A stretch of 64,000 nt of DNA, from the NCBI GenBank assembly GCA_037447435.1, contig JBBIGR010000028.1, positions 1 through 64,000 on the forward strand, read 5' to 3'. The DNA comes from Fibrobacteria bacterium. GTDB taxonomy: Bacteria; Fibrobacterota; Chitinivibrionia; Chitinivibrionales; FEN-1185. The notes under the pieces were generated by a model. The model worked only from the letters and a program-made list of their open reading frames with translations, was not told the origin of the DNA and searched no databases. A program made the position numbers and the translations under genes. Of the stretch, positions 1 to 64,000 are shown piece after piece (the first letter of the stretch is position 1; each line of letters opens with the position of its first letter).

Positions 1-141
1 GGTTACCTCCGTTTGGGCTAGATAACCGGTTCGATTATTTAAACGGACAAGATCATGACGAAGATATCTCTCAGATGGGCGCGCTATTTAAGTATTAAAG
101 CAAATTAAAATGTATTTTAATATAAAGCCCGGAGGGATGAT

Positions 142-333
142 ATGAAAATGGATAGAACCGACGTCGGATTCACTGACCAGAAAACACTTCAAGATGATGA
201 TGAAAAATATTGGGCGGCCGCACCTATAGAAGAAAAATTGGAAATGATAACATATTTAAGGGAGTGTTTCTATGGCCCAGAAGCGACTACCGGACGACTT
301 CAAAGATTTTTTGAATTTACTGAACAAGAATAA
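142..333 (+). CDS. Small hypothetical protein, likely partner (antitoxin-like) of the downstream nucleotidyltransferase
   Basis: 63 aa with SD GGAGG upstream; the YW...EEKLE..TYLR...RLQR pattern is typical of small genes preceding DUF6036-type NTases; overlaps the next gene. Confidence 0.6.
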   Translation: MKMDRTDVGFTDQKTLQDDDEKYWAAAPIEEKLEMITYLRECFYGPEATTGRLQRFFEFTEQE

Positions 334-754
334 TGTTGAGTATCTTCTTCTTGGAGGTTGGGCTGTCGGAATTTATGGCGCGCCAAGAGCCACAGGCGAT
401 ATGGATGTTTTCATCGCAGTTGACGATGGAAATTTAGATAAATTACTCAAAGCATTATATGACTTTGGTGCACCAACCGTACCAAAAGAACATTTTAAGG
501 AAATTGGCAGAGTTTTTCGCATGGGACGCTCTCCAATTCGGATAGAGATTTTAAACCAAGCCTCAGGTATTGACTTCCAATCCTGTTATACCCGCCGGAA
601 AATAGTCAAAGTTGACGATATAGATATCTCCATAATATCAGAAGATGATTTATTAAAAAATAAATCTGCTTCAGGAAGAGAAAAAGATATTGCAGATTTA
701 AGAAATCTTGAAGGAATTATAAAGCAGCAATCAATCAAGAACAAATCAATCTAA
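272..754 (+). CDS. Nucleotidyltransferase (DUF6036-like, pol-beta superfamily)
   Basis: YLLLGGWAV..YG.PRATGDMDV and K..SGREKD.ADL motifs. Confidence 0.8.
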   Translation: MAQKRLPDDFKDFLNLLNKNNVEYLLLGGWAVGIYGAPRATGDMDVFIAVDDGNLDKLLKALYDFGAPTVPKEHFKEIGRVFRMGRSPIRIEILNQASGIDFQSCYTRRKIVKVDDIDISIISEDDLLKNKSASGREKDIADLRNLEGIIKQQSIKNKSI

Positions 755-816
755 AACTCGCTGTTAATACAAAGTTTAAAATTATCTTCAGTATGATCCC
801 ATTTGCGAATTTATTC

Positions 817-1404
817 TCAAATTCCTCTTCTTCTTATAAAATAATAACTCAATTGAATATTTGCGCTTAAATCGAATTTATTGTTTGCATCATTCGTAAT
901 TGTAAAAGGCCAGAATTCTATACTAAATATTTTTTCTTTATCATTATTTTTTCGAATATACTGAATACAAGGCCCCCCTTTTAAATCCAAATTAAGCGAA
1001 CCATAATAGGAATTTGAATCCGGCTCTATTTTTGTACGTTCATAAGAAATCGGCAAAAACGCGGTAAAACCTATTGCTACATCATAAAAAGGCTGTTGAA
1101 ATGCAATCACATTTAAATTCGCGTATACGTTGCATTCAAAGACCTCCGTTGTTATGAGCGTGTCGTTGCTTCTATATTTGTTGAAGTGAAAATAAAATGG
1201 TAATCCGATATCATTTCCTATCCGTTTATAATAAATTGAATACTCCGGACCAAAGCCTTTTGTACCGCAAGTAAGTCCAAAACCTTTTATCACTTCCGCA
1301 TTTAATGCGTTCGCAACGACAAGCATTATCACTAATGCTTTTATTGTACAGCCACCTGGGATTTTAGGGACCATGATATTCTTACCTTTTCCAAAAAAAG
1401 CCAT
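817..1404 (-). CDS. Hypothetical exported protein (start uncertain)
   Basis: AT-rich ORF with a hydrophobic signal-like segment (ALVIMLVVANALNA) and beta-strand-rich body. Confidence 0.55.
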   Translation of the reverse strand: MAFFGKGKNIMVPKIPGGCTIKALVIMLVVANALNAEVIKGFGLTCGTKGFGPEYSIYYKRIGNDIGLPFYFHFNKYRSNDTLITTEVFECNVYANLNVIAFQQPFYDVAIGFTAFLPISYERTKIEPDSNSYYGSLNLDLKGGPCIQYIRKNNDKEKIFSIEFWPFTITNDANNKFDLSANIQLSYYFIRRRGI

Positions 1405-1503
1405 CCAAATTATCTTAAGTATATTCCAATAGTTGGTTTGTTTGTCTGGCCTTCATTATTTGTCCCCCTGGACTCGTTGCTTTTATCGCCAACCTTATTT
1501 GTC

Positions 1504-2055
1504 TCAAAATATCTCTTCGACGAGTCTTTTAATCACATTTGCAATTTCATCAAGTTTGTCCTTAACTTCGGAATCGTCTTCTCCATATGCTTTTGCCAGT
1601 ATAGTCGTGCTATTTGCCTTGTACAATTTAATTGAAGCTTTTACTTCTACTTTTGTCTTTTTAGGAATAAAAAACATCATCTTAATATCACCGTCCGTGC
1701 CGTTATTTGCCCCGACGGTAGAAGCATCAATTAAAATCGGGACAAGAATACCGTCAATTTGGTATCTATTTACAAACTCTACTAAACCTGTAGTGTCGAC
1801 ATACGACGGGATATTGCTTCCAAAAAAGGAAATTACGGTGTCCGAAGGTATTATGTTAAAAGAGGTCTTCTTTTTAACAATCAAATTTATTTTCTTTTGC
1901 AATTTATCACAATTATCGTACTGGTCGCAATTTAACGGCCATATCGCAATGTTCTTCATTTTTAAATTACCGGGTACTTTAACCACATTACTGGCATCAA
2001 AAGAATATGCAAAAGCACAAAATGAAAATAAAAACAGAAATGATTTGTAATTCAT
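1504..2055 (-). CDS. Hypothetical exported protein
   Basis: SD GGAG before ATG 2055; signal peptide MNYKSFLFLFSFCAFAYS. Confidence 0.65.
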   Translation of the reverse strand: MNYKSFLFLFSFCAFAYSFDASNVVKVPGNLKMKNIAIWPLNCDQYDNCDKLQKKINLIVKKKTSFNIIPSDTVISFFGSNIPSYVDTTGLVEFVNRYQIDGILVPILIDASTVGANNGTDGDIKMMFFIPKKTKVEVKASIKLYKANSTTILAKAYGEDDSEVKDKLDEIANVIKRLVEEIF

Positions 2056-2100
2056 TTTATCTCCATCTATCATGGTAACTTGTGATATTCATTCTCATTG

Positions 2101-2128
2101 GACACAATATAATCATATCATAAATAAA
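2101..2128. repeat. Direct repeat copy A (GACACAATATAATCATATCATAAATAAA)
   Basis: 28 bp identical to 4473-4500. Confidence 0.9.
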
Positions 2129-2236
2129 TTTCAAATCCGAACAAAAAATCTAAGATTTTTTCAGAAACTCATTTAAAAAATTTATATCGGATTTTGAAAT
2201 CGATTTAAATAAAACGGCTTTTCAACTTTCACTTCC

Positions 2237-2299
2237 CTACCTAAAGCTTTCGATCTTCTCTTTGCACTTCTTCTTTGTTAGCTTCTCCAGCTTTTTCAC
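2237..2299 (-). other. Conserved micro-ORF or gene 3' remnant, copy 1 (VKKLEKLTKKKCKEKIESFR)
   Basis: Homologous to 63581-63649 with only synonymous or K/R differences in the aligned part. Confidence 0.5.
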
Positions 2300-2521
2300 C
2301 TTATCGCCCAAACATTTAAAGCCGCTTTACCCATACTACATTAAACTTGCTATTTTCAACTGGAACATCTAATTTATTTAAGGTAACATTATATTCTGAC
2401 CAGGATAATATTTGTAATTTGATTTTGAAACGAAGGAAAATTACACTCCCACCGTAATATTTGATTACAATTTAGGACCAAAGGTTAATTTGGGATGCCG
2501 ATTTTAGAAAGCAGAAAGAAA

Positions 2522-2665
2522 ATGATAAGAAAATGTAAATCAACCGAATTCAATGAAATTCTCGAAATTATTAATGATGCGGCAATTGCGTACAAGGGAA
2601 TTATACCGAGCGATTGCTGGCACGATCCCTATTTCAATGGGGAAGAATTAAAATTGGGGAAATAA
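2522..2665 (+). pseudogene. Truncated GNAT acetyltransferase (N-terminal 47 aa only)
   Basis: Hand translation MIRKCKSTEFNEILEIINDAAIAYKGIIPSDCWHDPYF resembles the N-terminus of a common GNAT family; early stop. Confidence 0.65.
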
Positions 2666-2691
2666 AATTGATGGCCGCTTGCTTTCTATTT

Positions 2692-3054
2692 TCAAATTCC
2701 CACACAAAGGGCAATTGCATCGATGATTGATGTCAATTCTTGAGATGTTACGATTCCTGTTTTTCTATTAAATCGGTCGGTTGAAACCGATTTTACCTGA
2801 AAGCTATCTGCCCCGGAATCCTTGGTGAGACCATTTAATGCGCTCATTTTAAGATAAGTAAACCAAACAGTATGTTTATAATAATCTTTCCAATCCGTTA
2901 TCGGTACAACAATGCGCAGTGGCAATTTGCCGATACTGTTTTCGCTTACAACAACCGCTGGTCTGATTTTGCTTATTTCTGAACCCGTTACTGGATTAAA
3001 ATTCACCATCCATATTTCACCTTTTTTAGATACTGGTGAATTATTTGTAGTCAT
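2692..3054 (-). CDS. PemK/MazF family endoribonuclease toxin
   Basis: KKGEIWMVNFNPVTGSEISKIRPAVVVS, RIVVPIT and QVKSVS.DRF motifs. Confidence 0.93.
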   Translation of the reverse strand: MTTNNSPVSKKGEIWMVNFNPVTGSEISKIRPAVVVSENSIGKLPLRIVVPITDWKDYYKHTVWFTYLKMSALNGLTKDSGADSFQVKSVSTDRFNRKTGIVTSQELTSIIDAIALCVGI

Positions 3055-4240
3055 GGAAATCGTCCTCTTGGAAACCAGTCAGCGATTTATCGTCTGCATA
3101 CCATTCTGCAGCTTGCTCTGCTGATTTTGCCAATTCCTTGGCACGTTCGCTTATAGACATTTTCCTTAATCGCTCAGGTTTAGATGTTTTTATAAAACCT
3201 TCATATTCTAAAATCTTTTCAAATATCGGGAACAATTCCAAGGCTCGTTGGGTCGTCAGCACATTTTCAGCAACTAAATGTAAAACTGTTTGCTGTAACC
3301 TCGTGGGCGTTTCATTGCCTTTATAAACTGGCGGTTCTTCTTTTCTCCAGCCCCTTTTACTAATAATTTTGATTAATAGTTCATAAAGTGGCTTGGAAAT
3401 TATTTCGTGAGCATATGCACTATAGGCCCATGCACAAACACTCATACCATATTTTTCTTTTAATAGGAGTAATTCTGCCAAAGTAACATTCCGGCGGTTA
3501 TGGCCAAGTTCTCTTTTGACAACTACCGGCGGTACAAGAAAAGAAGAAGCAAACCGGTGCGCTATCTTCTCTTCGATTTTAGTATCGCCTACTTGGGACG
3601 TATCCATAAGTACATGGCCGAGTTCATGCGCAAGATCAAATCGTAATCGATCAACCGGTACATTGCTATTAACAATGAGCATTGGAAATTTATTATTAAC
3701 CAATGCGGACAAACCGTCAAATGCAGCGGTAGGGATTTTATCATAATGAATGAGCATTATACCGTGATTTTCAAGGCATTGGGTAATGCTCTCAATTGCA
3801 TCCAGTCCTAATTTCCACTGAACCCTTAATTGCTCGGCAACACCATCGGCATCTTTAAATGTTTTAACAACCTTACGCTTTGGGACATCTGCTTTTAAAG
3901 AAGGAACAATGTTATATATTTTCATTAACCTATCGGCATTATGTTCTGCAAATGCTTCAATTTCCAGGCGTTCTCTTTTTCCCAATTTTGAGGCCGAAGC
4001 TCTATATGAATACCAATTAATTTGTATCGCCGTTTCTTCTTTAAAAAAGGAGGAGGCAGGGATAGCATAAATACGAGCCAATTCTCGTACTGTTGATGCC
4101 CCGGGAGTACGTTTGCCGTTTTCATAATATGACAATGCGGCTTTTGTAATATCTAACCCATTCTCACGAAGACGATCGATAATTTGGTCTTGAGAAAAAC
4201 CTGCAGCAAGCCTGGCTGATTTCAGTTTTTTATCGAGCAT
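3041..4240 (-). CDS. XRE-family HTH fused to ImmA/IrrE zinc metallopeptidase, with extra acidic C-terminal tail
   Basis: N-terminal HTH (LSYYENGKRTP); RFDLAHELGH HEXXH motif; EE.IAHRFASSFLVP; SD GAGGA favours ATG 4240 or 4246. Confidence 0.9.
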   Translation of the reverse strand: MLDKKLKSARLAAGFSQDQIIDRLRENGLDITKAALSYYENGKRTPGASTVRELARIYAIPASSFFKEETAIQINWYSYRASASKLGKRERLEIEAFAEHNADRLMKIYNIVPSLKADVPKRKVVKTFKDADGVAEQLRVQWKLGLDAIESITQCLENHGIMLIHYDKIPTAAFDGLSALVNNKFPMLIVNSNVPVDRLRFDLAHELGHVLMDTSQVGDTKIEEKIAHRFASSFLVPPVVVKRELGHNRRNVTLAELLLLKEKYGMSVCAWAYSAYAHEIISKPLYELLIKIISKRGWRKEEPPVYKGNETPTRLQQTVLHLVAENVLTTQRALELFPIFEKILEYEGFIKTSKPERLRKMSISERAKELAKSAEQAAEWYADDKSLTGFQEDDFHDYK

Positions 4241-4472
4241 TATCATATTCCTCAAAGTGTTAATAAAATAGCATTATAAACTAATTAATGTTAACACCGG
4301 AGATCAATAAAAGACAGGGGCTTTCGTAAGTCAGCCTTGGTACTGAATGTTTTAACTCTCCTTGTTAGCGTTGCAATGGCCTATAAAATGACATCGGGAA
4401 TGAATAAAGAAAGGACATCTGCGTTGCGGAAATGTTATTGATTCGGTCTGCATTTTCGATTGATACGTTTTA

Positions 4473-4522
4473 GACACAATATAATCATATCATAAATAAA
4501 GAAGGCTTTCCAGATACAAAAA
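4473..4522. repeat. Direct repeat copy B
   Basis: Left 28 bp identical to copy A; 4479-4522 matches 5232-5275 at 41/44. Confidence 0.9.
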
Positions 4523-4532
4523 TAAATCAATA

Positions 4533-5153
4533 CTATTGAATTGTATAAATGAATTTATAAGTACAGTACCTTATGGAATCAGTAGCACTGTCAGGATGAC
4601 ATATAGTATTGGGCATAATCATGCAATCGAAGTTTCCTTCATAACCTTGCCTGCTCGCAAGATTTTGGAATTCCCCGCCATCCCACACGCTGTCGCCCTT
4701 AGAAAATGTCCAACTTTCTAGAGAAATATAATCCAACGAAATTGTACTATCTTGATTAAACTGAAACGTTAATTGTGGATCAGGATAAGACGCAGTAAGG
4801 ACTGAATCCCAAACAGAATAAGGTAATGCATCTCGGCTACCGCAAGAGCCCGTCAAGATTAGAGTATCTTTTGTAGCTATTTTTAACAAATTACGGCAAT
4901 CTCCGAAAGAAGCTCCCAATTCCATAAGTTGGTTTGAATCAGTTGTGATCGTTTCCTTGGCAAATCTAGTTTTTTTAATAAAATCAAGCGTAACAGTGTG
5001 GATTTGGGCGCTAGTAATCTTCCAATTGCTTCCTACCAAATCAACCGGGTTATTTTGCCTAGGGGGAGAAAATGGCATCTCGTGTCCTCTACAAGACAAA
5101 AGTAGGCTTATTGTAAAGATTAATACAACCCTATTTAGCAATAAATTATTCAT
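4533..5153 (-). CDS. Hypothetical lipoprotein
   Basis: Lipobox LLLSC; SD AGGTGG; flanked by repeat copies B and C. Confidence 0.7.
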   Translation of the reverse strand: MNNLLLNRVVLIFTISLLLSCRGHEMPFSPPRQNNPVDLVGSNWKITSAQIHTVTLDFIKKTRFAKETITTDSNQLMELGASFGDCRNLLKIATKDTLILTGSCGSRDALPYSVWDSVLTASYPDPQLTFQFNQDSTISLDYISLESWTFSKGDSVWDGGEFQNLASRQGYEGNFDCMIMPNTICHPDSATDSIRYCTYKFIYTIQ

Positions 5154-5231
5154 GATTAAACCACCTATATGGGTTCCTTAAAACAGTTATTAAATAGCAT
5201 AGAAATATGTTATTGAACCTTCTTTATCTTC

Positions 5232-5275
5232 ATATTATCATATCATAAATAAATAAGCCTTTCCAGATACAAAAA
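5232..5275. repeat. Direct repeat copy C
   Basis: ATATTATCATATCATAAATAAATAAGCCTTTCCAGATACAAAAA, 3 mismatches to copy B. Confidence 0.9.
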
Positions 5276-5378
5276 GCAACTCCATAACAATGTCGTATTT
5301 TTTAGGAAGTTCGAAAAGATATTTTAATCGGGTGTGTAATTTGAAAAGATTCACCCTAAGAAATAATGGAGAGAGTTT

Positions 5379-6716
5379 CTAAATCAACCGATCGAGGGTC
5401 CTGACCGTTGATTCTCTTCGAATCAACTCGATGACGCCGTATAATCGCCAGGCGTCGGCATCCGAAATTTCTCTTTGCGCTTGATCGCCGGCAGGCATAC
5501 TATCGTTGAGCAAATACTTCATGGCCGACCGCAGCCATAAGGTCGATTCCCGCAAATATTTTCTGGTAAGCACCGGTATCGCTTGCGCGACGAGTTCGAT
5601 GTCCCATTCTTTGGTACTTTTTTGCATTATTATTTTATTGACCTGATTTCTCAACCAATCTTCGGCGTCGTTATAAATTTTATCGGGGACCGTAATTTCG
5701 TAACGCTCTGCAAACCGCCCCAATGCGTAAAGGGCCTGGCTCGTGGCTCTGATATCTCCGACCGTGTCCGTATGCTCTTCCTGTGCATTTAATTCCCGCG
5801 GCCACGCGCCCGACGGCAGTTGGAATCGAATAAGCTTTTCGATTGCTTTTTTGCAAATGCAATGTGTTTTTGCTACAAGATCGATGTATTCGTCGTTCTT
5901 GTTTTTGTAATTACTTGAATGGAAAGCCCAATGTGCCAGCCCGATAATGGCCAGGGTAGTTGCACGAAGAGAAGGGCAATACGGTCCGGCCGGATTACAA
6001 AACAAATAGGTATCGGGCCACCACTCTTTATTCGCCGGCTGGGCGCCAATGAGAAACCGGATAGGTTCCAATGGAACCTCTCTGGTCATTTTTCCTTCTT
6101 GCCAGGCAAGATGCGAACGGACAAACAGATACATGGCTTGTTCGTTCACCGCGAGCATGAGATTATTCATGTCCTGGAACTGCTCGCCGTTAAAATTGAC
6201 AACGGGAAGGCACCATCCGTAGGATGCCGCTTTATCGTCGAGCCATTCCTGTCCATGGTTCCAAATATCGGCAATTTCCCGGGCCGCCTTTTCATCGTAA
6301 CCGTCGAGAATTCCTTCAAGGTCTTCGCGTATCCGTAAAGAGTAGGTAAATCCTTTTTGGTGTTCGCAAATCGGAAATTTCCACAAAGCCAGCAAACAAA
6401 CGCATTGTCTCCAAAACTTTGACGCGGAACCTTGAATCAAATTATCGAAATTATAAACGTATTTTGACGGCGACTCGATTTTTTTATACGCTTTAAGAAG
6501 CTTATTTTTATATATGTCCCAACTTTTTATCAATATGGCATTCGAATCCCACTCCTTCGAAAGCTTAAGAAAGAAATCAAACAGAATGTCTACTTTCGAT
6601 TCATCGACGCTCGCTTTGATAAGCTCTTTTGCTTCTGTTTCCGAAATGTTTTCACCTAAATATTCCGCAATATTATCGGCCAGCCGCAACTGCTCTATTC
6701 TTTCCATTTTAACCAT
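5379..6716 (-). CDS. Protein with C-terminal prenyltransferase/squalene-cyclase-like (alpha/alpha toroid) repeats
   Basis: QW-like motif LIRFQLPSGAWP plus TSQALYAL, AEDWLRNQ and ATTLAIIGL helices; SD GAGG. Confidence 0.6.
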   Translation of the reverse strand: MVKMERIEQLRLADNIAEYLGENISETEAKELIKASVDESKVDILFDFFLKLSKEWDSNAILIKSWDIYKNKLLKAYKKIESPSKYVYNFDNLIQGSASKFWRQCVCLLALWKFPICEHQKGFTYSLRIREDLEGILDGYDEKAAREIADIWNHGQEWLDDKAASYGWCLPVVNFNGEQFQDMNNLMLAVNEQAMYLFVRSHLAWQEGKMTREVPLEPIRFLIGAQPANKEWWPDTYLFCNPAGPYCPSLRATTLAIIGLAHWAFHSSNYKNKNDEYIDLVAKTHCICKKAIEKLIRFQLPSGAWPRELNAQEEHTDTVGDIRATSQALYALGRFAERYEITVPDKIYNDAEDWLRNQVNKIIMQKSTKEWDIELVAQAIPVLTRKYLRESTLWLRSAMKYLLNDSMPAGDQAQREISDADAWRLYGVIELIRRESTVRTLDRLI

Positions 6717-6766
6717 GTATTACCTCTTTACCATCCCTGAAAAATGAACTTGTTTCGGCAAACCGT

Positions 6767-7510
6767 TTATGGATTTTCGTTGCACAAAATCGAAAGCGCT
6801 TCATTGACCGTTTTCTTTATTTTGTCTTTTTGCGCCAATTCCAGAAGCCAATTCGTATAGAGAAACGTAACATTTGCGGCCAGCCAGCGAAGAATACTCA
6901 TTGCTTCGGCAGGCCTCATAATTTGGATGGGTTTATACCTTCCGCCGAATTTGACCCATGCCGCCGACATGGCGTCTTTCATGATCGACGGTACTTTAAG
7001 CGGACATTCGACATGTTGACTGAAGATCGAACAGGTTCGTTTATCCCTGCACGATACGTCGCCGTTGCCGCTGCCTTTTATATAACAGCAATCGGTTAAT
7101 CCTATATTGTTCAAACGTGAAGTAAGAAAAATAAAGGAATGCTTTTTTTCGATCTCGAAATTGGCATTTTGCAAATCGAGCACCAAGGGGGAAACAAGAA
7201 GAACGTGCGGCTGGTTTTCGTCTTTATCGTCTATCAACTGCGCGATTTGGTTCGAAACGGTGAAATTCACCTCCGGAATGCTATAGCCCAGCATGGTTCC
7301 TAAATCTTCCGGAGAAAATTTCAGCAAATTGTCCTGTATTTTCGCCAGGGTCGCCGGATTTGCGGTTTGGTTTAACAATCCGGTTATTTCCTCATGGAAA
7401 TCCCTGTTTTTCGAATATTCGCCTACGATATTCCAGGCCGCATTTTGACAAAGAAGCAAAGACGCCGTTGCGACATCGAGGCCTGCGTGTATTTTACGCA
7501 CTTTTTTCAT
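6767..7510 (-). CDS. Hypothetical protein with Cys-rich segment
   Basis: 247-aa ORF, SD AAGGA, operonic spacing; CC-x11-C-x5-C-x8-C cluster. Confidence 0.7.
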   Translation of the reverse strand: MKKVRKIHAGLDVATASLLLCQNAAWNIVGEYSKNRDFHEEITGLLNQTANPATLAKIQDNLLKFSPEDLGTMLGYSIPEVNFTVSNQIAQLIDDKDENQPHVLLVSPLVLDLQNANFEIEKKHSFIFLTSRLNNIGLTDCCYIKGSGNGDVSCRDKRTCSIFSQHVECPLKVPSIMKDAMSAAWVKFGGRYKPIQIMRPAEAMSILRWLAANVTFLYTNWLLELAQKDKIKKTVNEALSILCNENP

Positions 7511-7533
7511 TATACGATATTCCTTTTATTTAG

Positions 7534-8835
7534 CTAACCGCTCAGGACCATGTCAAGCGCCGCTTTCCAAGGTTCGCGTACATCTTTTATATCGGCGAAA
7601 ACAGGGTCGGTATTTATCTTATCAAGAAAATGACGAATTGAAATAGTTTTTTCCGTGCTTTCGTACATGATTTCAAAAATGGCTTTTCCGCTGTTGCGTT
7701 TGCTGTTTGTTACAACGCTCTGGAAAATCTGTTCGGAACAGTTTCGAAATAATTCCAATAAAAATAGAATTACAGAAACCGAGGTGGAGTTGCTTGGCCG
7801 ATTATTTTCACATGTCAAATAGTGCAACAGGGTACGATCAAAGGCTTGGAGAATCATTCGGTAGGGAATGGTGGAACCCTTCAAAAGACATACTATCCTG
7901 TCTATTAATTCGTTTGATTCGGGAAATGGGATTGTTACGGGTAATGACCGTTCCAGGTTTTTTTTAATGGAATCGGATTCCAAGACCGGCACCGTGGGAC
8001 CAAAAACAAAATACTTTCGTATAAACTGTTCCACGAATTCGGAAAGTGCCGAGTCGTTAACTTCATTAAAGAGAGTGGAATATCGCGCTCGTATTGCAGT
8101 ACGAAGACAATCAACATTCATTGACAGGAGAAATACGATTGGAGGAGGAAGTTCTTCCTTGGTATGCATTTCTAAAGGCATTCCGATTCCAAATAAAGAC
8201 CGGAGTCCGAGAACGAGATCGAGTGCATTTTCCGGAAAAACCCTATCCAAATCGTCAATAAGCACGATCCAGGGTTTTCGCTTAAATTCTCCGGTTAATT
8301 CCGATACCTGCCATACCATTTTTGCAAATTCGTTTTTCATTGCCTCAACCGGATCCCCGTATTTTGTCCATTCCCCGAGCAGTTCTTCACGTTGTTTTCC
8401 GATTGCATCGAGAATGGAATTTTCGGCAGACAATATTCCGGCATTTTTTCCGCAAAATTTGAACATGATGTCGATTGAACCGGCAATCGTACCGATCACT
8501 TTTGCGCGAAGCTCGGTTGTATCGAATTTTTCTAGGTAGTAAGCCCCCATTTTTACAATTAAGGCATTAACAAGATTTGTTTTATCGGAATCATATTGGC
8601 TGGGAGTAAAAAAGGTTGTCGGCATGCCGTCTTGTGTTGCGCATGCCTGCAATCCGCGGAGCATTCTTGTTTTTCCGGAACCATAATCTCCATGCATGAC
8701 CATTACCAGAGGATAACTATAGAATCCGATGCTATTGATCACGTTTGCATAGAGCGCTTTATAATCATCCGGAATGGGTTTTTCAAAAACAGCATCCCGT
8801 TGCCGATTTAAAATAGCATTATCGGATGTGATCAT
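7534..8835 (-). CDS. KAP family P-loop NTPase
   Basis: Walker A HGDYGSGKT, Walker B IVLIDDLDR, FIRKYF motif; no transmembrane helices evident. Confidence 0.85.
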   Translation of the reverse strand: MITSDNAILNRQRDAVFEKPIPDDYKALYANVINSIGFYSYPLVMVMHGDYGSGKTRMLRGLQACATQDGMPTTFFTPSQYDSDKTNLVNALIVKMGAYYLEKFDTTELRAKVIGTIAGSIDIMFKFCGKNAGILSAENSILDAIGKQREELLGEWTKYGDPVEAMKNEFAKMVWQVSELTGEFKRKPWIVLIDDLDRVFPENALDLVLGLRSLFGIGMPLEMHTKEELPPPIVFLLSMNVDCLRTAIRARYSTLFNEVNDSALSEFVEQFIRKYFVFGPTVPVLESDSIKKNLERSLPVTIPFPESNELIDRIVCLLKGSTIPYRMILQAFDRTLLHYLTCENNRPSNSTSVSVILFLLELFRNCSEQIFQSVVTNSKRNSGKAIFEIMYESTEKTISIRHFLDKINTDPVFADIKDVREPWKAALDMVLSG

Positions 8836-9137
8836 ACCCTGTACCGGGAAACAATGTCATGAAAGTATTAAAAGGCGAATAATTGCCTTTTCAAATTAAG
8901 GATATTCTAATATGCTTCGGACAAACTGGGGAAGATGCCGGTTCACAGATGCGGGATCAAACTTTTCTCGTTTTGAACATTGCCGTTATTTTAAATCAAT
9001 TATGACCGGCGGCTCATTGGAATGACAATGTACTATAATATGGTATATTTGATTTTTTCAAAGCAAACAAATAATTAAAGAATTTTGTTTGGCGAATTTT
9101 GCCCGACAGCAGGAATCCCTCGGCATTCCGCATATTT

Positions 9138-10238
9138 CTATACGGGTTTTTCGATGACACTCGTCAATCGTTGCAACTGCCGTTCCCAGCGGTTACGCAT
9201 TGCGGTTGAAAAGGCTTGCCTTCGCAATTCGAGGCAGCCGGTTTTGTCCGTAATATACGGAAGCATTTTTTGCGCGTCGGCCGCGGGATTGTTTCCGTCA
9301 AGTACAATACCGTTATGTTTGTCTTGCACGAACTCGATGGTCGAAGGAATGTTTGAGGTGAAAACGATTGCCCCATACGACATCGCTTCCACTATGGCAA
9401 GCGAGTGGCCGCCTTCATACCGGGACGAGGAAATAAAAAACGGGCATCGGCAATACCATGTTTCCATTGCTTCGAACCGCTCGTCGCCCATGTTAAAAAC
9501 ACAGTTTTCCATTTTACGCTGCAAAACCTGCGGCGGAACCCCATGAATGCCGGTGCCGACAAGATATAACTCCGCCTCGGGAAACGTTTCATGCACTTTG
9601 CTGAATACGTCAAGCGTATATTCAATGTTCTTTTTCCACGAAAACCAACCCACGCAAAGAAAATTCAACGGCCGGTCGGCGGCACGTTCCCAAAAAGGAT
9701 ATTCGCGGACCTGCACGCCGTTCGGCACAAACCGCAATTTGCGCCGGCATTGCGGATATTTTTTTTCCAACCATGCTATTTCGGCAAACGTCCCGCTCAT
9801 GCAAATCGTGCACGCCCAAAGCATTAACCTTAAAAGCGGGAACCGGGCGAGTTTTGCCTTCCAGGTGGTCTGCGGAACGACGTCGATTCCCTTCGGCAAG
9901 TTGCGTTCCACTTCGTAGACATATTCTTCCCACCCGTGATTATGAAGTATAGTCCGCGTTGACAACCGAAACACCTTGCAGGCAAGCGCGCAGAATACGC
10001 CGTCGAACGACCGTGCGACTATCCAATCGGGACGTTTCCGGGAAAAAAGCAGTCGCCAGCACAATTTTACCGGAAACACAAACTGATGACCTGCAAAGCC
10101 ATGAGAATCATTGAAAATAAACGTGACCTTATGGCCCCGCTGCTTAAGACCTGCGGCAAAACCGTGTTTATTGCGATTTACTCCGCCGTAAGAATTGGAA
10201 GGTATGGACGCTGCAAACCAGATGTTCATTTTTTTCAT
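9138..10238 (-). CDS. Glycosyltransferase family 4
   Basis: VPNGV, KKNIE and SSRYEGG.SLAIVEAMSYG (EX7E-like) motifs; start trimmed to MKKMNIWF. Confidence 0.88.
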   Translation of the reverse strand: MKKMNIWFAASIPSNSYGGVNRNKHGFAAGLKQRGHKVTFIFNDSHGFAGHQFVFPVKLCWRLLFSRKRPDWIVARSFDGVFCALACKVFRLSTRTILHNHGWEEYVYEVERNLPKGIDVVPQTTWKAKLARFPLLRLMLWACTICMSGTFAEIAWLEKKYPQCRRKLRFVPNGVQVREYPFWERAADRPLNFLCVGWFSWKKNIEYTLDVFSKVHETFPEAELYLVGTGIHGVPPQVLQRKMENCVFNMGDERFEAMETWYCRCPFFISSSRYEGGHSLAIVEAMSYGAIVFTSNIPSTIEFVQDKHNGIVLDGNNPAADAQKMLPYITDKTGCLELRRQAFSTAMRNRWERQLQRLTSVIEKPV

Positions 10239-10351
10239 CTCGATTAAAATAGGATATGGCTCGGCAATCCGGGACGTCGTTGGGAAGCTCCTTAAAATTG
10301 TACCATTATCAATGTACATTTTCAGGAGAATATTGCGGTTATAAAAAAAAA

Positions 10352-11026
10352 TTATTCCGTTGAAGGATGCTGCGGTAAAACCGGGGACAAAATATCCGAG
10401 TCGTTTTTCTTGTTCATGTATTTCCAAATAAAAAATCCGCCGACCACGATGCCGGTCACGCCGGCAACCGAAATTGCGGTGACGATATTGTTCGGAGAGG
10501 ATTTCTGCTTTTGAAAGTAGAATTCATTGCGTTTGGTTTTGTTGCTGGGCCAATTAAACCCTAACACTATTTCCGTTCCGTCGTCGTGTACCGCCATTCC
10601 GTTCGTATTGACAATGGGGTCGCATTTGACGGTCGCGACGGTTACCGAATACAATACGGGCAACATGCCTTTTATTTCCTGATTGATATTGATAAAATCC
10701 TCATGGATCAAAACCGATTTGAGCGGCCCTATCCCTATTTTTTGCAACGTATCGGGAATGACAAAACCGCCGCATCTGGCATGCTTCATGGTCAATACCA
10801 CTTTTTTTTCCTGCTGATTGATATCGTAAAAATATTGCGGCACCTTTTTGTTGAAGGTGAAACGGCATTCAATAATCGAATCGCCGCCGACGATTTTTAC
10901 CCCAAAGTTCGTATTCATCAATAATGCGACGCTGTCTGCGACCGCGCCGGAATCCGATTCCTGGCCGAATACGATGCCGTAAAACAAAAAACTCAAACAG
11001 AAAAAAGAATATCCCCATTTACTCAT
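10352..11026 (-). CDS. Hypothetical protein with signal peptide and C-terminal membrane anchor
   Basis: N-terminal signal; C-terminal hydrophobic helix followed by KYMNKK. Confidence 0.7.
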   Translation of the reverse strand: MSKWGYSFFCLSFLFYGIVFGQESDSGAVADSVALLMNTNFGVKIVGGDSIIECRFTFNKKVPQYFYDINQQEKKVVLTMKHARCGGFVIPDTLQKIGIGPLKSVLIHEDFININQEIKGMLPVLYSVTVATVKCDPIVNTNGMAVHDDGTEIVLGFNWPSNKTKRNEFYFQKQKSSPNNIVTAISVAGVTGIVVGGFFIWKYMNKKNDSDILSPVLPQHPSTE

Positions 11027-11035
11027 AGTTGGTCC

Positions 11036-13483
11036 TTATTTGGGCATGACGACGCGTTGCGTGACAAACACGGAGCTACTTTTGGAAACGCCTGCCCATT
11101 TTAGTATATAAACGCCCGACGGAACAAAGCAGGAAAATTGCTGCGCAAGCATGTCGCCGTTTGTCCGCTTTTTTACAAAAGATGAAACAACGCATTTTCC
11201 CTGTACGTCGAACACCGACATCCGATAGTTTACCATATCTGAAATGTTACGAAGCGACACGCACAGCATCCGGTTTTTAACCGTATACGTCAACTTCGGC
11301 TGCACAATTTCCGTTTTTACCAACGCTTTCCTAAAATACGAATCGAGCTGGTCCGAAGTCCCGGCTGCAAGTAAAATCCCGGCATTGCCGGCTTCCACCG
11401 GGAAATTGTCATTGATTACAACATATCCTTCGCCTTGCTTTTGCATCAATCGACATTCGATATTTTTATTCCCGTACAATAAGGCGGCACGCACTGTCAC
11501 CGAAAGCGGACCGCTGCTTTGATTGTCTATTTCCAGGGGAAACAGCGCGGGTTGTTGCCCATATGCCGGATAAATCGATATCGATCCTTTTTTGCCGAGA
11601 TCCGGATTTTTGATCAGAACCGTTGCGGATGAAAAGGAAGGAGGCGCCGGATACAAAACAGGGTTTTTTATGCTGCTGTTCGTTCCGCAATACGCGGTTC
11701 CCAGTTCTTTCTTGCCGCTTGTCGCCGTAATTTTTATGCAATAGCCGTCGGATGCTTTTGTTTTGACAAGTCCGTTTGTCGCGCTTTGGTTCTGCATCGA
11801 AAGGGGTATCGGCGGAAAGCGAAGCGACACTGCGGTGTCGAAGGGATTATATACCGTATAGCCGTTTCCATTTCCCGAATAAAGCGTATCGGTCAATGAG
11901 TCGTTTTCGATATTTTTACTTCCGTAAACAAGCGACGGATAATACGTGCGATGAAACGGATCGGCAACCCATCTGTACATAATCAGATTTTCGGCAGCCG
12001 GACCGGATGCGTTTATTACCGAGGCGCGCGGCATATCGAACCCGAACGGTATGGAAATATCGGTCCAATTTTTCGGCGATAGCGATATGGTAAAAGGGGC
12101 TTTCAACGAAACCGTCGTTCCTTTGCCGAAATCGATATTGGTCGGTTTCTCGGTTATCATCCAAAAAAGGGCGCCGGGACGGCACTGGAAAACCGAATCG
12201 CGCGATTTCGAATATTCGACCCATCCGTTTACATTTCCGGAATTTTCGGGAAGCCATTTGAAAATCCTGAATTTGCTTTGGTCGTACGACGAAGAAGTAT
12301 TGAAAACCGGTTGCAGGCATGAACTCATCGCATAATTTTCCGGAACGATCGTCGAACCGACGGGGACTATGGAATTCTCGGGCGTCATCATCGCGTCCGA
12401 ATGCGTTCTGGTTGCGCGGCGGGAAAGATTTATCGTGTCGGTTGTCGTACCGTCGGACACGATGCAAAATGCGCGCATACCTGCGGCCTGTGCTCCCCAC
12501 GCCGCAATCGTACCGGTTATCCTTCCCGATTTTCCGTCTATCGTTCCAGATGCGGCCGGTGAAGAAATGCTTTTTCCTCCCTGCGCGCAAAAATACGCGT
12601 AGGTAAGGTTTACGCCGTTATCGCTCACGTCGATCGTATCGCCGATCGGCACCGAATCGATGCACGTTGACGTATCCGAAACGACCCGCACGGTCGGCGC
12701 CACGGTATCCTCAAGGACGACATAGGGGAAAACGAAATCGCTTGTCTTGCAAACGATACGCTTATGGGCGCTGTCGAGCGCCGCATTTCGTTGCACGATC
12801 AAGGCGCCCAAAGAATCTTTATAAAGCCGGATTTTATTGAGCGACCCTGCAGGAATCGAATCATTGCATCGCAAAGCCATAAAAATCGCCGGAGACGGTT
12901 CGGGCAGTAAAAATCGTACGCCCGCGCCGCGTGAAATAAACCCGTTATGCGATTTTTCGGCAGGCATATACGACACGACCGTATCATTATGCGGAAAAAG
13001 TCCCAACGGATAATCGGAACCTTTCCACAATGCGAGCCTGCCTTCCAACGCTTTGACGGTATCGTTTTTTGTCGGAAGAAAAAACGATATCGGTTGTTTA
13101 TACGGCGACGAGACCGTCACTTTTGCCGTGGACAATGAGTCGGGTTTTATCCATACGCCTTGCCGCTTTGTCCACAAAGAAACGGTATATGCGGTATCGA
13201 ACGTCGCATCGGTAATCGCAAACGTCGTATCGCCGGAAAGCGCCGTGCAACGGAACATGGTCCGCGGCGTACTGATTGCGCCCGAAATAACCGTTGCGGT
13301 AATTCCCGCATACACTTCGTCGCTTAACACAATGGAATCGGCAACCCACGAAAGATCGACGGTAAGGTTTTTCCGGTCGAAACCGCATTTCGTGATGCTC
13401 AGTTTCGATTCGCGATTGTCCGATAGTCCCGCATATACCATGGATGCGGATAGTATTGCAATGAACGCTGCGTTCCGTATCAT
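11036..13483 (-). CDS. Large secreted protein with T9SS/FlgD-like C-terminal sorting domain
   Basis: Signal peptide; tail SVFDVQGKCV...PSGVYILK; 4-bp overlap with upstream gene. Confidence 0.75.
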   Translation of the reverse strand: MIRNAAFIAILSASMVYAGLSDNRESKLSITKCGFDRKNLTVDLSWVADSIVLSDEVYAGITATVISGAISTPRTMFRCTALSGDTTFAITDATFDTAYTVSLWTKRQGVWIKPDSLSTAKVTVSSPYKQPISFFLPTKNDTVKALEGRLALWKGSDYPLGLFPHNDTVVSYMPAEKSHNGFISRGAGVRFLLPEPSPAIFMALRCNDSIPAGSLNKIRLYKDSLGALIVQRNAALDSAHKRIVCKTSDFVFPYVVLEDTVAPTVRVVSDTSTCIDSVPIGDTIDVSDNGVNLTYAYFCAQGGKSISSPAASGTIDGKSGRITGTIAAWGAQAAGMRAFCIVSDGTTTDTINLSRRATRTHSDAMMTPENSIVPVGSTIVPENYAMSSCLQPVFNTSSSYDQSKFRIFKWLPENSGNVNGWVEYSKSRDSVFQCRPGALFWMITEKPTNIDFGKGTTVSLKAPFTISLSPKNWTDISIPFGFDMPRASVINASGPAAENLIMYRWVADPFHRTYYPSLVYGSKNIENDSLTDTLYSGNGNGYTVYNPFDTAVSLRFPPIPLSMQNQSATNGLVKTKASDGYCIKITATSGKKELGTAYCGTNSSIKNPVLYPAPPSFSSATVLIKNPDLGKKGSISIYPAYGQQPALFPLEIDNQSSGPLSVTVRAALLYGNKNIECRLMQKQGEGYVVINDNFPVEAGNAGILLAAGTSDQLDSYFRKALVKTEIVQPKLTYTVKNRMLCVSLRNISDMVNYRMSVFDVQGKCVVSSFVKKRTNGDMLAQQFSCFVPSGVYILKWAGVSKSSSVFVTQRVVMPK

Positions 13484-16400
13484 CGTGTTATCCCGATCGT
13501 CGCTGTCAATAATTTCGATTCTTTATGGCCGTCGGTATTAATTATGAGCGTCAGAAGCGCCTGATAAATTCCGGGCGCGGCCATTCTCTTGCTTTTTGTA
13601 TAACCGTTCCAATACACCGTATAATCGTATACCGTTCCGTCCGAAGACCACGACGACGGCATGATATTGTCGTAGTTTTCGTTGTTCACCACACGCCCGC
13701 CTTTAATCAGATTTTTCCATTGATAATCGGTAACCGGGTCCGCGTTGACCGTATTGCCCACGGCATCGTAAATTTTTAAGCGTCCGCCGACCTGCACATC
13801 CGAACCTTTCGGCAGCAACATTTGGAACTTAATGATAAATCCCGCATGATCGCTTTGCACCCACTGCAATGCCGAAGGATTGTGACTCAAATGGAATTCC
13901 CCGGGTTGTTCATGGGCCGATGTCGCCATGCTCGGGTTCGGAGCGACGATCAGTTTGCTTTCCGGACTGCCTTTTAGAAATATTTTCACTTTTCTGTTGT
14001 TAAGATTCGGTGAATTTTGGGCCTTGTCGAAAACCTGGAATGAAAGCGAGTCGGCGCGGAACGATAGATAATGGGACGAAATCAATTCCTTTCCGTTGCT
14101 TGTTTTAAAACTCGCCCGGGAAAGTTCGGTCGGCGCATTGAGGGAATTTATTCCATCGAGCATGGTAAGGTTTTCAAACGTCCCGCTTTGGGTTTTAATC
14201 CATACGAGGAAAAGCTTTTCGGGCATTATGAAATAGGGGACGGAATTCCCGCTTTTATCGGTTATGGGCTCGCTAAATGTAACGGTTACGATGTCTTCCC
14301 GGTGATCGCCGCCCCTGATGTCCTTAACAACAGATAGAATGACCGGGCCGGCGCCGTCGGTTGCGGTTTGCGTAAACGAATCGACGGCCCCGCCGAGCGC
14401 AAACCCTTTATTGTCTAACGTGACCTCCGGTGTCCAATCGGTTTGAAGCGTGGAATCCGCTTGTTTTTTAAGATAAAGTTCGACGGTCTCGCTGTCCGGC
14501 GATACCGAAACGCTGTCTACCGGAAGAACGGTTCCTTCGAACGACACGCCGAAACGGGACGACAAAAACGAATCCCTTTTATAAACGGCCTTGCTGAAAC
14601 CGACCAGTATGCGTTCCAGTTTACCGTCGCCGTCGTCGTCTTTTGTAACCACGGAAACGACCATTGCCTGTGGCCCGACAATGAGCGTATGGAGCGAGCC
14701 TTTCACCGCGGTATCGGCCGCCGATATCGCGACGATAGCGCCTTCCTCGTCGTATTTTACCAGTTGTGAATCTGCCCCGTAAATTATCCTCGAAACCGGG
14801 GCGTAATTTGCGACCGGATGAAGGGTGCCCGTTGTTTTCCACGAGCACTTTTCTTCGCCGCGGACATTGCCGTATGCATCATAGCCCACCGAATACACGA
14901 GCGCACTTTCTTTCGGATATCGCAAAACAAGCGTATCGCGGCAGCAATAATTCGAATGCGCGATCCTGATCGTCGCGAGTGACGCGGGTTTGAGCGAAAA
15001 CGGTGCCGCGATGGCCGATATGCTCCCCAATTTGACGACTATGCTATGTAAACTATCTTTTGCAAACGGGGCATAATATAAAACCAATTCGATCGTGTCC
15101 GATCCGTTATGAAAGCATTGCGACAACCCGCCGCTTATCGGTGACGGAAGCGAAATGTCGGCCTGACCGCTTGCGCATAATACCTTGGGGATGAATTTAC
15201 CGTTTCCATACCCGAGCGAATCGATGTATGCTACCGGCGGTAACGACGTCCCTTTACCGTAACAATAGTCGCCCGGTACGAGCCCGTCTTTATTGTAAAT
15301 TCTCACCACGGCTTTTAATTTTTGACCCGCTATACAGTTTTCGTCCACGGTAAGCATGCTGAATTCCGCATGGACCGGATCGCCGACGGTGATGATGGTT
15401 TTTACCGTATCGGCAAGCGTGTCCTTTCCCGCGAACAGCGCCGTGACGGTGCCTTTCCCCGGGCGAATGGGTGAAAATTTATACATTGCCGAATTGTCCG
15501 GCGTCTTTATCAGGCTGTCCGATGTTTTCCAATGCGCCGAAATAGAGACCCAGTCTTTTGAATCGGATCGCAGACCTTGCGCACCGAGAATGGTGTCGTC
15601 ATTGGTCGACATTGTAATGGAATCTATCGCCGCATTGCCCGCCACTATGCGCACGGCCGTATAATGATAGGGCAGCAATTTTACATATGCCGTATCCGGC
15701 ACTAATTTTCCTACGGTATCGCGCACGACAATCCGGCATGTTCCCTGTGAAACGGCCAAATTTTTTTGGATTATTCCTTCCCCCGGAAAAGCCCCCCGGC
15801 TAATAGACACGATGGAATCTGGGCAAACCCATTGCAGGCTTCGCGCGGTATCGACAAAGTTTCCCAACGAATCCCTGACAAGCGCCCATGCTTCTTCGGA
15901 TACGCGGTCGTCAGGTATTTCCAATGTGTCTATTTCATTGGGACCGTACGGAGATCGCTGCCAATCTGCGGAGGTTTCAATATGCAACCCATACGGTTTA
16001 CCGGGCAATACGGATATCGCGAGCGTATCGGATAAATTTTGGAATGCAACGCGAACGCTCACCTTTCGCCGGGCGCGTTGGGGAAAAAAGGTCGTCGAAC
16101 TGCCGGAGTATTTGTCAAGATGCCCAGCGGAATCGCCCGACGCAACCGATGCCGAATCGTCGGAAAGCGTCCAGCTAAAACCGCTTTGGCTCAGTGTTTT
16201 GATCGGATAGTTATGCGCGTCGAATACTCTGGCAAAAAGGGCCAGCGGGCTTCCGGCCAATACCGTCGTATCGGAAGAAAATGCCGTACCTTTTTCCGTA
16301 TAGCACAATACCGACACCGGCGCTCCCGGAACAACCGTGAGCGGCAGGCTTTTCTTCAGAGTTCCTTGATAAATTATAGACACCGTTCCGCTTCCCGTGT

Positions 16401-17991
16401 CGCTGGGGCAAAATCCGACCGAATCGCCCGGAATAGTCCTGCTAAAATTCCACGGGCTCGATTGCCATTGCGTTTTAACCCGTTCCCAAACGTTATTATC
16501 TACCCTTTGACCCATGGCTACAAACGAAGTGCATTGGTCCATGGTAAGTTTGCAGGCGCTGACCGGCACCGGGGCGTTATTGACAAAGACGCAAAACCGC
16601 AGGTCTTTGTAGTCTGCCGCGACCACGTTCACGGTTACCGTGTCCCGCAACGTATCGGCCCCTGTCGCGGCCGAGGCAATCACCAATATGCTGCCGCTGC
16701 CGCTCACCTTCTTAACGATTCCCTCTCCCTTAGCAACATTGCCCGAAACGACTTTTGCGACCCCGGCCTTCATATTCGGCCGGGAAGAGTGAGAAGAAGT
16801 ATCCCAGCCGACCGATGCGGGAAATCCTGCGAAATTTCCCAAACTGTCCCGGAAGAACGCATATAACGACCGGGACGTATCGTTGGAAGGAATCTGTTCC
16901 AACGTATCCTGAACCATTTGATGCAACCTGAAACCGGGGGAAGCGGTATCGGCACGCGATTCAATGGAAACGACATACGGCTTTCCCGGATCGACATATA
17001 TCGTTTTGTTTACTCGAAGCGTATCGCCTTTTGCAACATTGGGAAATGATGCGGCAACGGTAAATTTTTCAAATGCGGTGCGGGCCGCAAACACAACGGA
17101 ATCTTTTCGACCCGGGATTTTTATCAGGCTGTCGTTTAATACCGCATTTCCGGAACATGTCCACCGCACGAGGGAATCAAATTGCGGACTTCTTACTTGT
17201 ATACCCGCGGAATCCGACCACACTTCCGCTTTATAATGGACAAAATCCCCTGCAAGCGCGGTATCCGCGCCGTTTGCGCGTATCGATCCGTTTTTTACGA
17301 CAACAAGCGAATCGGGTATCGGTTCTACGTTCAAGTCCAAACCCGTGACCCGGAAAATGACGTCGTTAAAATCAAAATCGGAAACCACCAGGGAATCGTG
17401 TCCCGGAATGATCGTATCGCCGCCGTCTTCGAACCCGAACACGATGGTATCATTTTGAGAATTTCCCAAAGCATCCAATCTTCCCGCAACGGCGAACCGA
17501 TGACCGTAGCCTGGGCGCAGCCCGAAATCCCTTGCGACAAAATTGGCATTCGGATACACCGTTTGGTTTTTCGGATCGACACCCGTCCGGTTCTGTCCGG
17601 TAAACCGGGAATATTTTCTTGCATCGCTTTTATATTTAAAAAAAATCTCGGTGCCCGGTGGAATATTGTGTAAATATTGCGTCACGTTAAAACGCGCGGA
17701 ATGTTGGCGGTTGGTAAAAAGCGCCAAACTGGAATCTTTGGTACCGGGAACCATTATGAACAGCGTTCCCGACGTGTCGGCATCCGAAGTATCCATGGTT
17801 ACAATGATCGAATCGTTGGGGTTTTGATAATAAAAGGAAGCCCCGACATACAATCGTGCATTGTCGGAAATATGCCATAAATCAACACGCGACGCGCTGT
17901 CCGGGCTAAAAAGCTCGGTTTGCGCAATAACGAGTCTGAAAAGCAGAATGGCAAAAAGTAAAATGAGATTCGGGCGAAACGTTTTTATCAT
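13480..17991 (-). CDS. 1503-aa secreted multi-Ig protein with DUF4114-like motif and FlgD-like tail
   Basis: Signal peptide; FGFED...DFDFNDVIF motif; repeated RDSLGNF units; tail APNP...IYDAVGN...WNG...APGIY. Confidence 0.75.
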   Translation of the reverse strand: MIKTFRPNLILLFAILLFRLVIAQTELFSPDSASRVDLWHISDNARLYVGASFYYQNPNDSIIVTMDTSDADTSGTLFIMVPGTKDSSLALFTNRQHSARFNVTQYLHNIPPGTEIFFKYKSDARKYSRFTGQNRTGVDPKNQTVYPNANFVARDFGLRPGYGHRFAVAGRLDALGNSQNDTIVFGFEDGGDTIIPGHDSLVVSDFDFNDVIFRVTGLDLNVEPIPDSLVVVKNGSIRANGADTALAGDFVHYKAEVWSDSAGIQVRSPQFDSLVRWTCSGNAVLNDSLIKIPGRKDSVVFAARTAFEKFTVAASFPNVAKGDTLRVNKTIYVDPGKPYVVSIESRADTASPGFRLHQMVQDTLEQIPSNDTSRSLYAFFRDSLGNFAGFPASVGWDTSSHSSRPNMKAGVAKVVSGNVAKGEGIVKKVSGSGSILVIASAATGADTLRDTVTVNVVAADYKDLRFCVFVNNAPVPVSACKLTMDQCTSFVAMGQRVDNNVWERVKTQWQSSPWNFSRTIPGDSVGFCPSDTGSGTVSIIYQGTLKKSLPLTVVPGAPVSVLCYTEKGTAFSSDTTVLAGSPLALFARVFDAHNYPIKTLSQSGFSWTLSDDSASVASGDSAGHLDKYSGSSTTFFPQRARRKVSVRVAFQNLSDTLAISVLPGKPYGLHIETSADWQRSPYGPNEIDTLEIPDDRVSEEAWALVRDSLGNFVDTARSLQWVCPDSIVSISRGAFPGEGIIQKNLAVSQGTCRIVVRDTVGKLVPDTAYVKLLPYHYTAVRIVAGNAAIDSITMSTNDDTILGAQGLRSDSKDWVSISAHWKTSDSLIKTPDNSAMYKFSPIRPGKGTVTALFAGKDTLADTVKTIITVGDPVHAEFSMLTVDENCIAGQKLKAVVRIYNKDGLVPGDYCYGKGTSLPPVAYIDSLGYGNGKFIPKVLCASGQADISLPSPISGGLSQCFHNGSDTIELVLYYAPFAKDSLHSIVVKLGSISAIAAPFSLKPASLATIRIAHSNYCCRDTLVLRYPKESALVYSVGYDAYGNVRGEEKCSWKTTGTLHPVANYAPVSRIIYGADSQLVKYDEEGAIVAISAADTAVKGSLHTLIVGPQAMVVSVVTKDDDGDGKLERILVGFSKAVYKRDSFLSSRFGVSFEGTVLPVDSVSVSPDSETVELYLKKQADSTLQTDWTPEVTLDNKGFALGGAVDSFTQTATDGAGPVILSVVKDIRGGDHREDIVTVTFSEPITDKSGNSVPYFIMPEKLFLVWIKTQSGTFENLTMLDGINSLNAPTELSRASFKTSNGKELISSHYLSFRADSLSFQVFDKAQNSPNLNNRKVKIFLKGSPESKLIVAPNPSMATSAHEQPGEFHLSHNPSALQWVQSDHAGFIIKFQMLLPKGSDVQVGGRLKIYDAVGNTVNADPVTDYQWKNLIKGGRVVNNENYDNIMPSSWSSDGTVYDYTVYWNGYTKSKRMAAPGIYQALLTLIINTDGHKESKLLTATIGITR

Positions 17992-18003
17992 GTGCTGTAA
18001 TTA

Positions 18004-18807
18004 CTATTTCCTTACAATAATAGGATACGATACGGTCTTTTGCCCCTGCATTATCGAAACGAAATACATGCCTGCGGCAACCGATTTAAGGGAAGCGGTC
18101 TTGGTTTGCGACGTTCCTTCGAAATGCCGTATTTCGTGCCCCGAAATATCGTATAGTATTGCTTTGCAATCGGCTTTGTCGCCTCGGAGGCAAAGCCGTA
18201 CTTCGCCGTTTTTATATTCTATTTTGTTCGCAATAACGGCATTCGCTTTTTTGTTGATTATTGCGCTTGCACCGGGATAAATCGCCGCTTCATGGAGGGG
18301 GCACGAGGTGTCGGCGATCAGAGAGCAATCTTCCACGATAACACCGAAGAGTCTGAGCTTCGTCGTATCTGTGGTCAGCTTTCGAAACGTAACGATACCC
18401 AAGCATCCGTCTCCGTCGACGCATTGCGATCCGTCGTCGCTGGTGAGGGAACCGCCCAGCAAAATTTTCGTCGAATCGTCACGCGACCGTTTTACGGAAT
18501 AAAAAATGGAGCCGCCGTTGGCCTCGAGGAAATTGGGGCGTGCGTCGTTTCCCTTTATCGATGAAACATATTTAAGCTTTGCGGTATCGTACGAAACATA
18601 TACCTGAAAATCATACAACTTTTTGGCATTGTGAAGTATTACTCCTACGGAAATAGTACTGTCTTTCTGACATATGCCTACCGAGTCGATGTTTGTCGTA
18701 CTGACACCGCAATCGACAAATAATTCCGCGGCCTTGTTTGGGCCTGCAAGCGAAACTCCGATCATTAATGCCGTTGCAAGAATGACCTTACCTATGGTTG
18801 AATTCAT
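18004..18807 (-). CDS. Cohesin-domain protein with T9SS-like C-terminal domain
   Basis: VGVILHNAKKLYDFQVYVSYDTAKLKY...DGDGCLGIVTF cohesin-like pattern; tail LYDISG...AAGMYFV. Confidence 0.7.
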   Translation of the reverse strand: MNSTIGKVILATALMIGVSLAGPNKAAELFVDCGVSTTNIDSVGICQKDSTISVGVILHNAKKLYDFQVYVSYDTAKLKYVSSIKGNDARPNFLEANGGSIFYSVKRSRDDSTKILLGGSLTSDDGSQCVDGDGCLGIVTFRKLTTDTTKLRLFGVIVEDCSLIADTSCPLHEAAIYPGASAIINKKANAVIANKIEYKNGEVRLCLRGDKADCKAILYDISGHEIRHFEGTSQTKTASLKSVAAGMYFVSIMQGQKTVSYPIIVRK

Positions 18808-18887
18808 TCCGTATTCTCCCGACCAGGGCGACCCTGATTAAAATTTGAAATAGGTGAATTGCTCTATTCATATGCATTTGTCTGCCG

Positions 18888-21800
18888 TTATTCTTTCAGT
18901 TCCCAACATTTGCTCGCACGACCGATGTCCCGGATATCGATTACTTCCCTTGTACCGTCCGAAATTTTCAAATTATACAACGGAATCCACGATGCGTCCC
19001 GGTCGGTAACTTCCCATAATTTCGATATTCGTCCGATGTCCCGGATATCCACAGTTCCGTCGCCGTTGACATCCCCGCAAAGATGCGTGGAAAATATCCG
19101 CAACAGGTTCCCTTTGACTATTGCGAGTTTCGGCTGGCCGAAAGGAGATCCCAGCAAGGCATAGCGTGCGGAATCGGTCGGGCAGCGCGCTCCCGCGCAA
19201 TTCAAATCGCTCACGTATTTCATTGTCGAACAGGAACTGTCGGTCGAAAATGATCTTAAATAGCCGCCATACGACATGATCCATGCATACGAACCGGTTT
19301 GGTCCATATCTATAAGCATCGGCGGCCCTTTAAACTGTTTGAGCGAGTTACCGAGCGAATCGGTGATCTCATGCGGAGTACCGAGAATCGGCAGGGAATC
19401 CGATCCGATATTCGGATAAACAAAAATCCCGATGCCTTCGGAATGTATCACCAAATCCTTTTTGCCGTCGCGGTTGACATCCATTACAAGCGGATACGGT
19501 TTATTTCCCGTAACCGCGCATAACGTTTCCGCAACCGCGTACCTGCCTTGATCGGGTTTCAAAAGAACTATTTTCCCGTTAGACAACGATGCGATGCAGG
19601 AATACCCGCCCGACGTATACCAATCGGTAAATACATGGCCGACGGGGTTAACAAGAGGCGTTCGGACTTCCGCCGAATCGTTCGCGCGCGAAACAAACCC
19701 GCTGTCCGAACCGGTATTGAATCCGAAACAGGTTTTAAACCCGGTTTGCGAAATGACCGACAAATCCTGTCGGCCGTCTCCATTAACATCTGCAAAAGTG
19801 AACTGGCCCGCGGTTGCGGACGAGACCGCGGTATCGACCGTAAAGGAATCCGGCACGGTGAACATGAGCGGTATCGCCGGCTTTAAGGTAACGACGTGGG
19901 AATATATCGAATCCGCCTTTATTTCATATGCCATGCGCTGGGACCTGAAGCCGTTTGCGGCGACTTCAAACCAATAGGTTCCCGGCCGGGCAGTGTACCG
20001 AACCGAATCGGTGCCCAAAAATGTTCCGGGGAAATTCATCGACGGCATACCGTAAATTCGGGCCGTCGACGGTTGCACCTTTACTATGACAGTACCGAAT
20101 TTATTTACGGACAAAATGACGGTACGGCTTGCCGTGGCATATCCGTTTGTCGCATAAAACGTGATCGGATACGAGCCGGTATCGTACGTCACCTGCCAGC
20201 CGAACTCGCCTGTTCCGTCGTTATTCACTTTAAAGGTATAGCCCGGTAATTCGCACGATACCGAGAGCATCGGGATTGTCCCGTTGCAAGGATCGGTTGC
20301 CGTTACCGGAATGCGGACCATATCGCCGAGGGCTGCGCTTTTATCGGGTATGGGCGAAAGTATCGGCGGGAAATTGACTGCGCGAACATCGATGCCGACC
20401 GAAATCGTGTCGCTGAGAAAATGATCCGTGGCCCCTGCACGCAATGTCAATCGCCCGAACGCGTCGCATTTGGGTCTCCAGTAAAAAGTTCCCGTGCCGT
20501 TTCCGTTGTCGACAAATCGGACTCCGGATGGCGCATTGACCGCGAATAATTCGGGAATCGTGCCGTCGGGGTCCTTTGCTTCAACGGTAAGGGCCAAATC
20601 GGTGTTTTGATAGATTACCGTATCGGAATGCGGTAAAAATTTGGGTCCCGTGACATTTTTGTTTTCGACTTTTACGCTGACGGTATCGCTCGTCTGCCAG
20701 GCGGAATTCGTGATATTGCTTGCGGTGATAATAAAAGTAAACGTTCCGGAATCGTGCGGAGTCCATGAAAACAATCCGTTCCCCGCGTTATCGTTAACAA
20801 AGCTCGCTCCCTTCAGCAGCGAGGTCGCGGAAAGTACCGGAACCGTCCCGTCCTGCACCGTCGAACGGGCTAAAACTATCAAAGGCAAATTGATGCCCAC
20901 GGACGTGTCTCGTGCCGAAACAATAAGTGTTGGGGCAAAAAACTGTTTCGGGTCTTGCACCGTAATTATTATGGTATCGCGGACCGCGGTCATATCGTCT
21001 TTGGCCTCGAATATTACCATATAATATCCGGCGTCTTTTTCCTGCGGGGTCCAGATAAGCGTCCCGGTTCCGTCCCCGTTGTCTCTGAACTGCGCGCCCG
21101 GCGGCAAGTTAATCGCCCGCACCTTAGGCGCAGGTCCGTTATCGCAATCTTCCGAATGCACCGTTATGAAAAGCGGCATTTGAAACCAGGCGGTCGTGTC
21201 GTTGGTTTTTGTCAAAACGGGCGGGAAATCAACATCGGTCACCGTGAGATTGATTTGCGTAATTGCCGAATCCATACCGTCGAACACTTTTGCTTTTATA
21301 GAATATGCCCCGTGATCGTTGCAGCCGGTGTTCCATAAAAGTATTGCTTTGCCGTTACCGCTGTCGACGATCGATGCACCGGCAGGTAAAACGTTTGCGG
21401 CGGAAATATGCAAAGCGTTTCCGTCGGGGTCCGATGCGCTTATCGGCAATCGTAAGACGTCTTTTTCCTTTATTGTCGTGTCCGAAACCGCCGTTATCTG
21501 CGGAATACGGTTTTGAACCACGGTTACCTTTTGAATGCCGCTGTCGCAATTCCCGTTATTGTCGCACGCTTTCCACTTTACATTAGTAATACCGACCCGA
21601 TACGCGGAATCCAGAGACAAACCGTCGTCCCGCGATGCGCCGATACTCGACGCGGAACAACTGTCGTATGCCGTTGCGGAAGTCAACGTGACAAAACTAT
21701 TGCTGTTTGCCGCGGCTATTATCACGGTCGTGTCTTTACCGCGCGTAATTCTCGGCGGCGTTACGTCCCTGACAATAACATTTTGATCCTGCGTCGATAC

Positions 21801-24800
21801 ATTGCCGTGGTTGTCGTCGTATTTCCAATGGACGGTGTAATTTCCCTGGGCGGAATAAGAAATCGGATCGGTCGTCGAACCGGTTATCAATCCGGCACAG
21901 TTGTCCGTCGCAGTCGGGCGGGAAAGATTTACCGCGCAAGAACCTTGTATCGTCGGCAAAGCGGAAAGGGAAGGTACCGGCGCGATAGTGTCTTTTATTG
22001 TAACGGATTGGACCTGGGAAACGGTATTGCCACTCGCATCGGTAAATGCCCAATGTACCGTAAAATTGCCTTGCGAATTATACGTCAGAGGATCCGCTGT
22101 CGTACCGACAATCGTCGCTAGGCAATTATCGGTTGTTGTCGGAGGAGACAGCGTTACCGAACATTGCGCTTTAATTGCCGGCAGGGTCGGAACCTGCGGA
22201 GGCGTATTATCCACGATCGATACGATTGCCGTATCGCGACCGATTCCGCCTCGTGAATCGGTTACGGTAAGAATGGCATTGTATCTGCCGACGGGAAGCG
22301 TTACCGTTTGATTTGCTCCGCTCAATGTACCGGCGAACGGTCCTGTCCAAGAATACGTGAGCGCGTCGCCGTCCGCATCGGTGCCCGATCCCGCAAGCGA
22401 GACCGTTGCGTTACAACCGCTTCCTACATTGGCCGACAGGTCGGGGCCCGCATTTGCCGACGGAGCATGATTGCTGCAAATTAAAACCGCGGTTTCGCCC
22501 GATTGCGGACTTCTGCCCGAGACACCGACATTATCGATTGCTCGTATGTAATAGCCGGCGCCACCCGCGGTGATATACGCGGCGCCGATTGTCGATCGGT
22601 ACGTATTTGCGGCAATTATCGCCATGGTATCTACATTGTAAAAAGCGTCGTTGCTTTTTTTATAGTAAAGAATTGCCTTTCGTACGCCGTCGCCGTCGGT
22701 AATCGTTGCGGTTATCGGCACTGCCGTGCCGATGGGCGTACATGCCGGAGACGTCGCAACAATGAGCGGCGCCTCATTGCCCACGGGAATTACCCACGGC
22801 TGTAAATCCGGAGACAGAATATTCGGCGATCGACCGATCAAATGATAATTGTCGGTTGCAAGTATGTAAAAGTCTATTCCCGGGTAATAAACGTCCGATG
22901 CCGGGATAACGGCCTGGTATACGGTTCCGGAAGTCAACGTCATGGGTATTTCGGTATAGGCGCCAACCGACGAGTTTGACCGTCGATAAAAAAGCCGCAC
23001 TCCGGACACCGATCCGTCGTCCGTGACCGAGGCTTGTATGGTAAGGGGAATGCTTGCCGTTTGATTTACCCCTAATTTCGCCGCTGTTGCAGGCGTCAAT
23101 GTTATGACGGGAGGATGATTGTTTTCGTTCCAGTGCGCGGTGTCCCTGCTCGTGCGGGAATTCAATGTGGTGGAAACGACCACGGTGTGCGTATCGCCGT
23201 TAAAAACAACGTCGGGCGACCGGTAACAAAGGATATATTGCGCTTCGACATCGTGTTTTATCTGTGCGTAAATCCGCGCCAAATCGCCTGCGGCAGGCGC
23301 ATAAGAATAATATCCTCCCGTGCTGTCGGCAAGGCTTTTTAAAAGCACCGAATCCACCCCGGAACCGATGCCGATGCAGTATAACGCAACGCCGTTTTGC
23401 CGCGCGTAACGTATCAGGCTGTCTTTTAATGAAGGCGTGTTGCAAACACCGTCGGTAAATAGAATTACCGCTTTGGAATTAGTTTCCGGAATTAGTTGAG
23501 CAATGGCGGGAAAGGTTGCCTCGAGCAGCGGGGTGCCCGAACCGTTCGGAATATGGCTGAGTGCATAATTGAGCAGCGTCGTATCGTTTGTCATCGACTG
23601 GTAAACCGCCCCCGAATCGTACGAAGCTCCGCCGAACGACACTATTGCGCAGCGGTCGAAAATGTCCATCGTTTTCACATATTCTTTTGCGCTGTTGCAG
23701 GCGTCTATCAACGGTTGCGGTTGCATCGACCCGCTATTATCGATCAATAAGGTCACCGAAGTCGCTTGGACATTGGTAATCGACGTCAGTTGAAAGGGGA
23801 CCGTCGCCCCGTCCTGTGTCACCGTAAACTCACTTGAATCAAGACCGGTTATACTTCTACCCGCCGTATCGGTGACCGAAGCCGTAATGCAAATATCCGG
23901 ATGCCCCGAAATATTGACATCGACGATTCTCGTTCGCGGCTTTGTTAAGGGATTCAAAATATAATTAGGCGTAATTTTGGCTTTTACGCCGCCCGATACG
24001 GCCACCCTCGTTGAAACGTTATTCGGGGTCGCGATGGTCGCGCTCCCTTGTGTCAATGACCATGAAGTGAATAAATAACCCCCGTTTGCGCTCGCGGTAA
24101 CGCTGGTATCATGTCCCGACAAAATAAACACCGTGTCCTTGGGGACGGTAAACCCGTACGACGACCGCGCTATAATCAGCGTATCGTGCGGATAGGAATT
24201 GAATACCGCCCGAATCGTAGCGTCGCCCGTGGCCATTGTGACGGTTGTTGCGGAGGAAGTCGTATTTGCAATTGTTGCGCTTCCGCTTACGAGTTCCCAT
24301 CTTGAAAAGTAATAGATCGGGTTTTTCGGCGTCGCTGTGATCGAAACCGTCGCATTTGGAATTTCGGGATTTGAACCCTTCGGGGTAGTTGTTCCATAGC
24401 CGTTGTTGATAACCGTGAGTGTTGGCGTGGTGGCGTAATGGATGGCGAAATTATTCGACCAATATGACGATGAAAGCGGAACAACCATGAAATAATAGGT
24501 TATTCCCGCCGTCGCGGAAATCATATATGTCAATGTTCCCGAACCGTATTGCGAGACGGGGGTTCCGCTGAATGCGGAATTCGTTCCATAGTAATAAAGG
24601 TACTTGTATGAACCGGCGGAAACATCCGAAACCACAAACGCATAACTTCCGCTTGCGGGAGCGGTAAAGCTAAAAGCAACGCCGCCGCTCGGCGAAATAC
24701 CGGCGTAATAATTTGTCGTAAAATTATAGGTTATATCGGTGCTTGATATCGGATTGATAGTTCCTGCGGTAAAATTCGCCTGTATCGCGGCGTCGGCAGT

Positions 24801-27800
24801 GATCGAAGCCGACGTAGAATAACTCGTCGGGCTAACTATCGTTGCCGTTCCGTTGGTCACGGTCCAATTATTAAATCGGTACCCTGCATTCGGCGTCGCG
24901 GTTATTGTCTGGGAAACGCCCGATATCATCGCGGTATTCCCCGACGGCGTAGTGGTTCCATGACCGTCGTTCGAAACCACAAGCGTCGGAATCGTCATAT
25001 ATCGAATGGAAAAATTATTTGACCAATACGACGATGAAGTAGGAATAACTTTAAAGTAATACGTCACTCCCGCCGTGGCGGAGAGAGGAAAGGTCAAAGT
25101 CCCCGCTCCATAACGATAATCCAAATAGCTGCCGAAGCCTGTACTTGTCCCATAATAATAAAGATATTTGGTTGACGACAGGGCCCCGTCCGATACGACA
25201 ACGGCATAACTGCCTGTTGACGGCGCCGTAAAACTGAATGCCGCACCGCCCGAGGGGTCTACGCCGGAATAATAGTTCGAGGTGAAATTGTAAGAGACAT
25301 CGCTGGCGGTTATGGCATTTATTACGCCGGCGGAAAAATTTGCCTGGATGGTGGCGTTCCCGTTCAGGGTAACCGTTGTCGAATAGCTTGTTGAATTCGC
25401 AATAGTTGCGGAACCGCTCGGAATTGTCCAATTATTGAATTTATAGCCAATGCTTGGCGTTGCGGATATGCTTTGCGCCACTCCGGCAACGACCGCAGTA
25501 TTGCCTGTTGGAGATGTTGTTCCGTGCCCATCATTCAAAACGGAAAGGGTTGGCGCGGGAGTTTGCCTAATTGTAAAACTGTTCGACCAGTAGGAAGAAG
25601 AGTACGGTGAAACAATGAAATAGTAGGTTGTAGCCGCAGTGGTAGTAAATATATACGTCATTGTCCCGCTACCGTATGTGTAACCGGAATAGCTGGCGAA
25701 TGTGGAATTCGTTCCGTAGTTGAATAAATATTTGGTTGACGTAGCAGACACATCGGATATGACCAGCGCATAACTTCCCGCTGCCGGGACGGTGACGCTG
25801 AACGCAACGCCGCCCGACGGATCGTTTCCCGTATAATAATGAGTTGTAAAATTATAGGCGGAGTCTGTCCCGGTAATTTGATGCACGATTCCCGTCGTAA
25901 AATTTGCTTGAATCGTAGCGTTTGCGTTTAAAATAACGGTTGTTGAGTAAAGAGAAGGATTGGCAATCGTCGCGCTTCCGCTCACCACCGACCAGTTATT
26001 GAAACGATACCCGCTGTTGGATGTGGCGGTTATTGTTTGCGCGACGCCCGGTGCAACTATCGTACTTCCCGTCGGGCTCGTTGAACCATGGCCGTCATTT
26101 GTCATCGATAACGTCGGCGCAACCGCCTGATGCACGGAAAAATTATTTGACCAATAAGAACTGCCGTCCGCTATAACCTTAAAGTAATAGGTTGCCGGCG
26201 CGGCTACGGTAAGCAGATACGTTAATGTTCCTGTTCCGTACCGGTAGTCGACAGTACTGCTAAAGGTCGAACTGGTGCCATAATTGTAAAGATACTTATA
26301 CGAAGTGGTTGAAACGTCTGTAACAACAATTGCATACGTTCCTGCAGCCGGTAGTGTTATGCTCAGGGCAACGCCGGTCGAAGGATCGTTCCCCGAATAA
26401 TAATGCGTTGTAAAATTGTAGGTCGAATCGAAGCCGGTTACAGTATGGATGATTCCCGGATTAAAGGTTGCCTGTACGGTCGCATCCGCAGATACGGTGG
26501 CCGTTGTCGAATAGCTTGTCGGTGAAGCGATCGTAGCGTTTCCGTTTGTCACTATCCAGTTGTTGAACCGGTAGCCGGCATTCGAAGATGCGGTAATCGT
26601 TTGGGCAACACCCGACACCACCGCAGTTGCCCCGGAGGGAGTCGTGGTGCCGTTGCCATTGTTTGTTACCGTTAATGTCGGCGTCGAGTTTTGCCGGATG
26701 GAAAAATTATTCGGCCAATAGGCTGAGTTTGCGGGTACAATTTTAAAATAATACGTTTGCCCCGCAGTTGCGGAAAAAGCGCAAGTCAAGGTCCCTGCTC
26801 CGTATTGCGACGCAAGGGCGCTGGAAAAGGTGGAACTTGTTCCATAACTGTAAAGGTATTTGTATGATGCCGAAACGTCGGAAACAACTATCGCACAACT
26901 GCCCGAAGAAGCGGCATAATAGCTAAAAGCAACTCCGCCCGACGGATCGTACCCCGAATAATAATTCGTTGTAAAATTATACGTCGCATCGCTGCCGGTA
27001 ACGGTATAAATTGTTCCGGCCGAAAAATTGGCCTGAATTGTCGCGTTCGACGTCAGGGTGGCCGTTGTTGAATAACTTGATGGGCCGGCAATACTCGCAC
27101 TGCCGCCCGCGACGGTCCAATTGACAAAACGATATCCGGTACTTGGTGATGCAACGATTGATTGCGGAACACCCGAAACGACGGGAGTGCTTCCTGTCGG
27201 CGATGTCGTTCCGCTGCCGCTGCTCGACATGGTAAGCGTCGGCGTGGACGATTGCCTAATTGTAAAGTTATTCGACCAATAGGAAGAAGAATAAGGTACT
27301 ACTTTAAAGTAGTATGTCGCCGCTGTTGTGGTAGTGAACAAATACGTTATGGTGCCGGATCCGTACTGCGAGCCGAGTAGAGACGAGAATGAACTGTTCG
27401 TACCGTAACAGTATAAATATTTGGTTGAAGAAATAGACACATCCGAAACCGTGATGGCATAACTTCCGGCCCCGGGAATGGCACAGCTGAACGCCACGCC
27501 TCCCGTTGGATCGTAGCCTGTATAGAAATTGGTCGTAAAATTGTACGTCGCATCGCTGCCGGTAATTCCATAAATTGTTCCGGCCGAAAAATTGGCCTGA
27601 ATTGTCGCATTCGACGTCAGGGTTGCCGTTGTTGAATAACTTGATGGACCGGCAATGCTCGCACTGCCGCTGGTGACGGTCCAACCGTTGAATCGATTTC
27701 CGGTACTTGGTGATGCAACGATTGATTGCGGAACACCCGAAACGACGGGAGTGCTTCCTGTCGGCGATGTCGTTCCGCTGCCGCTGCTCGACATGGTAAG

Positions 27801-28940
27801 CGTCGGCGTAGATGATTGTCGAATGGTAAAGTTATTTGTCCAATAAGAACTGCCGTTCGGTACGACCTTGAAATAATAGGTCGTTCCTCCGACGGCGGTA
27901 AACGCATACGTCAAAACGCCGCTGCCGTACTGTGATCCCGCAATACTGCTAAAGGTCGAGCCGGTCCCGTAATAATAAAGATATTTATACGATGCGAGGC
28001 TGGGGTCGCCGATCGTTATGGCATAACTTCCGGATGTTGAAGGCGTAAAACTAAAAGCGACGCCGCCCGACGGGTCCACGCCGGTATAATAATTGGTCGT
28101 AAAATTGTATGATACGTCGCTGCCGGAAATGGTATTAATTTGTCCCGGAGTAAAATTAGCCTGAACAGTCGCATTGGAATGCAATGTTGCCGTTGTCGAA
28201 TAATTTGAAGAATTCGCTATTGTCGGACTACCGCTTGTTATTGTCCAATTTGCGAAACGATATCCCAAGGTTGGTGTTGCCGTTATTGTTTGAGCGATGC
28301 CGGTATCAACAGGAATAAGGCCGGTCGGTACGGAAGTTCCGCCCGTTCCTGCATTTACGGTCAACGAACATTGCACGGGATGATAAATCTTTATATTATC
28401 GACATACCAACCGGGATTAACAACGCTCACATCACTGGTTAAAGTGAATCGAAGCCGAATTGAAGAATTACGATACGTACTCAAACTATACTTTTCTTGA
28501 GTCCAAACCGTATTTGAACTGCCGGTGGAAAAAAGTTGATTCCAAACTCCGCTGGCATTTTGTTCAATTTCTAAAATTATTCTATCACAGCATGATTCCA
28601 ACTGATACCAATCTGTATACATAAGCCTGATCGTATCGACATTCGGCAAGGTAATTGACGGAGTAACCATTTGATAATTGGCGTTGTTAGCATAACTTCC
28701 ATTTAATATTGTCCCCGCACACTTTGTCCCTTCGGGCACGGTATTTGGCGTTACGGTCGGCGTACCGAATTCCCATCCTCCTCCGGTAACCGTCATTGAA
28801 GACGTTCCTTCAAAATTCTCGGAATAATATACCGATTGAGCCATGACGGATGAAAACAGTACACCTATAAGAATCACCAGCCCGAAACAATTTCGAGTTG
28901 TTTTCAGTGAAAACGAGGCTGTTTTTCTTGCCATTGTCAC
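18888..28940 (-). CDS. Giant (3350 aa) repetitive adhesin-like protein: N-terminal jelly-roll, tandem two-domain repeats, vWA, PKD/HYR/cadherin-like Ig, FG-GAP, C-terminal dockerin
   Basis: Signal peptide; GWYVDNI; vWA MIDAS LLIDNSGSM...LFTDG; NHAPSANAGPD; DVNGDGRQDL; terminal GDVNGDGTVDIRDIG...VIDIRDIG. Confidence 0.85.
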   Translation of the reverse strand: MTMARKTASFSLKTTRNCFGLVILIGVLFSSVMAQSVYYSENFEGTSSMTVTGGGWEFGTPTVTPNTVPEGTKCAGTILNGSYANNANYQMVTPSITLPNVDTIRLMYTDWYQLESCCDRIILEIEQNASGVWNQLFSTGSSNTVWTQEKYSLSTYRNSSIRLRFTLTSDVSVVNPGWYVDNIKIYHPVQCSLTVNAGTGGTSVPTGLIPVDTGIAQTITATPTLGYRFANWTITSGSPTIANSSNYSTTATLHSNATVQANFTPGQINTISGSDVSYNFTTNYYTGVDPSGGVAFSFTPSTSGSYAITIGDPSLASYKYLYYYGTGSTFSSIAGSQYGSGVLTYAFTAVGGTTYYFKVVPNGSSYWTNNFTIRQSSTPTLTMSSSGSGTTSPTGSTPVVSGVPQSIVASPSTGNRFNGWTVTSGSASIAGPSSYSTTATLTSNATIQANFSAGTIYGITGSDATYNFTTNFYTGYDPTGGVAFSCAIPGAGSYAITVSDVSISSTKYLYCYGTNSSFSSLLGSQYGSGTITYLFTTTTAATYYFKVVPYSSSYWSNNFTIRQSSTPTLTMSSSGSGTTSPTGSTPVVSGVPQSIVASPSTGYRFVNWTVAGGSASIAGPSSYSTTATLTSNATIQANFSAGTIYTVTGSDATYNFTTNYYSGYDPSGGVAFSYYAASSGSCAIVVSDVSASYKYLYSYGTSSTFSSALASQYGAGTLTCAFSATAGQTYYFKIVPANSAYWPNNFSIRQNSTPTLTVTNNGNGTTTPSGATAVVSGVAQTITASSNAGYRFNNWIVTNGNATIASPTSYSTTATVSADATVQATFNPGIIHTVTGFDSTYNFTTHYYSGNDPSTGVALSITLPAAGTYAIVVTDVSTTSYKYLYNYGTSSTFSSTVDYRYGTGTLTYLLTVAAPATYYFKVIADGSSYWSNNFSVHQAVAPTLSMTNDGHGSTSPTGSTIVAPGVAQTITATSNSGYRFNNWSVVSGSATIANPSLYSTTVILNANATIQANFTTGIVHQITGTDSAYNFTTHYYTGNDPSGGVAFSVTVPAAGSYALVISDVSATSTKYLFNYGTNSTFASYSGYTYGSGTMTYIFTTTAATTYYFIVSPYSSSYWSNSFTIRQTPAPTLSVLNDGHGTTSPTGNTAVVAGVAQSISATPSIGYKFNNWTIPSGSATIANSTSYSTTVTLNGNATIQANFSAGVINAITASDVSYNFTSNYYSGVDPSGGAAFSFTAPSTGSYAVVVSDGALSSTKYLYYYGTSTGFGSYLDYRYGAGTLTFPLSATAGVTYYFKVIPTSSSYWSNNFSIRYMTIPTLVVSNDGHGTTTPSGNTAMISGVSQTITATPNAGYRFNNWTVTNGTATIVSPTSYSTSASITADAAIQANFTAGTINPISSTDITYNFTTNYYAGISPSGGVAFSFTAPASGSYAFVVSDVSAGSYKYLYYYGTNSAFSGTPVSQYGSGTLTYMISATAGITYYFMVVPLSSSYWSNNFAIHYATTPTLTVINNGYGTTTPKGSNPEIPNATVSITATPKNPIYYFSRWELVSGSATIANTTSSATTVTMATGDATIRAVFNSYPHDTLIIARSSYGFTVPKDTVFILSGHDTSVTASANGGYLFTSWSLTQGSATIATPNNVSTRVAVSGGVKAKITPNYILNPLTKPRTRIVDVNISGHPDICITASVTDTAGRSITGLDSSEFTVTQDGATVPFQLTSITNVQATSVTLLIDNSGSMQPQPLIDACNSAKEYVKTMDIFDRCAIVSFGGASYDSGAVYQSMTNDTTLLNYALSHIPNGSGTPLLEATFPAIAQLIPETNSKAVILFTDGVCNTPSLKDSLIRYARQNGVALYCIGIGSGVDSVLLKSLADSTGGYYSYAPAAGDLARIYAQIKHDVEAQYILCYRSPDVVFNGDTHTVVVSTTLNSRTSRDTAHWNENNHPPVITLTPATAAKLGVNQTASIPLTIQASVTDDGSVSGVRLFYRRSNSSVGAYTEIPMTLTSGTVYQAVIPASDVYYPGIDFYILATDNYHLIGRSPNILSPDLQPWVIPVGNEAPLIVATSPACTPIGTAVPITATITDGDGVRKAILYYKKSNDAFYNVDTMAIIAANTYRSTIGAAYITAGGAGYYIRAIDNVGVSGRSPQSGETAVLICSNHAPSANAGPDLSANVGSGCNATVSLAGSGTDADGDALTYSWTGPFAGTLSGANQTVTLPVGRYNAILTVTDSRGGIGRDTAIVSIVDNTPPQVPTLPAIKAQCSVTLSPPTTTDNCLATIVGTTADPLTYNSQGNFTVHWAFTDASGNTVSQVQSVTIKDTIAPVPSLSALPTIQGSCAVNLSRPTATDNCAGLITGSTTDPISYSAQGNYTVHWKYDDNHGNVSTQDQNVIVRDVTPPRITRGKDTTVIIAAANSNSFVTLTSATAYDSCSASSIGASRDDGLSLDSAYRVGITNVKWKACDNNGNCDSGIQKVTVVQNRIPQITAVSDTTIKEKDVLRLPISASDPDGNALHISAANVLPAGASIVDSGNGKAILLWNTGCNDHGAYSIKAKVFDGMDSAITQINLTVTDVDFPPVLTKTNDTTAWFQMPLFITVHSEDCDNGPAPKVRAINLPPGAQFRDNGDGTGTLIWTPQEKDAGYYMVIFEAKDDMTAVRDTIIITVQDPKQFFAPTLIVSARDTSVGINLPLIVLARSTVQDGTVPVLSATSLLKGASFVNDNAGNGLFSWTPHDSGTFTFIITASNITNSAWQTSDTVSVKVENKNVTGPKFLPHSDTVIYQNTDLALTVEAKDPDGTIPELFAVNAPSGVRFVDNGNGTGTFYWRPKCDAFGRLTLRAGATDHFLSDTISVGIDVRAVNFPPILSPIPDKSAALGDMVRIPVTATDPCNGTIPMLSVSCELPGYTFKVNNDGTGEFGWQVTYDTGSYPITFYATNGYATASRTVILSVNKFGTVIVKVQPSTARIYGMPSMNFPGTFLGTDSVRYTARPGTYWFEVAANGFRSQRMAYEIKADSIYSHVVTLKPAIPLMFTVPDSFTVDTAVSSATAGQFTFADVNGDGRQDLSVISQTGFKTCFGFNTGSDSGFVSRANDSAEVRTPLVNPVGHVFTDWYTSGGYSCIASLSNGKIVLLKPDQGRYAVAETLCAVTGNKPYPLVMDVNRDGKKDLVIHSEGIGIFVYPNIGSDSLPILGTPHEITDSLGNSLKQFKGPPMLIDMDQTGSYAWIMSYGGYLRSFSTDSSCSTMKYVSDLNCAGARCPTDSARYALLGSPFGQPKLAIVKGNLLRIFSTHLCGDVNGDGTVDIRDIGRISKLWEVTDRDASWIPLYNLKISDGTREVIDIRDIGRASKCWELKE
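24425..28375 (-). repeat. Seven intragenic tandem repeats of about 188 aa / 564 bp
   Basis: Each unit is an InlB-B/Flg_new-like module (GYRF..W...ANF) plus a PPC-like module (YNFTT.YY.G.DP.GGVAF...TYYFKV). Confidence 0.9.
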
Positions 28941-29244
28941 GCGTTCCGCCTTTTTTTAGGTTCTCCAAGGCACTTTACTTTATCGTTATTTCGGCAAACA
29001 ATATATATAACGGATTTTTTTTGTCAATGTTTATATTGTAATAATTGATTATCAAGTCTCGCCAATATGTGAAGTTAGTAGCATATGTATCCGATTTGTC
29101 TTATCGAACCTCGACATGAGGTAAAAGTACCGGTTAATTTAATAGGATTGCGAGGAAAAAAAGCGACAAAATTGTCGTTTTTTTAAAAAAAACAAGTTTT
29201 TATACGGTTTTTATGGAAAAATTTCTATACTTTGCATAAAAATA

Positions 29245-29260
29245 TGCAATTTTCACGCCA
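29245..29260 (-). promoter_or_regulatory. Putative sigma54 promoter for the surface-protein cluster
   Basis: Minus strand TGGCGT-GAAAA-TTGCA with correct -24 GG / -12 GC spacing, about 300 bp upstream of the giant gene. Confidence 0.6.
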
Positions 29261-29394
29261 ATAATAGTATTTGTTAATTCCGGACATTTGACCTAAAACC
29301 GTTTAAAACAGTGTCAACGTTAGGATTTGCCGTCTCATTTACAAAACGGTTTGACGAGTAGGTAGGTAAAAATTTCCTATCTGTGGATTCCGGA

Positions 29395-29434
29395 TTTGTA
29401 AAAATAACCGAATTGTTTCGGTTATTTTTACAAA
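29395..29434 (-). terminator. Intrinsic terminator-like hairpin
   Basis: Perfect 18-bp stem TTTGTAAAAATAACCGAA with 4-nt loop, just downstream of the TPR gene stop. Confidence 0.75.
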
Positions 29435-29450
29435 CAGGATCTGCCGATGA

Positions 29451-32400
29451 TCAGGGTTTTAACGCCTTCAGCTTTTGCCAGGCATCCTGAAGTTTTAAAA
29501 GAATGTCTTTTGCTTGTATCGAGTCCGGGGTCCTATTGACCATTTCGGAAATTACGGCAATCGGATGCAACAAATCATGGGCAGAGGCTGCCAAGGCAAT
29601 GACATTGTCAAAGGCCTTTGCCGCTTTTTCAAAGTCCTGCAGGATTATGGCCGCCAAACCCACATTTACCTCTATCCATAATTCATCCGGTTTTTTAGCC
29701 AATGCTTTTTCACTTTCTTCAATTGCTTTCGCATAATCGCCCATTGCGTAATAGGTAAGGCCCAAACTGCCCAACAACATCGCATCGTCGGGAGAAGCCG
29801 ACAATGCCTTGGAATAAGCCTCTACCGATTCGGCATATTTACCGAGATAATACGAAGCCAGCGCGATATTGCTCCAAGCCTCGACATCGTGCTCCGTAAC
29901 TTTTACGACTTCCGAAAACAGTGTTATCGCATCGGCATATTGCTCCTGTGCCATTTGCAAATTACCCATCGATGCCCAGGCGGCAACACGATCCGGCGTA
30001 ATATCCACCGTCTTTAAATAGGCTTTAAGCGCCTCCGAAACATTACCCAAAGCCTCCTGCGCACGGGCCAGGTTAAACCATGCTTCTCCGTTTTGCGGTT
30101 GCGCTTCGACAATGGCGGAATAAATTTCTATTGCGTCCGCATGTTTTCCCAACGCGTGCAGACACAACGCGTAATTCATTTTTGCGTTACTATTTTCAGG
30201 CTCAATTTCCAAGGTCCGGCGGTAGAGCTTTGCGGCGTCTTCAAACCTGCCGAGCGCATGCATCGACAAAGCTGTCGTATATAACGATTCTTTATGGTCC
30301 GATTTCATTTCGATTGCATGAGATAAAAGCTCTATTGCCTCATTGTACTCATTCAAATAATAGCTGCATTGTCCGGCATTAAACCATCCCTCCAAGGTAT
30401 TTTGGGATTTCAATGCCTCGCAAAACGCCTTGTACGCCTCTTCATATTTGGCCGTCTCCTTATATGCCGCTCCCAAACCGAACCATGCATCGTATTGGCT
30501 TGGAACAAGGGCAACCGCCTTTTCAAATGCAAATATCGCCTGTTCAAATTTATCCGACCGTGATTGGGCCGTGCCCAGCAAACGCCAAGCATCTTCCTTG
30601 TCCGGCGCAATTTGCGTCGCGCGGGAAAAGGCGGCATCCGCGTCCCGGTTATTTCCAATTTGCAAATAAGCCTGTCCCATTTTGAAATACGCCTCATAAT
30701 GATCGGGCGACAGTTCGACCGTTTTTTTGAAGCTCTCTATCGCCTGCTCGGGCCGGTCGATTGCGACAAAGGCGATTGCCTTATTGAACCAGATGTCGAA
30801 CCGTTGCGGCTCCAGCGCCAGCGCTTTTTCATAGGGCGCGATTGCTTCTTCGTAGCGCGACAATGCATGAAGCGATAACCCGGTATTGTACCAGGCTTCC
30901 GAAAAATCGGGTTTGGCGTTTGTTGCTTTTACATATGAATCGAGCGCCTGGGCATACCGATTGCACAGAAAATGCGCGTTCCCCAAATTATTGAACGCCT
31001 CGGCATATTGAGGATTATTGATAATCGCCTTTTCATATGCCAATACCGCATCGTCGATACGGTTCGCCGCGGAATATGCCATGCCGAGCCCGTTGTACGC
31101 CTCCGAAAAATCATCCTTCAGTTCCGTTGCTTTTGTAAATGCGGTTATCGCTTTGGCGGTGTCCTGTGCAAGTAACGCGGCATGGCCGAGGGTATAATGC
31201 AATTGCGGATCGCTGTCGTTTATCACAGCGGCATCTTCAAAGGCTTTAACCGAATCCGCATAGGACCTAAGCGCGAACAATTCCTGGCCAACAAGCATCG
31301 ACGCTTCCCAATAGTCGGAACGAATTGCCAATGCTTTCCTCGCTGAGTCGATTGCTTCATGATGCCAATCCCGGGCCGCCTGACAATACCCTTTTTCATA
31401 CCATAGCTCCGCATCATCGGGGCGCAATTCGTTTGCACGGGCAAGCGCACGAATCGCTTCATCGAATTTTTCCTGTTCCTTCAGGCTTTTCCCAAGGCCC
31501 GCAAATACTTCGGCACTGCCTTCGAAAAGATCCGCAGCGCGCTGATACGATGCCTGTGCCGCCGCAAAAGATCCGCAGGCGAACTGTTCCCTGCCCAGCG
31601 CCGCATGCAAGTCCCATCGGTCGGGTTTAAGCGCCGCAGCCTTTGCAAAAGCGTCTTGCGCCTGAACATGCCTCAGCAGTAACGCATGGCATCTGCCGAG
31701 TCCGTACCACGCGTCGAACAAGCCCGGCCTTATTTCCGCGACGCGCCCATAAGCCATGATGGCATTATCATAGCGGTCCGCGTTGAAAAACGCATTGCCG
31801 ACCGATAAAAACCCTTTTGCGAGCGTTTCGGCAAACGTGTCCGATTCGTCGGCAAACGCCTCGCACTGTTCCAGATCATCGAAAGCATTTTCAAATTCCG
31901 CAAGGCCGACAACCATACTGGCTCTATACAAATGCAATAACGCCGCTTGCGGTTTCGACAAAAGGTCGATCGACGCTTCGAGCACCGACAAAAGCGAACG
32001 TTCATTCGCCTGCGGAAGTATCGCCTGCCACAGCGGACGCCGAACCGCCTCCAAAAGACCCGATGAAAGCGTTTTGTAGAATGAAACATGGTCGGGCGGC
32101 AAAACCAAAACGAACTCATTGATGACGCCGAGGATTTTTCCGGCAAGCATCGGATTATACAACAGGCATTCGCAAAAACAACCGGGTATTACCCGTCTCA
32201 CATCGTCCTGACGGGTCCACAGCAAACTCGAAAGATAACCGATAAACGCGCGCGCGAACCGCTCGTCTGAATATCTTTTGTCAATTGCCGGAACCGCGAT
32301 GGAAAGCTGTTTTAATTCTTCGGCAAAAAGCGCCGTCGTATGTTCCGAAAATTCCACGACTATCTTTTTCAAATCCTCGGAATAGCCCTCCATACAGAGG

Positions 32401-33683
32401 GTTCTGATGCGTTGCCGCACGGCAGGGTGTAAAATCCGATCCGTAAAAAACGGATAATGGTCCGAAAGTTCGGAAATTTCGGCGCCCACGTCGGCATAGG
32501 CGCAATTCCACAACGACGCGATGACCTTGCTGTCGTATTCATGCAGCAATGCGCAATGGACAATATGCGAAAGATTTGCTTTATCGATAGGCATCGAAAG
32601 AAAGTTGTCCACAATGGCATTGATACCGTTTTCAAGCCCGGGTTTCGAACCCAGCAAGGCGAGAAATTCGGCAATCGGCTTGCCGTCCTTGGCAATAGAT
32701 AAAATATCCCGGACAATCAGGGGAATGCCGCCGCTGACGGACTCGATCTGCGCCCCATCCGCAGTCACCCGCAGCGCCTGCGCCCATTCTTCGATATCCC
32801 GTATCGTCAACGTTTCGTTTTCACAGGAAAAGTGGTATAACAATTCGTCGTCGAAGGTATTGCGGAAATCGCGGATAACGGTTTCACTGCCGGCGCATAT
32901 GACGATTATTTTCCCCACACGTTCGAATAATTTCGCCAAAAATGCCGACCTGAACCAATCGATGTTCTCTTTTGTACCGAGCTTTTCAAGGTTGTCGATC
33001 AGTATCACGGTCACCATTTCCGTCGAAAGGCCCATCAGCCCGTTGACAATGGCTTTTACCGAACGTGCGGCCGCATTTTCAAATAAATCAACATCTTCGT
33101 CCGGAAGAGACTTTTGCTCCTTAAGGCGGCGCAGTATTGCGGCCTGCGCAGAATACGTATCCACGGGCGCGAGGGGGGGTGCGGCTATGGCTTCGGCATT
33201 GTGCGAAGCCGCTGTCCGTACCGCCTCGGGCTTAGCTTCAAGTGCAAAAAATGAGGCGGTTTTTTCCCGAATATGGTTTAATCTGCGCGCAACGGATTCA
33301 TATTCGGTAAACTTTTCCGCAATGGATAGTGCATCGTCGCCGACAATCGAATAAATGTATCGGACGATTTCGTCTGCGTCCGGTGCGATCGAACTTTTCG
33401 CAAACAAAGGCGCATTGAAATCAAAATGTATTTGTTTGATGCTTTTTTTACTGTCGTCCGCAACCTTGTCGACAACAGACGCCATTTGCGAAACAAGCGA
33501 TGTTTTTCCCAAACCGTCTTTGCCGTGCAGTAAAAAAAACCGAGGTTGCAACCCGTTTTCTTCCTGGTTTTTTTTCCTTACTTTTTGGGATTTCTGATCT
33601 TTTGGATCGGCTAAAAGCCCCATAAGGGATTCTTTGAATTCCCTGAGTATGACTCTGCGTCCGACAAAAATTTCCTTACCCAT
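29451..33683 (-). CDS. STAND/AAA_16-like ATPase with long C-terminal TPR array
   Basis: FVGR motif, Walker A HGKDGLGKT, Walker B VILIDNLE, SGGIP, more than 20 TPR-like units. Confidence 0.85.
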   Translation of the reverse strand: MGKEIFVGRRVILREFKESLMGLLADPKDQKSQKVRKKNQEENGLQPRFFLLHGKDGLGKTSLVSQMASVVDKVADDSKKSIKQIHFDFNAPLFAKSSIAPDADEIVRYIYSIVGDDALSIAEKFTEYESVARRLNHIREKTASFFALEAKPEAVRTAASHNAEAIAAPPLAPVDTYSAQAAILRRLKEQKSLPDEDVDLFENAAARSVKAIVNGLMGLSTEMVTVILIDNLEKLGTKENIDWFRSAFLAKLFERVGKIIVICAGSETVIRDFRNTFDDELLYHFSCENETLTIRDIEEWAQALRVTADGAQIESVSGGIPLIVRDILSIAKDGKPIAEFLALLGSKPGLENGINAIVDNFLSMPIDKANLSHIVHCALLHEYDSKVIASLWNCAYADVGAEISELSDHYPFFTDRILHPAVRQRIRTLCMEGYSEDLKKIVVEFSEHTTALFAEELKQLSIAVPAIDKRYSDERFARAFIGYLSSLLWTRQDDVRRVIPGCFCECLLYNPMLAGKILGVINEFVLVLPPDHVSFYKTLSSGLLEAVRRPLWQAILPQANERSLLSVLEASIDLLSKPQAALLHLYRASMVVGLAEFENAFDDLEQCEAFADESDTFAETLAKGFLSVGNAFFNADRYDNAIMAYGRVAEIRPGLFDAWYGLGRCHALLLRHVQAQDAFAKAAALKPDRWDLHAALGREQFACGSFAAAQASYQRAADLFEGSAEVFAGLGKSLKEQEKFDEAIRALARANELRPDDAELWYEKGYCQAARDWHHEAIDSARKALAIRSDYWEASMLVGQELFALRSYADSVKAFEDAAVINDSDPQLHYTLGHAALLAQDTAKAITAFTKATELKDDFSEAYNGLGMAYSAANRIDDAVLAYEKAIINNPQYAEAFNNLGNAHFLCNRYAQALDSYVKATNAKPDFSEAWYNTGLSLHALSRYEEAIAPYEKALALEPQRFDIWFNKAIAFVAIDRPEQAIESFKKTVELSPDHYEAYFKMGQAYLQIGNNRDADAAFSRATQIAPDKEDAWRLLGTAQSRSDKFEQAIFAFEKAVALVPSQYDAWFGLGAAYKETAKYEEAYKAFCEALKSQNTLEGWFNAGQCSYYLNEYNEAIELLSHAIEMKSDHKESLYTTALSMHALGRFEDAAKLYRRTLEIEPENSNAKMNYALCLHALGKHADAIEIYSAIVEAQPQNGEAWFNLARAQEALGNVSEALKAYLKTVDITPDRVAAWASMGNLQMAQEQYADAITLFSEVVKVTEHDVEAWSNIALASYYLGKYAESVEAYSKALSASPDDAMLLGSLGLTYYAMGDYAKAIEESEKALAKKPDELWIEVNVGLAAIILQDFEKAAKAFDNVIALAASAHDLLHPIAVISEMVNRTPDSIQAKDILLKLQDAWQKLKALKP

Positions 33684-33843
33684 TTTTTTGTCCTTGTTTC
33701 GCGTTAGTTCTCATACGATCCTTAATAATATAGATTCCCGAATTATGCCGGAAAAAAAATAATCTTGCCAAAACCGAAAAGTAATTGGCCAATTGCGTGG
33801 GTCATATTTATTTTACATGTATACTCTGTCAAAGGAGACCTGT

Positions 33844-34260
33844 ATGAAAAAATCATGCGGTATCGCATTAATCGCGACCATCGCTTTTTGTCTTTTGTGT
33901 GCCTGCCTTGCCCGTGAAACCGTCAAGGTCAACGAAAACCCTGCAAAAAAATCGCATTCACTAACCGCCGGCGGTGGTAACGGCACCTCGTACGACAGCG
34001 CCGTTGTGTTGACCGGCGGTAATAACTTAAGCGCCGCAGTCGAGGGAGAATACGACTTCCTCTCCAAACTGTTCGGTGAAAAAGATAAAGATTGGAAAGT
34101 ATCCGAACAAACGACCGTCACCGAAAACAACAAGAATTACAATATGCTCCAGGTTGAAATATTCAAAACCAATGAAAAGCATTTTTATTATTTCGACGTC
34201 ACCTGGTATACTAAAAAAGCAAAACGTCAAAAAGAAGACAATGCCGATACGACCAAGTAA
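33844..34260 (+). CDS. Hypothetical exported protein or lipoprotein
   Basis: SD AAGGAG; hydrophobic leader ending LLCAC; GGNGTSYDSAVV...YYFDVT. Confidence 0.7.
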   Translation: MKKSCGIALIATIAFCLLCACLARETVKVNENPAKKSHSLTAGGGNGTSYDSAVVLTGGNNLSAAVEGEYDFLSKLFGEKDKDWKVSEQTTVTENNKNYNMLQVEIFKTNEKHFYYFDVTWYTKKAKRQKEDNADTTK

Positions 34261-34993
34261 GTCAATTGCCAAAGCTGCCCTTGTTACCGGCGGCGCGCAA
34301 CGGATCGGGGCCCAAATCGTCCGGACCTTGGCAAAAAACGGAATATCGGTGGTCGTCCATTACAATTCATCTGCCAAAAAAGCAAACGATTTGGCCGAGT
34401 CTATACGGCAATACGGCGTTTCCTCATGGACAATCGAAACCGATCTTAGCGACCAAAACGACTGTGCGCGGCTTGTTTCCCGCGCAACCGCGCTTGCTCG
34501 ACGGCCCATTTCCATTCTTGTCAATAACGCTTCGATATATCCGGAAAATTCCTTTTCCTCCATGACCTTCGACGACCTTGTCGAATGCGTCAACATAAAC
34601 GCCTTCGCGCCGCTCGTGCTGATGCGGTCGTTTTCCATCCAAGTTCCCAAATCCGGAGGCACGATAGTCAATATTCTCGACAACAGGATAACCGATCGCG
34701 ATAAAAACCATGCCGCCTACTTGCTCAGCAAACAAATGTTCGCCACCCTTACTAAAACAGCGGCAATCGAATTCGCTCCGCATGTTCGCGTCAACGGTAT
34801 TGCGCCCGGTCTCATTTTGCCGCCCAAAGGTAAAACAACGGCATTTTTAAAACGCCTGGAAAATACCGTTCCGCTTGGCCGCCACGGTTCGGCGCAAGAC
34901 ATAGCCGATGCGGTCATGTTCAGCATTGCCAGTCCATTTTTAACCGGCGATATACTTTATTTGGATGGCGGAAAACATCTATATAGCCGCTAA
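34241..34993 (+). CDS. SDR oxidoreductase, pteridine reductase/FolM-like
   Basis: ALVTGGAQRIG, LVNNAS, Y.LSK and RVNGIAPG motifs. Confidence 0.85.
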   Translation: MPIRPSKSIAKAALVTGGAQRIGAQIVRTLAKNGISVVVHYNSSAKKANDLAESIRQYGVSSWTIETDLSDQNDCARLVSRATALARRPISILVNNASIYPENSFSSMTFDDLVECVNINAFAPLVLMRSFSIQVPKSGGTIVNILDNRITDRDKNHAAYLLSKQMFATLTKTAAIEFAPHVRVNGIAPGLILPPKGKTTAFLKRLENTVPLGRHGSAQDIADAVMFSIASPFLTGDILYLDGGKHLYSR

Positions 34994-35056
34994 AACGCCC
35001 GTTTTCCGTGTAAAAAGGTCTGTTTTCCTTTCCGGATCAGTGGTATACTTGTACTA

Positions 35057-37672
35057 ATGGCCAAATACTCTCATCGAGACAAATCCAATAAACCGGTTAT
35101 CGGCCTTTTTATTGAAAACGCCGCTGCGTTTTATCAAACCGGGCTTTTAATCGGCGTCAATGAAACCGTTAAAAACCGCGGGGCAAGTTTGATTTGCGTG
35201 CCCGGATACGGCGCCGATGAACCGTCGGTCGCCAGCGGTTTCAACGCATTATACAATCATATCAGTGCCGCAGACCTCGACGGGCTCATAGTCCCGTCAT
35301 CGCCTTCAAGTACATTGACGCAAGATAAATTCACCGAACTTTCCCGGCGCTATTCGCCGATGCCCATGGTAAGCATAGGGAAAATCAACGATCATATTCC
35401 CGCGGTCACGGTCGACAACGAATCCGGATTCAAAAACCTGCTTCATCACCTTTTGGAAATGCATCGGTACCGTAATTTGGTTTTTGTCCGCGGACCAAAA
35501 GACAATGAAAATTCAAACGGCCTTCATCGCGTTTTTGCCGAAGTCATGGAAGAATTCGGATTTATTGTCGATCAACGAAACGTCATATTCCAAGAGCAGA
35601 CAAAAGACGGCGGCGAACGCGCCGTCGCAACGCTTCTTGATTATAGGAAAATACCCTGCGACGCCATCGTTACGGCGTCCGACGAAATTGCTTTGGGCGT
35701 CATGAATGCGCTTAGCCTTCGGGACATTCGCGTTCCCTACGACATTGCGGTAACCGGGTTCGACGATACCGAAGAATCGGGCTTTGTTACCCCACCCCTA
35801 ACCACGGTACGCCAGCCGTTGTACAACATCGGCGTGCAGGCCGCCGAAACGATACTCGATCTTATCGAAGGTAAAGCGATTTCCAATCGGGTTTTTTTGT
35901 CGACCGACATTATTATACGTCAATCTTGCGGTTGCGCGTACGGCGCCAATGTGGAAAAAATCATTGCACGGCATAGCTACGAACAAAAACGACGGCCGCG
36001 GGGAGCGCCCGCAATTCAGGAAGACCACATCATTCACGAAATGATGGAAGTGGTTTCCCAGGCTTCCTCGCCGCTTAAAAAAATGCCTGCCGATGCTGAT
36101 TCGGCCAGGAGAATTTTCCGGTCGTTTTTTGTCGATGTCAAACAAAAATTAAAAAACGTTTTTTTACCCGTTCTCGACGATGTGGTGCGCGACACGATTG
36201 CCCACGGCGGCGAAGCAACGGCATGGCAAGACGCTCTGTGGGTATTACAGAATTACGCCGCGGAAATATTGACTGTTGCAGAAATTCGGATTGCCGAATC
36301 GCTGCTTCAGCAAGCAAGGCTTTCCATAGCCGAAGCTGCCCGACGTGCGGTCGGGTTCAACAAACTACAAGAACAATCCCTTATCGTCACCATTCGGAAA
36401 TTGGTACAACTCCTTTCAACCTCCTTTGATCTCGAGCGCCTCATTACGCTCATTGCCGACGGCCTTTGTTCAATCGGCATTTCGCGCGGGCACCTGGTTC
36501 TTTGCGGGGAAAAAGCCGGGGCCCTTGTTTTGCCTTCCTTGCTTGCCGGTCCCCACCCGTCTTCCGGTTCTATTCTTGTTTTGTCGTACGACGGCCATAA
36601 ACGGCTGCGCTTCGACACGGGCGGCTATATGTTTCCCGGCAACCAATTGTTGCCTTCCGAAATGCTCAAACGCGACCATCAATTTTCCCTTGTCGTCATG
36701 CCCCTTCTTTTGGGAGGCGAATTGTCGGGCTATCTTGTACTCGAAACGCAATCGTCCCGCTTTCCCCTTTTCGAAATCCTTGCGGAGCAAATTTCAAGCG
36801 CGTTGAATGCCGCAATACTGGTTCAAAAAATCCAGGACCAAACCAACGACATCGCGATTTCCAATCGCCAGCTCGAATGGGAAATACTTCAACGTAAAAA
36901 AGCGCAGGAAGAACTTATCGCCGCCAAAGACGCCGCGGAAAACGCGAACAAATACAAAAGTCTTTTTCTTGCAAGCATGAGCCATGAATTGCGAACCCCG
37001 CTTAATTCCATCGTCGGTTTCAGCGAAATGCTTACCGAAGACGCCATGGAAAAACGCGACGAAATCCTGGTAAAGGATTTACAAAAAATCAGGGGCTCGG
37101 CGATCCATTTGCGCGCAATTGTCAACGACATTCTCGATCTTTCAAAAATCGAGGCCGGTAAGATGAGCCTTTATCTTGAAGATTTCGACGTCGGGCTTGT
37201 CGTAACCGAAGCGTTTGAAACTTTAAAACCGCAAATCACTAATTCCAACGTTGAAATCCGGCATTTTTTCGACAAAGAAATCGGGACAATGCATGCCGAT
37301 ATGACAAAAGTCCGTCAACTGGTCCTGAATATCCTTTCGAACGCGATCAAGTTTACAAAAGAAGGAAGCGTCAGCCTGACGGTCAAACGGATCACGAATT
37401 ACCATGCCGATTGGATTTATTTTATCATCACCGACACGGGAATCGGAATGACCAACGAACAAGTCGCGCATGTGTTTGAAAAATTCACCCAGGCCGAAGC
37501 TTCAACGTCCAGAAATTACGGCGGCACCGGATTAGGGCTTGCCATCAGCAAAAGTTTGTGCAAGCTTATGGGAGGGGACATTGCCGTTAAAAGCGCTATC
37601 GGCGTCGGCACCGAATTCACCATCATGCTGCCGGCCATCGTTGTTTCGGTAGACACAAAGGAAGAACCATGA
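35057..37672 (+). CDS. Histidine kinase with N-terminal LacI-type sugar-binding domain
   Basis: VPYDIAVTGFDD, PPLTTVRQP, IRQSCGC; H-box FLASMSHELRTPL; N, G1 and G2 boxes. Confidence 0.9.
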   Translation: MAKYSHRDKSNKPVIGLFIENAAAFYQTGLLIGVNETVKNRGASLICVPGYGADEPSVASGFNALYNHISAADLDGLIVPSSPSSTLTQDKFTELSRRYSPMPMVSIGKINDHIPAVTVDNESGFKNLLHHLLEMHRYRNLVFVRGPKDNENSNGLHRVFAEVMEEFGFIVDQRNVIFQEQTKDGGERAVATLLDYRKIPCDAIVTASDEIALGVMNALSLRDIRVPYDIAVTGFDDTEESGFVTPPLTTVRQPLYNIGVQAAETILDLIEGKAISNRVFLSTDIIIRQSCGCAYGANVEKIIARHSYEQKRRPRGAPAIQEDHIIHEMMEVVSQASSPLKKMPADADSARRIFRSFFVDVKQKLKNVFLPVLDDVVRDTIAHGGEATAWQDALWVLQNYAAEILTVAEIRIAESLLQQARLSIAEAARRAVGFNKLQEQSLIVTIRKLVQLLSTSFDLERLITLIADGLCSIGISRGHLVLCGEKAGALVLPSLLAGPHPSSGSILVLSYDGHKRLRFDTGGYMFPGNQLLPSEMLKRDHQFSLVVMPLLLGGELSGYLVLETQSSRFPLFEILAEQISSALNAAILVQKIQDQTNDIAISNRQLEWEILQRKKAQEELIAAKDAAENANKYKSLFLASMSHELRTPLNSIVGFSEMLTEDAMEKRDEILVKDLQKIRGSAIHLRAIVNDILDLSKIEAGKMSLYLEDFDVGLVVTEAFETLKPQITNSNVEIRHFFDKEIGTMHADMTKVRQLVLNILSNAIKFTKEGSVSLTVKRITNYHADWIYFIITDTGIGMTNEQVAHVFEKFTQAEASTSRNYGGTGLGLAISKSLCKLMGGDIAVKSAIGVGTEFTIMLPAIVVSVDTKEEP

Positions 37673-38826
37673 TAAAACCCAGCCATGTCCTCATTGTCGA
37701 CGACAATGCCGACAATCGCGACCTTCTCGCAAGGATACTGACCAAACAGGGGCATACTTCGGCCATGGCCACCAATGGACAGGAAGCGCTTTCACTGCTT
37801 GCCGCGACGCCGTTCGATCTTGTTCTTCTCGATATCATGATGCCGGTATTGAACGGCATAGAAACGCTGCGTCGCCTATCGCAAGACCAGTCATTATGCC
37901 ATATTCCCGTTATCGTGGTTTCGGCGATCGACGACGTTGAAAATGTCGTCGCCTGCATCGAACTTGGGGCCGAAGATTATTTATTCAAACCTGTCAATAA
38001 GGTCATCTTGAACGCGCGCGTATCGACGTGCCTGGAAAAAAAGAGGCTTCGCGATCAGGAACAGGCGTATATGGCCCACGTCAGGCAGGAACTCGAACTC
38101 GGCAGGCAAATACAATCCGATTTCCTTCCGGCCGTTCTGCCCGATCCAAAAGGGTGGGAATGTTCATTTTCGTTTATTCCCGCCTTTGAAGTCGCGGGCG
38201 ACTTTTACGACATGTTTATGCTGCAGGAAACCAAGTTATGCATCGTCATCGCCGATGTCTGCGGCAAAGGCGTGGGCGCTGCGTTGTTCATGGCATTGGT
38301 TCGCAGCCTCATGCGCGCCTTTGCGGAACAGGGACACGACGGCACGCACCGCATTTTGCATGCGGTTAAATTAACAAACGATTATATAATCAAACATCAT
38401 CGGCAAAAAAAAAGCTACATGTTCGCGACACTTTTTTTCGGAGTGCTCGATACGATAACCGGCGTCATCGAATACACCACTGCCGGCCATTACCCTCCCC
38501 TAATTTTAGGGAAACAAGCAACGGTCCGGTCTTTGGAATTATGCGGTCCTGCCCTCGGAATAACCGGAAGCGCGACATTTGCAATTAAGAATAGCGTGCT
38601 CGAACCCGGGGAAATCATGTTTGCCTATACCGACGGCGTTATCGAGGCAAAAAACGAAGAAGAACATCTTTATTCCCAGGAACGCCTTCTTTCCGTTTTG
38701 CAAAACCCGGTAAAAAATGCCCACGCCCTTCTGGAGGCGATCGAAAAAAGTATCACCGCCCATACGGGAACTGCCCAATCGTCCGACGACATCACCATGG
38801 TGGCTGTCAAACGGGAAATCCCGTGA
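37669..38826 (+). CDS. Response regulator with SpoIIE/PP2C phosphatase output
   Basis: LIVDD, DIMMP receiver; VAGDFYD, ADVCGKG, YTDG and DDIT motifs. Confidence 0.92.
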   Translation: MIKPSHVLIVDDNADNRDLLARILTKQGHTSAMATNGQEALSLLAATPFDLVLLDIMMPVLNGIETLRRLSQDQSLCHIPVIVVSAIDDVENVVACIELGAEDYLFKPVNKVILNARVSTCLEKKRLRDQEQAYMAHVRQELELGRQIQSDFLPAVLPDPKGWECSFSFIPAFEVAGDFYDMFMLQETKLCIVIADVCGKGVGAALFMALVRSLMRAFAEQGHDGTHRILHAVKLTNDYIIKHHRQKKSYMFATLFFGVLDTITGVIEYTTAGHYPPLILGKQATVRSLELCGPALGITGSATFAIKNSVLEPGEIMFAYTDGVIEAKNEEEHLYSQERLLSVLQNPVKNAHALLEAIEKSITAHTGTAQSSDDITMVAVKREIP

Positions 38827-38873
38827 TTTAATTTATATAGAGTTGTAGCGCACGACGTCATTACAAAAGAGTA

Positions 38874-40484
38874 TTACCTGCAGACGACACGCACGTCATC
38901 GATCCACATCGCAATCTCGCAATTCTTCTTCGACCGGATTTCAATATCGAATTCATGGGCAGTGTCCGGCAATCCACCGAGCGGTAAGGATATCGTTTTC
39001 CACGTTGCAAACGAATACGCGTAATATTTTCCGCCCTTGGCCGGGCTAAACGATTCGTTGTTAAAATACAGCCATTGTTTTTCCTTGGAAATTCCGCATC
39101 GGATATTTACCGTGCCCGTGCCGAAAAGAGCCATCTTCAAACAACTGTTTGCCATGCTGCAGCCCCGGTTTAAAACCAAGGTTGCCTTTGCGGCGCAGGA
39201 ATTCGTTTTTGCGTTTCCCAAAAGCTTCAGGCTGTATGCGCCGGATTTTTTCATTGTCGTATCGCGCAATGCGGAAATCTTGGATGTTCCCGCAATGAAC
39301 CCGTTAAAACCTGTTTCAAAGCCGCTGCTTGCCGACGATTTAGGATTTGCCGGATTTTGTCCCGATAGATCGGGCAAATCCGCAAGCGGATACGGACCTT
39401 TACGAACTTTCATCAGCAGCGGAAGATGATCGGAATACCCTTCGCCGATATGAACTTTGCCTTGCTTTGTGTATCGCATTTGCCATCGATACGGTACGCC
39501 GTCCTTTAAAAGCCTGCCGTTCCACGTGAACGGAACAAACGAATTATTGACATACGACAAGCCTTTTTTATCGAATAATTGCAAAGGCAAAATAAAGTGG
39601 TCCGGCGTTTCGCGCCTTCCCTTATACATGGTCGAAAACCGGTCCTGGTCAGGCACATCCTGCCACGGGTCAAAAAGACGCAATTCCTTTTTTTCCGCGA
39701 TTGTCCTTGTCAAAGCAGGAATCTCGTCCGGTGCCGGACGGCTTGTCTTTGCACCCAGAACATGGTAAATCGCGACAATGCCTTTGGTGTCGTCGAGCCC
39801 CGCCGTATGGAACGTTTCGTTTTCATCGAAATTTTCATTGAAATCCCCTGCAACAACATAATCCTGATCCGCAGGAACCTCCTCAAGTTTCCGTTTCAGC
39901 AATTCCGCTCGGGCAACCCGTTTCGATTCGGTGTTTTTCTTCGACGGCCAATGACAGGCAAAAACGAAAAGCGTGTCGGCCCCAAGATAAATCGCCGCTT
40001 CTAAAATCGGCCTTTCGTGATACTCGTTTGAAAACAGGCCGAAACTTTTTTCCCATAGTATTGGCATTTTGGACAGGATCATCGGACGGGTATTGCTTCC
40101 GCTTTGCCGGTCGCCCATGGCATAATACGGAAAGTCGCAATTTTTTATCGCGCATCGTTTCCGCAATTCGTTCAAGGCATTTTCATTTTCCACTTCCACT
40201 AAATCAACAACATCCGGATTCGCCGCGGCAATGACCGATGCGATATTGTCGACCTTTATTCGAAACGTGTTCTGCGTCCAGTTGTTTGCATTCGGCTTGA
40301 ATTCGGGATATTCGTCGCCGTCATCTTTCATGTCGAACAGATTTTCAACGTTATAGCTCATGAGCAGGAGCGTGTCGGGGACTAAGGCATGGAAATTTCT
40401 CGGGACGCCAAGACGGTCGTGCTTTTTCTGACAGGCAAACAAAACGAGGATCATGGCAAAAAAGATAAACCGGAATATGGTCAT
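38874..40484 (-). CDS. Endonuclease/exonuclease/phosphatase family lipoprotein with C-terminal beta-sandwich
   Basis: YNVENLFD, HWPSK, GDFNE and GYSDHLP motifs; lipobox LFAC. Confidence 0.85.
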   Translation of the reverse strand: MTIFRFIFFAMILVLFACQKKHDRLGVPRNFHALVPDTLLLMSYNVENLFDMKDDGDEYPEFKPNANNWTQNTFRIKVDNIASVIAAANPDVVDLVEVENENALNELRKRCAIKNCDFPYYAMGDRQSGSNTRPMILSKMPILWEKSFGLFSNEYHERPILEAAIYLGADTLFVFACHWPSKKNTESKRVARAELLKRKLEEVPADQDYVVAGDFNENFDENETFHTAGLDDTKGIVAIYHVLGAKTSRPAPDEIPALTRTIAEKKELRLFDPWQDVPDQDRFSTMYKGRRETPDHFILPLQLFDKKGLSYVNNSFVPFTWNGRLLKDGVPYRWQMRYTKQGKVHIGEGYSDHLPLLMKVRKGPYPLADLPDLSGQNPANPKSSASSGFETGFNGFIAGTSKISALRDTTMKKSGAYSLKLLGNAKTNSCAAKATLVLNRGCSMANSCLKMALFGTGTVNIRCGISKEKQWLYFNNESFSPAKGGKYYAYSFATWKTISLPLGGLPDTAHEFDIEIRSKKNCEIAMWIDDVRVVCR

Positions 40485-40522
40485 GGCATATTGTCTTTCT
40501 GCCGATTCTTACTCTGGCCGGA

Positions 40523-40822
40523 TCACCCCGCCGCTTTTGCCTGTTCCTTGACTATAAATTCCGCAATCGTGTCCACGGACTTGATGATGAAACGGCCGAT
40601 GTTCTGGTCGTCGATATGAACTTTGTACTGGCGCTGCAACGCCATGACGATTTCAAGCGCGTCAACGGAATCGAGCTGTAAAACGGGATTGTTCTCGAAA
40701 AGCGAGACACTGTCCTCGATTTCTTCGGGTTTCACATCGGATATTTTCAACGTCTGAAGAATAAGATTTTTAATTTCGAGTTTGAGTTGGGGTGTCGGCA
40801 TGGGTACTGCTGCATTTTCCAT
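40523..40822 (-). CDS. Acyl carrier protein
   Basis: LDSVDALE phosphopantetheine site; alternative TTG start at 40843. Confidence 0.88.
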   Translation of the reverse strand: MENAAVPMPTPQLKLEIKNLILQTLKISDVKPEEIEDSVSLFENNPVLQLDSVDALEIVMALQRQYKVHIDDQNIGRFIIKSVDTIAEFIVKEQAKAAG

Positions 40823-40864
40823 GGTTACTTTTTTGCCCGCCAATTTTCTGGCAGGACTCCTTTC

Positions 40865-41884
40865 TTATTTCTTTGCTTTGGCCATTGCTAAAAGGTTTGT
40901 AAAAATCTTTTGTTCTTCATCGGCACGTTCCATAAGCATTTCGCGAATCTGATTCATTTTTTCCGGCCCCAAATCGCGGTTTTTGCCGATTCGTGCGACA
41001 AACAGGGAAATCTCGCGCCATTTGTCTCCGTTTGCCATCATCACTTTCGACATGTCCGAAAATTCGGGCCTGTTAAGAATTTTCGCCGTCTCCTGAAGGA
41101 ACGTCGCATACATAAAACGGAATCCGGCTCCGCCGGTCCCGCGTTCTTCCAGAACGATATGAATCGACATGATCGCATGCGACAACGCGTCGATATTGCG
41201 CGCGATTTTCGGCCATTGCGGTATATTGTTTGCAAAACGGCGAATGCCCTTGACGCCGATGAACGGCACGGGCAATTTCGTCATATTGAACGCGGCCTGC
41301 TTAATGCCTTGAATGATAATTTTAGGATAATCGATGTCGCCGGGCTTCGGCACGTTCGTCGGATGGAACATGAATCCGTTCGGCGCGAAATCGCTTTTTG
41401 CAAAGCGCGCTTTGTCAAGCGAGTCCTCGGACAATTTCGACAGTGTCGGGTAATAGCAGTCCGATACCGTGAATACGCCGTTGTCCCGGGCTACCGCGAT
41501 AATGTAATGCGCGTTGAAATGGACGCGCATATAGCTGGGAATATAATCCATGTAAAACATGTCGACCTGAACCGCGGTCGGGATCTTTTTATCGACCAGT
41601 GCGATGAGTTCGGCTTTTGCCTTGAGCGGGTCCTTGAATTTTTTTGTTTCAAACGAAACGCCCAAACGCTTTGCCATCGCGGTACGCATGTCGCCGGGCC
41701 TATTGCGCATGTCAAATACCGGAAACGGCATTTTGGGGGTCTTGATAAATACAAAGAAAACCGCGCCGCTTATGCCAAGCACCATGGGCTCGGTAATCGG
41801 CAACCCGTTATGGCCGAGCAAACCGCACAGCATGCCCGATTCGCAATGCGCCGCCATTTTGTGTTCGAACGGTTTATCGCTCAT
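40865..41884 (-). CDS. BtrH N-terminal domain / C39-like protein
   Basis: F.H..AAHCESG, HFNAH and EERGTGGAGFRFMYA.FL motifs. Confidence 0.85.
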   Translation of the reverse strand: MSDKPFEHKMAAHCESGMLCGLLGHNGLPITEPMVLGISGAVFFVFIKTPKMPFPVFDMRNRPGDMRTAMAKRLGVSFETKKFKDPLKAKAELIALVDKKIPTAVQVDMFYMDYIPSYMRVHFNAHYIIAVARDNGVFTVSDCYYPTLSKLSEDSLDKARFAKSDFAPNGFMFHPTNVPKPGDIDYPKIIIQGIKQAAFNMTKLPVPFIGVKGIRRFANNIPQWPKIARNIDALSHAIMSIHIVLEERGTGGAGFRFMYATFLQETAKILNRPEFSDMSKVMMANGDKWREISLFVARIGKNRDLGPEKMNQIREMLMERADEEQKIFTNLLAMAKAKK

Positions 41885-42348
41885 TCTTTTCTCCGACCTA
41901 TTTCCATAACGGACACCAGTGGATTGACCGTCTTTTTGACGGTGATGTTTATTTCTTTGTCCGCGATCATAACCAGTTGGAACAAATTGGAAACCGACAC
42001 GCCGAAAACTTCGGCATAGCGGCCGAGTATGTCGCAGGTGATTTTTTTAAACCCTTCGGGACTTGCGTGTTTATTTACTTTCGACACGGATAATCGCACG
42101 CGTGCGGCGCAATCTGCCGGGGTTATGGTATTTAAAAGTAAATAATATCCCACCGGAGAAACCTCACCTTTTTGCAATTTTTCAATGCATTCTTTCTCTA
42201 AATTTTTCCGTTTCTCCATAAAATCATCCAGATAATTTGTCGCCATATAGGCTCCGGTTTGCAAGGAACCGAATGACCCGTCGCCTTTTTCAACGTACAG
42301 AAGCAACTGATGTTTGTCGTTTTCGACAATTGCATCTTGTTCTTTCAC
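41881..42348 (-). CDS. Conserved hypothetical protein, BtrH partner with HTH-like C-terminal half
   Basis: 4-bp overlap with btrH-like gene; G.VSP..Y...V..H..P.GF pattern. Confidence 0.7.
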   Translation of the reverse strand: MKEQDAIVENDKHQLLLYVEKGDGSFGSLQTGAYMATNYLDDFMEKRKNLEKECIEKLQKGEVSPVGYYLLLNTITPADCAARVRLSVSKVNKHASPEGFKKITCDILGRYAEVFGVSVSNLFQLVMIADKEINITVKKTVNPLVSVMEIGRRKE

Positions 42349-42488
42349 AGAAATCCTCCATGAAAAATCTTGGATTAAACCTATGATATTTTTTTAAAAA
42401 TACATTTTCGTTCGTCCTAAAACTGGAAATACTCTTCAGTTTCTGAGTATAACCATGGTTCCCATATTTTATCTTGTATATAGCGATT

Positions 42489-42908
42489 ATGAAGCAAGCA
42501 TTATTCGAAAACCTGACCGGCCAATTTGTCGATGGAACACCCATAGAGAGTGTCGCTGCCGAAAAGCGCGGCATCATGTCTATAATGGACCATTTGAACC
42601 GGCTTTTCAATACCCGTGAAGGAAGCCTTACCCATTTAAAAGATTATGGGCTGCCCGACATTTCCGAAATATACCGTAAAATGCCGCACGGCATCGAGGA
42701 ATTGCAAAAGGCAATAAAACGCACGGTTGAAAAATACGAACCGAGATTAAAAAAAGTAAAAGTGACCCCGCTCGATTCCGACCCTAAGGATTTCAGGCTT
42801 GTATTCATTCTGACCGGCGAGCTTACCGAAGGCGGCCTGGTGAGGTTTCAGACAACGTTTACCAGTTTGGGAAATTCGTCGATAGCACCATGGAAAAAAC
42901 CGGAGTAA
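42489..42908 (+). CDS. tssE: Type VI secretion baseplate subunit TssE (gp25-like)
   Basis: HL.RLFNTR.G...DYGLPD...YEPRL. Confidence 0.88.
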   Translation: MKQALFENLTGQFVDGTPIESVAAEKRGIMSIMDHLNRLFNTREGSLTHLKDYGLPDISEIYRKMPHGIEELQKAIKRTVEKYEPRLKKVKVTPLDSDPKDFRLVFILTGELTEGGLVRFQTTFTSLGNSSIAPWKKPE

Positions 42909-42911
42909 TCA

Positions 42912-44669
42912 ATGATAGAAAAATATTATGAAGAGGAATTAAGATATCTGTACGAATCCGGCAGGGAATTCGCACGTGCACATCCCGATCGCGCCCAATT
43001 TCTCAATGTCGACGCAGTCGGCGACCGCGATCCGTATGTCGAGCGGCTTTTTGAAGGCTTTGCCTTTTTGACCGGCCGCATCCGTGAAAAGCTTGATGAT
43101 TCGTTTCCGGAGCTTACCGAAGGTCTTTTTAATCTGATGTGGCCGGGCATTTTGCAGGAAATCCCCTCGGTCAGTATCGTGCAATTCAAGCCCCGGACCG
43201 GTTCGCTTCAGGAAACCCGCGTGCTTTCCCGCGGTGCGGAGCTTTTGTCCGCACCGGTCGGCCCCGAACTTGCCATTTGCAAATTCACGACCATGTCGGA
43301 TGTCCGGCTTTCGCCGGTTTCCCTTGTCAATGTCGTGAAATCTGTGGATACGAAAAACAAAGCGACCCTGACTTTCCATTTCAAGCTCGATACCGGCATT
43401 GTTTTGCAAAAGCTTTCCCTGTCGCCGCTCCGGCTGTATTTGCATGCCGAAATGCCCACAGCCCTCATGCTTCACGAATTCCTGACGCGGAACGTGTCGT
43501 CCGCGCGCATCGCGGCGGGCGAGAATGTCTTATCCTGCGACGTCGACGGCGCCTCGGCGGTCACCCCGTGCGGTCTCTCGCATGATGAATCGATTTTACC
43601 GCATAGTAACCGGTCTTTTTCCGGGTTCTCATTACTTCTCGAATATTTCATTTACCCCGAGAAATTCCTCTTTGTCGATTTGCACGGCTTCGAAAATCTT
43701 CCGTTTTCCGAAGAATCGCCGGATTCGTTTACCTATTCCATAACCTTTGATAAGGATTTTCCGCCCGATAAACCGTTCACCCGGGATAATTTCCGGTTGT
43801 TCTGCGGGCCGGTTGCCAATATTTTCAAAAAAGACGCCGAACCCATTCACATGAACGGTCTCGAAACTGAATACCGTGTCGCTGCCGATACCTCGTATCC
43901 GTCCTCGTTTTTTACGCACAGCATCATCGGCATCGAAGGAATTGAACGCGCCACCGGCAAACGGTCCGTCTACGAACCGCTGTATTCGTTTTCCATGGGC
44001 GGTTCGAAACGTCCCCGTACGTATTCGCCGCAATACCGCATCGCGCCCGACGGCAGGCGCGATCTCTGGATTTCTCTGGGCGGAGATTTACTTTCGTCAA
44101 CAGGGAAAAGCGAGGTTCGCGAGGAAAACCTGTCGATCTCTATTTATGCGACAAACGGTATTTTACCGCGGGAAGAAATCCGTGAAAACGGCATCGTGAA
44201 CCCGGGAAACAACTTTCCCGATTATGTCCAGTTTTCAAACATCACCAGGCCGACGCTTCCGTGCCCGCCGCCTAAAAACGACGAATATCTCTGGTCTTGC
44301 ATCGCGCATTTGAGTTCAACGTACACGACGTTATCCTCTCCCGATTCATTAAAATCCCTACTTCGTCTCTACGATTGGTCTCGAAGCGAAGGCCGCAGTC
44401 GACGCATCGACGCAATTACCGACGTATCGTCAAAACCCATAGAAAAACTTGTCAACGGCTCTGCCTTGCGCGGGGTCGAATTTTCAGTATCTCTTGTCGA
44501 GGCGAATTTTGTGGATACCGGCGATATTCATTTATTCGGCCAGGTTTTAAAGGAATTTCTTTCTCAATATGTTTCGATCAACACGTTTTTAGACCTTGTC
44601 TTTGAGCTCAAACCGTCCGGCGCTAAAATCCGCTGGCAATCTATGGACGGGAAAAAATGCCTGATTTAA
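42912..44669 (+). CDS. tssF: Type VI secretion baseplate subunit TssF
   Basis: YYEEELRYL...EFA.AHP...DPYVERLFEGFAFL; EYF.YPEKF; YVSINTF. Confidence 0.95.
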   Translation: MIEKYYEEELRYLYESGREFARAHPDRAQFLNVDAVGDRDPYVERLFEGFAFLTGRIREKLDDSFPELTEGLFNLMWPGILQEIPSVSIVQFKPRTGSLQETRVLSRGAELLSAPVGPELAICKFTTMSDVRLSPVSLVNVVKSVDTKNKATLTFHFKLDTGIVLQKLSLSPLRLYLHAEMPTALMLHEFLTRNVSSARIAAGENVLSCDVDGASAVTPCGLSHDESILPHSNRSFSGFSLLLEYFIYPEKFLFVDLHGFENLPFSEESPDSFTYSITFDKDFPPDKPFTRDNFRLFCGPVANIFKKDAEPIHMNGLETEYRVAADTSYPSSFFTHSIIGIEGIERATGKRSVYEPLYSFSMGGSKRPRTYSPQYRIAPDGRRDLWISLGGDLLSSTGKSEVREENLSISIYATNGILPREEIRENGIVNPGNNFPDYVQFSNITRPTLPCPPPKNDEYLWSCIAHLSSTYTTLSSPDSLKSLLRLYDWSRSEGRSRRIDAITDVSSKPIEKLVNGSALRGVEFSVSLVEANFVDTGDIHLFGQVLKEFLSQYVSINTFLDLVFELKPSGAKIRWQSMDGKKCLI

Positions 44670-45601
44670 TCGAGCGCCTCGAAAAAGAGGGATATGAGTT
44701 TAATTTTTTTCAGGCATTGTCCTTGCTCGAGGAACATTTTAAAAAATTTGAAAATATTCCAAATCCCATAGAAACCGGCAGAATCCGCATGACCGCGTCT
44801 CCTTCGCTGGGGTTCCCGCCGTCGGATATATCCCATGTCAATAAAACAAAAGACGGCGTCGAATTCATCCTTACTTTTATGGGTCTTATCGGCGTTTCGT
44901 CGCCTTTGCCGTTGTACTTCACGGAATATGTAGCCCGTCACGAAGAGCTAGGCCTTCCGTTAAAAGAATTCCTCGCCATTTTCAATCATCGGATCTATAC
45001 GTTGTTTTATCGGGCATGGCAAAAGTACCGCTTCATAAGCATGTCACAAAAGGCCAATTCCGTTCTCGCAAAACGTGTCGCATGCCTTGCCGGTTTCGAC
45101 GAAAGTAAACTTTCCGATCCGTTTTTCCAGCGCATGCTCGCCTATACGGGAAGTTTTGCCGGAAAAGCGCGGAGTAAAGAAGCTCTCCGCTCCATGGTCA
45201 GCGATTTTTTCAACGATGTCCCCGTAGATATCATTCAATGGCAGGGACGCTGGACCGATATTGCAAATCCTCCCCAAATCGGGGTCGATTCGCAACTCGG
45301 CATCAATGCGATTGCGGGAACAAGAAAGTGGGATTTGTCCGGAAAATTCCGCGTCAGCGTCGGGCCGCTGAAGCGAGAACAGTTTGAAACGTTTCTGCCC
45401 ACGAGCGACAATATCGGAAACATGAAAAAAATTATCGCTTTGTTTTTATCGGACCCGCTCGATTTCGATATCGAAGTCAAACTCGAAAGCAGCCAACTCG
45501 TTCCCATTGTCCTCGGTCAAAACACCTCGCGCCTCGGCGAAACCTCATCCCTTGGCAAATCGGATAAAAAATCCGATGTCCATGCGGTAGTGATAGATTA
45601 A
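44657..45601 (+). CDS. tssG: Type VI secretion baseplate subunit TssG
   Basis: FNFFQA, FMGLIG.SSPLP.Y and IFNHR...LFYRAW.KY motifs. Confidence 0.93.
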   Translation: MPDLIERLEKEGYEFNFFQALSLLEEHFKKFENIPNPIETGRIRMTASPSLGFPPSDISHVNKTKDGVEFILTFMGLIGVSSPLPLYFTEYVARHEELGLPLKEFLAIFNHRIYTLFYRAWQKYRFISMSQKANSVLAKRVACLAGFDESKLSDPFFQRMLAYTGSFAGKARSKEALRSMVSDFFNDVPVDIIQWQGRWTDIANPPQIGVDSQLGINAIAGTRKWDLSGKFRVSVGPLKREQFETFLPTSDNIGNMKKIIALFLSDPLDFDIEVKLESSQLVPIVLGQNTSRLGETSSLGKSDKKSDVHAVVID

Positions 45602-45674
45602 TAGTTTTGCAAAAATGTGCATGCTATTGTATATTTAAACGGATGCATATAATGCATTCAGAATGGAGTCATAA

Positions 45675-45941
45675 ATGAATACATTAACGCTTCGCCAAAT
45701 ACCTTTACCGGTCGAACAGCGCCTTCGGAAAATTTCCCGCGAATCACACCAAAGTTTAAATAAAACAACCATTGAACTTCTTTCTAAAGCTGTGGGAATA
45801 GGGATTGCGGATAAAAAATCAATGAAAAAACGGCGCGATGTAAAAAGCGTATTGCGGCTTTGGTCCGAAGAGGAATACAAGGAATTCACACGTAATACGA
45901 AAGCATTCGAAATAATTGACAAAGACATGTGGCGCGTATGA
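45675..45941 (+). CDS. RHH (FitA/VapB-like) antitoxin
   Basis: LTLRQIP...LRK.....QSLNK; ATGA overlap with the PIN gene. Confidence 0.75.
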   Translation: MNTLTLRQIPLPVEQRLRKISRESHQSLNKTTIELLSKAVGIGIADKKSMKKRRDVKSVLRLWSEEEYKEFTRNTKAFEIIDKDMWRV

Positions 45942-46198
45942 AGCTTTGTTTCGATACTTGCGCGTATTCCAGGCTAAGTCTTCAGTCTGCAGACTTGATA
46001 GATTGTATTGATTTAGCCGAAACAATTTTTATACCCAGTATCGTACTTGGAGAACTTTATGCAGGGTTTAGTTTGGGAAAATACGAAAAAGAAAATCGGA
46101 ATTCACTCAATCGGTTTCTTGATTTACCTGCAATTGAAGTTGTAAACATCGATGCAGCCATTGCCGATCGCTATGGAATTTTAACTATTGCCCCATAA
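45938..46198 (+). pseudogene. vapC: Truncated VapC/PIN toxin
   Basis: FDT.AYS and IVLGEL.AGF present; ends at 86 aa before the conserved ND.WIAA and T.D.HF segments. Confidence 0.75.
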
Positions 46199-46245
46199 TT
46201 TGTTGAGCGTTAATCGGAGGAATAGTGGGCAGGAAAACGGTTATA

Positions 46246-46707
46246 TTATTGCTTTTTTAAAATGATGACTTCCGTAATGCCCGTGGCATCATACACAAAG
46301 CTGTTTGGCCTTTGCATATCGCCGGGTTCGTTACCCGCATACGTAAGCGTGTCATGGGAAATTTTGTAAATACACAAACTTGTTTTCCCGATAAATTGCG
46401 AGTTGATGGGGCATTGCGCAATATGCGCATCCATTTGTTTTGGATCTGCGTTCGTATCGGTTGAAAAAGTACCGGTATACGCATTGGTCAATAAAGAAAA
46501 AGCGCTTGATTTAAAAGTAAAATTATTTTCTGAAAAGGTTATGAAATACGTCGTCGTATCTCCAAGAGCCTTCCCTTTCCAAGTTCCTTCAAGCCCCGTA
46601 TTGACAACTGCTGGACTGGTCGGACTTCCATTGTCGCAATTCATAGTTAAAACCGCAATGCATGCAAGCAACAAACCCGATATCCCGCAGAAAATATTAT
46701 TTTTCAT
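46246..46707 (-). CDS. Lipoprotein, TIGR03067/lipocalin-like
   Basis: Lipobox-like TMNC; LEGTW, DPKQMD, CIYKI..DTL and PG..RP.SF. Confidence 0.65.
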   Translation of the reverse strand: MKNNIFCGISGLLLACIAVLTMNCDNGSPTSPAVVNTGLEGTWKGKALGDTTTYFITFSENNFTFKSSAFSLLTNAYTGTFSTDTNADPKQMDAHIAQCPINSQFIGKTSLCIYKISHDTLTYAGNEPGDMQRPNSFVYDATGITEVIILKKQ

Positions 46708-46723
46708 GGGTTTTCCTTTCCGG

Positions 46724-48061
46724 TTATTTCCGCACGTAAACAATAGCGCCGCCTAAAATCGTGTAGCGGGCAAAGCCTTTAAGCTCCATGCCTTCGAATG
46801 CGGTATTGCGCGATTTGGAATAAAACAAGGAAGAATCGACTTTCCATTTTGCCCGCGGGTCGATCACCGTAATGTCTGCGGGCTTCCCTATGGACAATGT
46901 GCCGCCGTCAAGCCCGAGAATGCGGTTGGGCATGAGGCTCATTTTTTCCACAAGGTCTGCGGGCATGAGAATGTCTTTGTCGATCAGGTACGTAAGAACG
47001 ACACCAAGCGATGTTTCCAAACCGATCACCCCGAATGCGGCCGCGTCGAATTCCACGTCTTTGTCTTCCGATACGTGGGGCGCGTGATCGCTGGCAATTA
47101 CGTCTATGGTTCCGTCCGCAAGTGCGGCTATGATTTCCGCTCTGTCGGCAGGAGTACGAAGCGGCGGGTTCATTTTCCGGTTTGTATTGTATCCTTCGAC
47201 ATCTTCATCGCTTAATGTAAAGTAATGCGAACATGTTTCGCAGGTGACCTGAACGCCGAGTTTTTTCGCCTCACGAATTGTACGCAGCGAACCTGCGGTA
47301 GATACGTGGGCGATATGGACGCGCGCGCCGGTATACGACGCGAGCATGATGTCGCGCGTGACGATGATGTCTTCCGAAATAGAAGGTATGCCGCGCAAAC
47401 CCATTCGCGCCGACATAATTCCCTCGTTCATGTGTCCGTTTGCGGCAAGTTCGGCATCTTCGCAATGGCAAATTACGGGAATTTTAAACGCCTTGGAATA
47501 GTTAAGCGCGTTTTTCATCATATTGGATTTCTTCACGCTTTTGCCGTCATCCGAAACCGCCCGTGCGCCAGCCCGGATCATTTCGCCAAACGGAGACAGT
47601 TCTTCGCCCAATAGTCCTTTTGTAATGGATCCGATAGGATAAATCCTGCAGGGGCAATTCATGCCTCGCTGAACCACGTATCTTATTTTCGATTCTTCAT
47701 CCAAAACAGGATTCGTATTCGGCATGCATGCAACGGCTGTAAACCCGCCCGCGGCCGCGGCCATGGTACCGCTTTCAATGGTTTCTTTGTCTTCCCGCCC
47801 GGGTTCGCGCAGATGCACATGCATATCCACAAGTCCGGGTACGACCCACATTCCTTCCGCGTCGATTTCTTCCTGCGCCCTGAAATCCTGCGGCACTTCC
47901 TTGCCCACGAATTTCACGATGCCGTTTTGAACGCCCACGGTCAAATTGTCGTCTATGTTGTTTGCCGGATCGATAACGCGCCCGTTTTTTATGAGAATGC
48001 TTGCGGGATGCGCTTCTGTTCCCGGCATGTAAATGGCCTGGCCATTCTGTTTTTTATTCAT
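46724..48061 (-). CDS. pyrC: Dihydroorotase
   Basis: [25 protein letters not shown] and SDHAPH motifs. Confidence 0.95.
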
Positions 48062-48983
48062 GTTCGCCGCCTCCAAGAAGATACAGAACCGCCATGCGGA
48101 CAGCCACGCCGTTGGTGACCTGGTCAAGTATCACTGATTTATTGCAATCTGCGACATTCGAAGCAAGCTCTATGCCGCGGTTAATGGGCCCCGGATGCAT
48201 GACAATGATGTCTTCCGGAAGCTTTGATAATTTGTCAAGATCCAAACCATATCGCTCGCGGTATTCGCGTACCGACGGAAACAGTCCGCTGCCTTGTCGT
48301 TCAAGTTGCAGTCTGAGCAGCATGACGACATTCGCACCGCTCAATGCCTCGTCGATATTGTCGGTTACCTTCACGCCCAGGAGTTCGGGATGCTGCGGCA
48401 ACAAGGTAGGAGGACCGCATAACGTTACGTCCATACCCATTGTTTTCATTCCCCATGCGTCGGACCGGGCGACACGGCTATGGTAAATGTCGCCGATAAT
48501 TGCCACTTTGAGCCCGGCAAGTTTTCCAAAGCGTTGACGTATGGTCATCATATCGAGCAATGCCTGAGTCGGATGTTCGTGAAAACCGTCTCCCGCATTT
48601 ATGATCGGCGCGTCGGTGCATTTTGTCAAAAAAAGCGGCGCCCCTGCAGCGCTATGCCGAACGACAACCATGTCTATTTTCATGGCCTCGATGTTTCGCA
48701 TGGTGTCGCGGAGAGATTCGCCTTTTGCCACAGAGCTTGTCGATGTCGCAAAATTAAGAGGGTTTGCCGAAAGCCGCTTTTCGGCAAGTTCGAAAGACAT
48801 TCTCGTTCGCGTGCTGTTTTCAAAAAAGAGATTGACCACCGTCTTTCCGCGCAGCGTGGGAACCTGGGGAATGTCGCGTTGCAACACCTCATGGAAACTG
48901 TCTGCTGTGTCAAGAATCAGGGTAATGTCTTCTTTAGGAACGCCTTCAAGCCCGAGCAAGTGATTGATGGTCAATGATGCCAT
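48054..48983 (-). CDS. pyrB: Aspartate carbamoyltransferase catalytic subunit
   Basis: [19 protein letters not shown] and MHPGP motifs. Confidence 0.97.
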
Positions 48984-48986
48984 TCG

Positions 48987-49535
48987 TTAGTCGCCCTTCT
49001 CCAGTTCCATAAGCCAGAGTGAATCTTCGTCGTCTTTTTCCTTGACCTTTAATGCAACTTCCTGATTCATGCGCGTTTTAATCGTCATGCCGATATAATC
49101 GGCATGTATAGGCATTTCACGATGGCCGCGGTCTATAAGCACGGCAAGCTGAATGGATTTCGGCCTTCCAAAATCATTGAGCGCCTCAAGCGCAGCACGA
49201 ATCGTTCGGCCGGTGTAAAGAACATCATCAACGAGGATCATGTCGATTCCGTTGATATCGAAGGGAATATGCGTTACTTGTACTTTCGGCTGTTTTAAGG
49301 CAAGACGATAGTCGTCCCGATACATGGTTATATCGAGAACGCCGGGAGATAAATTTACTTTTTCAATGCTGTTGATTTTTTCCGCAATGCGCTGGGCCAA
49401 AAAGACACCGCGCGTCTGCATACCCACGATTCCGAGGTTATTTAGATCCGGGTGTTTTTCCAATATCTGATGAGCAATCCGGGTGAGGGCCCGATCGAGG
49501 GCTGTCGCATCCATGAGGAGTTCTATCTGCTTCAT
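48987..49535 (-). CDS. pyrR: Bifunctional PyrR regulator / uracil phosphoribosyltransferase
   Basis: LDITMYRDD, LVDDVLYTGRT and DRGHRE.PI motifs. Confidence 0.96.
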   Translation of the reverse strand: MKQIELLMDATALDRALTRIAHQILEKHPDLNNLGIVGMQTRGVFLAQRIAEKINSIEKVNLSPGVLDITMYRDDYRLALKQPKVQVTHIPFDINGIDMILVDDVLYTGRTIRAALEALNDFGRPKSIQLAVLIDRGHREMPIHADYIGMTIKTRMNQEVALKVKEKDDEDSLWLMELEKGD

Positions 49536-49710
49536 CGGGTATCAAAATAGTTTGGTTTTTTTTTAGATGCAAGATAGGAATTTACATTTTTTTAAGATAT
49601 TATTTTTTGCCTTAAATCACAGTGGTTGCGGGTGCGGGACAAGGGTGCTCGGATTCAACGAGAGCCGCCTCCCCGACACCCTATATGTTGCCTTCAGCTA
49701 AAAGCGCATT

Positions 49711-50523
49711 CTATACTGCCTCAATAATCATCTGAATTTCCGTCAAATAGTTTTCGGGATTGCCTTTAAAAATCATGCCGGGCCCTTTCAAATAAACCTC
49801 CCTGCTGGGCAATGTCGTCGTATACCCTTTCGATTTGATATAGGCCATGATTTTCTCATAGCTGCGGCTAATCGTCTGATACGGTCCTTTATGAATCAAA
49901 GCGACGCATTTGCCGCCGCTCAATTCACGTACCGATATCCCTTCAACGGGTTTACCCTTGCGTATAGGCATGCACGCTTCGATGTCGGCATCCGATTCCT
50001 TGTAATCGGCATCATAGTACAAACACAAAGCCTTGCCGCAAATATTCATCCCCATTGCTTTACCGATTTTTCCAAACGCCGGGCCGCATTCGTCGTACTT
50101 TCCTTTAAATCGCACGCCTGCGATCAACACGGTCTCGACTTCTTTTTCTTCAACGTCAAATGATACATTTTGTAAAGACATACCGTTCTCCTTTTCCGTT
50201 TTAATGATGAATTGGAGCGATTTTGCAATGTCCTTTTGCTTTTGAATTTTCCCAAGAATGACTGCTTTTTGCTTTTCCAAAAAACTTAAAACCTCAATAT
50301 CGTCGTCGGCATCGGAAAGCATTTCATTGATATCCGACAATGAAAATTCCATGCTTCGCAGGTAGAGTATGATGCGCGCCTGCTCCGCATTTTTATGGTC
50401 ATAATACCGATATCCGGTTGCATCATCAATAATGCTGGGAACCAGAAGTTCCTTTTCATGATACAAACGTAACGCTTTTATGGTTAAGCCGCATATTCTT
50501 GAAAATTCGCCGATAGAGTACAT
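49711..50523 (-). CDS. MerR family regulator with GyrI-like effector domain
   Basis: YSIGEFS...LR.Y...TGYRYY; HKGPY...RE.YL.GP. Confidence 0.92.
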   Translation of the reverse strand: MYSIGEFSRICGLTIKALRLYHEKELLVPSIIDDATGYRYYDHKNAEQARIILYLRSMEFSLSDINEMLSDADDDIEVLSFLEKQKAVILGKIQKQKDIAKSLQFIIKTEKENGMSLQNVSFDVEEKEVETVLIAGVRFKGKYDECGPAFGKIGKAMGMNICGKALCLYYDADYKESDADIEACMPIRKGKPVEGISVRELSGGKCVALIHKGPYQTISRSYEKIMAYIKSKGYTTTLPSREVYLKGPGMIFKGNPENYLTEIQMIIEAV

Positions 50524-50556
50524 TGCCGCTCCCTGTTCGAATTAATCTTCCCTTAT

Positions 50557-50587
50557 AAGATAAGGGCTACCCTTGGGGCAGAGTCAA
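50557..50587 (-). promoter_or_regulatory. MerR-type promoter with 19-bp spacer and dyad operator
   Basis: Minus strand TTGACT-ctgccccaagggtagccct-TATCTT with imperfect dyad in the spacer. Confidence 0.75.
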
Positions 50588-50692
50588 CGGAAAAATTTGA
50601 ATATTTTATTTTTTGCTATGCTATGAAAATTTTAGTATCGTATACTTAATATAAGAAATGGAAAGATTTCATTTTTCCGGGGGATTTCCCAT

Positions 50693-51055
50693 ATGCCGCA
50701 AATCATAAACAATCCGACTATTGTCCAAGCAGCCGGAAACAGGCCTAAAAAAATCGAGGAATATGTCGGCCGCGTAAACACAAAAACAAGCGAGCTGAGC
50801 ATCGCAAGAATGATAAGCCCGAGCGGTTGGATAGAGCCCGGACAAAGCCCGCTTTTCGATGAATATTCCGTCGTTCTCAAGGGAGTACTTCGCGCGACCA
50901 CAAAATCGGGACAATTTGACATAAAAGAAGGGCAGGCAATCCTCATCAAAGCAGGCGAATGGGTTCAATACAGCACGCCCAGCCTCGGCGGCGCCGAATA
51001 TATCGCCGTTTGTCTTCCCGCTTTTTCACCCGAGTCGGTCCACCGGGACAAATAA
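50693..51055 (+). CDS. Cupin domain protein
   Basis: IEEYVGRVN...SP.GW.EPGQ.P.FDEY...YSTP...AEYIAVC.PAFSP. Confidence 0.85.
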   Translation: MPQIINNPTIVQAAGNRPKKIEEYVGRVNTKTSELSIARMISPSGWIEPGQSPLFDEYSVVLKGVLRATTKSGQFDIKEGQAILIKAGEWVQYSTPSLGGAEYIAVCLPAFSPESVHRDK

Positions 51056-51151
51056 GCGATGAACGCCATTTTACCGTTATTTCCGGATTAAAAATAGCCA
51101 ATTGGTCGAAAAAGTATTTCGTTACGGCAAATCTCAGTTATTTTCTCCCCC

Positions 51152-52420
51152 ATGAAATACATTGCAGATCTTCACATCCATTCCAGGTTTTCTCGGGCAA
51201 CAAGCAGCAAACTGACGCCCGAACAGCTATGGCTTTGGGCACAAATCAAAGGCATCGGCGTCGTCGCTACGGGCGATTGCGTTCATCCGGGGTGGCTAAA
51301 AGAATTAAAGCAAAAGCTTACCCCCTGCGGAAACGGCTTTTTTTCATTAAAACCCGAGTTTCGCAAAGAGGTGGAAAACGAAGTTCCCGCCGCATGCAAA
51401 GCCGACGTCCGCTTTATTCTCTCTACCGAAATATCATCCATTTATAAAAAAACAGGGAAAGTAAGAAAAGTCCATAATGTGCTTTACATGCCCGATTTTG
51501 AAACTGCCGAAAAGCTCGCTTCGCGGCTGGAAAAAATCGGTAATATAAAATCCGACGGCAGGCCGATTTTAGGGTTGGACAGCCGCGATCTTTATGAAAT
51601 CGCCTTGTCATGCAATCCCGATTGCTTTTGCATTCCCGCCCATATTTGGACGCCATGGTTTTCGGTGCTTGGGTCCAAAAGCGGATTCAACAGCATAGAA
51701 GAATGCTTCGGAGATTTGACAAAATATATTTACGCATTGGAAACAGGGCTTTCGTCCGACCCGCTCATGAACCGGCGCGTTTCCTCGCTCGATGATTTCT
51801 ATCTGGTTTCGAATTCCGATGCCCATTCTCCTGCAAATCTCGGCAGGGAAGCCACTATTTTCGATACCGATTTTTCGTATCCGGGTTTGCTCAATTCGCT
51901 TCGGCATAAAAATGATACCGGATTTTTAGGAACCATAGAATTTTTTCCCGAAGAAGGTAAGTATCACTACGACGGCCACCGCAATTGTAAATGCAGAATG
52001 CACCCAACAGAAACCCTAAAAAACAAAGGCCTATGCCCTGTTTGCGGATCTCCCGTGACTGTCGGCGTTATGTCCCGTGTCGAAGAACTTGCCGATAAAC
52101 CCGAAGGCAAAACAGGCCAAAAATCCCGACCGTTTATCAGCGCAATTCCCCTTGCCGAAATTATCGCAGACAGCATGGATATCGGCAAAGCCTCCAAAAA
52201 AGTAGATTTAATGTATTCAACTTTAAATCAATCGCTTGGCAGTGAATTTTCGATATTAATGGATATTCCGATTGCCGATATCGAAAAAGCGGGAAATTCG
52301 CTTATTGCCCTAGGAATTCAACGTGTTAGGGAAGGAAAAGTAAATCTGTCGCCCGGATACGATGGGGAATTTGGCACTATTTCAATATTTTCGGATAAAG
52401 ATAGAAAAAAGAACGCATAA
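51152..52420 (+). CDS. Endonuclease Q family (PHP domain) protein
   Basis: ADLHIHS.FSRATS, PAHIWTPWF, SNSDAHS, GKYH.DGHR and CPVCG motifs. Confidence 0.88.
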   Translation: MKYIADLHIHSRFSRATSSKLTPEQLWLWAQIKGIGVVATGDCVHPGWLKELKQKLTPCGNGFFSLKPEFRKEVENEVPAACKADVRFILSTEISSIYKKTGKVRKVHNVLYMPDFETAEKLASRLEKIGNIKSDGRPILGLDSRDLYEIALSCNPDCFCIPAHIWTPWFSVLGSKSGFNSIEECFGDLTKYIYALETGLSSDPLMNRRVSSLDDFYLVSNSDAHSPANLGREATIFDTDFSYPGLLNSLRHKNDTGFLGTIEFFPEEGKYHYDGHRNCKCRMHPTETLKNKGLCPVCGSPVTVGVMSRVEELADKPEGKTGQKSRPFISAIPLAEIIADSMDIGKASKKVDLMYSTLNQSLGSEFSILMDIPIADIEKAGNSLIALGIQRVREGKVNLSPGYDGEFGTISIFSDKDRKKNA

Positions 52421-52471
52421 TACTTTTATTTTAAATGCGTTAATAGAACATCGCATAGTTTTAAAATTGTG

Positions 52472-53521
52472 TTATTGCATGTTTTCCAACTCGCTAATTT
52501 TTTCTGCCAGCCTCGAAAAATCAGTTATTTCTCCATCCGGCTCAAACGGTCTTTCATCTTCTATCCTATGAAACCATAAGGTCTTAAATCCAAGAGATCT
52601 TGCAACTTCAAGATTTTTTTTCCTATCATCAATAAAAACGCATTCATCTGCTTTTGCAAAACTTTTTTCAAGGAACAATTGGAAAATTTTAACGTCCGGT
52701 TTCCTTAATAAAACATCTCCGCTCACGATCGCCACGTCAAAAAAATCTATCATAAATCGTTTGCGCAAATACCTGGACCAATCGCCGACATCGTTGGAAA
52801 GCATGCCGAGTTTGTATTTCTTTTGCAGCGATTGTACGGCAGGAACAAAAGTCTTCTCCAACGTCAATATAGAATCGAGATATTCCCGTTCAATGCCAGG
52901 ATATTGTCCACCGAGACCCACGGAATCCCAAAACTGTTTGCAGGAAATATTGCCCACGCTTATTCGCACATACGAATCGATAAAAGCCTTTTTGTCCACC
53001 TTAGTATTGTGTTTATACACAAATGGCCAGAGCAAATCGCTTACATCGTCGCTGTTATTATATACCACGCCCATCGCATCGAAAACCACCCACGATAGCC
53101 CCACTTTTTTGTCCCCTTCAAAAGAAAATTTAAAAACAAACGGCGAATGCGGCGTTCCAATGGTTATTATATCGCCCTCGTCAAGTAAACATCCGTTGCC
53201 GTGGCATTTGCGAGGCCCCGCCTTGCCCTGGACAAACGTTCCGCAGGCGCTCATTCTGTCGCCGAGCTTATACCCGCCGTTTTCATTTTTGTCAATCAAT
53301 AAATGTTCCCGGGAAATATTGAGCAATTTCCCGGAGTCAATCAGATACACGTCATTATTCGGGGGAACCTTGCCTAACCGACGTTCCAAAATGTGCTGCG
53401 GCACTACATCGGTTTTATTCCGCGATTCCCGGCCTATCCTGAATGGAAATTTATTTATTTCGATTGTTTCGCCGTTTATCGACGATCGCGCTTCATCTGT
53501 TTGAGGAATTAATCGGGGCAT
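52472..53521 (-). CDS. FHA domain fused to HAD-superfamily hydrolase
   Basis: IGRE...ISREH...S.CGT FHA; VVFDAMGV, LSND, KPD and FIDD HAD motifs. Confidence 0.82.
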   Translation of the reverse strand: MPRLIPQTDEARSSINGETIEINKFPFRIGRESRNKTDVVPQHILERRLGKVPPNNDVYLIDSGKLLNISREHLLIDKNENGGYKLGDRMSACGTFVQGKAGPRKCHGNGCLLDEGDIITIGTPHSPFVFKFSFEGDKKVGLSWVVFDAMGVVYNNSDDVSDLLWPFVYKHNTKVDKKAFIDSYVRISVGNISCKQFWDSVGLGGQYPGIEREYLDSILTLEKTFVPAVQSLQKKYKLGMLSNDVGDWSRYLRKRFMIDFFDVAIVSGDVLLRKPDVKIFQLFLEKSFAKADECVFIDDRKKNLEVARSLGFKTLWFHRIEDERPFEPDGEITDFSRLAEKISELENMQ

Positions 53522-53742
53522 TCAAATAAGCCTTTTGCGTTTAGGTACCAACTCTCCTGCACAAAACATAATTATAAAATTATATCATACCTTTACGACA
53601 GAATTTTGTTAATCAAAATAGACACTATAAAACGTTTTGTGTCATTTTGAAACATTCTCCTTAATTCGATTCTTTTCTAATTCTTTAAATAACTCCTTAT
53701 AATTCTGCAAGATATATTAAATTTGCCTCCCGCAGAATACTT

Positions 53743-53758
53743 TGGCATTGCGATTGCA
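53743..53758 (+). promoter_or_regulatory. Putative sigma54 promoter of clpB
   Basis: TGGCAT-TGCGA-TTGCA ending 43 bp before the ATG. Confidence 0.6.
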
Positions 53759-53800
53759 TTATTGAAATGCGAACTTTAAACGCAATGAAAAGGAAATACT

Positions 53801-56392
53801 ATGAACCAGGAAAAATTCACCGCAAAATCCCAGGAAGCATTAAACGGCGCTCATAAAATCGCCATTGAAATGAATCATCAGGAACTGACCCCCCTTCATT
53901 TGTTTCTTGCGTTATGCATGCAGCAGGACGGGTTCGTTTCAACCATTCTCGAAAAACTCGAAATCGCCAAATCGGCGCTTCAAAATGCGGTTATTGACAA
54001 ATTGAAAAAGATTCCCGCGGTCACCGGCAGCGGGGTAACGCAAACGTATGCGTCGCGATCGTTTACCCAGGTCTTGGGCGAAGCCGAGAAAATCGCCGCG
54101 CGTATGAAAGACGAGTATGTCAGCGTGGAACACCTGTTGCTTGCGTTAATAGATAAAGACGGCGATTGCAAAACAGTCGCTTCGTCGCTCAATTTGTCCC
54201 ATGCAAAAATCCTCGAAACCTTAAAATCCGTTCGCGGCAATCAACGGGTCACGACCTCGGAACCCGAAGCAACATTCAATGCTTTGGAAAAATATTCCCG
54301 CAATCTGACGGAAATGGCGCAAAAAGGTAAACTCGATCCGGTTATCGGTCGCGATGAAGAAATTCGCCGGGTCGTTCAAATTTTATCGCGCAGAACTAAA
54401 AACAATCCCGTGCTCATCGGCGACCCCGGCGTTGGTAAAACCGCAATAGTAGAAGGTTTGGCCATTCGGATCATTCGCGGAGATGTGCCCGAAGGGCTTA
54501 AAAACAAACAACTTGCGTCGTTAGACATGGGATCGCTAATCGCCGGAGCCAAATTTAGAGGCGAATTTGAGGAAAGGCTCAAAGCTGTTTTAAAGGAAGT
54601 AATTGATTCTAATGGAAATGTGATATTATTCATCGACGAACTCCATACGGTTGTCGGAGCCGGAGCTGCGGAAGGCGCCATGGACGCAGGAAACCTTCTC
54701 AAACCCATGCTCGCCCGCGGCGAACTGCATTGCATCGGCGCCACGACCCTCGACGAATACAGAAAGCATATCGAAAAAGACAAAGCGCTTGAGCGGCGTT
54801 TTCAAACGGTTGTTGTCGATCAACCCAATGTGGAAGACACCATTTCCATTCTACGCGGACTACGCGAACGCTACGAAGTCCATCACGGCGTCAAAATCCG
54901 CGATGCCGCCCTTGTCGCCGCGGCCGTTCTTTCGGACCGCTATATTTCCGACAGATTCCTCCCCGACAAAGCAATCGACCTCATCGACGAAGCTGCCGCA
55001 GGTCTTCGCACCGAAATGGACAGCAGTCCCGTCGAGCTCGATGAAGCCACCCGGCGCCAAATGCAGCTCGAAATAGAAATTACCGGGCTTAAAAAAGAAA
55101 AAGACGCTTCGTCACGGGAGCGGCTGGAAAAACTGATGTCCGAAGTAGCGGAAATCAAGGAAAAGGTCAGGTCTTTACGCCTCAGATGGGACAATGAAAA
55201 ATTGCAAATCAACGCGCTGCAACTCATGAGGCAAAAACTCGAAAAAGCAAAGTTCGATTTGGATAACGCCCAACGCAACTACGATTTGAATACCGCGGCG
55301 CAGTTGCAACACGGCACCATCCCTCAACTCGAGAAGCAATTGCTTGATGCGGAACAAAAATTCAAAAACAGCGCCGACGCAAACAGGCTTTTAAAGGAAG
55401 AAGTCGACGAAGAGGACATCGCCGCCATCGTCGCGCGATGGACCCATATCCCGATCAGCAAACTTGTCGAAGGCGAAAAGGAAAAAATCCTTTCTTTGGC
55501 CGCGCATTTGCACGAACGGGTCATCGGCCAAAATGAGGCGGTCGAGGCGGTAGCGGATGCGGTCATACGAGGCAGAGCGGGATTAAAAGACCAGCAAAAA
55601 CCCATCGGAAGTTTCATTTTCCTCGGCCCCACCGGCGTGGGCAAAACGGAATTGGCGCGCGCCCTGGCCTACAATCTTTTCGACGACGAACATGCCATGA
55701 TCCGCATAGATATGTCGGAATACATGGAAAAACACACGGTATCGCGCCTTATCGGCGCGCCGCCCGGCTACGTGGGATATGAAGAAGGAGGCCAACTTAC
55801 CGAGGCTGTTCGACGAAGACCGTACAGCGTCATTTTATTCGATGAAATCGAAAAAGCCCATCCCGACGTTTTCAATGTTCTTTTACAAGTCCTTGATGAC
55901 GGCAGAGTTACCGATTCGCACGGCCATGTGGTCAACTTTAAAAATACCATAATAATAATGACCTCGAACATTGGCTCACAACACATTGTCGAATCGCAAG
56001 GGAAAAATCACGAAGCGATTAAATCATTGGTTCTTGGTGAATTAAAGAATTATTTCAAACCGGAATTTTTAAACAGGATCGATGAACTCGTCATTTTCGA
56101 AAGCCTTACTCAAAGTGATTTGCTGAAAATCGTTTCAATTCAAATTGCGCGTTTTGCAAAACTTCTTTCAGACAAATCCATAGATTTTACAATCACCGAT
56201 GACGCTAAAATAGTTTTAGCAACCGTCGGTTACGATCCGGTATACGGAGCGCGTCCGCTAAAACGGGCAATTCAAAGAAAACTCGAAACCCCGATTTCGC
56301 GGCTCATCGTTTCCGGTGAATTAAAAGAAGGCCAGGTTGTCGAAGTCGGCAAAGAAAAAGACGAATTGAGATTTTCGGTAAAAAACAAATAG
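53801..56392 (+). CDS. clpB: ATP-dependent chaperone ClpB
   Basis: Two AAA+ modules ([16 protein letters not shown]) with long middle coiled-coil; GARPLKR. Confidence 0.97.
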
Positions 56393-56406
56393 CCTTAGGG
56401 ACTTCA

Positions 56407-58308
56407 TTACCTAATTTCCCAGGGCTTTATGTACTGACCCGCGATTTGAAGATACAAATCGCCGTAATTGACCGATGGCTCGATGTAAGTGTTTTCCCAC
56501 CACTCGTTCCAGGTGTATGCCTCGATCCAATGGGGATTGGAATTTACAACTGCATCGAGCCGGGTCCTGAACAACTGGCCGTTTTGCCTGTCTTCATACC
56601 GACCGGTCCTTCCCGGGACCAACCGTTCGTCAAAGCCCGGCATCGCAGTCGCGATGTAGATCTTTGCCGCAGGGGAATCGGCGAGCACCCCGTAATACCG
56701 GACTGCGCGCCCCAGGCTGCTCGATGGAGAACTTGCCACGCCTTCGAAAATGTTAAGCGAATCGCCGGGATCGCTGTCCGAAAGAACCGCGGGATCAAGC
56801 CCTGCTGCGTGCAAACGTTGCAGAATGCGTTTCCACTTCCCGAACCCTAAAAACTGCGTGCAAAACGGCACTGCAATGGGCTTTCTATGAACCGTCAACA
56901 TTGCAGGGTTGTCGCGATACGTCGCAACCAAATAGGAAAACCAGTCATAAATCACGTTCGTATCGCGCGGCCCATTATCGCCGAGCAATTCAAAAAATAT
57001 CCCGATCTTGAAGTCTTTTTGTTGCGCAACTTTAAGAAGCAATTTCAATTTATTGTCGCTGTCGGAACCCGGACCAGCCCAGGACTCGAGAAACCCGGTA
57101 ATGCCTGCACTCTTTGCCTGGTCCATTTGCCTCGCTATTGCAAGGGTATCGCCGGAATCGTACAGCGTCGCCGGGTGATCTATGAGTTCATTGCTTGTCC
57201 AGCTGCCCATGTAATACCAGGGATAATACAGCGCCAGCCCCATTTTTGCGACCGATGCCATGGGCGCTTGCCACGCCGCAGTTGCCTTAAGAGAAGACAG
57301 GTCTATCGAAAAGGTCGTCGGCTGACTTTCGTTTACCTCTTTGATCAATTGCACCGTTGTTCCCACGACCGTATACACCCGCAGTATGATCCTGCCGGCA
57401 ACGCCTTTTTGCATTTTCATGGTGAAAAGCGTATCGAGCGCCGAAGGAAGCAGCGCGCAATCCACGGTCATCCTGGTCGTATCCCCTGCGACAAAGTTTT
57501 GATTCAATGAAAGTTGATTCGTGTTTGCCCCAATGATAACCGGCTTGCCTGCCGAGCTCATTATCCGTGTTTTAATGATTTTTACCGAATCCGCAAACGT
57601 AAGAGACGACCAATCGCTCGCATTGAGATACTCTATTCGCAACCGATAATACCGGAGCGCGGAATCCGGGGCAAGCATGAAATCGTAATTGCCGGTGTAA
57701 GACGATACGGCCTGTTGCACGGTAGTATATCCCGTCGCGCTCGCGACAAGCGTGTCTGCGACGGCCAAACTCTTTTGCAGCGTCGTACCGAAATCGGTCC
57801 TTTTATAAACCATCGTATTTGTCCGGTTATTTACAAGCGGCATTCGAAGCATGGTTTCTTCACCCGCGATCCGCACGGAAACAAAATAAAGACCGCTCGA
57901 TAATCCGATGAACGGATTCACGGAATAACCGCCTGCGCCGAGCTGCTTGTCAAGCAACACGGCGACCTGTTTCCCCTGGGTATCGAACACCCGTATGCGC
58001 ACCGGCGAATCGGTCTTCATATGCAGCGTGATGCCCCGCATATCGAATGTGAAGCTGCCGAATTGCGGATTGTCTTTTTGTATGCGAACGGCAATATTGC
58101 CCGACAGGGAATACGAACCCAACGCATCGGTGGCGGCAGAAAGGTTTGCTTTTAAAAGGCGAACCGTTGCGTTACTTATCGCCTTTGCGTCTTGAGTTTT
58201 AACCGTTCCGTTAATGGCTACGACATCCGCCGCAAATGCGGAAAATCCGCTCATACCGAGCGCAAAAGCGACCATGAAATATCGCCGTAGTCCCTTATTT
58301 AACAACAT
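56407..58308 (-). CDS. Secreted GH99-like (GH71/99) glycoside hydrolase
   Basis: Signal peptide; YYPWY, AMPGFD.R and WNEWWENTYIEPS motifs; internal CTD-like segment VFDTQGK...SSGLYFV. Confidence 0.75.
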   Translation of the reverse strand: MLLNKGLRRYFMVAFALGMSGFSAFAADVVAINGTVKTQDAKAISNATVRLLKANLSAATDALGSYSLSGNIAVRIQKDNPQFGSFTFDMRGITLHMKTDSPVRIRVFDTQGKQVAVLLDKQLGAGGYSVNPFIGLSSGLYFVSVRIAGEETMLRMPLVNNRTNTMVYKRTDFGTTLQKSLAVADTLVASATGYTTVQQAVSSYTGNYDFMLAPDSALRYYRLRIEYLNASDWSSLTFADSVKIIKTRIMSSAGKPVIIGANTNQLSLNQNFVAGDTTRMTVDCALLPSALDTLFTMKMQKGVAGRIILRVYTVVGTTVQLIKEVNESQPTTFSIDLSSLKATAAWQAPMASVAKMGLALYYPWYYMGSWTSNELIDHPATLYDSGDTLAIARQMDQAKSAGITGFLESWAGPGSDSDNKLKLLLKVAQQKDFKIGIFFELLGDNGPRDTNVIYDWFSYLVATYRDNPAMLTVHRKPIAVPFCTQFLGFGKWKRILQRLHAAGLDPAVLSDSDPGDSLNIFEGVASSPSSSLGRAVRYYGVLADSPAAKIYIATAMPGFDERLVPGRTGRYEDRQNGQLFRTRLDAVVNSNPHWIEAYTWNEWWENTYIEPSVNYGDLYLQIAGQYIKPWEIR

Positions 58309-58570
58309 AGTAACCCTCTTGTGGAAAATTTGCTTTTTGGGTTCTTTGCAAAACTTGTTTCCCGCCTCTTTTCCGTCGTGTTTATCTGCAAACCACAAAA
58401 TACTATTTCCGGTTTTTCACAATGTCGGGAAAGCACCTTTATTATATAGACCTTATAATTATTTTGCAACGATAAACAGTTTCACGTTATCGCTTCCAAA
58501 ACGCCAAACAGCCGAAACCTCATTGAGGTCCCGGCCGTTTCGACGATCAAGGATTCAATTACACGTGGCT

Positions 58571-59569
58571 CTAATCGACACGGTATCGTATTGTGTCAAT
58601 AAACAACATGGAATCCCGATAGAAAGAATCGCGCCACAGAGTATCACGATGGATTGTGTCGCGGTGGACTGTGTCGCGCCATACCGTGTCACGATAGGTG
58701 CTGTCTCGCCAAACCGAATCTTGGTACACCGAATCGCGCTTTACGGAGTCACGATGCACGGTATCTATGACAAAGGTGTCGATCGAGGTTACTTCTATAA
58801 TCCGACTTTGGCTAAGCGCCTTTACTAAAAGCGGTTCAGACCAGGCGGAAACAACAGATGGATTAAATGTGCTCCGAACTCGCGCCAACACCCGATAGGT
58901 CCCGGGATACGGAAGATATTCCGATACGACCGGTCTTCTGCAGTAAATAGTGTCGAATTTAGACCATCCCGCATAGGTATACCGCAGGAACATGACTTCA
59001 TAGTCGAACGAAGCACCGGTGACAAGCGTATCGGTTCCCATTCCCACGGCGAAATAGTATTTCCCCGAATCGGGAGCACCGGGAATGGTCGTGACAATAT
59101 AGGGTTTAGACGGAGCAACCACGCTCCCACTGTCGTCCGCAATTTCACCTTCAACAATAACATCGCCGGATACCGGTTTATGCAATTTTATGGCGACGCG
59201 AGTCACGACGAGCGGATCTATGTCGGTCGATTGCGAACCGTAATACCGTATCATATGCGCGGAGTCGTACACAAAAATCTCAAACAACCTCGTTTGTCCC
59301 ATCGGGACGCCGTGCACCGTCGTATACAAAGCGGAATCGTTGATCGTCATCGGCTGCTTTATTGAATCCATGTCTGCTCCGCTAACGGTAAGGACCGCCG
59401 ATTTGGCAACATGATTGAATTCCGGATTCGTTCTGATACTGAAAGCAACGGAAACGGTTTTTGAGGAATCGTCCTTTGAAACGGCATTCACCCCTTTGGA
59501 ACAATGTACCGTAAACATACCGACCAGCGTTGCAGAAAGCAACGGACCTATAAATGAACGCATTCTCAT
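58571..59569 (-). CDS. Lipoprotein with C-terminal pentapeptide D(S/T)xxR repeats
   Basis: SD AAGGAGG; leader ending VHC; repeat tail. Confidence 0.75.
   Translation of the reverse strand: MRMRSFIGPLLSATLVGMFTVHCSKGVNAVSKDDSSKTVSVAFSIRTNPEFNHVAKSAVLTVSGADMDSIKQPMTINDSALYTTVHGVPMGQTRLFEIFVYDSAHMIRYYGSQSTDIDPLVVTRVAIKLHKPVSGDVIVEGEIADDSGSVVAPSKPYIVTTIPGAPDSGKYYFAVGMGTDTLVTGASFDYEVMFLRYTYAGWSKFDTIYCRRPVVSEYLPYPGTYRVLARVRSTFNPSVVSAWSEPLLVKALSQSRIIEVTSIDTFVIDTVHRDSVKRDSVYQDSVWRDSTYRDTVWRDTVHRDTIHRDTLWRDSFYRDSMLFIDTIRYRVD
58601..58780 (-). repeat. Twelve degenerate 15-nt / 5-aa repeats
   Basis: DTFVI DTVHR DSVKR DSVYQ DSVWR DSTYR DTVWR DTVHR DTIHR DTLWR DSFYR DSMLF. Confidence 0.9.
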
Positions 59570-59629
59570 AAAACCTCCTTATTTCTTTGGGTTTGACGTT
59601 GCCCGGAACATAGTAAATAATGTCAAGTT

Positions 59630-60964
59630 TCAGTAAAACGGCCCTACTTTCAGCGTATCGGACCATAACGAAACTCTCGATGAATCGATCATGCTTCCGA
59701 CCTGCACGTTGATCGCGCAAACCGGTCCGCCGTGTCTTAACGTTATCCATATCGACGCGTTCCGTTGCCAGGGCGAGAAACGGACGCCCGTCGTATCCGC
59801 TATCCATCGGAACCTGTACAAAGCAGTGTCGGGATTCTCTAATGCAATGGCGCTCGTGCCCACAAAGAGCTTCATGGAGTCCGGGCCGGCGATCGAATCG
59901 AGTATCCGGGGCTGTAGCGGTCTGGAAATTGTCGATACCGCCGTCTGATTCCGTATGAAAACCGAAAGGGTCGGACCCCAACCCGAAACCGCGGTATCCC
60001 CGGCAGCCCGGCAACGCACCCTTGACGAGATATAGTACCGGCCCGGCATCGTAACGCGATAAACATAGGTATTTTGGGTAATCCAGCCGGACAATACGGG
60101 TAAAAGAGTGTCCGAAGAAATGAAAAATTGATATTCAAGGGCCGGGCTCTTGTTGCTATAGGCGCCCGAAACCGCAAACCTGACCGCAGAATCCAAAGTC
60201 TGGACCGTATCTACAAGAGAAAGCGGGATCGTGACGCCGTTTTCGATAAACCCGAGCGATCCGCTGATGACGATCATCGGAATTCCCGTCATGTCGAGCG
60301 TGTCGCCAGCCCTAATGAAAACGCCTGCCGTGTCCGTTTTCGAATGCAATGGAAGAATATCCGAAGAAGTATGATACACTATCGAAACGGTATCACCCGG
60401 AACCGAAACGCCGTATTGACCCGGTGTCTTGACCTTCAGCACCAGCGGAGTACCCTTTACCGCCAGATACCCGTTTTCAGCAAATATGGAATCGCCTATT
60501 GTAAATACCGCCACACCCGGTTTTTGCAGCGTCTCCGTTCCAAGATTGACAACGCTCGAGTTCACGGCAAGGTTTCTGTGCAAAACCATCTGCGTAACGG
60601 AATCGTTGGAAATAAAAAGGTTATAGGTTTGTTGCGGAACGTTTTCTATAGAGAATTTTCCGGCGCTATCGGCCACTGCAAGGTACTTTGCGGTGTCGGC
60701 GCCCACCACCATCGTGCCCGAAAGATCGCCGTTGCTTGTCCCCGTATCGGCTGGAGGAAGTTCGGGAAGGAAATCCGCCTTCATGAGATATACTTTGGCC
60801 CCTGATGCGGGCTTGCTTTGTGTTGTGCGAACATACCCCGCGACCGTTGAAGGATTTCCCACCTGCGACGCTCCGGCTATCTGCGTCGTACATTGACAGA
60901 TTTCGCAGACAATCGTCACGATAGCGCATACGACGGCCGTCGGCATTAAACTATGGTTTCTCAT
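59630..60964 (-). CDS. Lipoprotein with carboxypeptidase-regulatory-like domain (TIGR02147-associated)
   Basis: C....AGASQVGNP leader typical of these lipoproteins; GAKVYL...ADSAGKFSI..VP...YNL. Confidence 0.72.
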   Translation of the reverse strand: MRNHSLMPTAVVCAIVTIVCEICQCTTQIAGASQVGNPSTVAGYVRTTQSKPASGAKVYLMKADFLPELPPADTGTSNGDLSGTMVVGADTAKYLAVADSAGKFSIENVPQQTYNLFISNDSVTQMVLHRNLAVNSSVVNLGTETLQKPGVAVFTIGDSIFAENGYLAVKGTPLVLKVKTPGQYGVSVPGDTVSIVYHTSSDILPLHSKTDTAGVFIRAGDTLDMTGIPMIVISGSLGFIENGVTIPLSLVDTVQTLDSAVRFAVSGAYSNKSPALEYQFFISSDTLLPVLSGWITQNTYVYRVTMPGRYYISSRVRCRAAGDTAVSGWGPTLSVFIRNQTAVSTISRPLQPRILDSIAGPDSMKLFVGTSAIALENPDTALYRFRWIADTTGVRFSPWQRNASIWITLRHGGPVCAINVQVGSMIDSSRVSLWSDTLKVGPFY

Positions 60965-61804
60965 TAATCGGCTCGCTTGTTGGAAAGAATTGAAAATTAC
61001 AGTGATAAACCCGCTCCACGTTTTTCTCGCTTCCGGCGATTTCCATGAGCTTTTCCTGGAACTTTTGAATCTCCGCCTTGATCTTTTGAATGCCGGAGCT
61101 CGATAAACCGAGAATGAGGCACGAGATCTCACGGTCCGCAGCGGCAACCGTCTCTATGGATTGTCCGGCAAGAAACAGGTTCTGCTGATGGAAACTCTGC
61201 ACGGCCAAAGACCGGACTTCGTTGCCCGTGGTGATCACCGGATCGACTTGTTCGTACAAACCGTTGTCCTTTTTCCCAAACCGTTGTCCTTTTTCCGTAT
61301 CAGACCCAGATTTTCGAGCAACTCGACCGATTGACGGGCCTTTCTGGCGGATATCGACGGCTTTACCAATGCGCCGAGCATGCGGAAATCGTCGCCGAAC
61401 CGTACGACGCACACAAGTTCACGAATCGTATTATGGTACCAGTTTCTGTAGAAATCATATTGGTTTTGGAGTACCTGCCGCGCGGAATTTCTCTTGTTGT
61501 ACGAGAGCAGTTTTTCCATGAGGAAGTTCTGCACTTGTGAAGATGTTGCCTGGTTGAATTCCACGAGGTCCTTGAAATAGGCGAATTGCTTGTCCCCAAG
61601 CTTGAGCGACTTGTTGAGACGCTCGATCGATTCCGCGGTCAGGTTCTTTTTGCCGTCTATGACGAGCTTGATGAAGCTTTTGGACCTAAAACCCGCCTGG
61701 GAAGCGAATACCTGGAAAGAGAAATGCGGATTTCCCGATTTCTTTTCATCGTAAAAATCCTCAAGGAATTCGCGATAATCCAGATAATTGAAAATGTTCG
61801 GCAT
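60951..61804 (-). pseudogene. TIGR02147 family protein, frameshifted by a 20-bp tandem duplication
   Basis: IFNYLDYREFL.D.Y...K, WYH..IREL and VY.CNFQFFP lie in two frames; removing one repeat copy gives an 834-bp open frame. Confidence 0.88.
61257..61296. repeat. Perfect tandem duplication (CAAACCGTTGTCCTTTTTCC)x2
   Basis: 61257-61276 identical to 61277-61296. Confidence 0.95.
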
Positions 61805-62207
61805 TTTGCGCCCCGTATGTTCCTTTTGCACCTTTGCGTATGTGTAAATTATACTTCGTTCACAAAGATTTATCAACAGCGGTTTGCACAAACCGTTCTC
61901 CATGCGGAAAACGATCGTTATGTGATAAGCAATGGAAAATGGTGCAATTTCCCCAAAAGAATTGCACCGAATTGCGATCGAAACGGCGTTAACCGTGCAT
62001 GATGAGAGATTTATTAAGAAAACGGAAAGATTAGCGTGACGAAAGTGAAGGGAAAGCTTTCTTCACTTCGATTATCGGTTATAAATAAATTGTCGACAAA
62101 CCCGCACACCCTGTCGGCGAGCCTCATGCCAAAACCTTCTGATACGACATTATGTCAACCTCTATAAATAATAAAATCCGCCCGGAAGACGGCTTATTTT
62201 ATCGCAG

Positions 62208-63029
62208 TTATTTCAATAGTTTGACATTCTTATTTGTAACAAGTGATTTCATTTGCGTAATCGCAGTTTCATTCAGCTGCATCAGGCGTTCCGGCTGTTT
62301 CATACCCTGATGAACGAGAAGCGCATTAATGCTTTCCAAATTGGAAAGAACAACCAGTTGTTCGAGTGCGGCATGGTCACGGATATTGCCATCTTTGTCC
62401 GGGCTGTTTTCGCGCCACTCTTTGGCCGTCTTTCCGAAAAGTGCGACATTCAAAAGATCTGCTTCGCTTGCATAAATAGCATTGGCCTGAGCGCGAGTAA
62501 CCGGGGCCGGTATAATTTTTTCTTTGATGGCATCAGTATGAATGCGGTAATTGATTTTAGAAAGAGTTCGTTGAAAATTCCATTCAAGATTAAGTCTTTT
62601 ATTTTCATCGGTTTTTAACCTCTGAAATTCTTTAATTATAAATAGCTTGAATTCTATCGAAATCCACGATGCAAACTCAAAAGCGATGTCTTTATGGGCA
62701 AAAGTTCCGCCATATCTTCCGGATTTAGATATTATACCAATTGCATTCGTACTTTCTATCCATTTTTTAGGAGTCATTGTAAAACTATTGAGACCAGCTT
62801 GTTTTCTAAACCCGTCGAATTCGACGGGTTTAAAATTGGAATTGTGTAGTTCCTCCCAGAAACCCAATAATTCAATAGTGTTTCTGTTTCTAAGCCAGTT
62901 TTTAACAATGTCGTCGGTATTGACCGGATCCTTATGGCGGGCAATATCGGTTAAACAGATATACTCTTCCTTTCCTGTGTCAAAATAAGAAATCTTATGT
63001 CCATTGACATCTATTTTTTGCGTTTTCAT
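62208..63029 (-). CDS. KilA-N domain DNA-binding protein
   Basis: YICLTDIA, NWLRNRNTIE.LG.WE and SGRYGGTFAHKDIAFEFASWIS motifs. Confidence 0.92.
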   Translation of the reverse strand: MKTQKIDVNGHKISYFDTGKEEYICLTDIARHKDPVNTDDIVKNWLRNRNTIELLGFWEELHNSNFKPVEFDGFRKQAGLNSFTMTPKKWIESTNAIGIISKSGRYGGTFAHKDIAFEFASWISIEFKLFIIKEFQRLKTDENKRLNLEWNFQRTLSKINYRIHTDAIKEKIIPAPVTRAQANAIYASEADLLNVALFGKTAKEWRENSPDKDGNIRDHAALEQLVVLSNLESINALLVHQGMKQPERLMQLNETAITQMKSLVTNKNVKLLK

Positions 63030-63053
63030 TAAACTACTCCTTTGCGATTTTCA

Positions 63054-63075
63054 ATTATGACAAATTTGTCATAAT
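63054..63075. promoter_or_regulatory. Perfect 22-bp palindrome ATTATGACAAATTTGTCATAAT, candidate operator
   Basis: Self-complementary; 25 bp upstream of the KilA-N start. Confidence 0.6.
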
Positions 63076-63580
63076 ATAAAGCCACCCTCTTTATTTTATC
63101 ATGAGCGATGTTATAAGTTAAAAACTGTCTGCTTTTCGTATCTGTTTTGTTTTAGGAATAAAAAATGCACTTCGGTCGGAATTTAGTTTATGGTTACTGC
63201 GTTTCTGAAAAACATGCATTATTGTTAATATCATCTCCCAATACCTGCAATGTCAAATAAATACTCTCCATAGGATAGAAAACTGTTACATAGAACTGCA
63301 TTGCCAAAACGTTCCACCTTGTTCTCTATTTAGAGGATATTTGCAGGCGGTGATTATCTCAATAATAATATGAACAACGCCTAGTTCATGCTCACTTCTT
63401 CAATTCAATCGGAAATGATACGTGCAGATTTATATCTGGAAAATCTTACGCAAGACGAGCCGCATTTACGTGAGGATATGCTGCTTGTTGAAATGCTGGC
63501 GGGGATTGCGAATCGGTCAAATTCCGGCTGATAGCGCGGTCATATGGAAGATACCTCGCAGTTGGCTGTGAGGCGATAAG

Positions 63581-63649
63581 GTGAAAAAGCTTGAAAGGCT
63601 TACAAGGAAGAAGTGCAAAGAGAAGATCGAGAGTTTTGAAAAGGGTTAG
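63581..63649 (+). other. Conserved micro-ORF or gene remnant, copy 2 (VKKLERLTRKKCKEKIESFEKG)
   Basis: GAGG 7 nt before GTG; homologous to 2237-2299. Confidence 0.5.
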
Positions 63650-63686
63650 AATCAAATCATACAAAACATACAGGCCTTCTGGCAAA

Positions 63687-64000
63687 TCAATTTGTCGTTA
63701 GTATAATCGTACCGCAAGAGCAATTGGTATCAACCTGTGAAATGGAAGTTGCTTTAAAAGTATAAGTGCCGTTGTCCACTTTCTTCCCATTCATATCCGT
63801 TCCATTCCAATAAATGTTACTGAAATTATTTAAGCTTGAAGAATGCAATTGACCGTATGTGGCAAAGTTATTAAAAGCTAAGTTAATAAAGGCACCATTA
63901 ATTAATTGCTTTTCGTAATTATAAATTTCAAAGTATTCATAGAATTGATAATATCGTGTGGATTCGGGAATGCCTATAAGACTCGATGCGTATTGAACAC
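63687..64000 (-). CDS. 3' end of a protein with FlgD-Ig/T9SS-like tail (runs off the window)
   Basis: Hand translation ...IYWNGTDMNGKKVDNGTYTFKA...TTN*; open across the last 314 bp. Confidence 0.7.
   Translation of the reverse strand, partial: VQYASSLIGIPESTRYYQFYEYFEIYNYEKQLINGAFINLAFNNFATYGQLHSSSLNNFSNIYWNGTDMNGKKVDNGTYTFKATSISQVDTNCSCGTIILTTN

Follow-up and report, generated by a model that had tools for sequence, protein, structure and literature searches.

Organization of the locus

The locus lies within the window, the whole stretch of 64,000 nucleotides analyzed here, and all features described below are located on its minus strand. A gene for a giant secreted protein of 3350 amino acids (18888..28940) is followed 80 bp downstream by a gene for an adaptor of 267 amino acids (18004..18807), and both open reading frames are present where the sequence-only reading had placed them. 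The gene junction is bridged by a DNA contig from a sequencing run, which spans 17000-19182 without differences and possibly belongs to the run from which the window itself was derived. The sequence TTGACA-16-TATATT (29000..29027; 11/12, a consensus match only), positioned 60 bp upstream of the giant gene, is the region's best sigma-70-like match.

The giant protein was annotated from the open reading frame list, Pfam and tail profiles. It starts with a likely Sec signal peptide (28839..28940), judged by eye to end in SSVMA before a glutamine, and continues with a MAM-like domain of approximate boundaries (28362..28835; InhA-like_MAM, E 7e-6, just under the cut-off). A stalk rich in threonine and serine (23961..28361; Pfam and sequence) is built from seven repeats of about 188 residues, each containing an InlB B-repeat-like (Flg_new_2) domain, and two further Flg_new_2 copies were found. 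The vWA domain (23277..23756; Pfam VWA, E 6e-11) harbors DxSxS in the form DNSGS at 23727-23741 together with a candidate Thr and Asp of the metal-ion adhesion site; at sequence level, the protein thus shows the DxSxS...T...D motif on a repeat stalk that marks vWA/MIDAS adhesins. HYR, cadherin-like and Ig-like stalk domains, again with approximate boundaries, were matched by Pfam at 20121..22463. The C-terminal part consists of a small PEGA-like domain (19875..20108), an FG-GAP repeat region that is propeller-like by sequence (19095..19823) and a dockerin (18891..19094). A 3350-residue repeat stalk with a vWA domain is typical of surface proteins, and the giant protein is most likely an adhesin whose vWA domain and stalk would face outward. 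No match to TIGR04183, PF18962 or two self-built profiles for T9SS and FlgD-like tails was found in it.

The adaptor contains a signal peptide (judged from sequence), a single cohesin domain (18328..18744; profile and predicted fold) and a T9SS type A C-terminal sorting domain (18007..18231), which scores 26.7 bits with TIGR04183 against a cut-off of 23. An N-terminal signal peptide combined with a type A tail is the pattern of T9SS substrates. Further downstream, a conserved third gene (13480..17991) encodes a secreted protein of 1503 amino acids, whose tail, recognized by a self-built profile and presumably of the kind called FlgD-like, also occurs on other large secreted proteins of the genome. 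A conserved fourth gene (11036..13483) encodes a secreted protein of 815 amino acids with a T9SS tail; it represents the stand-alone form of a region of about 600 residues that is common throughout the order as a part of far longer frames. Both genes were considered as hidden carriers of cohesins or dockerins and were rejected, as neither matches either family profile.

Predicted folds of the two modules

The giant protein ends in GDVNGDGTVDIRDIG...EVIDIRDIG...WELKE, as the sequence-only reading had described. The duplicated calcium-loop motif seen there holds for loop 1 (19038-19073), which is canonical, and not for loop 2 (18927-18974), which is elongated to 16 residues instead of 12 and lacks the Asp/Asn at position 3. 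This second loop is non-canonical in all 43 dockerins of the family that could be parsed (15-19 residues; five of 48 were unparsed). The strict 12-residue pattern is found in loop 1 of just 17 of 48. The match of Dockerin_1 is borderline and covers the first repeat only (23.4 bits, cut-off 22.9). The C-terminus is nevertheless a dockerin according to its predicted fold, a model with two helices and a pLDDT of 91.7. Type II dockerin entries occupy the best 11 Foldseek rows, none of them at E<=0.001, and the best 16 rows of VIA are dockerins, headed by 2OZN_B of C. perfringens (Z 7.9, under the tool's caution level of Z 8; rmsd 1.9, 55 aligned residues) with 2Y3N within 1 Z. The dockerin family profile matched 2Y3N_B best (E 3e-6, positions 4-70). 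A chance EF-hand-like motif was considered and rejected, as the folds and the family context speak against it. The two dockerin helices of the window are near-identical (10/13 residues) and both repeats have 17 identical nucleotides in common; conversion at the DNA level could be an alternative source of this symmetry.

The adaptor is likewise modeled as a cohesin (pLDDT 89.9, nine strand elements), and all 40 Foldseek rows listed for it contain cohesins, with archaeal and type I entries ranked first (best E 3.5e-9, 2XDH). The Pfam Cohesin match is again borderline (24.2, cut-off 24.1; residues 38-89), and the 15 best matches of the cohesin family profile are type II cohesins, led by ScaB cohesins (best E 5e-14). 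Assignment to type II is favored by the sequence profiles of both modules and by the Foldseek search with the dockerin, whereas Foldseek ranks archaeal and type I entries first for the cohesin and VIA ranks the C. perfringens entry first for the dockerin. The sequence-only reading had proposed a giant with a dockerin end and no tail next to a cohesin with a T9SS tail, to be checked by an HMM search, and had named the cohesin fold and the adjacency of the gene pair beforehand among its tests. Fold models, structural matches and tail profiles bear out both proteins, the predicted fold of the smaller one is that of a cohesin, and the profiles for dockerin, cohesin and T9SS tail all score above their cut-offs, the first two narrowly. 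It is very probable that the calcium-loaded dockerin docks on the cohesin, a statement that concerns binding alone.

Occurrence of the pair in the phylum

Of the 296 genomes searched in the phylum, the family profiles detected the dockerin in 29, the cohesin in 29 and both in 27, and this co-occurrence extends over five further families and several arrangements of the locus. The largest family of the phylum gave no positive genome (0/151). The cohesin gene comes directly after a dockerin gene in 25 genomes, so that the adjacency named as a test is kept; this count is circular in part, since the profiles were built from loci found through their cohesins. A same-strand cohesin is located at most 400 nt downstream of 32 of the 54 dockerins, and 48 of the 54 cohesins have a dockerin within 10 kb; related genomes are not independent observations in any of these counts. 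Among 26 dockerin matches outside the profile set, counted by hand, seven are directly followed by a cohesin and 13 lie within 10 kb of one. A metagenome search with the dockerin only yielded a cohesin directly downstream in 6/10 loci, or 4/7 without three near-copies of genome loci. A word-seeded homologue search gave only one other protein. In a narrow dockerin scan, which covers close relatives only, the nearest records with a name belong to Chitinispirillaceae or to MAGs loosely labelled Fibrobacter/Fibrobacteres. Fibrobacter itself is probably not the host.

In the trees, that of the cassette being a quick version, several dockerin classes are each matched by a separate cohesin clade. The two helices of a dockerin match at 4.9 of 10 variable positions within a class and at 1.5 of 10 across classes, a pattern that points to constraint on the binding face. 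These observations bear on the possibility that the modules no longer bind, being either co-inherited neighbors among clustered genes for surface proteins or, for the giant, a dockerin-like end in other use such as calcium-dependent folding. Borderline Pfam scores, degenerate calcium loops and the retention of the third and fourth genes without cohesin or dockerin would be expected in that case. However, the joint presence of both domains across families and layouts and the class-specific helix motifs make such a loss of binding quite improbable.

A constant terminal cassette

In all 45 testable proteins the dockerin is the end of a constant cassette of about 410 residues that comprises the PEGA-like, FG-GAP and dockerin parts. 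The name PEGA is tentative, because Pfam PEGA matched only two of 22 cassette members. The FG-GAP region had been read from the sequence as part of the adhesin; it belongs to this constant docking cassette instead and not to the cargo. The dockerin occupies the C-terminus, the usual position of a tail, in 45 of 47 library matches, and the two self-built profiles detected no T9SS or FlgD-like tail on dockerin-positive proteins (0/50). The cassette is joined to vWA, subtilase, GDSL-esterase or IgGFc cargoes; among the 35 of 49 dockerin proteins scanned for cargo domains, these were subtilase (10), GDSL (6), IgGFc (3), vWA (2) and other esterase or S9 domains (2). The term non-catalytic therefore fits the giant of the window, whereas subtilase or GDSL domains are present in many members of the family. 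Catalytic glycoside hydrolase families were absent from the 35 scanned cargoes, which contain only non-catalytic modules of the GH115_C or CBM35-like kind. All cohesin-profile matches in the fetched loci are single-domain, and a cellulosome was rejected, as there is neither a multi-cohesin protein nor cellulase cargo. Neither the cassette nor the occurrence in Fibrobacterota was found in the literature searched.

Six cassette genes have no cohesin within the 2.9-8 kb downstream of them, and a cohesin is located elsewhere in the same genomes. In relatives, five adaptors combine an N-terminal cohesin with a C-terminal cassette. Among the 48 cohesins in the tree, 14 are without any tail, and the tailed cohesins of families f3, f8 and f17 (8 rows) miss the self-built tail profile.

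Proposed export and display of the giant protein

The host genome encodes SprA, a PorV-like protein (28.1, cut-off 27, borderline) and PorU, all above their cut-offs; PorP/SprF was searched for and matched nowhere, controls included. The genome contains at least 146 matches to the type A tail, together with other large, apparently secreted proteins in which no tail was detected. By Pfam the genome has two single cohesins; of the family found in the window it has one cassette gene and one cohesin. Its second cohesin-dockerin protein (L003), a dockerin fused to a tail, was rejected as a partner class, as it misses both family profiles.

The reading we prefer, on which we are nearly evenly divided, is that the giant binds the adaptor through its dockerin and that the T9SS tail of the adaptor carries the pair out and tethers it to the surface. 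Sec would deliver both proteins to the periplasm, where they would fold and the calcium-loaded dockerin would dock on the cohesin. The tail of the adaptor would then engage the SprA/PorV translocon for export of the complex, PorU would anchor the cohesin at the surface, and the giant would hang by its C-terminus with the vWA domain and the repeat stalk outward. Passages of PMC9251779 describe T9SS as moving folded, very large substrates and state that export depends on a C-terminal domain of the substrate itself. A listing-level search of the literature found no case of a tail-less protein exported as a T9SS passenger. The cassette would be a portable export-and-anchor tag, and therefore one socket gene could serve several cargo genes. 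Taken further, this would give a hitchhiker branch of T9SS in which the portable cassette of about 410 residues replaces the tail on giant proteins, small tailed cohesins are dedicated export adaptors and anchors in several mutually exclusive specificity classes, and cohesin-to-dockerin adaptors extend the assembly into chains, which is possible rather than probable.

Docking and anchoring would be alike if the giant left the cell alone, through a secretin or with the cassette as an unrecognized export signal, and were captured outside like cellulosome enzymes on anchoring scaffoldins. Known cellulosomes do assemble by capture of enzymes after export. The genome contains three secretins, and therefore another export route exists; the cassette, invariant in its make-up and strictly terminal, resembles a sorting signal, and the cohesins of f8 and f17 have no recognized tail. 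However, the two proteins are expected to share the periplasm while they fold before export, and with high affinity they would probably encounter each other there; no separate route has a link to the locus, and an exit of its own appears unlikely.

The modules might also bind to build a released or chained extracellular assembly, with adaptors and tail-less cohesins linking giants and the tail merely removed at export. The five cohesin-to-cassette adaptors and the 14 tail-less cohesins fit this arrangement, and passages of PMC11611037 report that some T9SS substrates are released and not anchored. This is improbable, given that a PorU sortase is present and that the host's single cassette gene and single family cohesin allow no chain here. 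Finally, the pair could act inside the envelope, the cohesin serving the dockerin as a chaperone or cap in the periplasm without displaying the giant. Tail-less cohesins with a signal peptide alone would be periplasmic by default, and tail-less enzymes are predicted to be periplasmic in Cytophaga in passages of PMC11611037. The cohesin of the window, however, has a T9SS tail above the cut-off and the giant is of the surface-protein type, which makes a purely periplasmic role very improbable.

Relation to known cohesin-dockerin systems

The sequence-only reading had proposed a modular surface complex in a diderm bacterium. The general idea of dockerin proteins held by a tail-bearing cohesin in a diderm is in print as a genome-based proposal. 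For Ca. Stygibacter (Cloacimonadota), passages of PMC8542988 propose a cellulosome-like system from the genome, in which proteins with a signal peptide and a C-terminal dockerin, among them an S8 peptidase, attach to the surface via a cohesin protein that ends in a sorting domain. That protein is a multi-cohesin, CBM-bearing scaffoldin of 3755 amino acids, whereas here a single cohesin of about 260 amino acids lies beside its cargo and a PEGA/FG-GAP unit precedes the dockerin in each cargo; co-export is not put forward in those passages. The planctosome hypothesis, likewise derived from genomes, combines an anchor, an adaptor with dockerin and cohesin and a peptidase cargo in a diderm, but its anchor is a lamin-tail domain and not a T9SS tail, and domain order and phylum differ (passages of PMC6461901). 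The main text of PMC11557425 gave no match for Fibrobacter, Gram-negative or T9SS.

The single-cohesin anchors of cellulosomes, SdbA of C. thermocellum with its type II X-dockerin (PDB 2B59/2BM3) and the type II pair of B. cellulosolvens (PDB 2Y3N), also bind a C-terminal dockerin with one cohesin and a surface anchor. They are the nearest sequence matches of both modules and the nearest Foldseek matches of the dockerin. In contrast to the present pair, they are Gram-positive and serve cellulases; here there is a T9SS tail, the 35 cargoes have no catalytic GH and FG-GAP replaces the X module. Anchoring proteins of this type are held by wall-binding modules. Non-cellulosomal pairs provide the best structural matches, NagJ/NagH of C. 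perfringens (PDB 2OZN) for the dockerin and A. fulgidus (PDB 2XDH) for the cohesin. Both differ from the present pair in having no T9SS link. To our knowledge, they have no shared terminal cassette either.

If a cohesin-borne tail carries a non-covalently bound giant, tail-based predictions of secretomes overlook a class of proteins at the surface, and T9SS acquires a display adaptor of the plug-in kind; the cohesin-dockerin pair is small and has several natural classes. Small proteins of the same two-domain layout, a cohesin with a T9SS- or FlgD-type tail, also form unnamed clusters in the ESM Atlas, labelled in Bacteroidota, phages, Eisenbacteria, Krumholzibacteriota and Zixibacteria (scores 0.93-0.96; automatic labels, which are leads and not alignments).

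Gene order and domain assignment

The locus in the host genome (5.05 Mb, 99.6% complete) comprises four close-packed genes on the reverse strand, encoding a giant of 3350 amino acids (18888-28940), a small protein of 267 amino acids (18004-18807) and proteins of 1503 (13480-17991) and 815 amino acids (11036-13483). Successive genes are separated by 80 bp and 12 bp and then overlap by 4 bp. In the giant, a MAM-like domain is joined by nine matches to Flg_new_2, seven of which fall in 188-aa repeats, and by a vWA domain with the motif DNSGS. HYR and Ig-like domains and FG-GAP repeats complete it, and the chain ends in a dockerin. In the small protein, a cohesin is combined with a type A T9SS tail.

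The Pfam scores of cohesin and dockerin were both at their cut-offs; therefore, both domains were examined further, with alignments for modelling taken from related loci (28 dockerins, 37 cohesins). All 40 Foldseek matches listed for the predicted cohesin model (pLDDT 89.9) were cohesin entries. For the predicted dockerin model (pLDDT 91.7) the best 11 Foldseek matches were type II dockerins, all weaker than E 0.001, and the best 16 of 27 VIA matches were dockerins (top Z 7.9). Profile comparison with PDB sequences retrieved 2Y3N_B, a type II dockerin (E 3e-6), and for the cohesin likewise type II entries (E 5e-14 at best). Assignment of the pair to type II is not firm, because structurally the non-cellulosomal 2XDH and 2OZN match best. 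The sequence-only reading had claimed a cohesin-like small protein with a tail 80 bp downstream of the giant, which is borne out by the cohesin-fold model, the type A tail and the 80-bp gap. It had also described a duplicated Ca-loop at the end of the giant; a dockerin fold is indeed predicted there, but loop 2 is elongated, with 15-19 residues in all 43 parsed members. With loop 1 fitting the strict canonical pattern in 17 of 48 members, the dockerin is atypical. Docking alone is considered highly probable, and the view that there is no cognate binding very improbable.

The four-gene order was found in 7 other genomes and was interrupted or split in 3 more, these 10 being the best non-self matches of the 815-aa protein. 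A core of about 600 residues in that protein is covered by no Pfam family. It has matches in 65 of the order's 81 genomes, for the most part inside much longer open frames, and is apparently an uncharacterised building block of large secreted proteins. The GC content of the locus is 50.1% versus 45.6% for the genome, and both cohesin and dockerin cluster in trees with sequences of another family, f5, which would fit transfer or patchy loss.

A conserved terminal cassette

Of 49 dockerin proteins, 4 were too short for comparison. Each of the other 45, having 300 or more residues upstream of the dockerin, carries a homologous region of about 340 residues immediately before it (leave-one-out E < 1e-57). 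The region has a PEGA-like start; FG-GAP repeats were seen in every one of 22 aligned members, and there are distant integrin-propeller-type matches in the PDB. Within a set of 153 proteins, 25 of the 28 with the full region also carried a dockerin, which was C-terminal in 45 of 47 dockerin-positive proteins. The host genome contains the full region only on the giant, and the 410-aa cassette retrieved 30 matches at E up to 1e-30 among 1.84 billion representatives. Upstream domains vary: the 35 of 49 proteins scanned harbored subtilase (10), GDSL esterase (6), IgGFc-binding (3), vWA (2) and other esterase/S9 domains (2), and no catalytic glycoside hydrolase. The giant had been read as tail-less, and in agreement none of 50 dockerin-positive proteins matched either of two self-built tail profiles. 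A 686-aa protein elsewhere in the genome (L003:586-2646, reverse strand, contig C17) combines LamG, cohesin, dockerin and T9SS tail in one chain; it is unrelated to the studied pair at profile level.

Occurrence in the phylum

The dockerin profile was found in 29 of 296 phylum genomes, the cohesin profile in 29 and both in 27. Profile searches detected neither in the 7 remaining genomes of the host's family nor in the 151-genome family f13, judged by its size probably Fibrobacteraceae. A same-strand cohesin lay at most 400 nt downstream of 32 of 54 dockerins, in 25 genomes, and 48 of 54 cohesins lay within 10 kb of a dockerin, although these counts are partly circular. For the 26 dockerin matches outside the profile, hand counting gave a cohesin directly downstream in 7, within 10 kb in 13 and none on the contig in 13. 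A metagenome scan seeded with the dockerin only showed a cohesin directly downstream in 6 of 10 loci (4 of 7 without three near-copies of genome loci). Conservation of the gene pair in Fibrobacterota, raised by the sequence-only reading, is thus seen; the cohesin-dockerin feature is genuine and has been kept in relatives. Among named records, the closest dockerins come from nine entries, all of them MAGs (Chitinispirillaceae bacterium 3, Fibrobacter sp. 4, Fibrobacteres bacterium 2). One f20 genome (81% complete) encodes a tail-less cohesin (L083:9899-10408, forward strand) and gave no match in the dockerin profile search.

Cohesin kinds and putative specificity classes

The tree contains 48 cohesins: 29 are extended at the C-terminus, 14 lack such an extension, and 5 occupy the N-terminus of a protein, termed adaptor, that ends in the cassette. 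The type A tail profile, self-built and seeded from some of the matching proteins, was matched by 17 of 50 cohesin-positive proteins; eight tailed cohesins of families f3, f8 and f17 did not match it. The typical f3 and f8 order is cargo, adaptor, tail-less cohesin and tailed cohesin. In one first-class locus, giant and cohesin are separated at L037:5705-13104 by a block of the second class, made up of a tail-less cohesin, a tailed one and a subtilase cargo; L081 shows a similar junction.

With classes defined from the tree, the two dockerin helices agreed at 4.9 of 10 variable positions within a protein, 4.9 between class mates and 1.5 across classes, an effect not found for f17 dockerins. 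A dual binding mode is established for clostridial dockerins (e.g. 2VN5), and such symmetry is what it would maintain. DNA-level conversion could contribute, since the two dockerin repeats in the window have 17 identical nucleotides in common. Six cassette genes had no cohesin in the 2.9-8 kb downstream, yet one elsewhere in their genomes, which suggests shared sockets.

Export and comparison with known systems

Genes for SprA and PorU are present in the host genome, a PorV-like gene scores at the borderline, and type A tails are matched at least 146 times. T9SS substrates can be folded and very large, and a folded C-terminal domain is described as required (PMC9251779). We infer all steps beyond the domain assignments: the giant's dockerin would dock on the cohesin in the periplasm, the pair would be co-exported by the T9SS, and the giant would stay tethered via the cohesin. 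This reading is tentatively favoured. Three secretins are encoded in the genome as well, and for some large proteins that appear to be secreted no tail was detected; independent export of the giant and capture outside is the main alternative, though unlikely. The tail is described as cut off by PorU, substrates then being anchored or released (PMC11611037); released or chained assemblies appear improbable, and a periplasmic role is the least probable alternative. Two adjacent large proteins on contig C48 of the host genome (2541-9110 and 9302-13684, reverse strand), the first with FG-GAP-like repeats, are nearly identical at their C-termini. No T9SS tail was detected on either, and they are possibly another case of tail-independent export.

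Cellulosome identity was rejected: the system is read as a non-cellulosomal cohesin-dockerin display, in which the pair would work like a single-cohesin anchoring scaffoldin. It is set apart by its obligate cassette at the terminus, by putative specificity classes and by its presence in Fibrobacterota. For Ca. Stygibacter, enzymes ending in a dockerin have been proposed together with a multi-cohesin scaffoldin that bears a tail (PMC8542988). Other proposals are a planctosome of anchor, adaptor and peptidase for Planctomycetes (PMC6461901), and a T9SS-type tail for Fibrobacter succinogenes enzymes (PMC6851124). A paper on a Chitinispirillales isolate mentions dockerins solely for its Firmicutes strains (PMC11700989). 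A full-text search returned no paper combining dockerin, cohesin and FG-GAP, and the literature searched, with few subscription journals and no supplements, described neither the present system nor T9SS passenger export. In the Atlas, small proteins that combine a cohesin with a tail occur widely, in clusters without names.

Other features of the window

Directly upstream of the giant, a 1410-aa TPR-rich protein without an evident signal peptide is encoded (29451-33683, reverse strand); it was not found adjoining the locus in relatives. A GH99/GH71-like protein (56407-58398, reverse strand) has a weak T9SS-tail match that is internal (residues 127-182), not C-terminal. Type VI secretion genes for TssF and TssG and a ClpB/ClpV-like ATPase gene (42912-45601 and 53801-56392, forward strand) are kept apart by pyrimidine-synthesis and other genes. 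Downstream of the locus lies a low-GC stretch (1-8835, 35-43%), possibly a mobile or defence island. One of its genes (3041-4255) encodes an HTH plus IrrE/M78-like peptidase, another (7534-8835) an NTPase of the KAP family.
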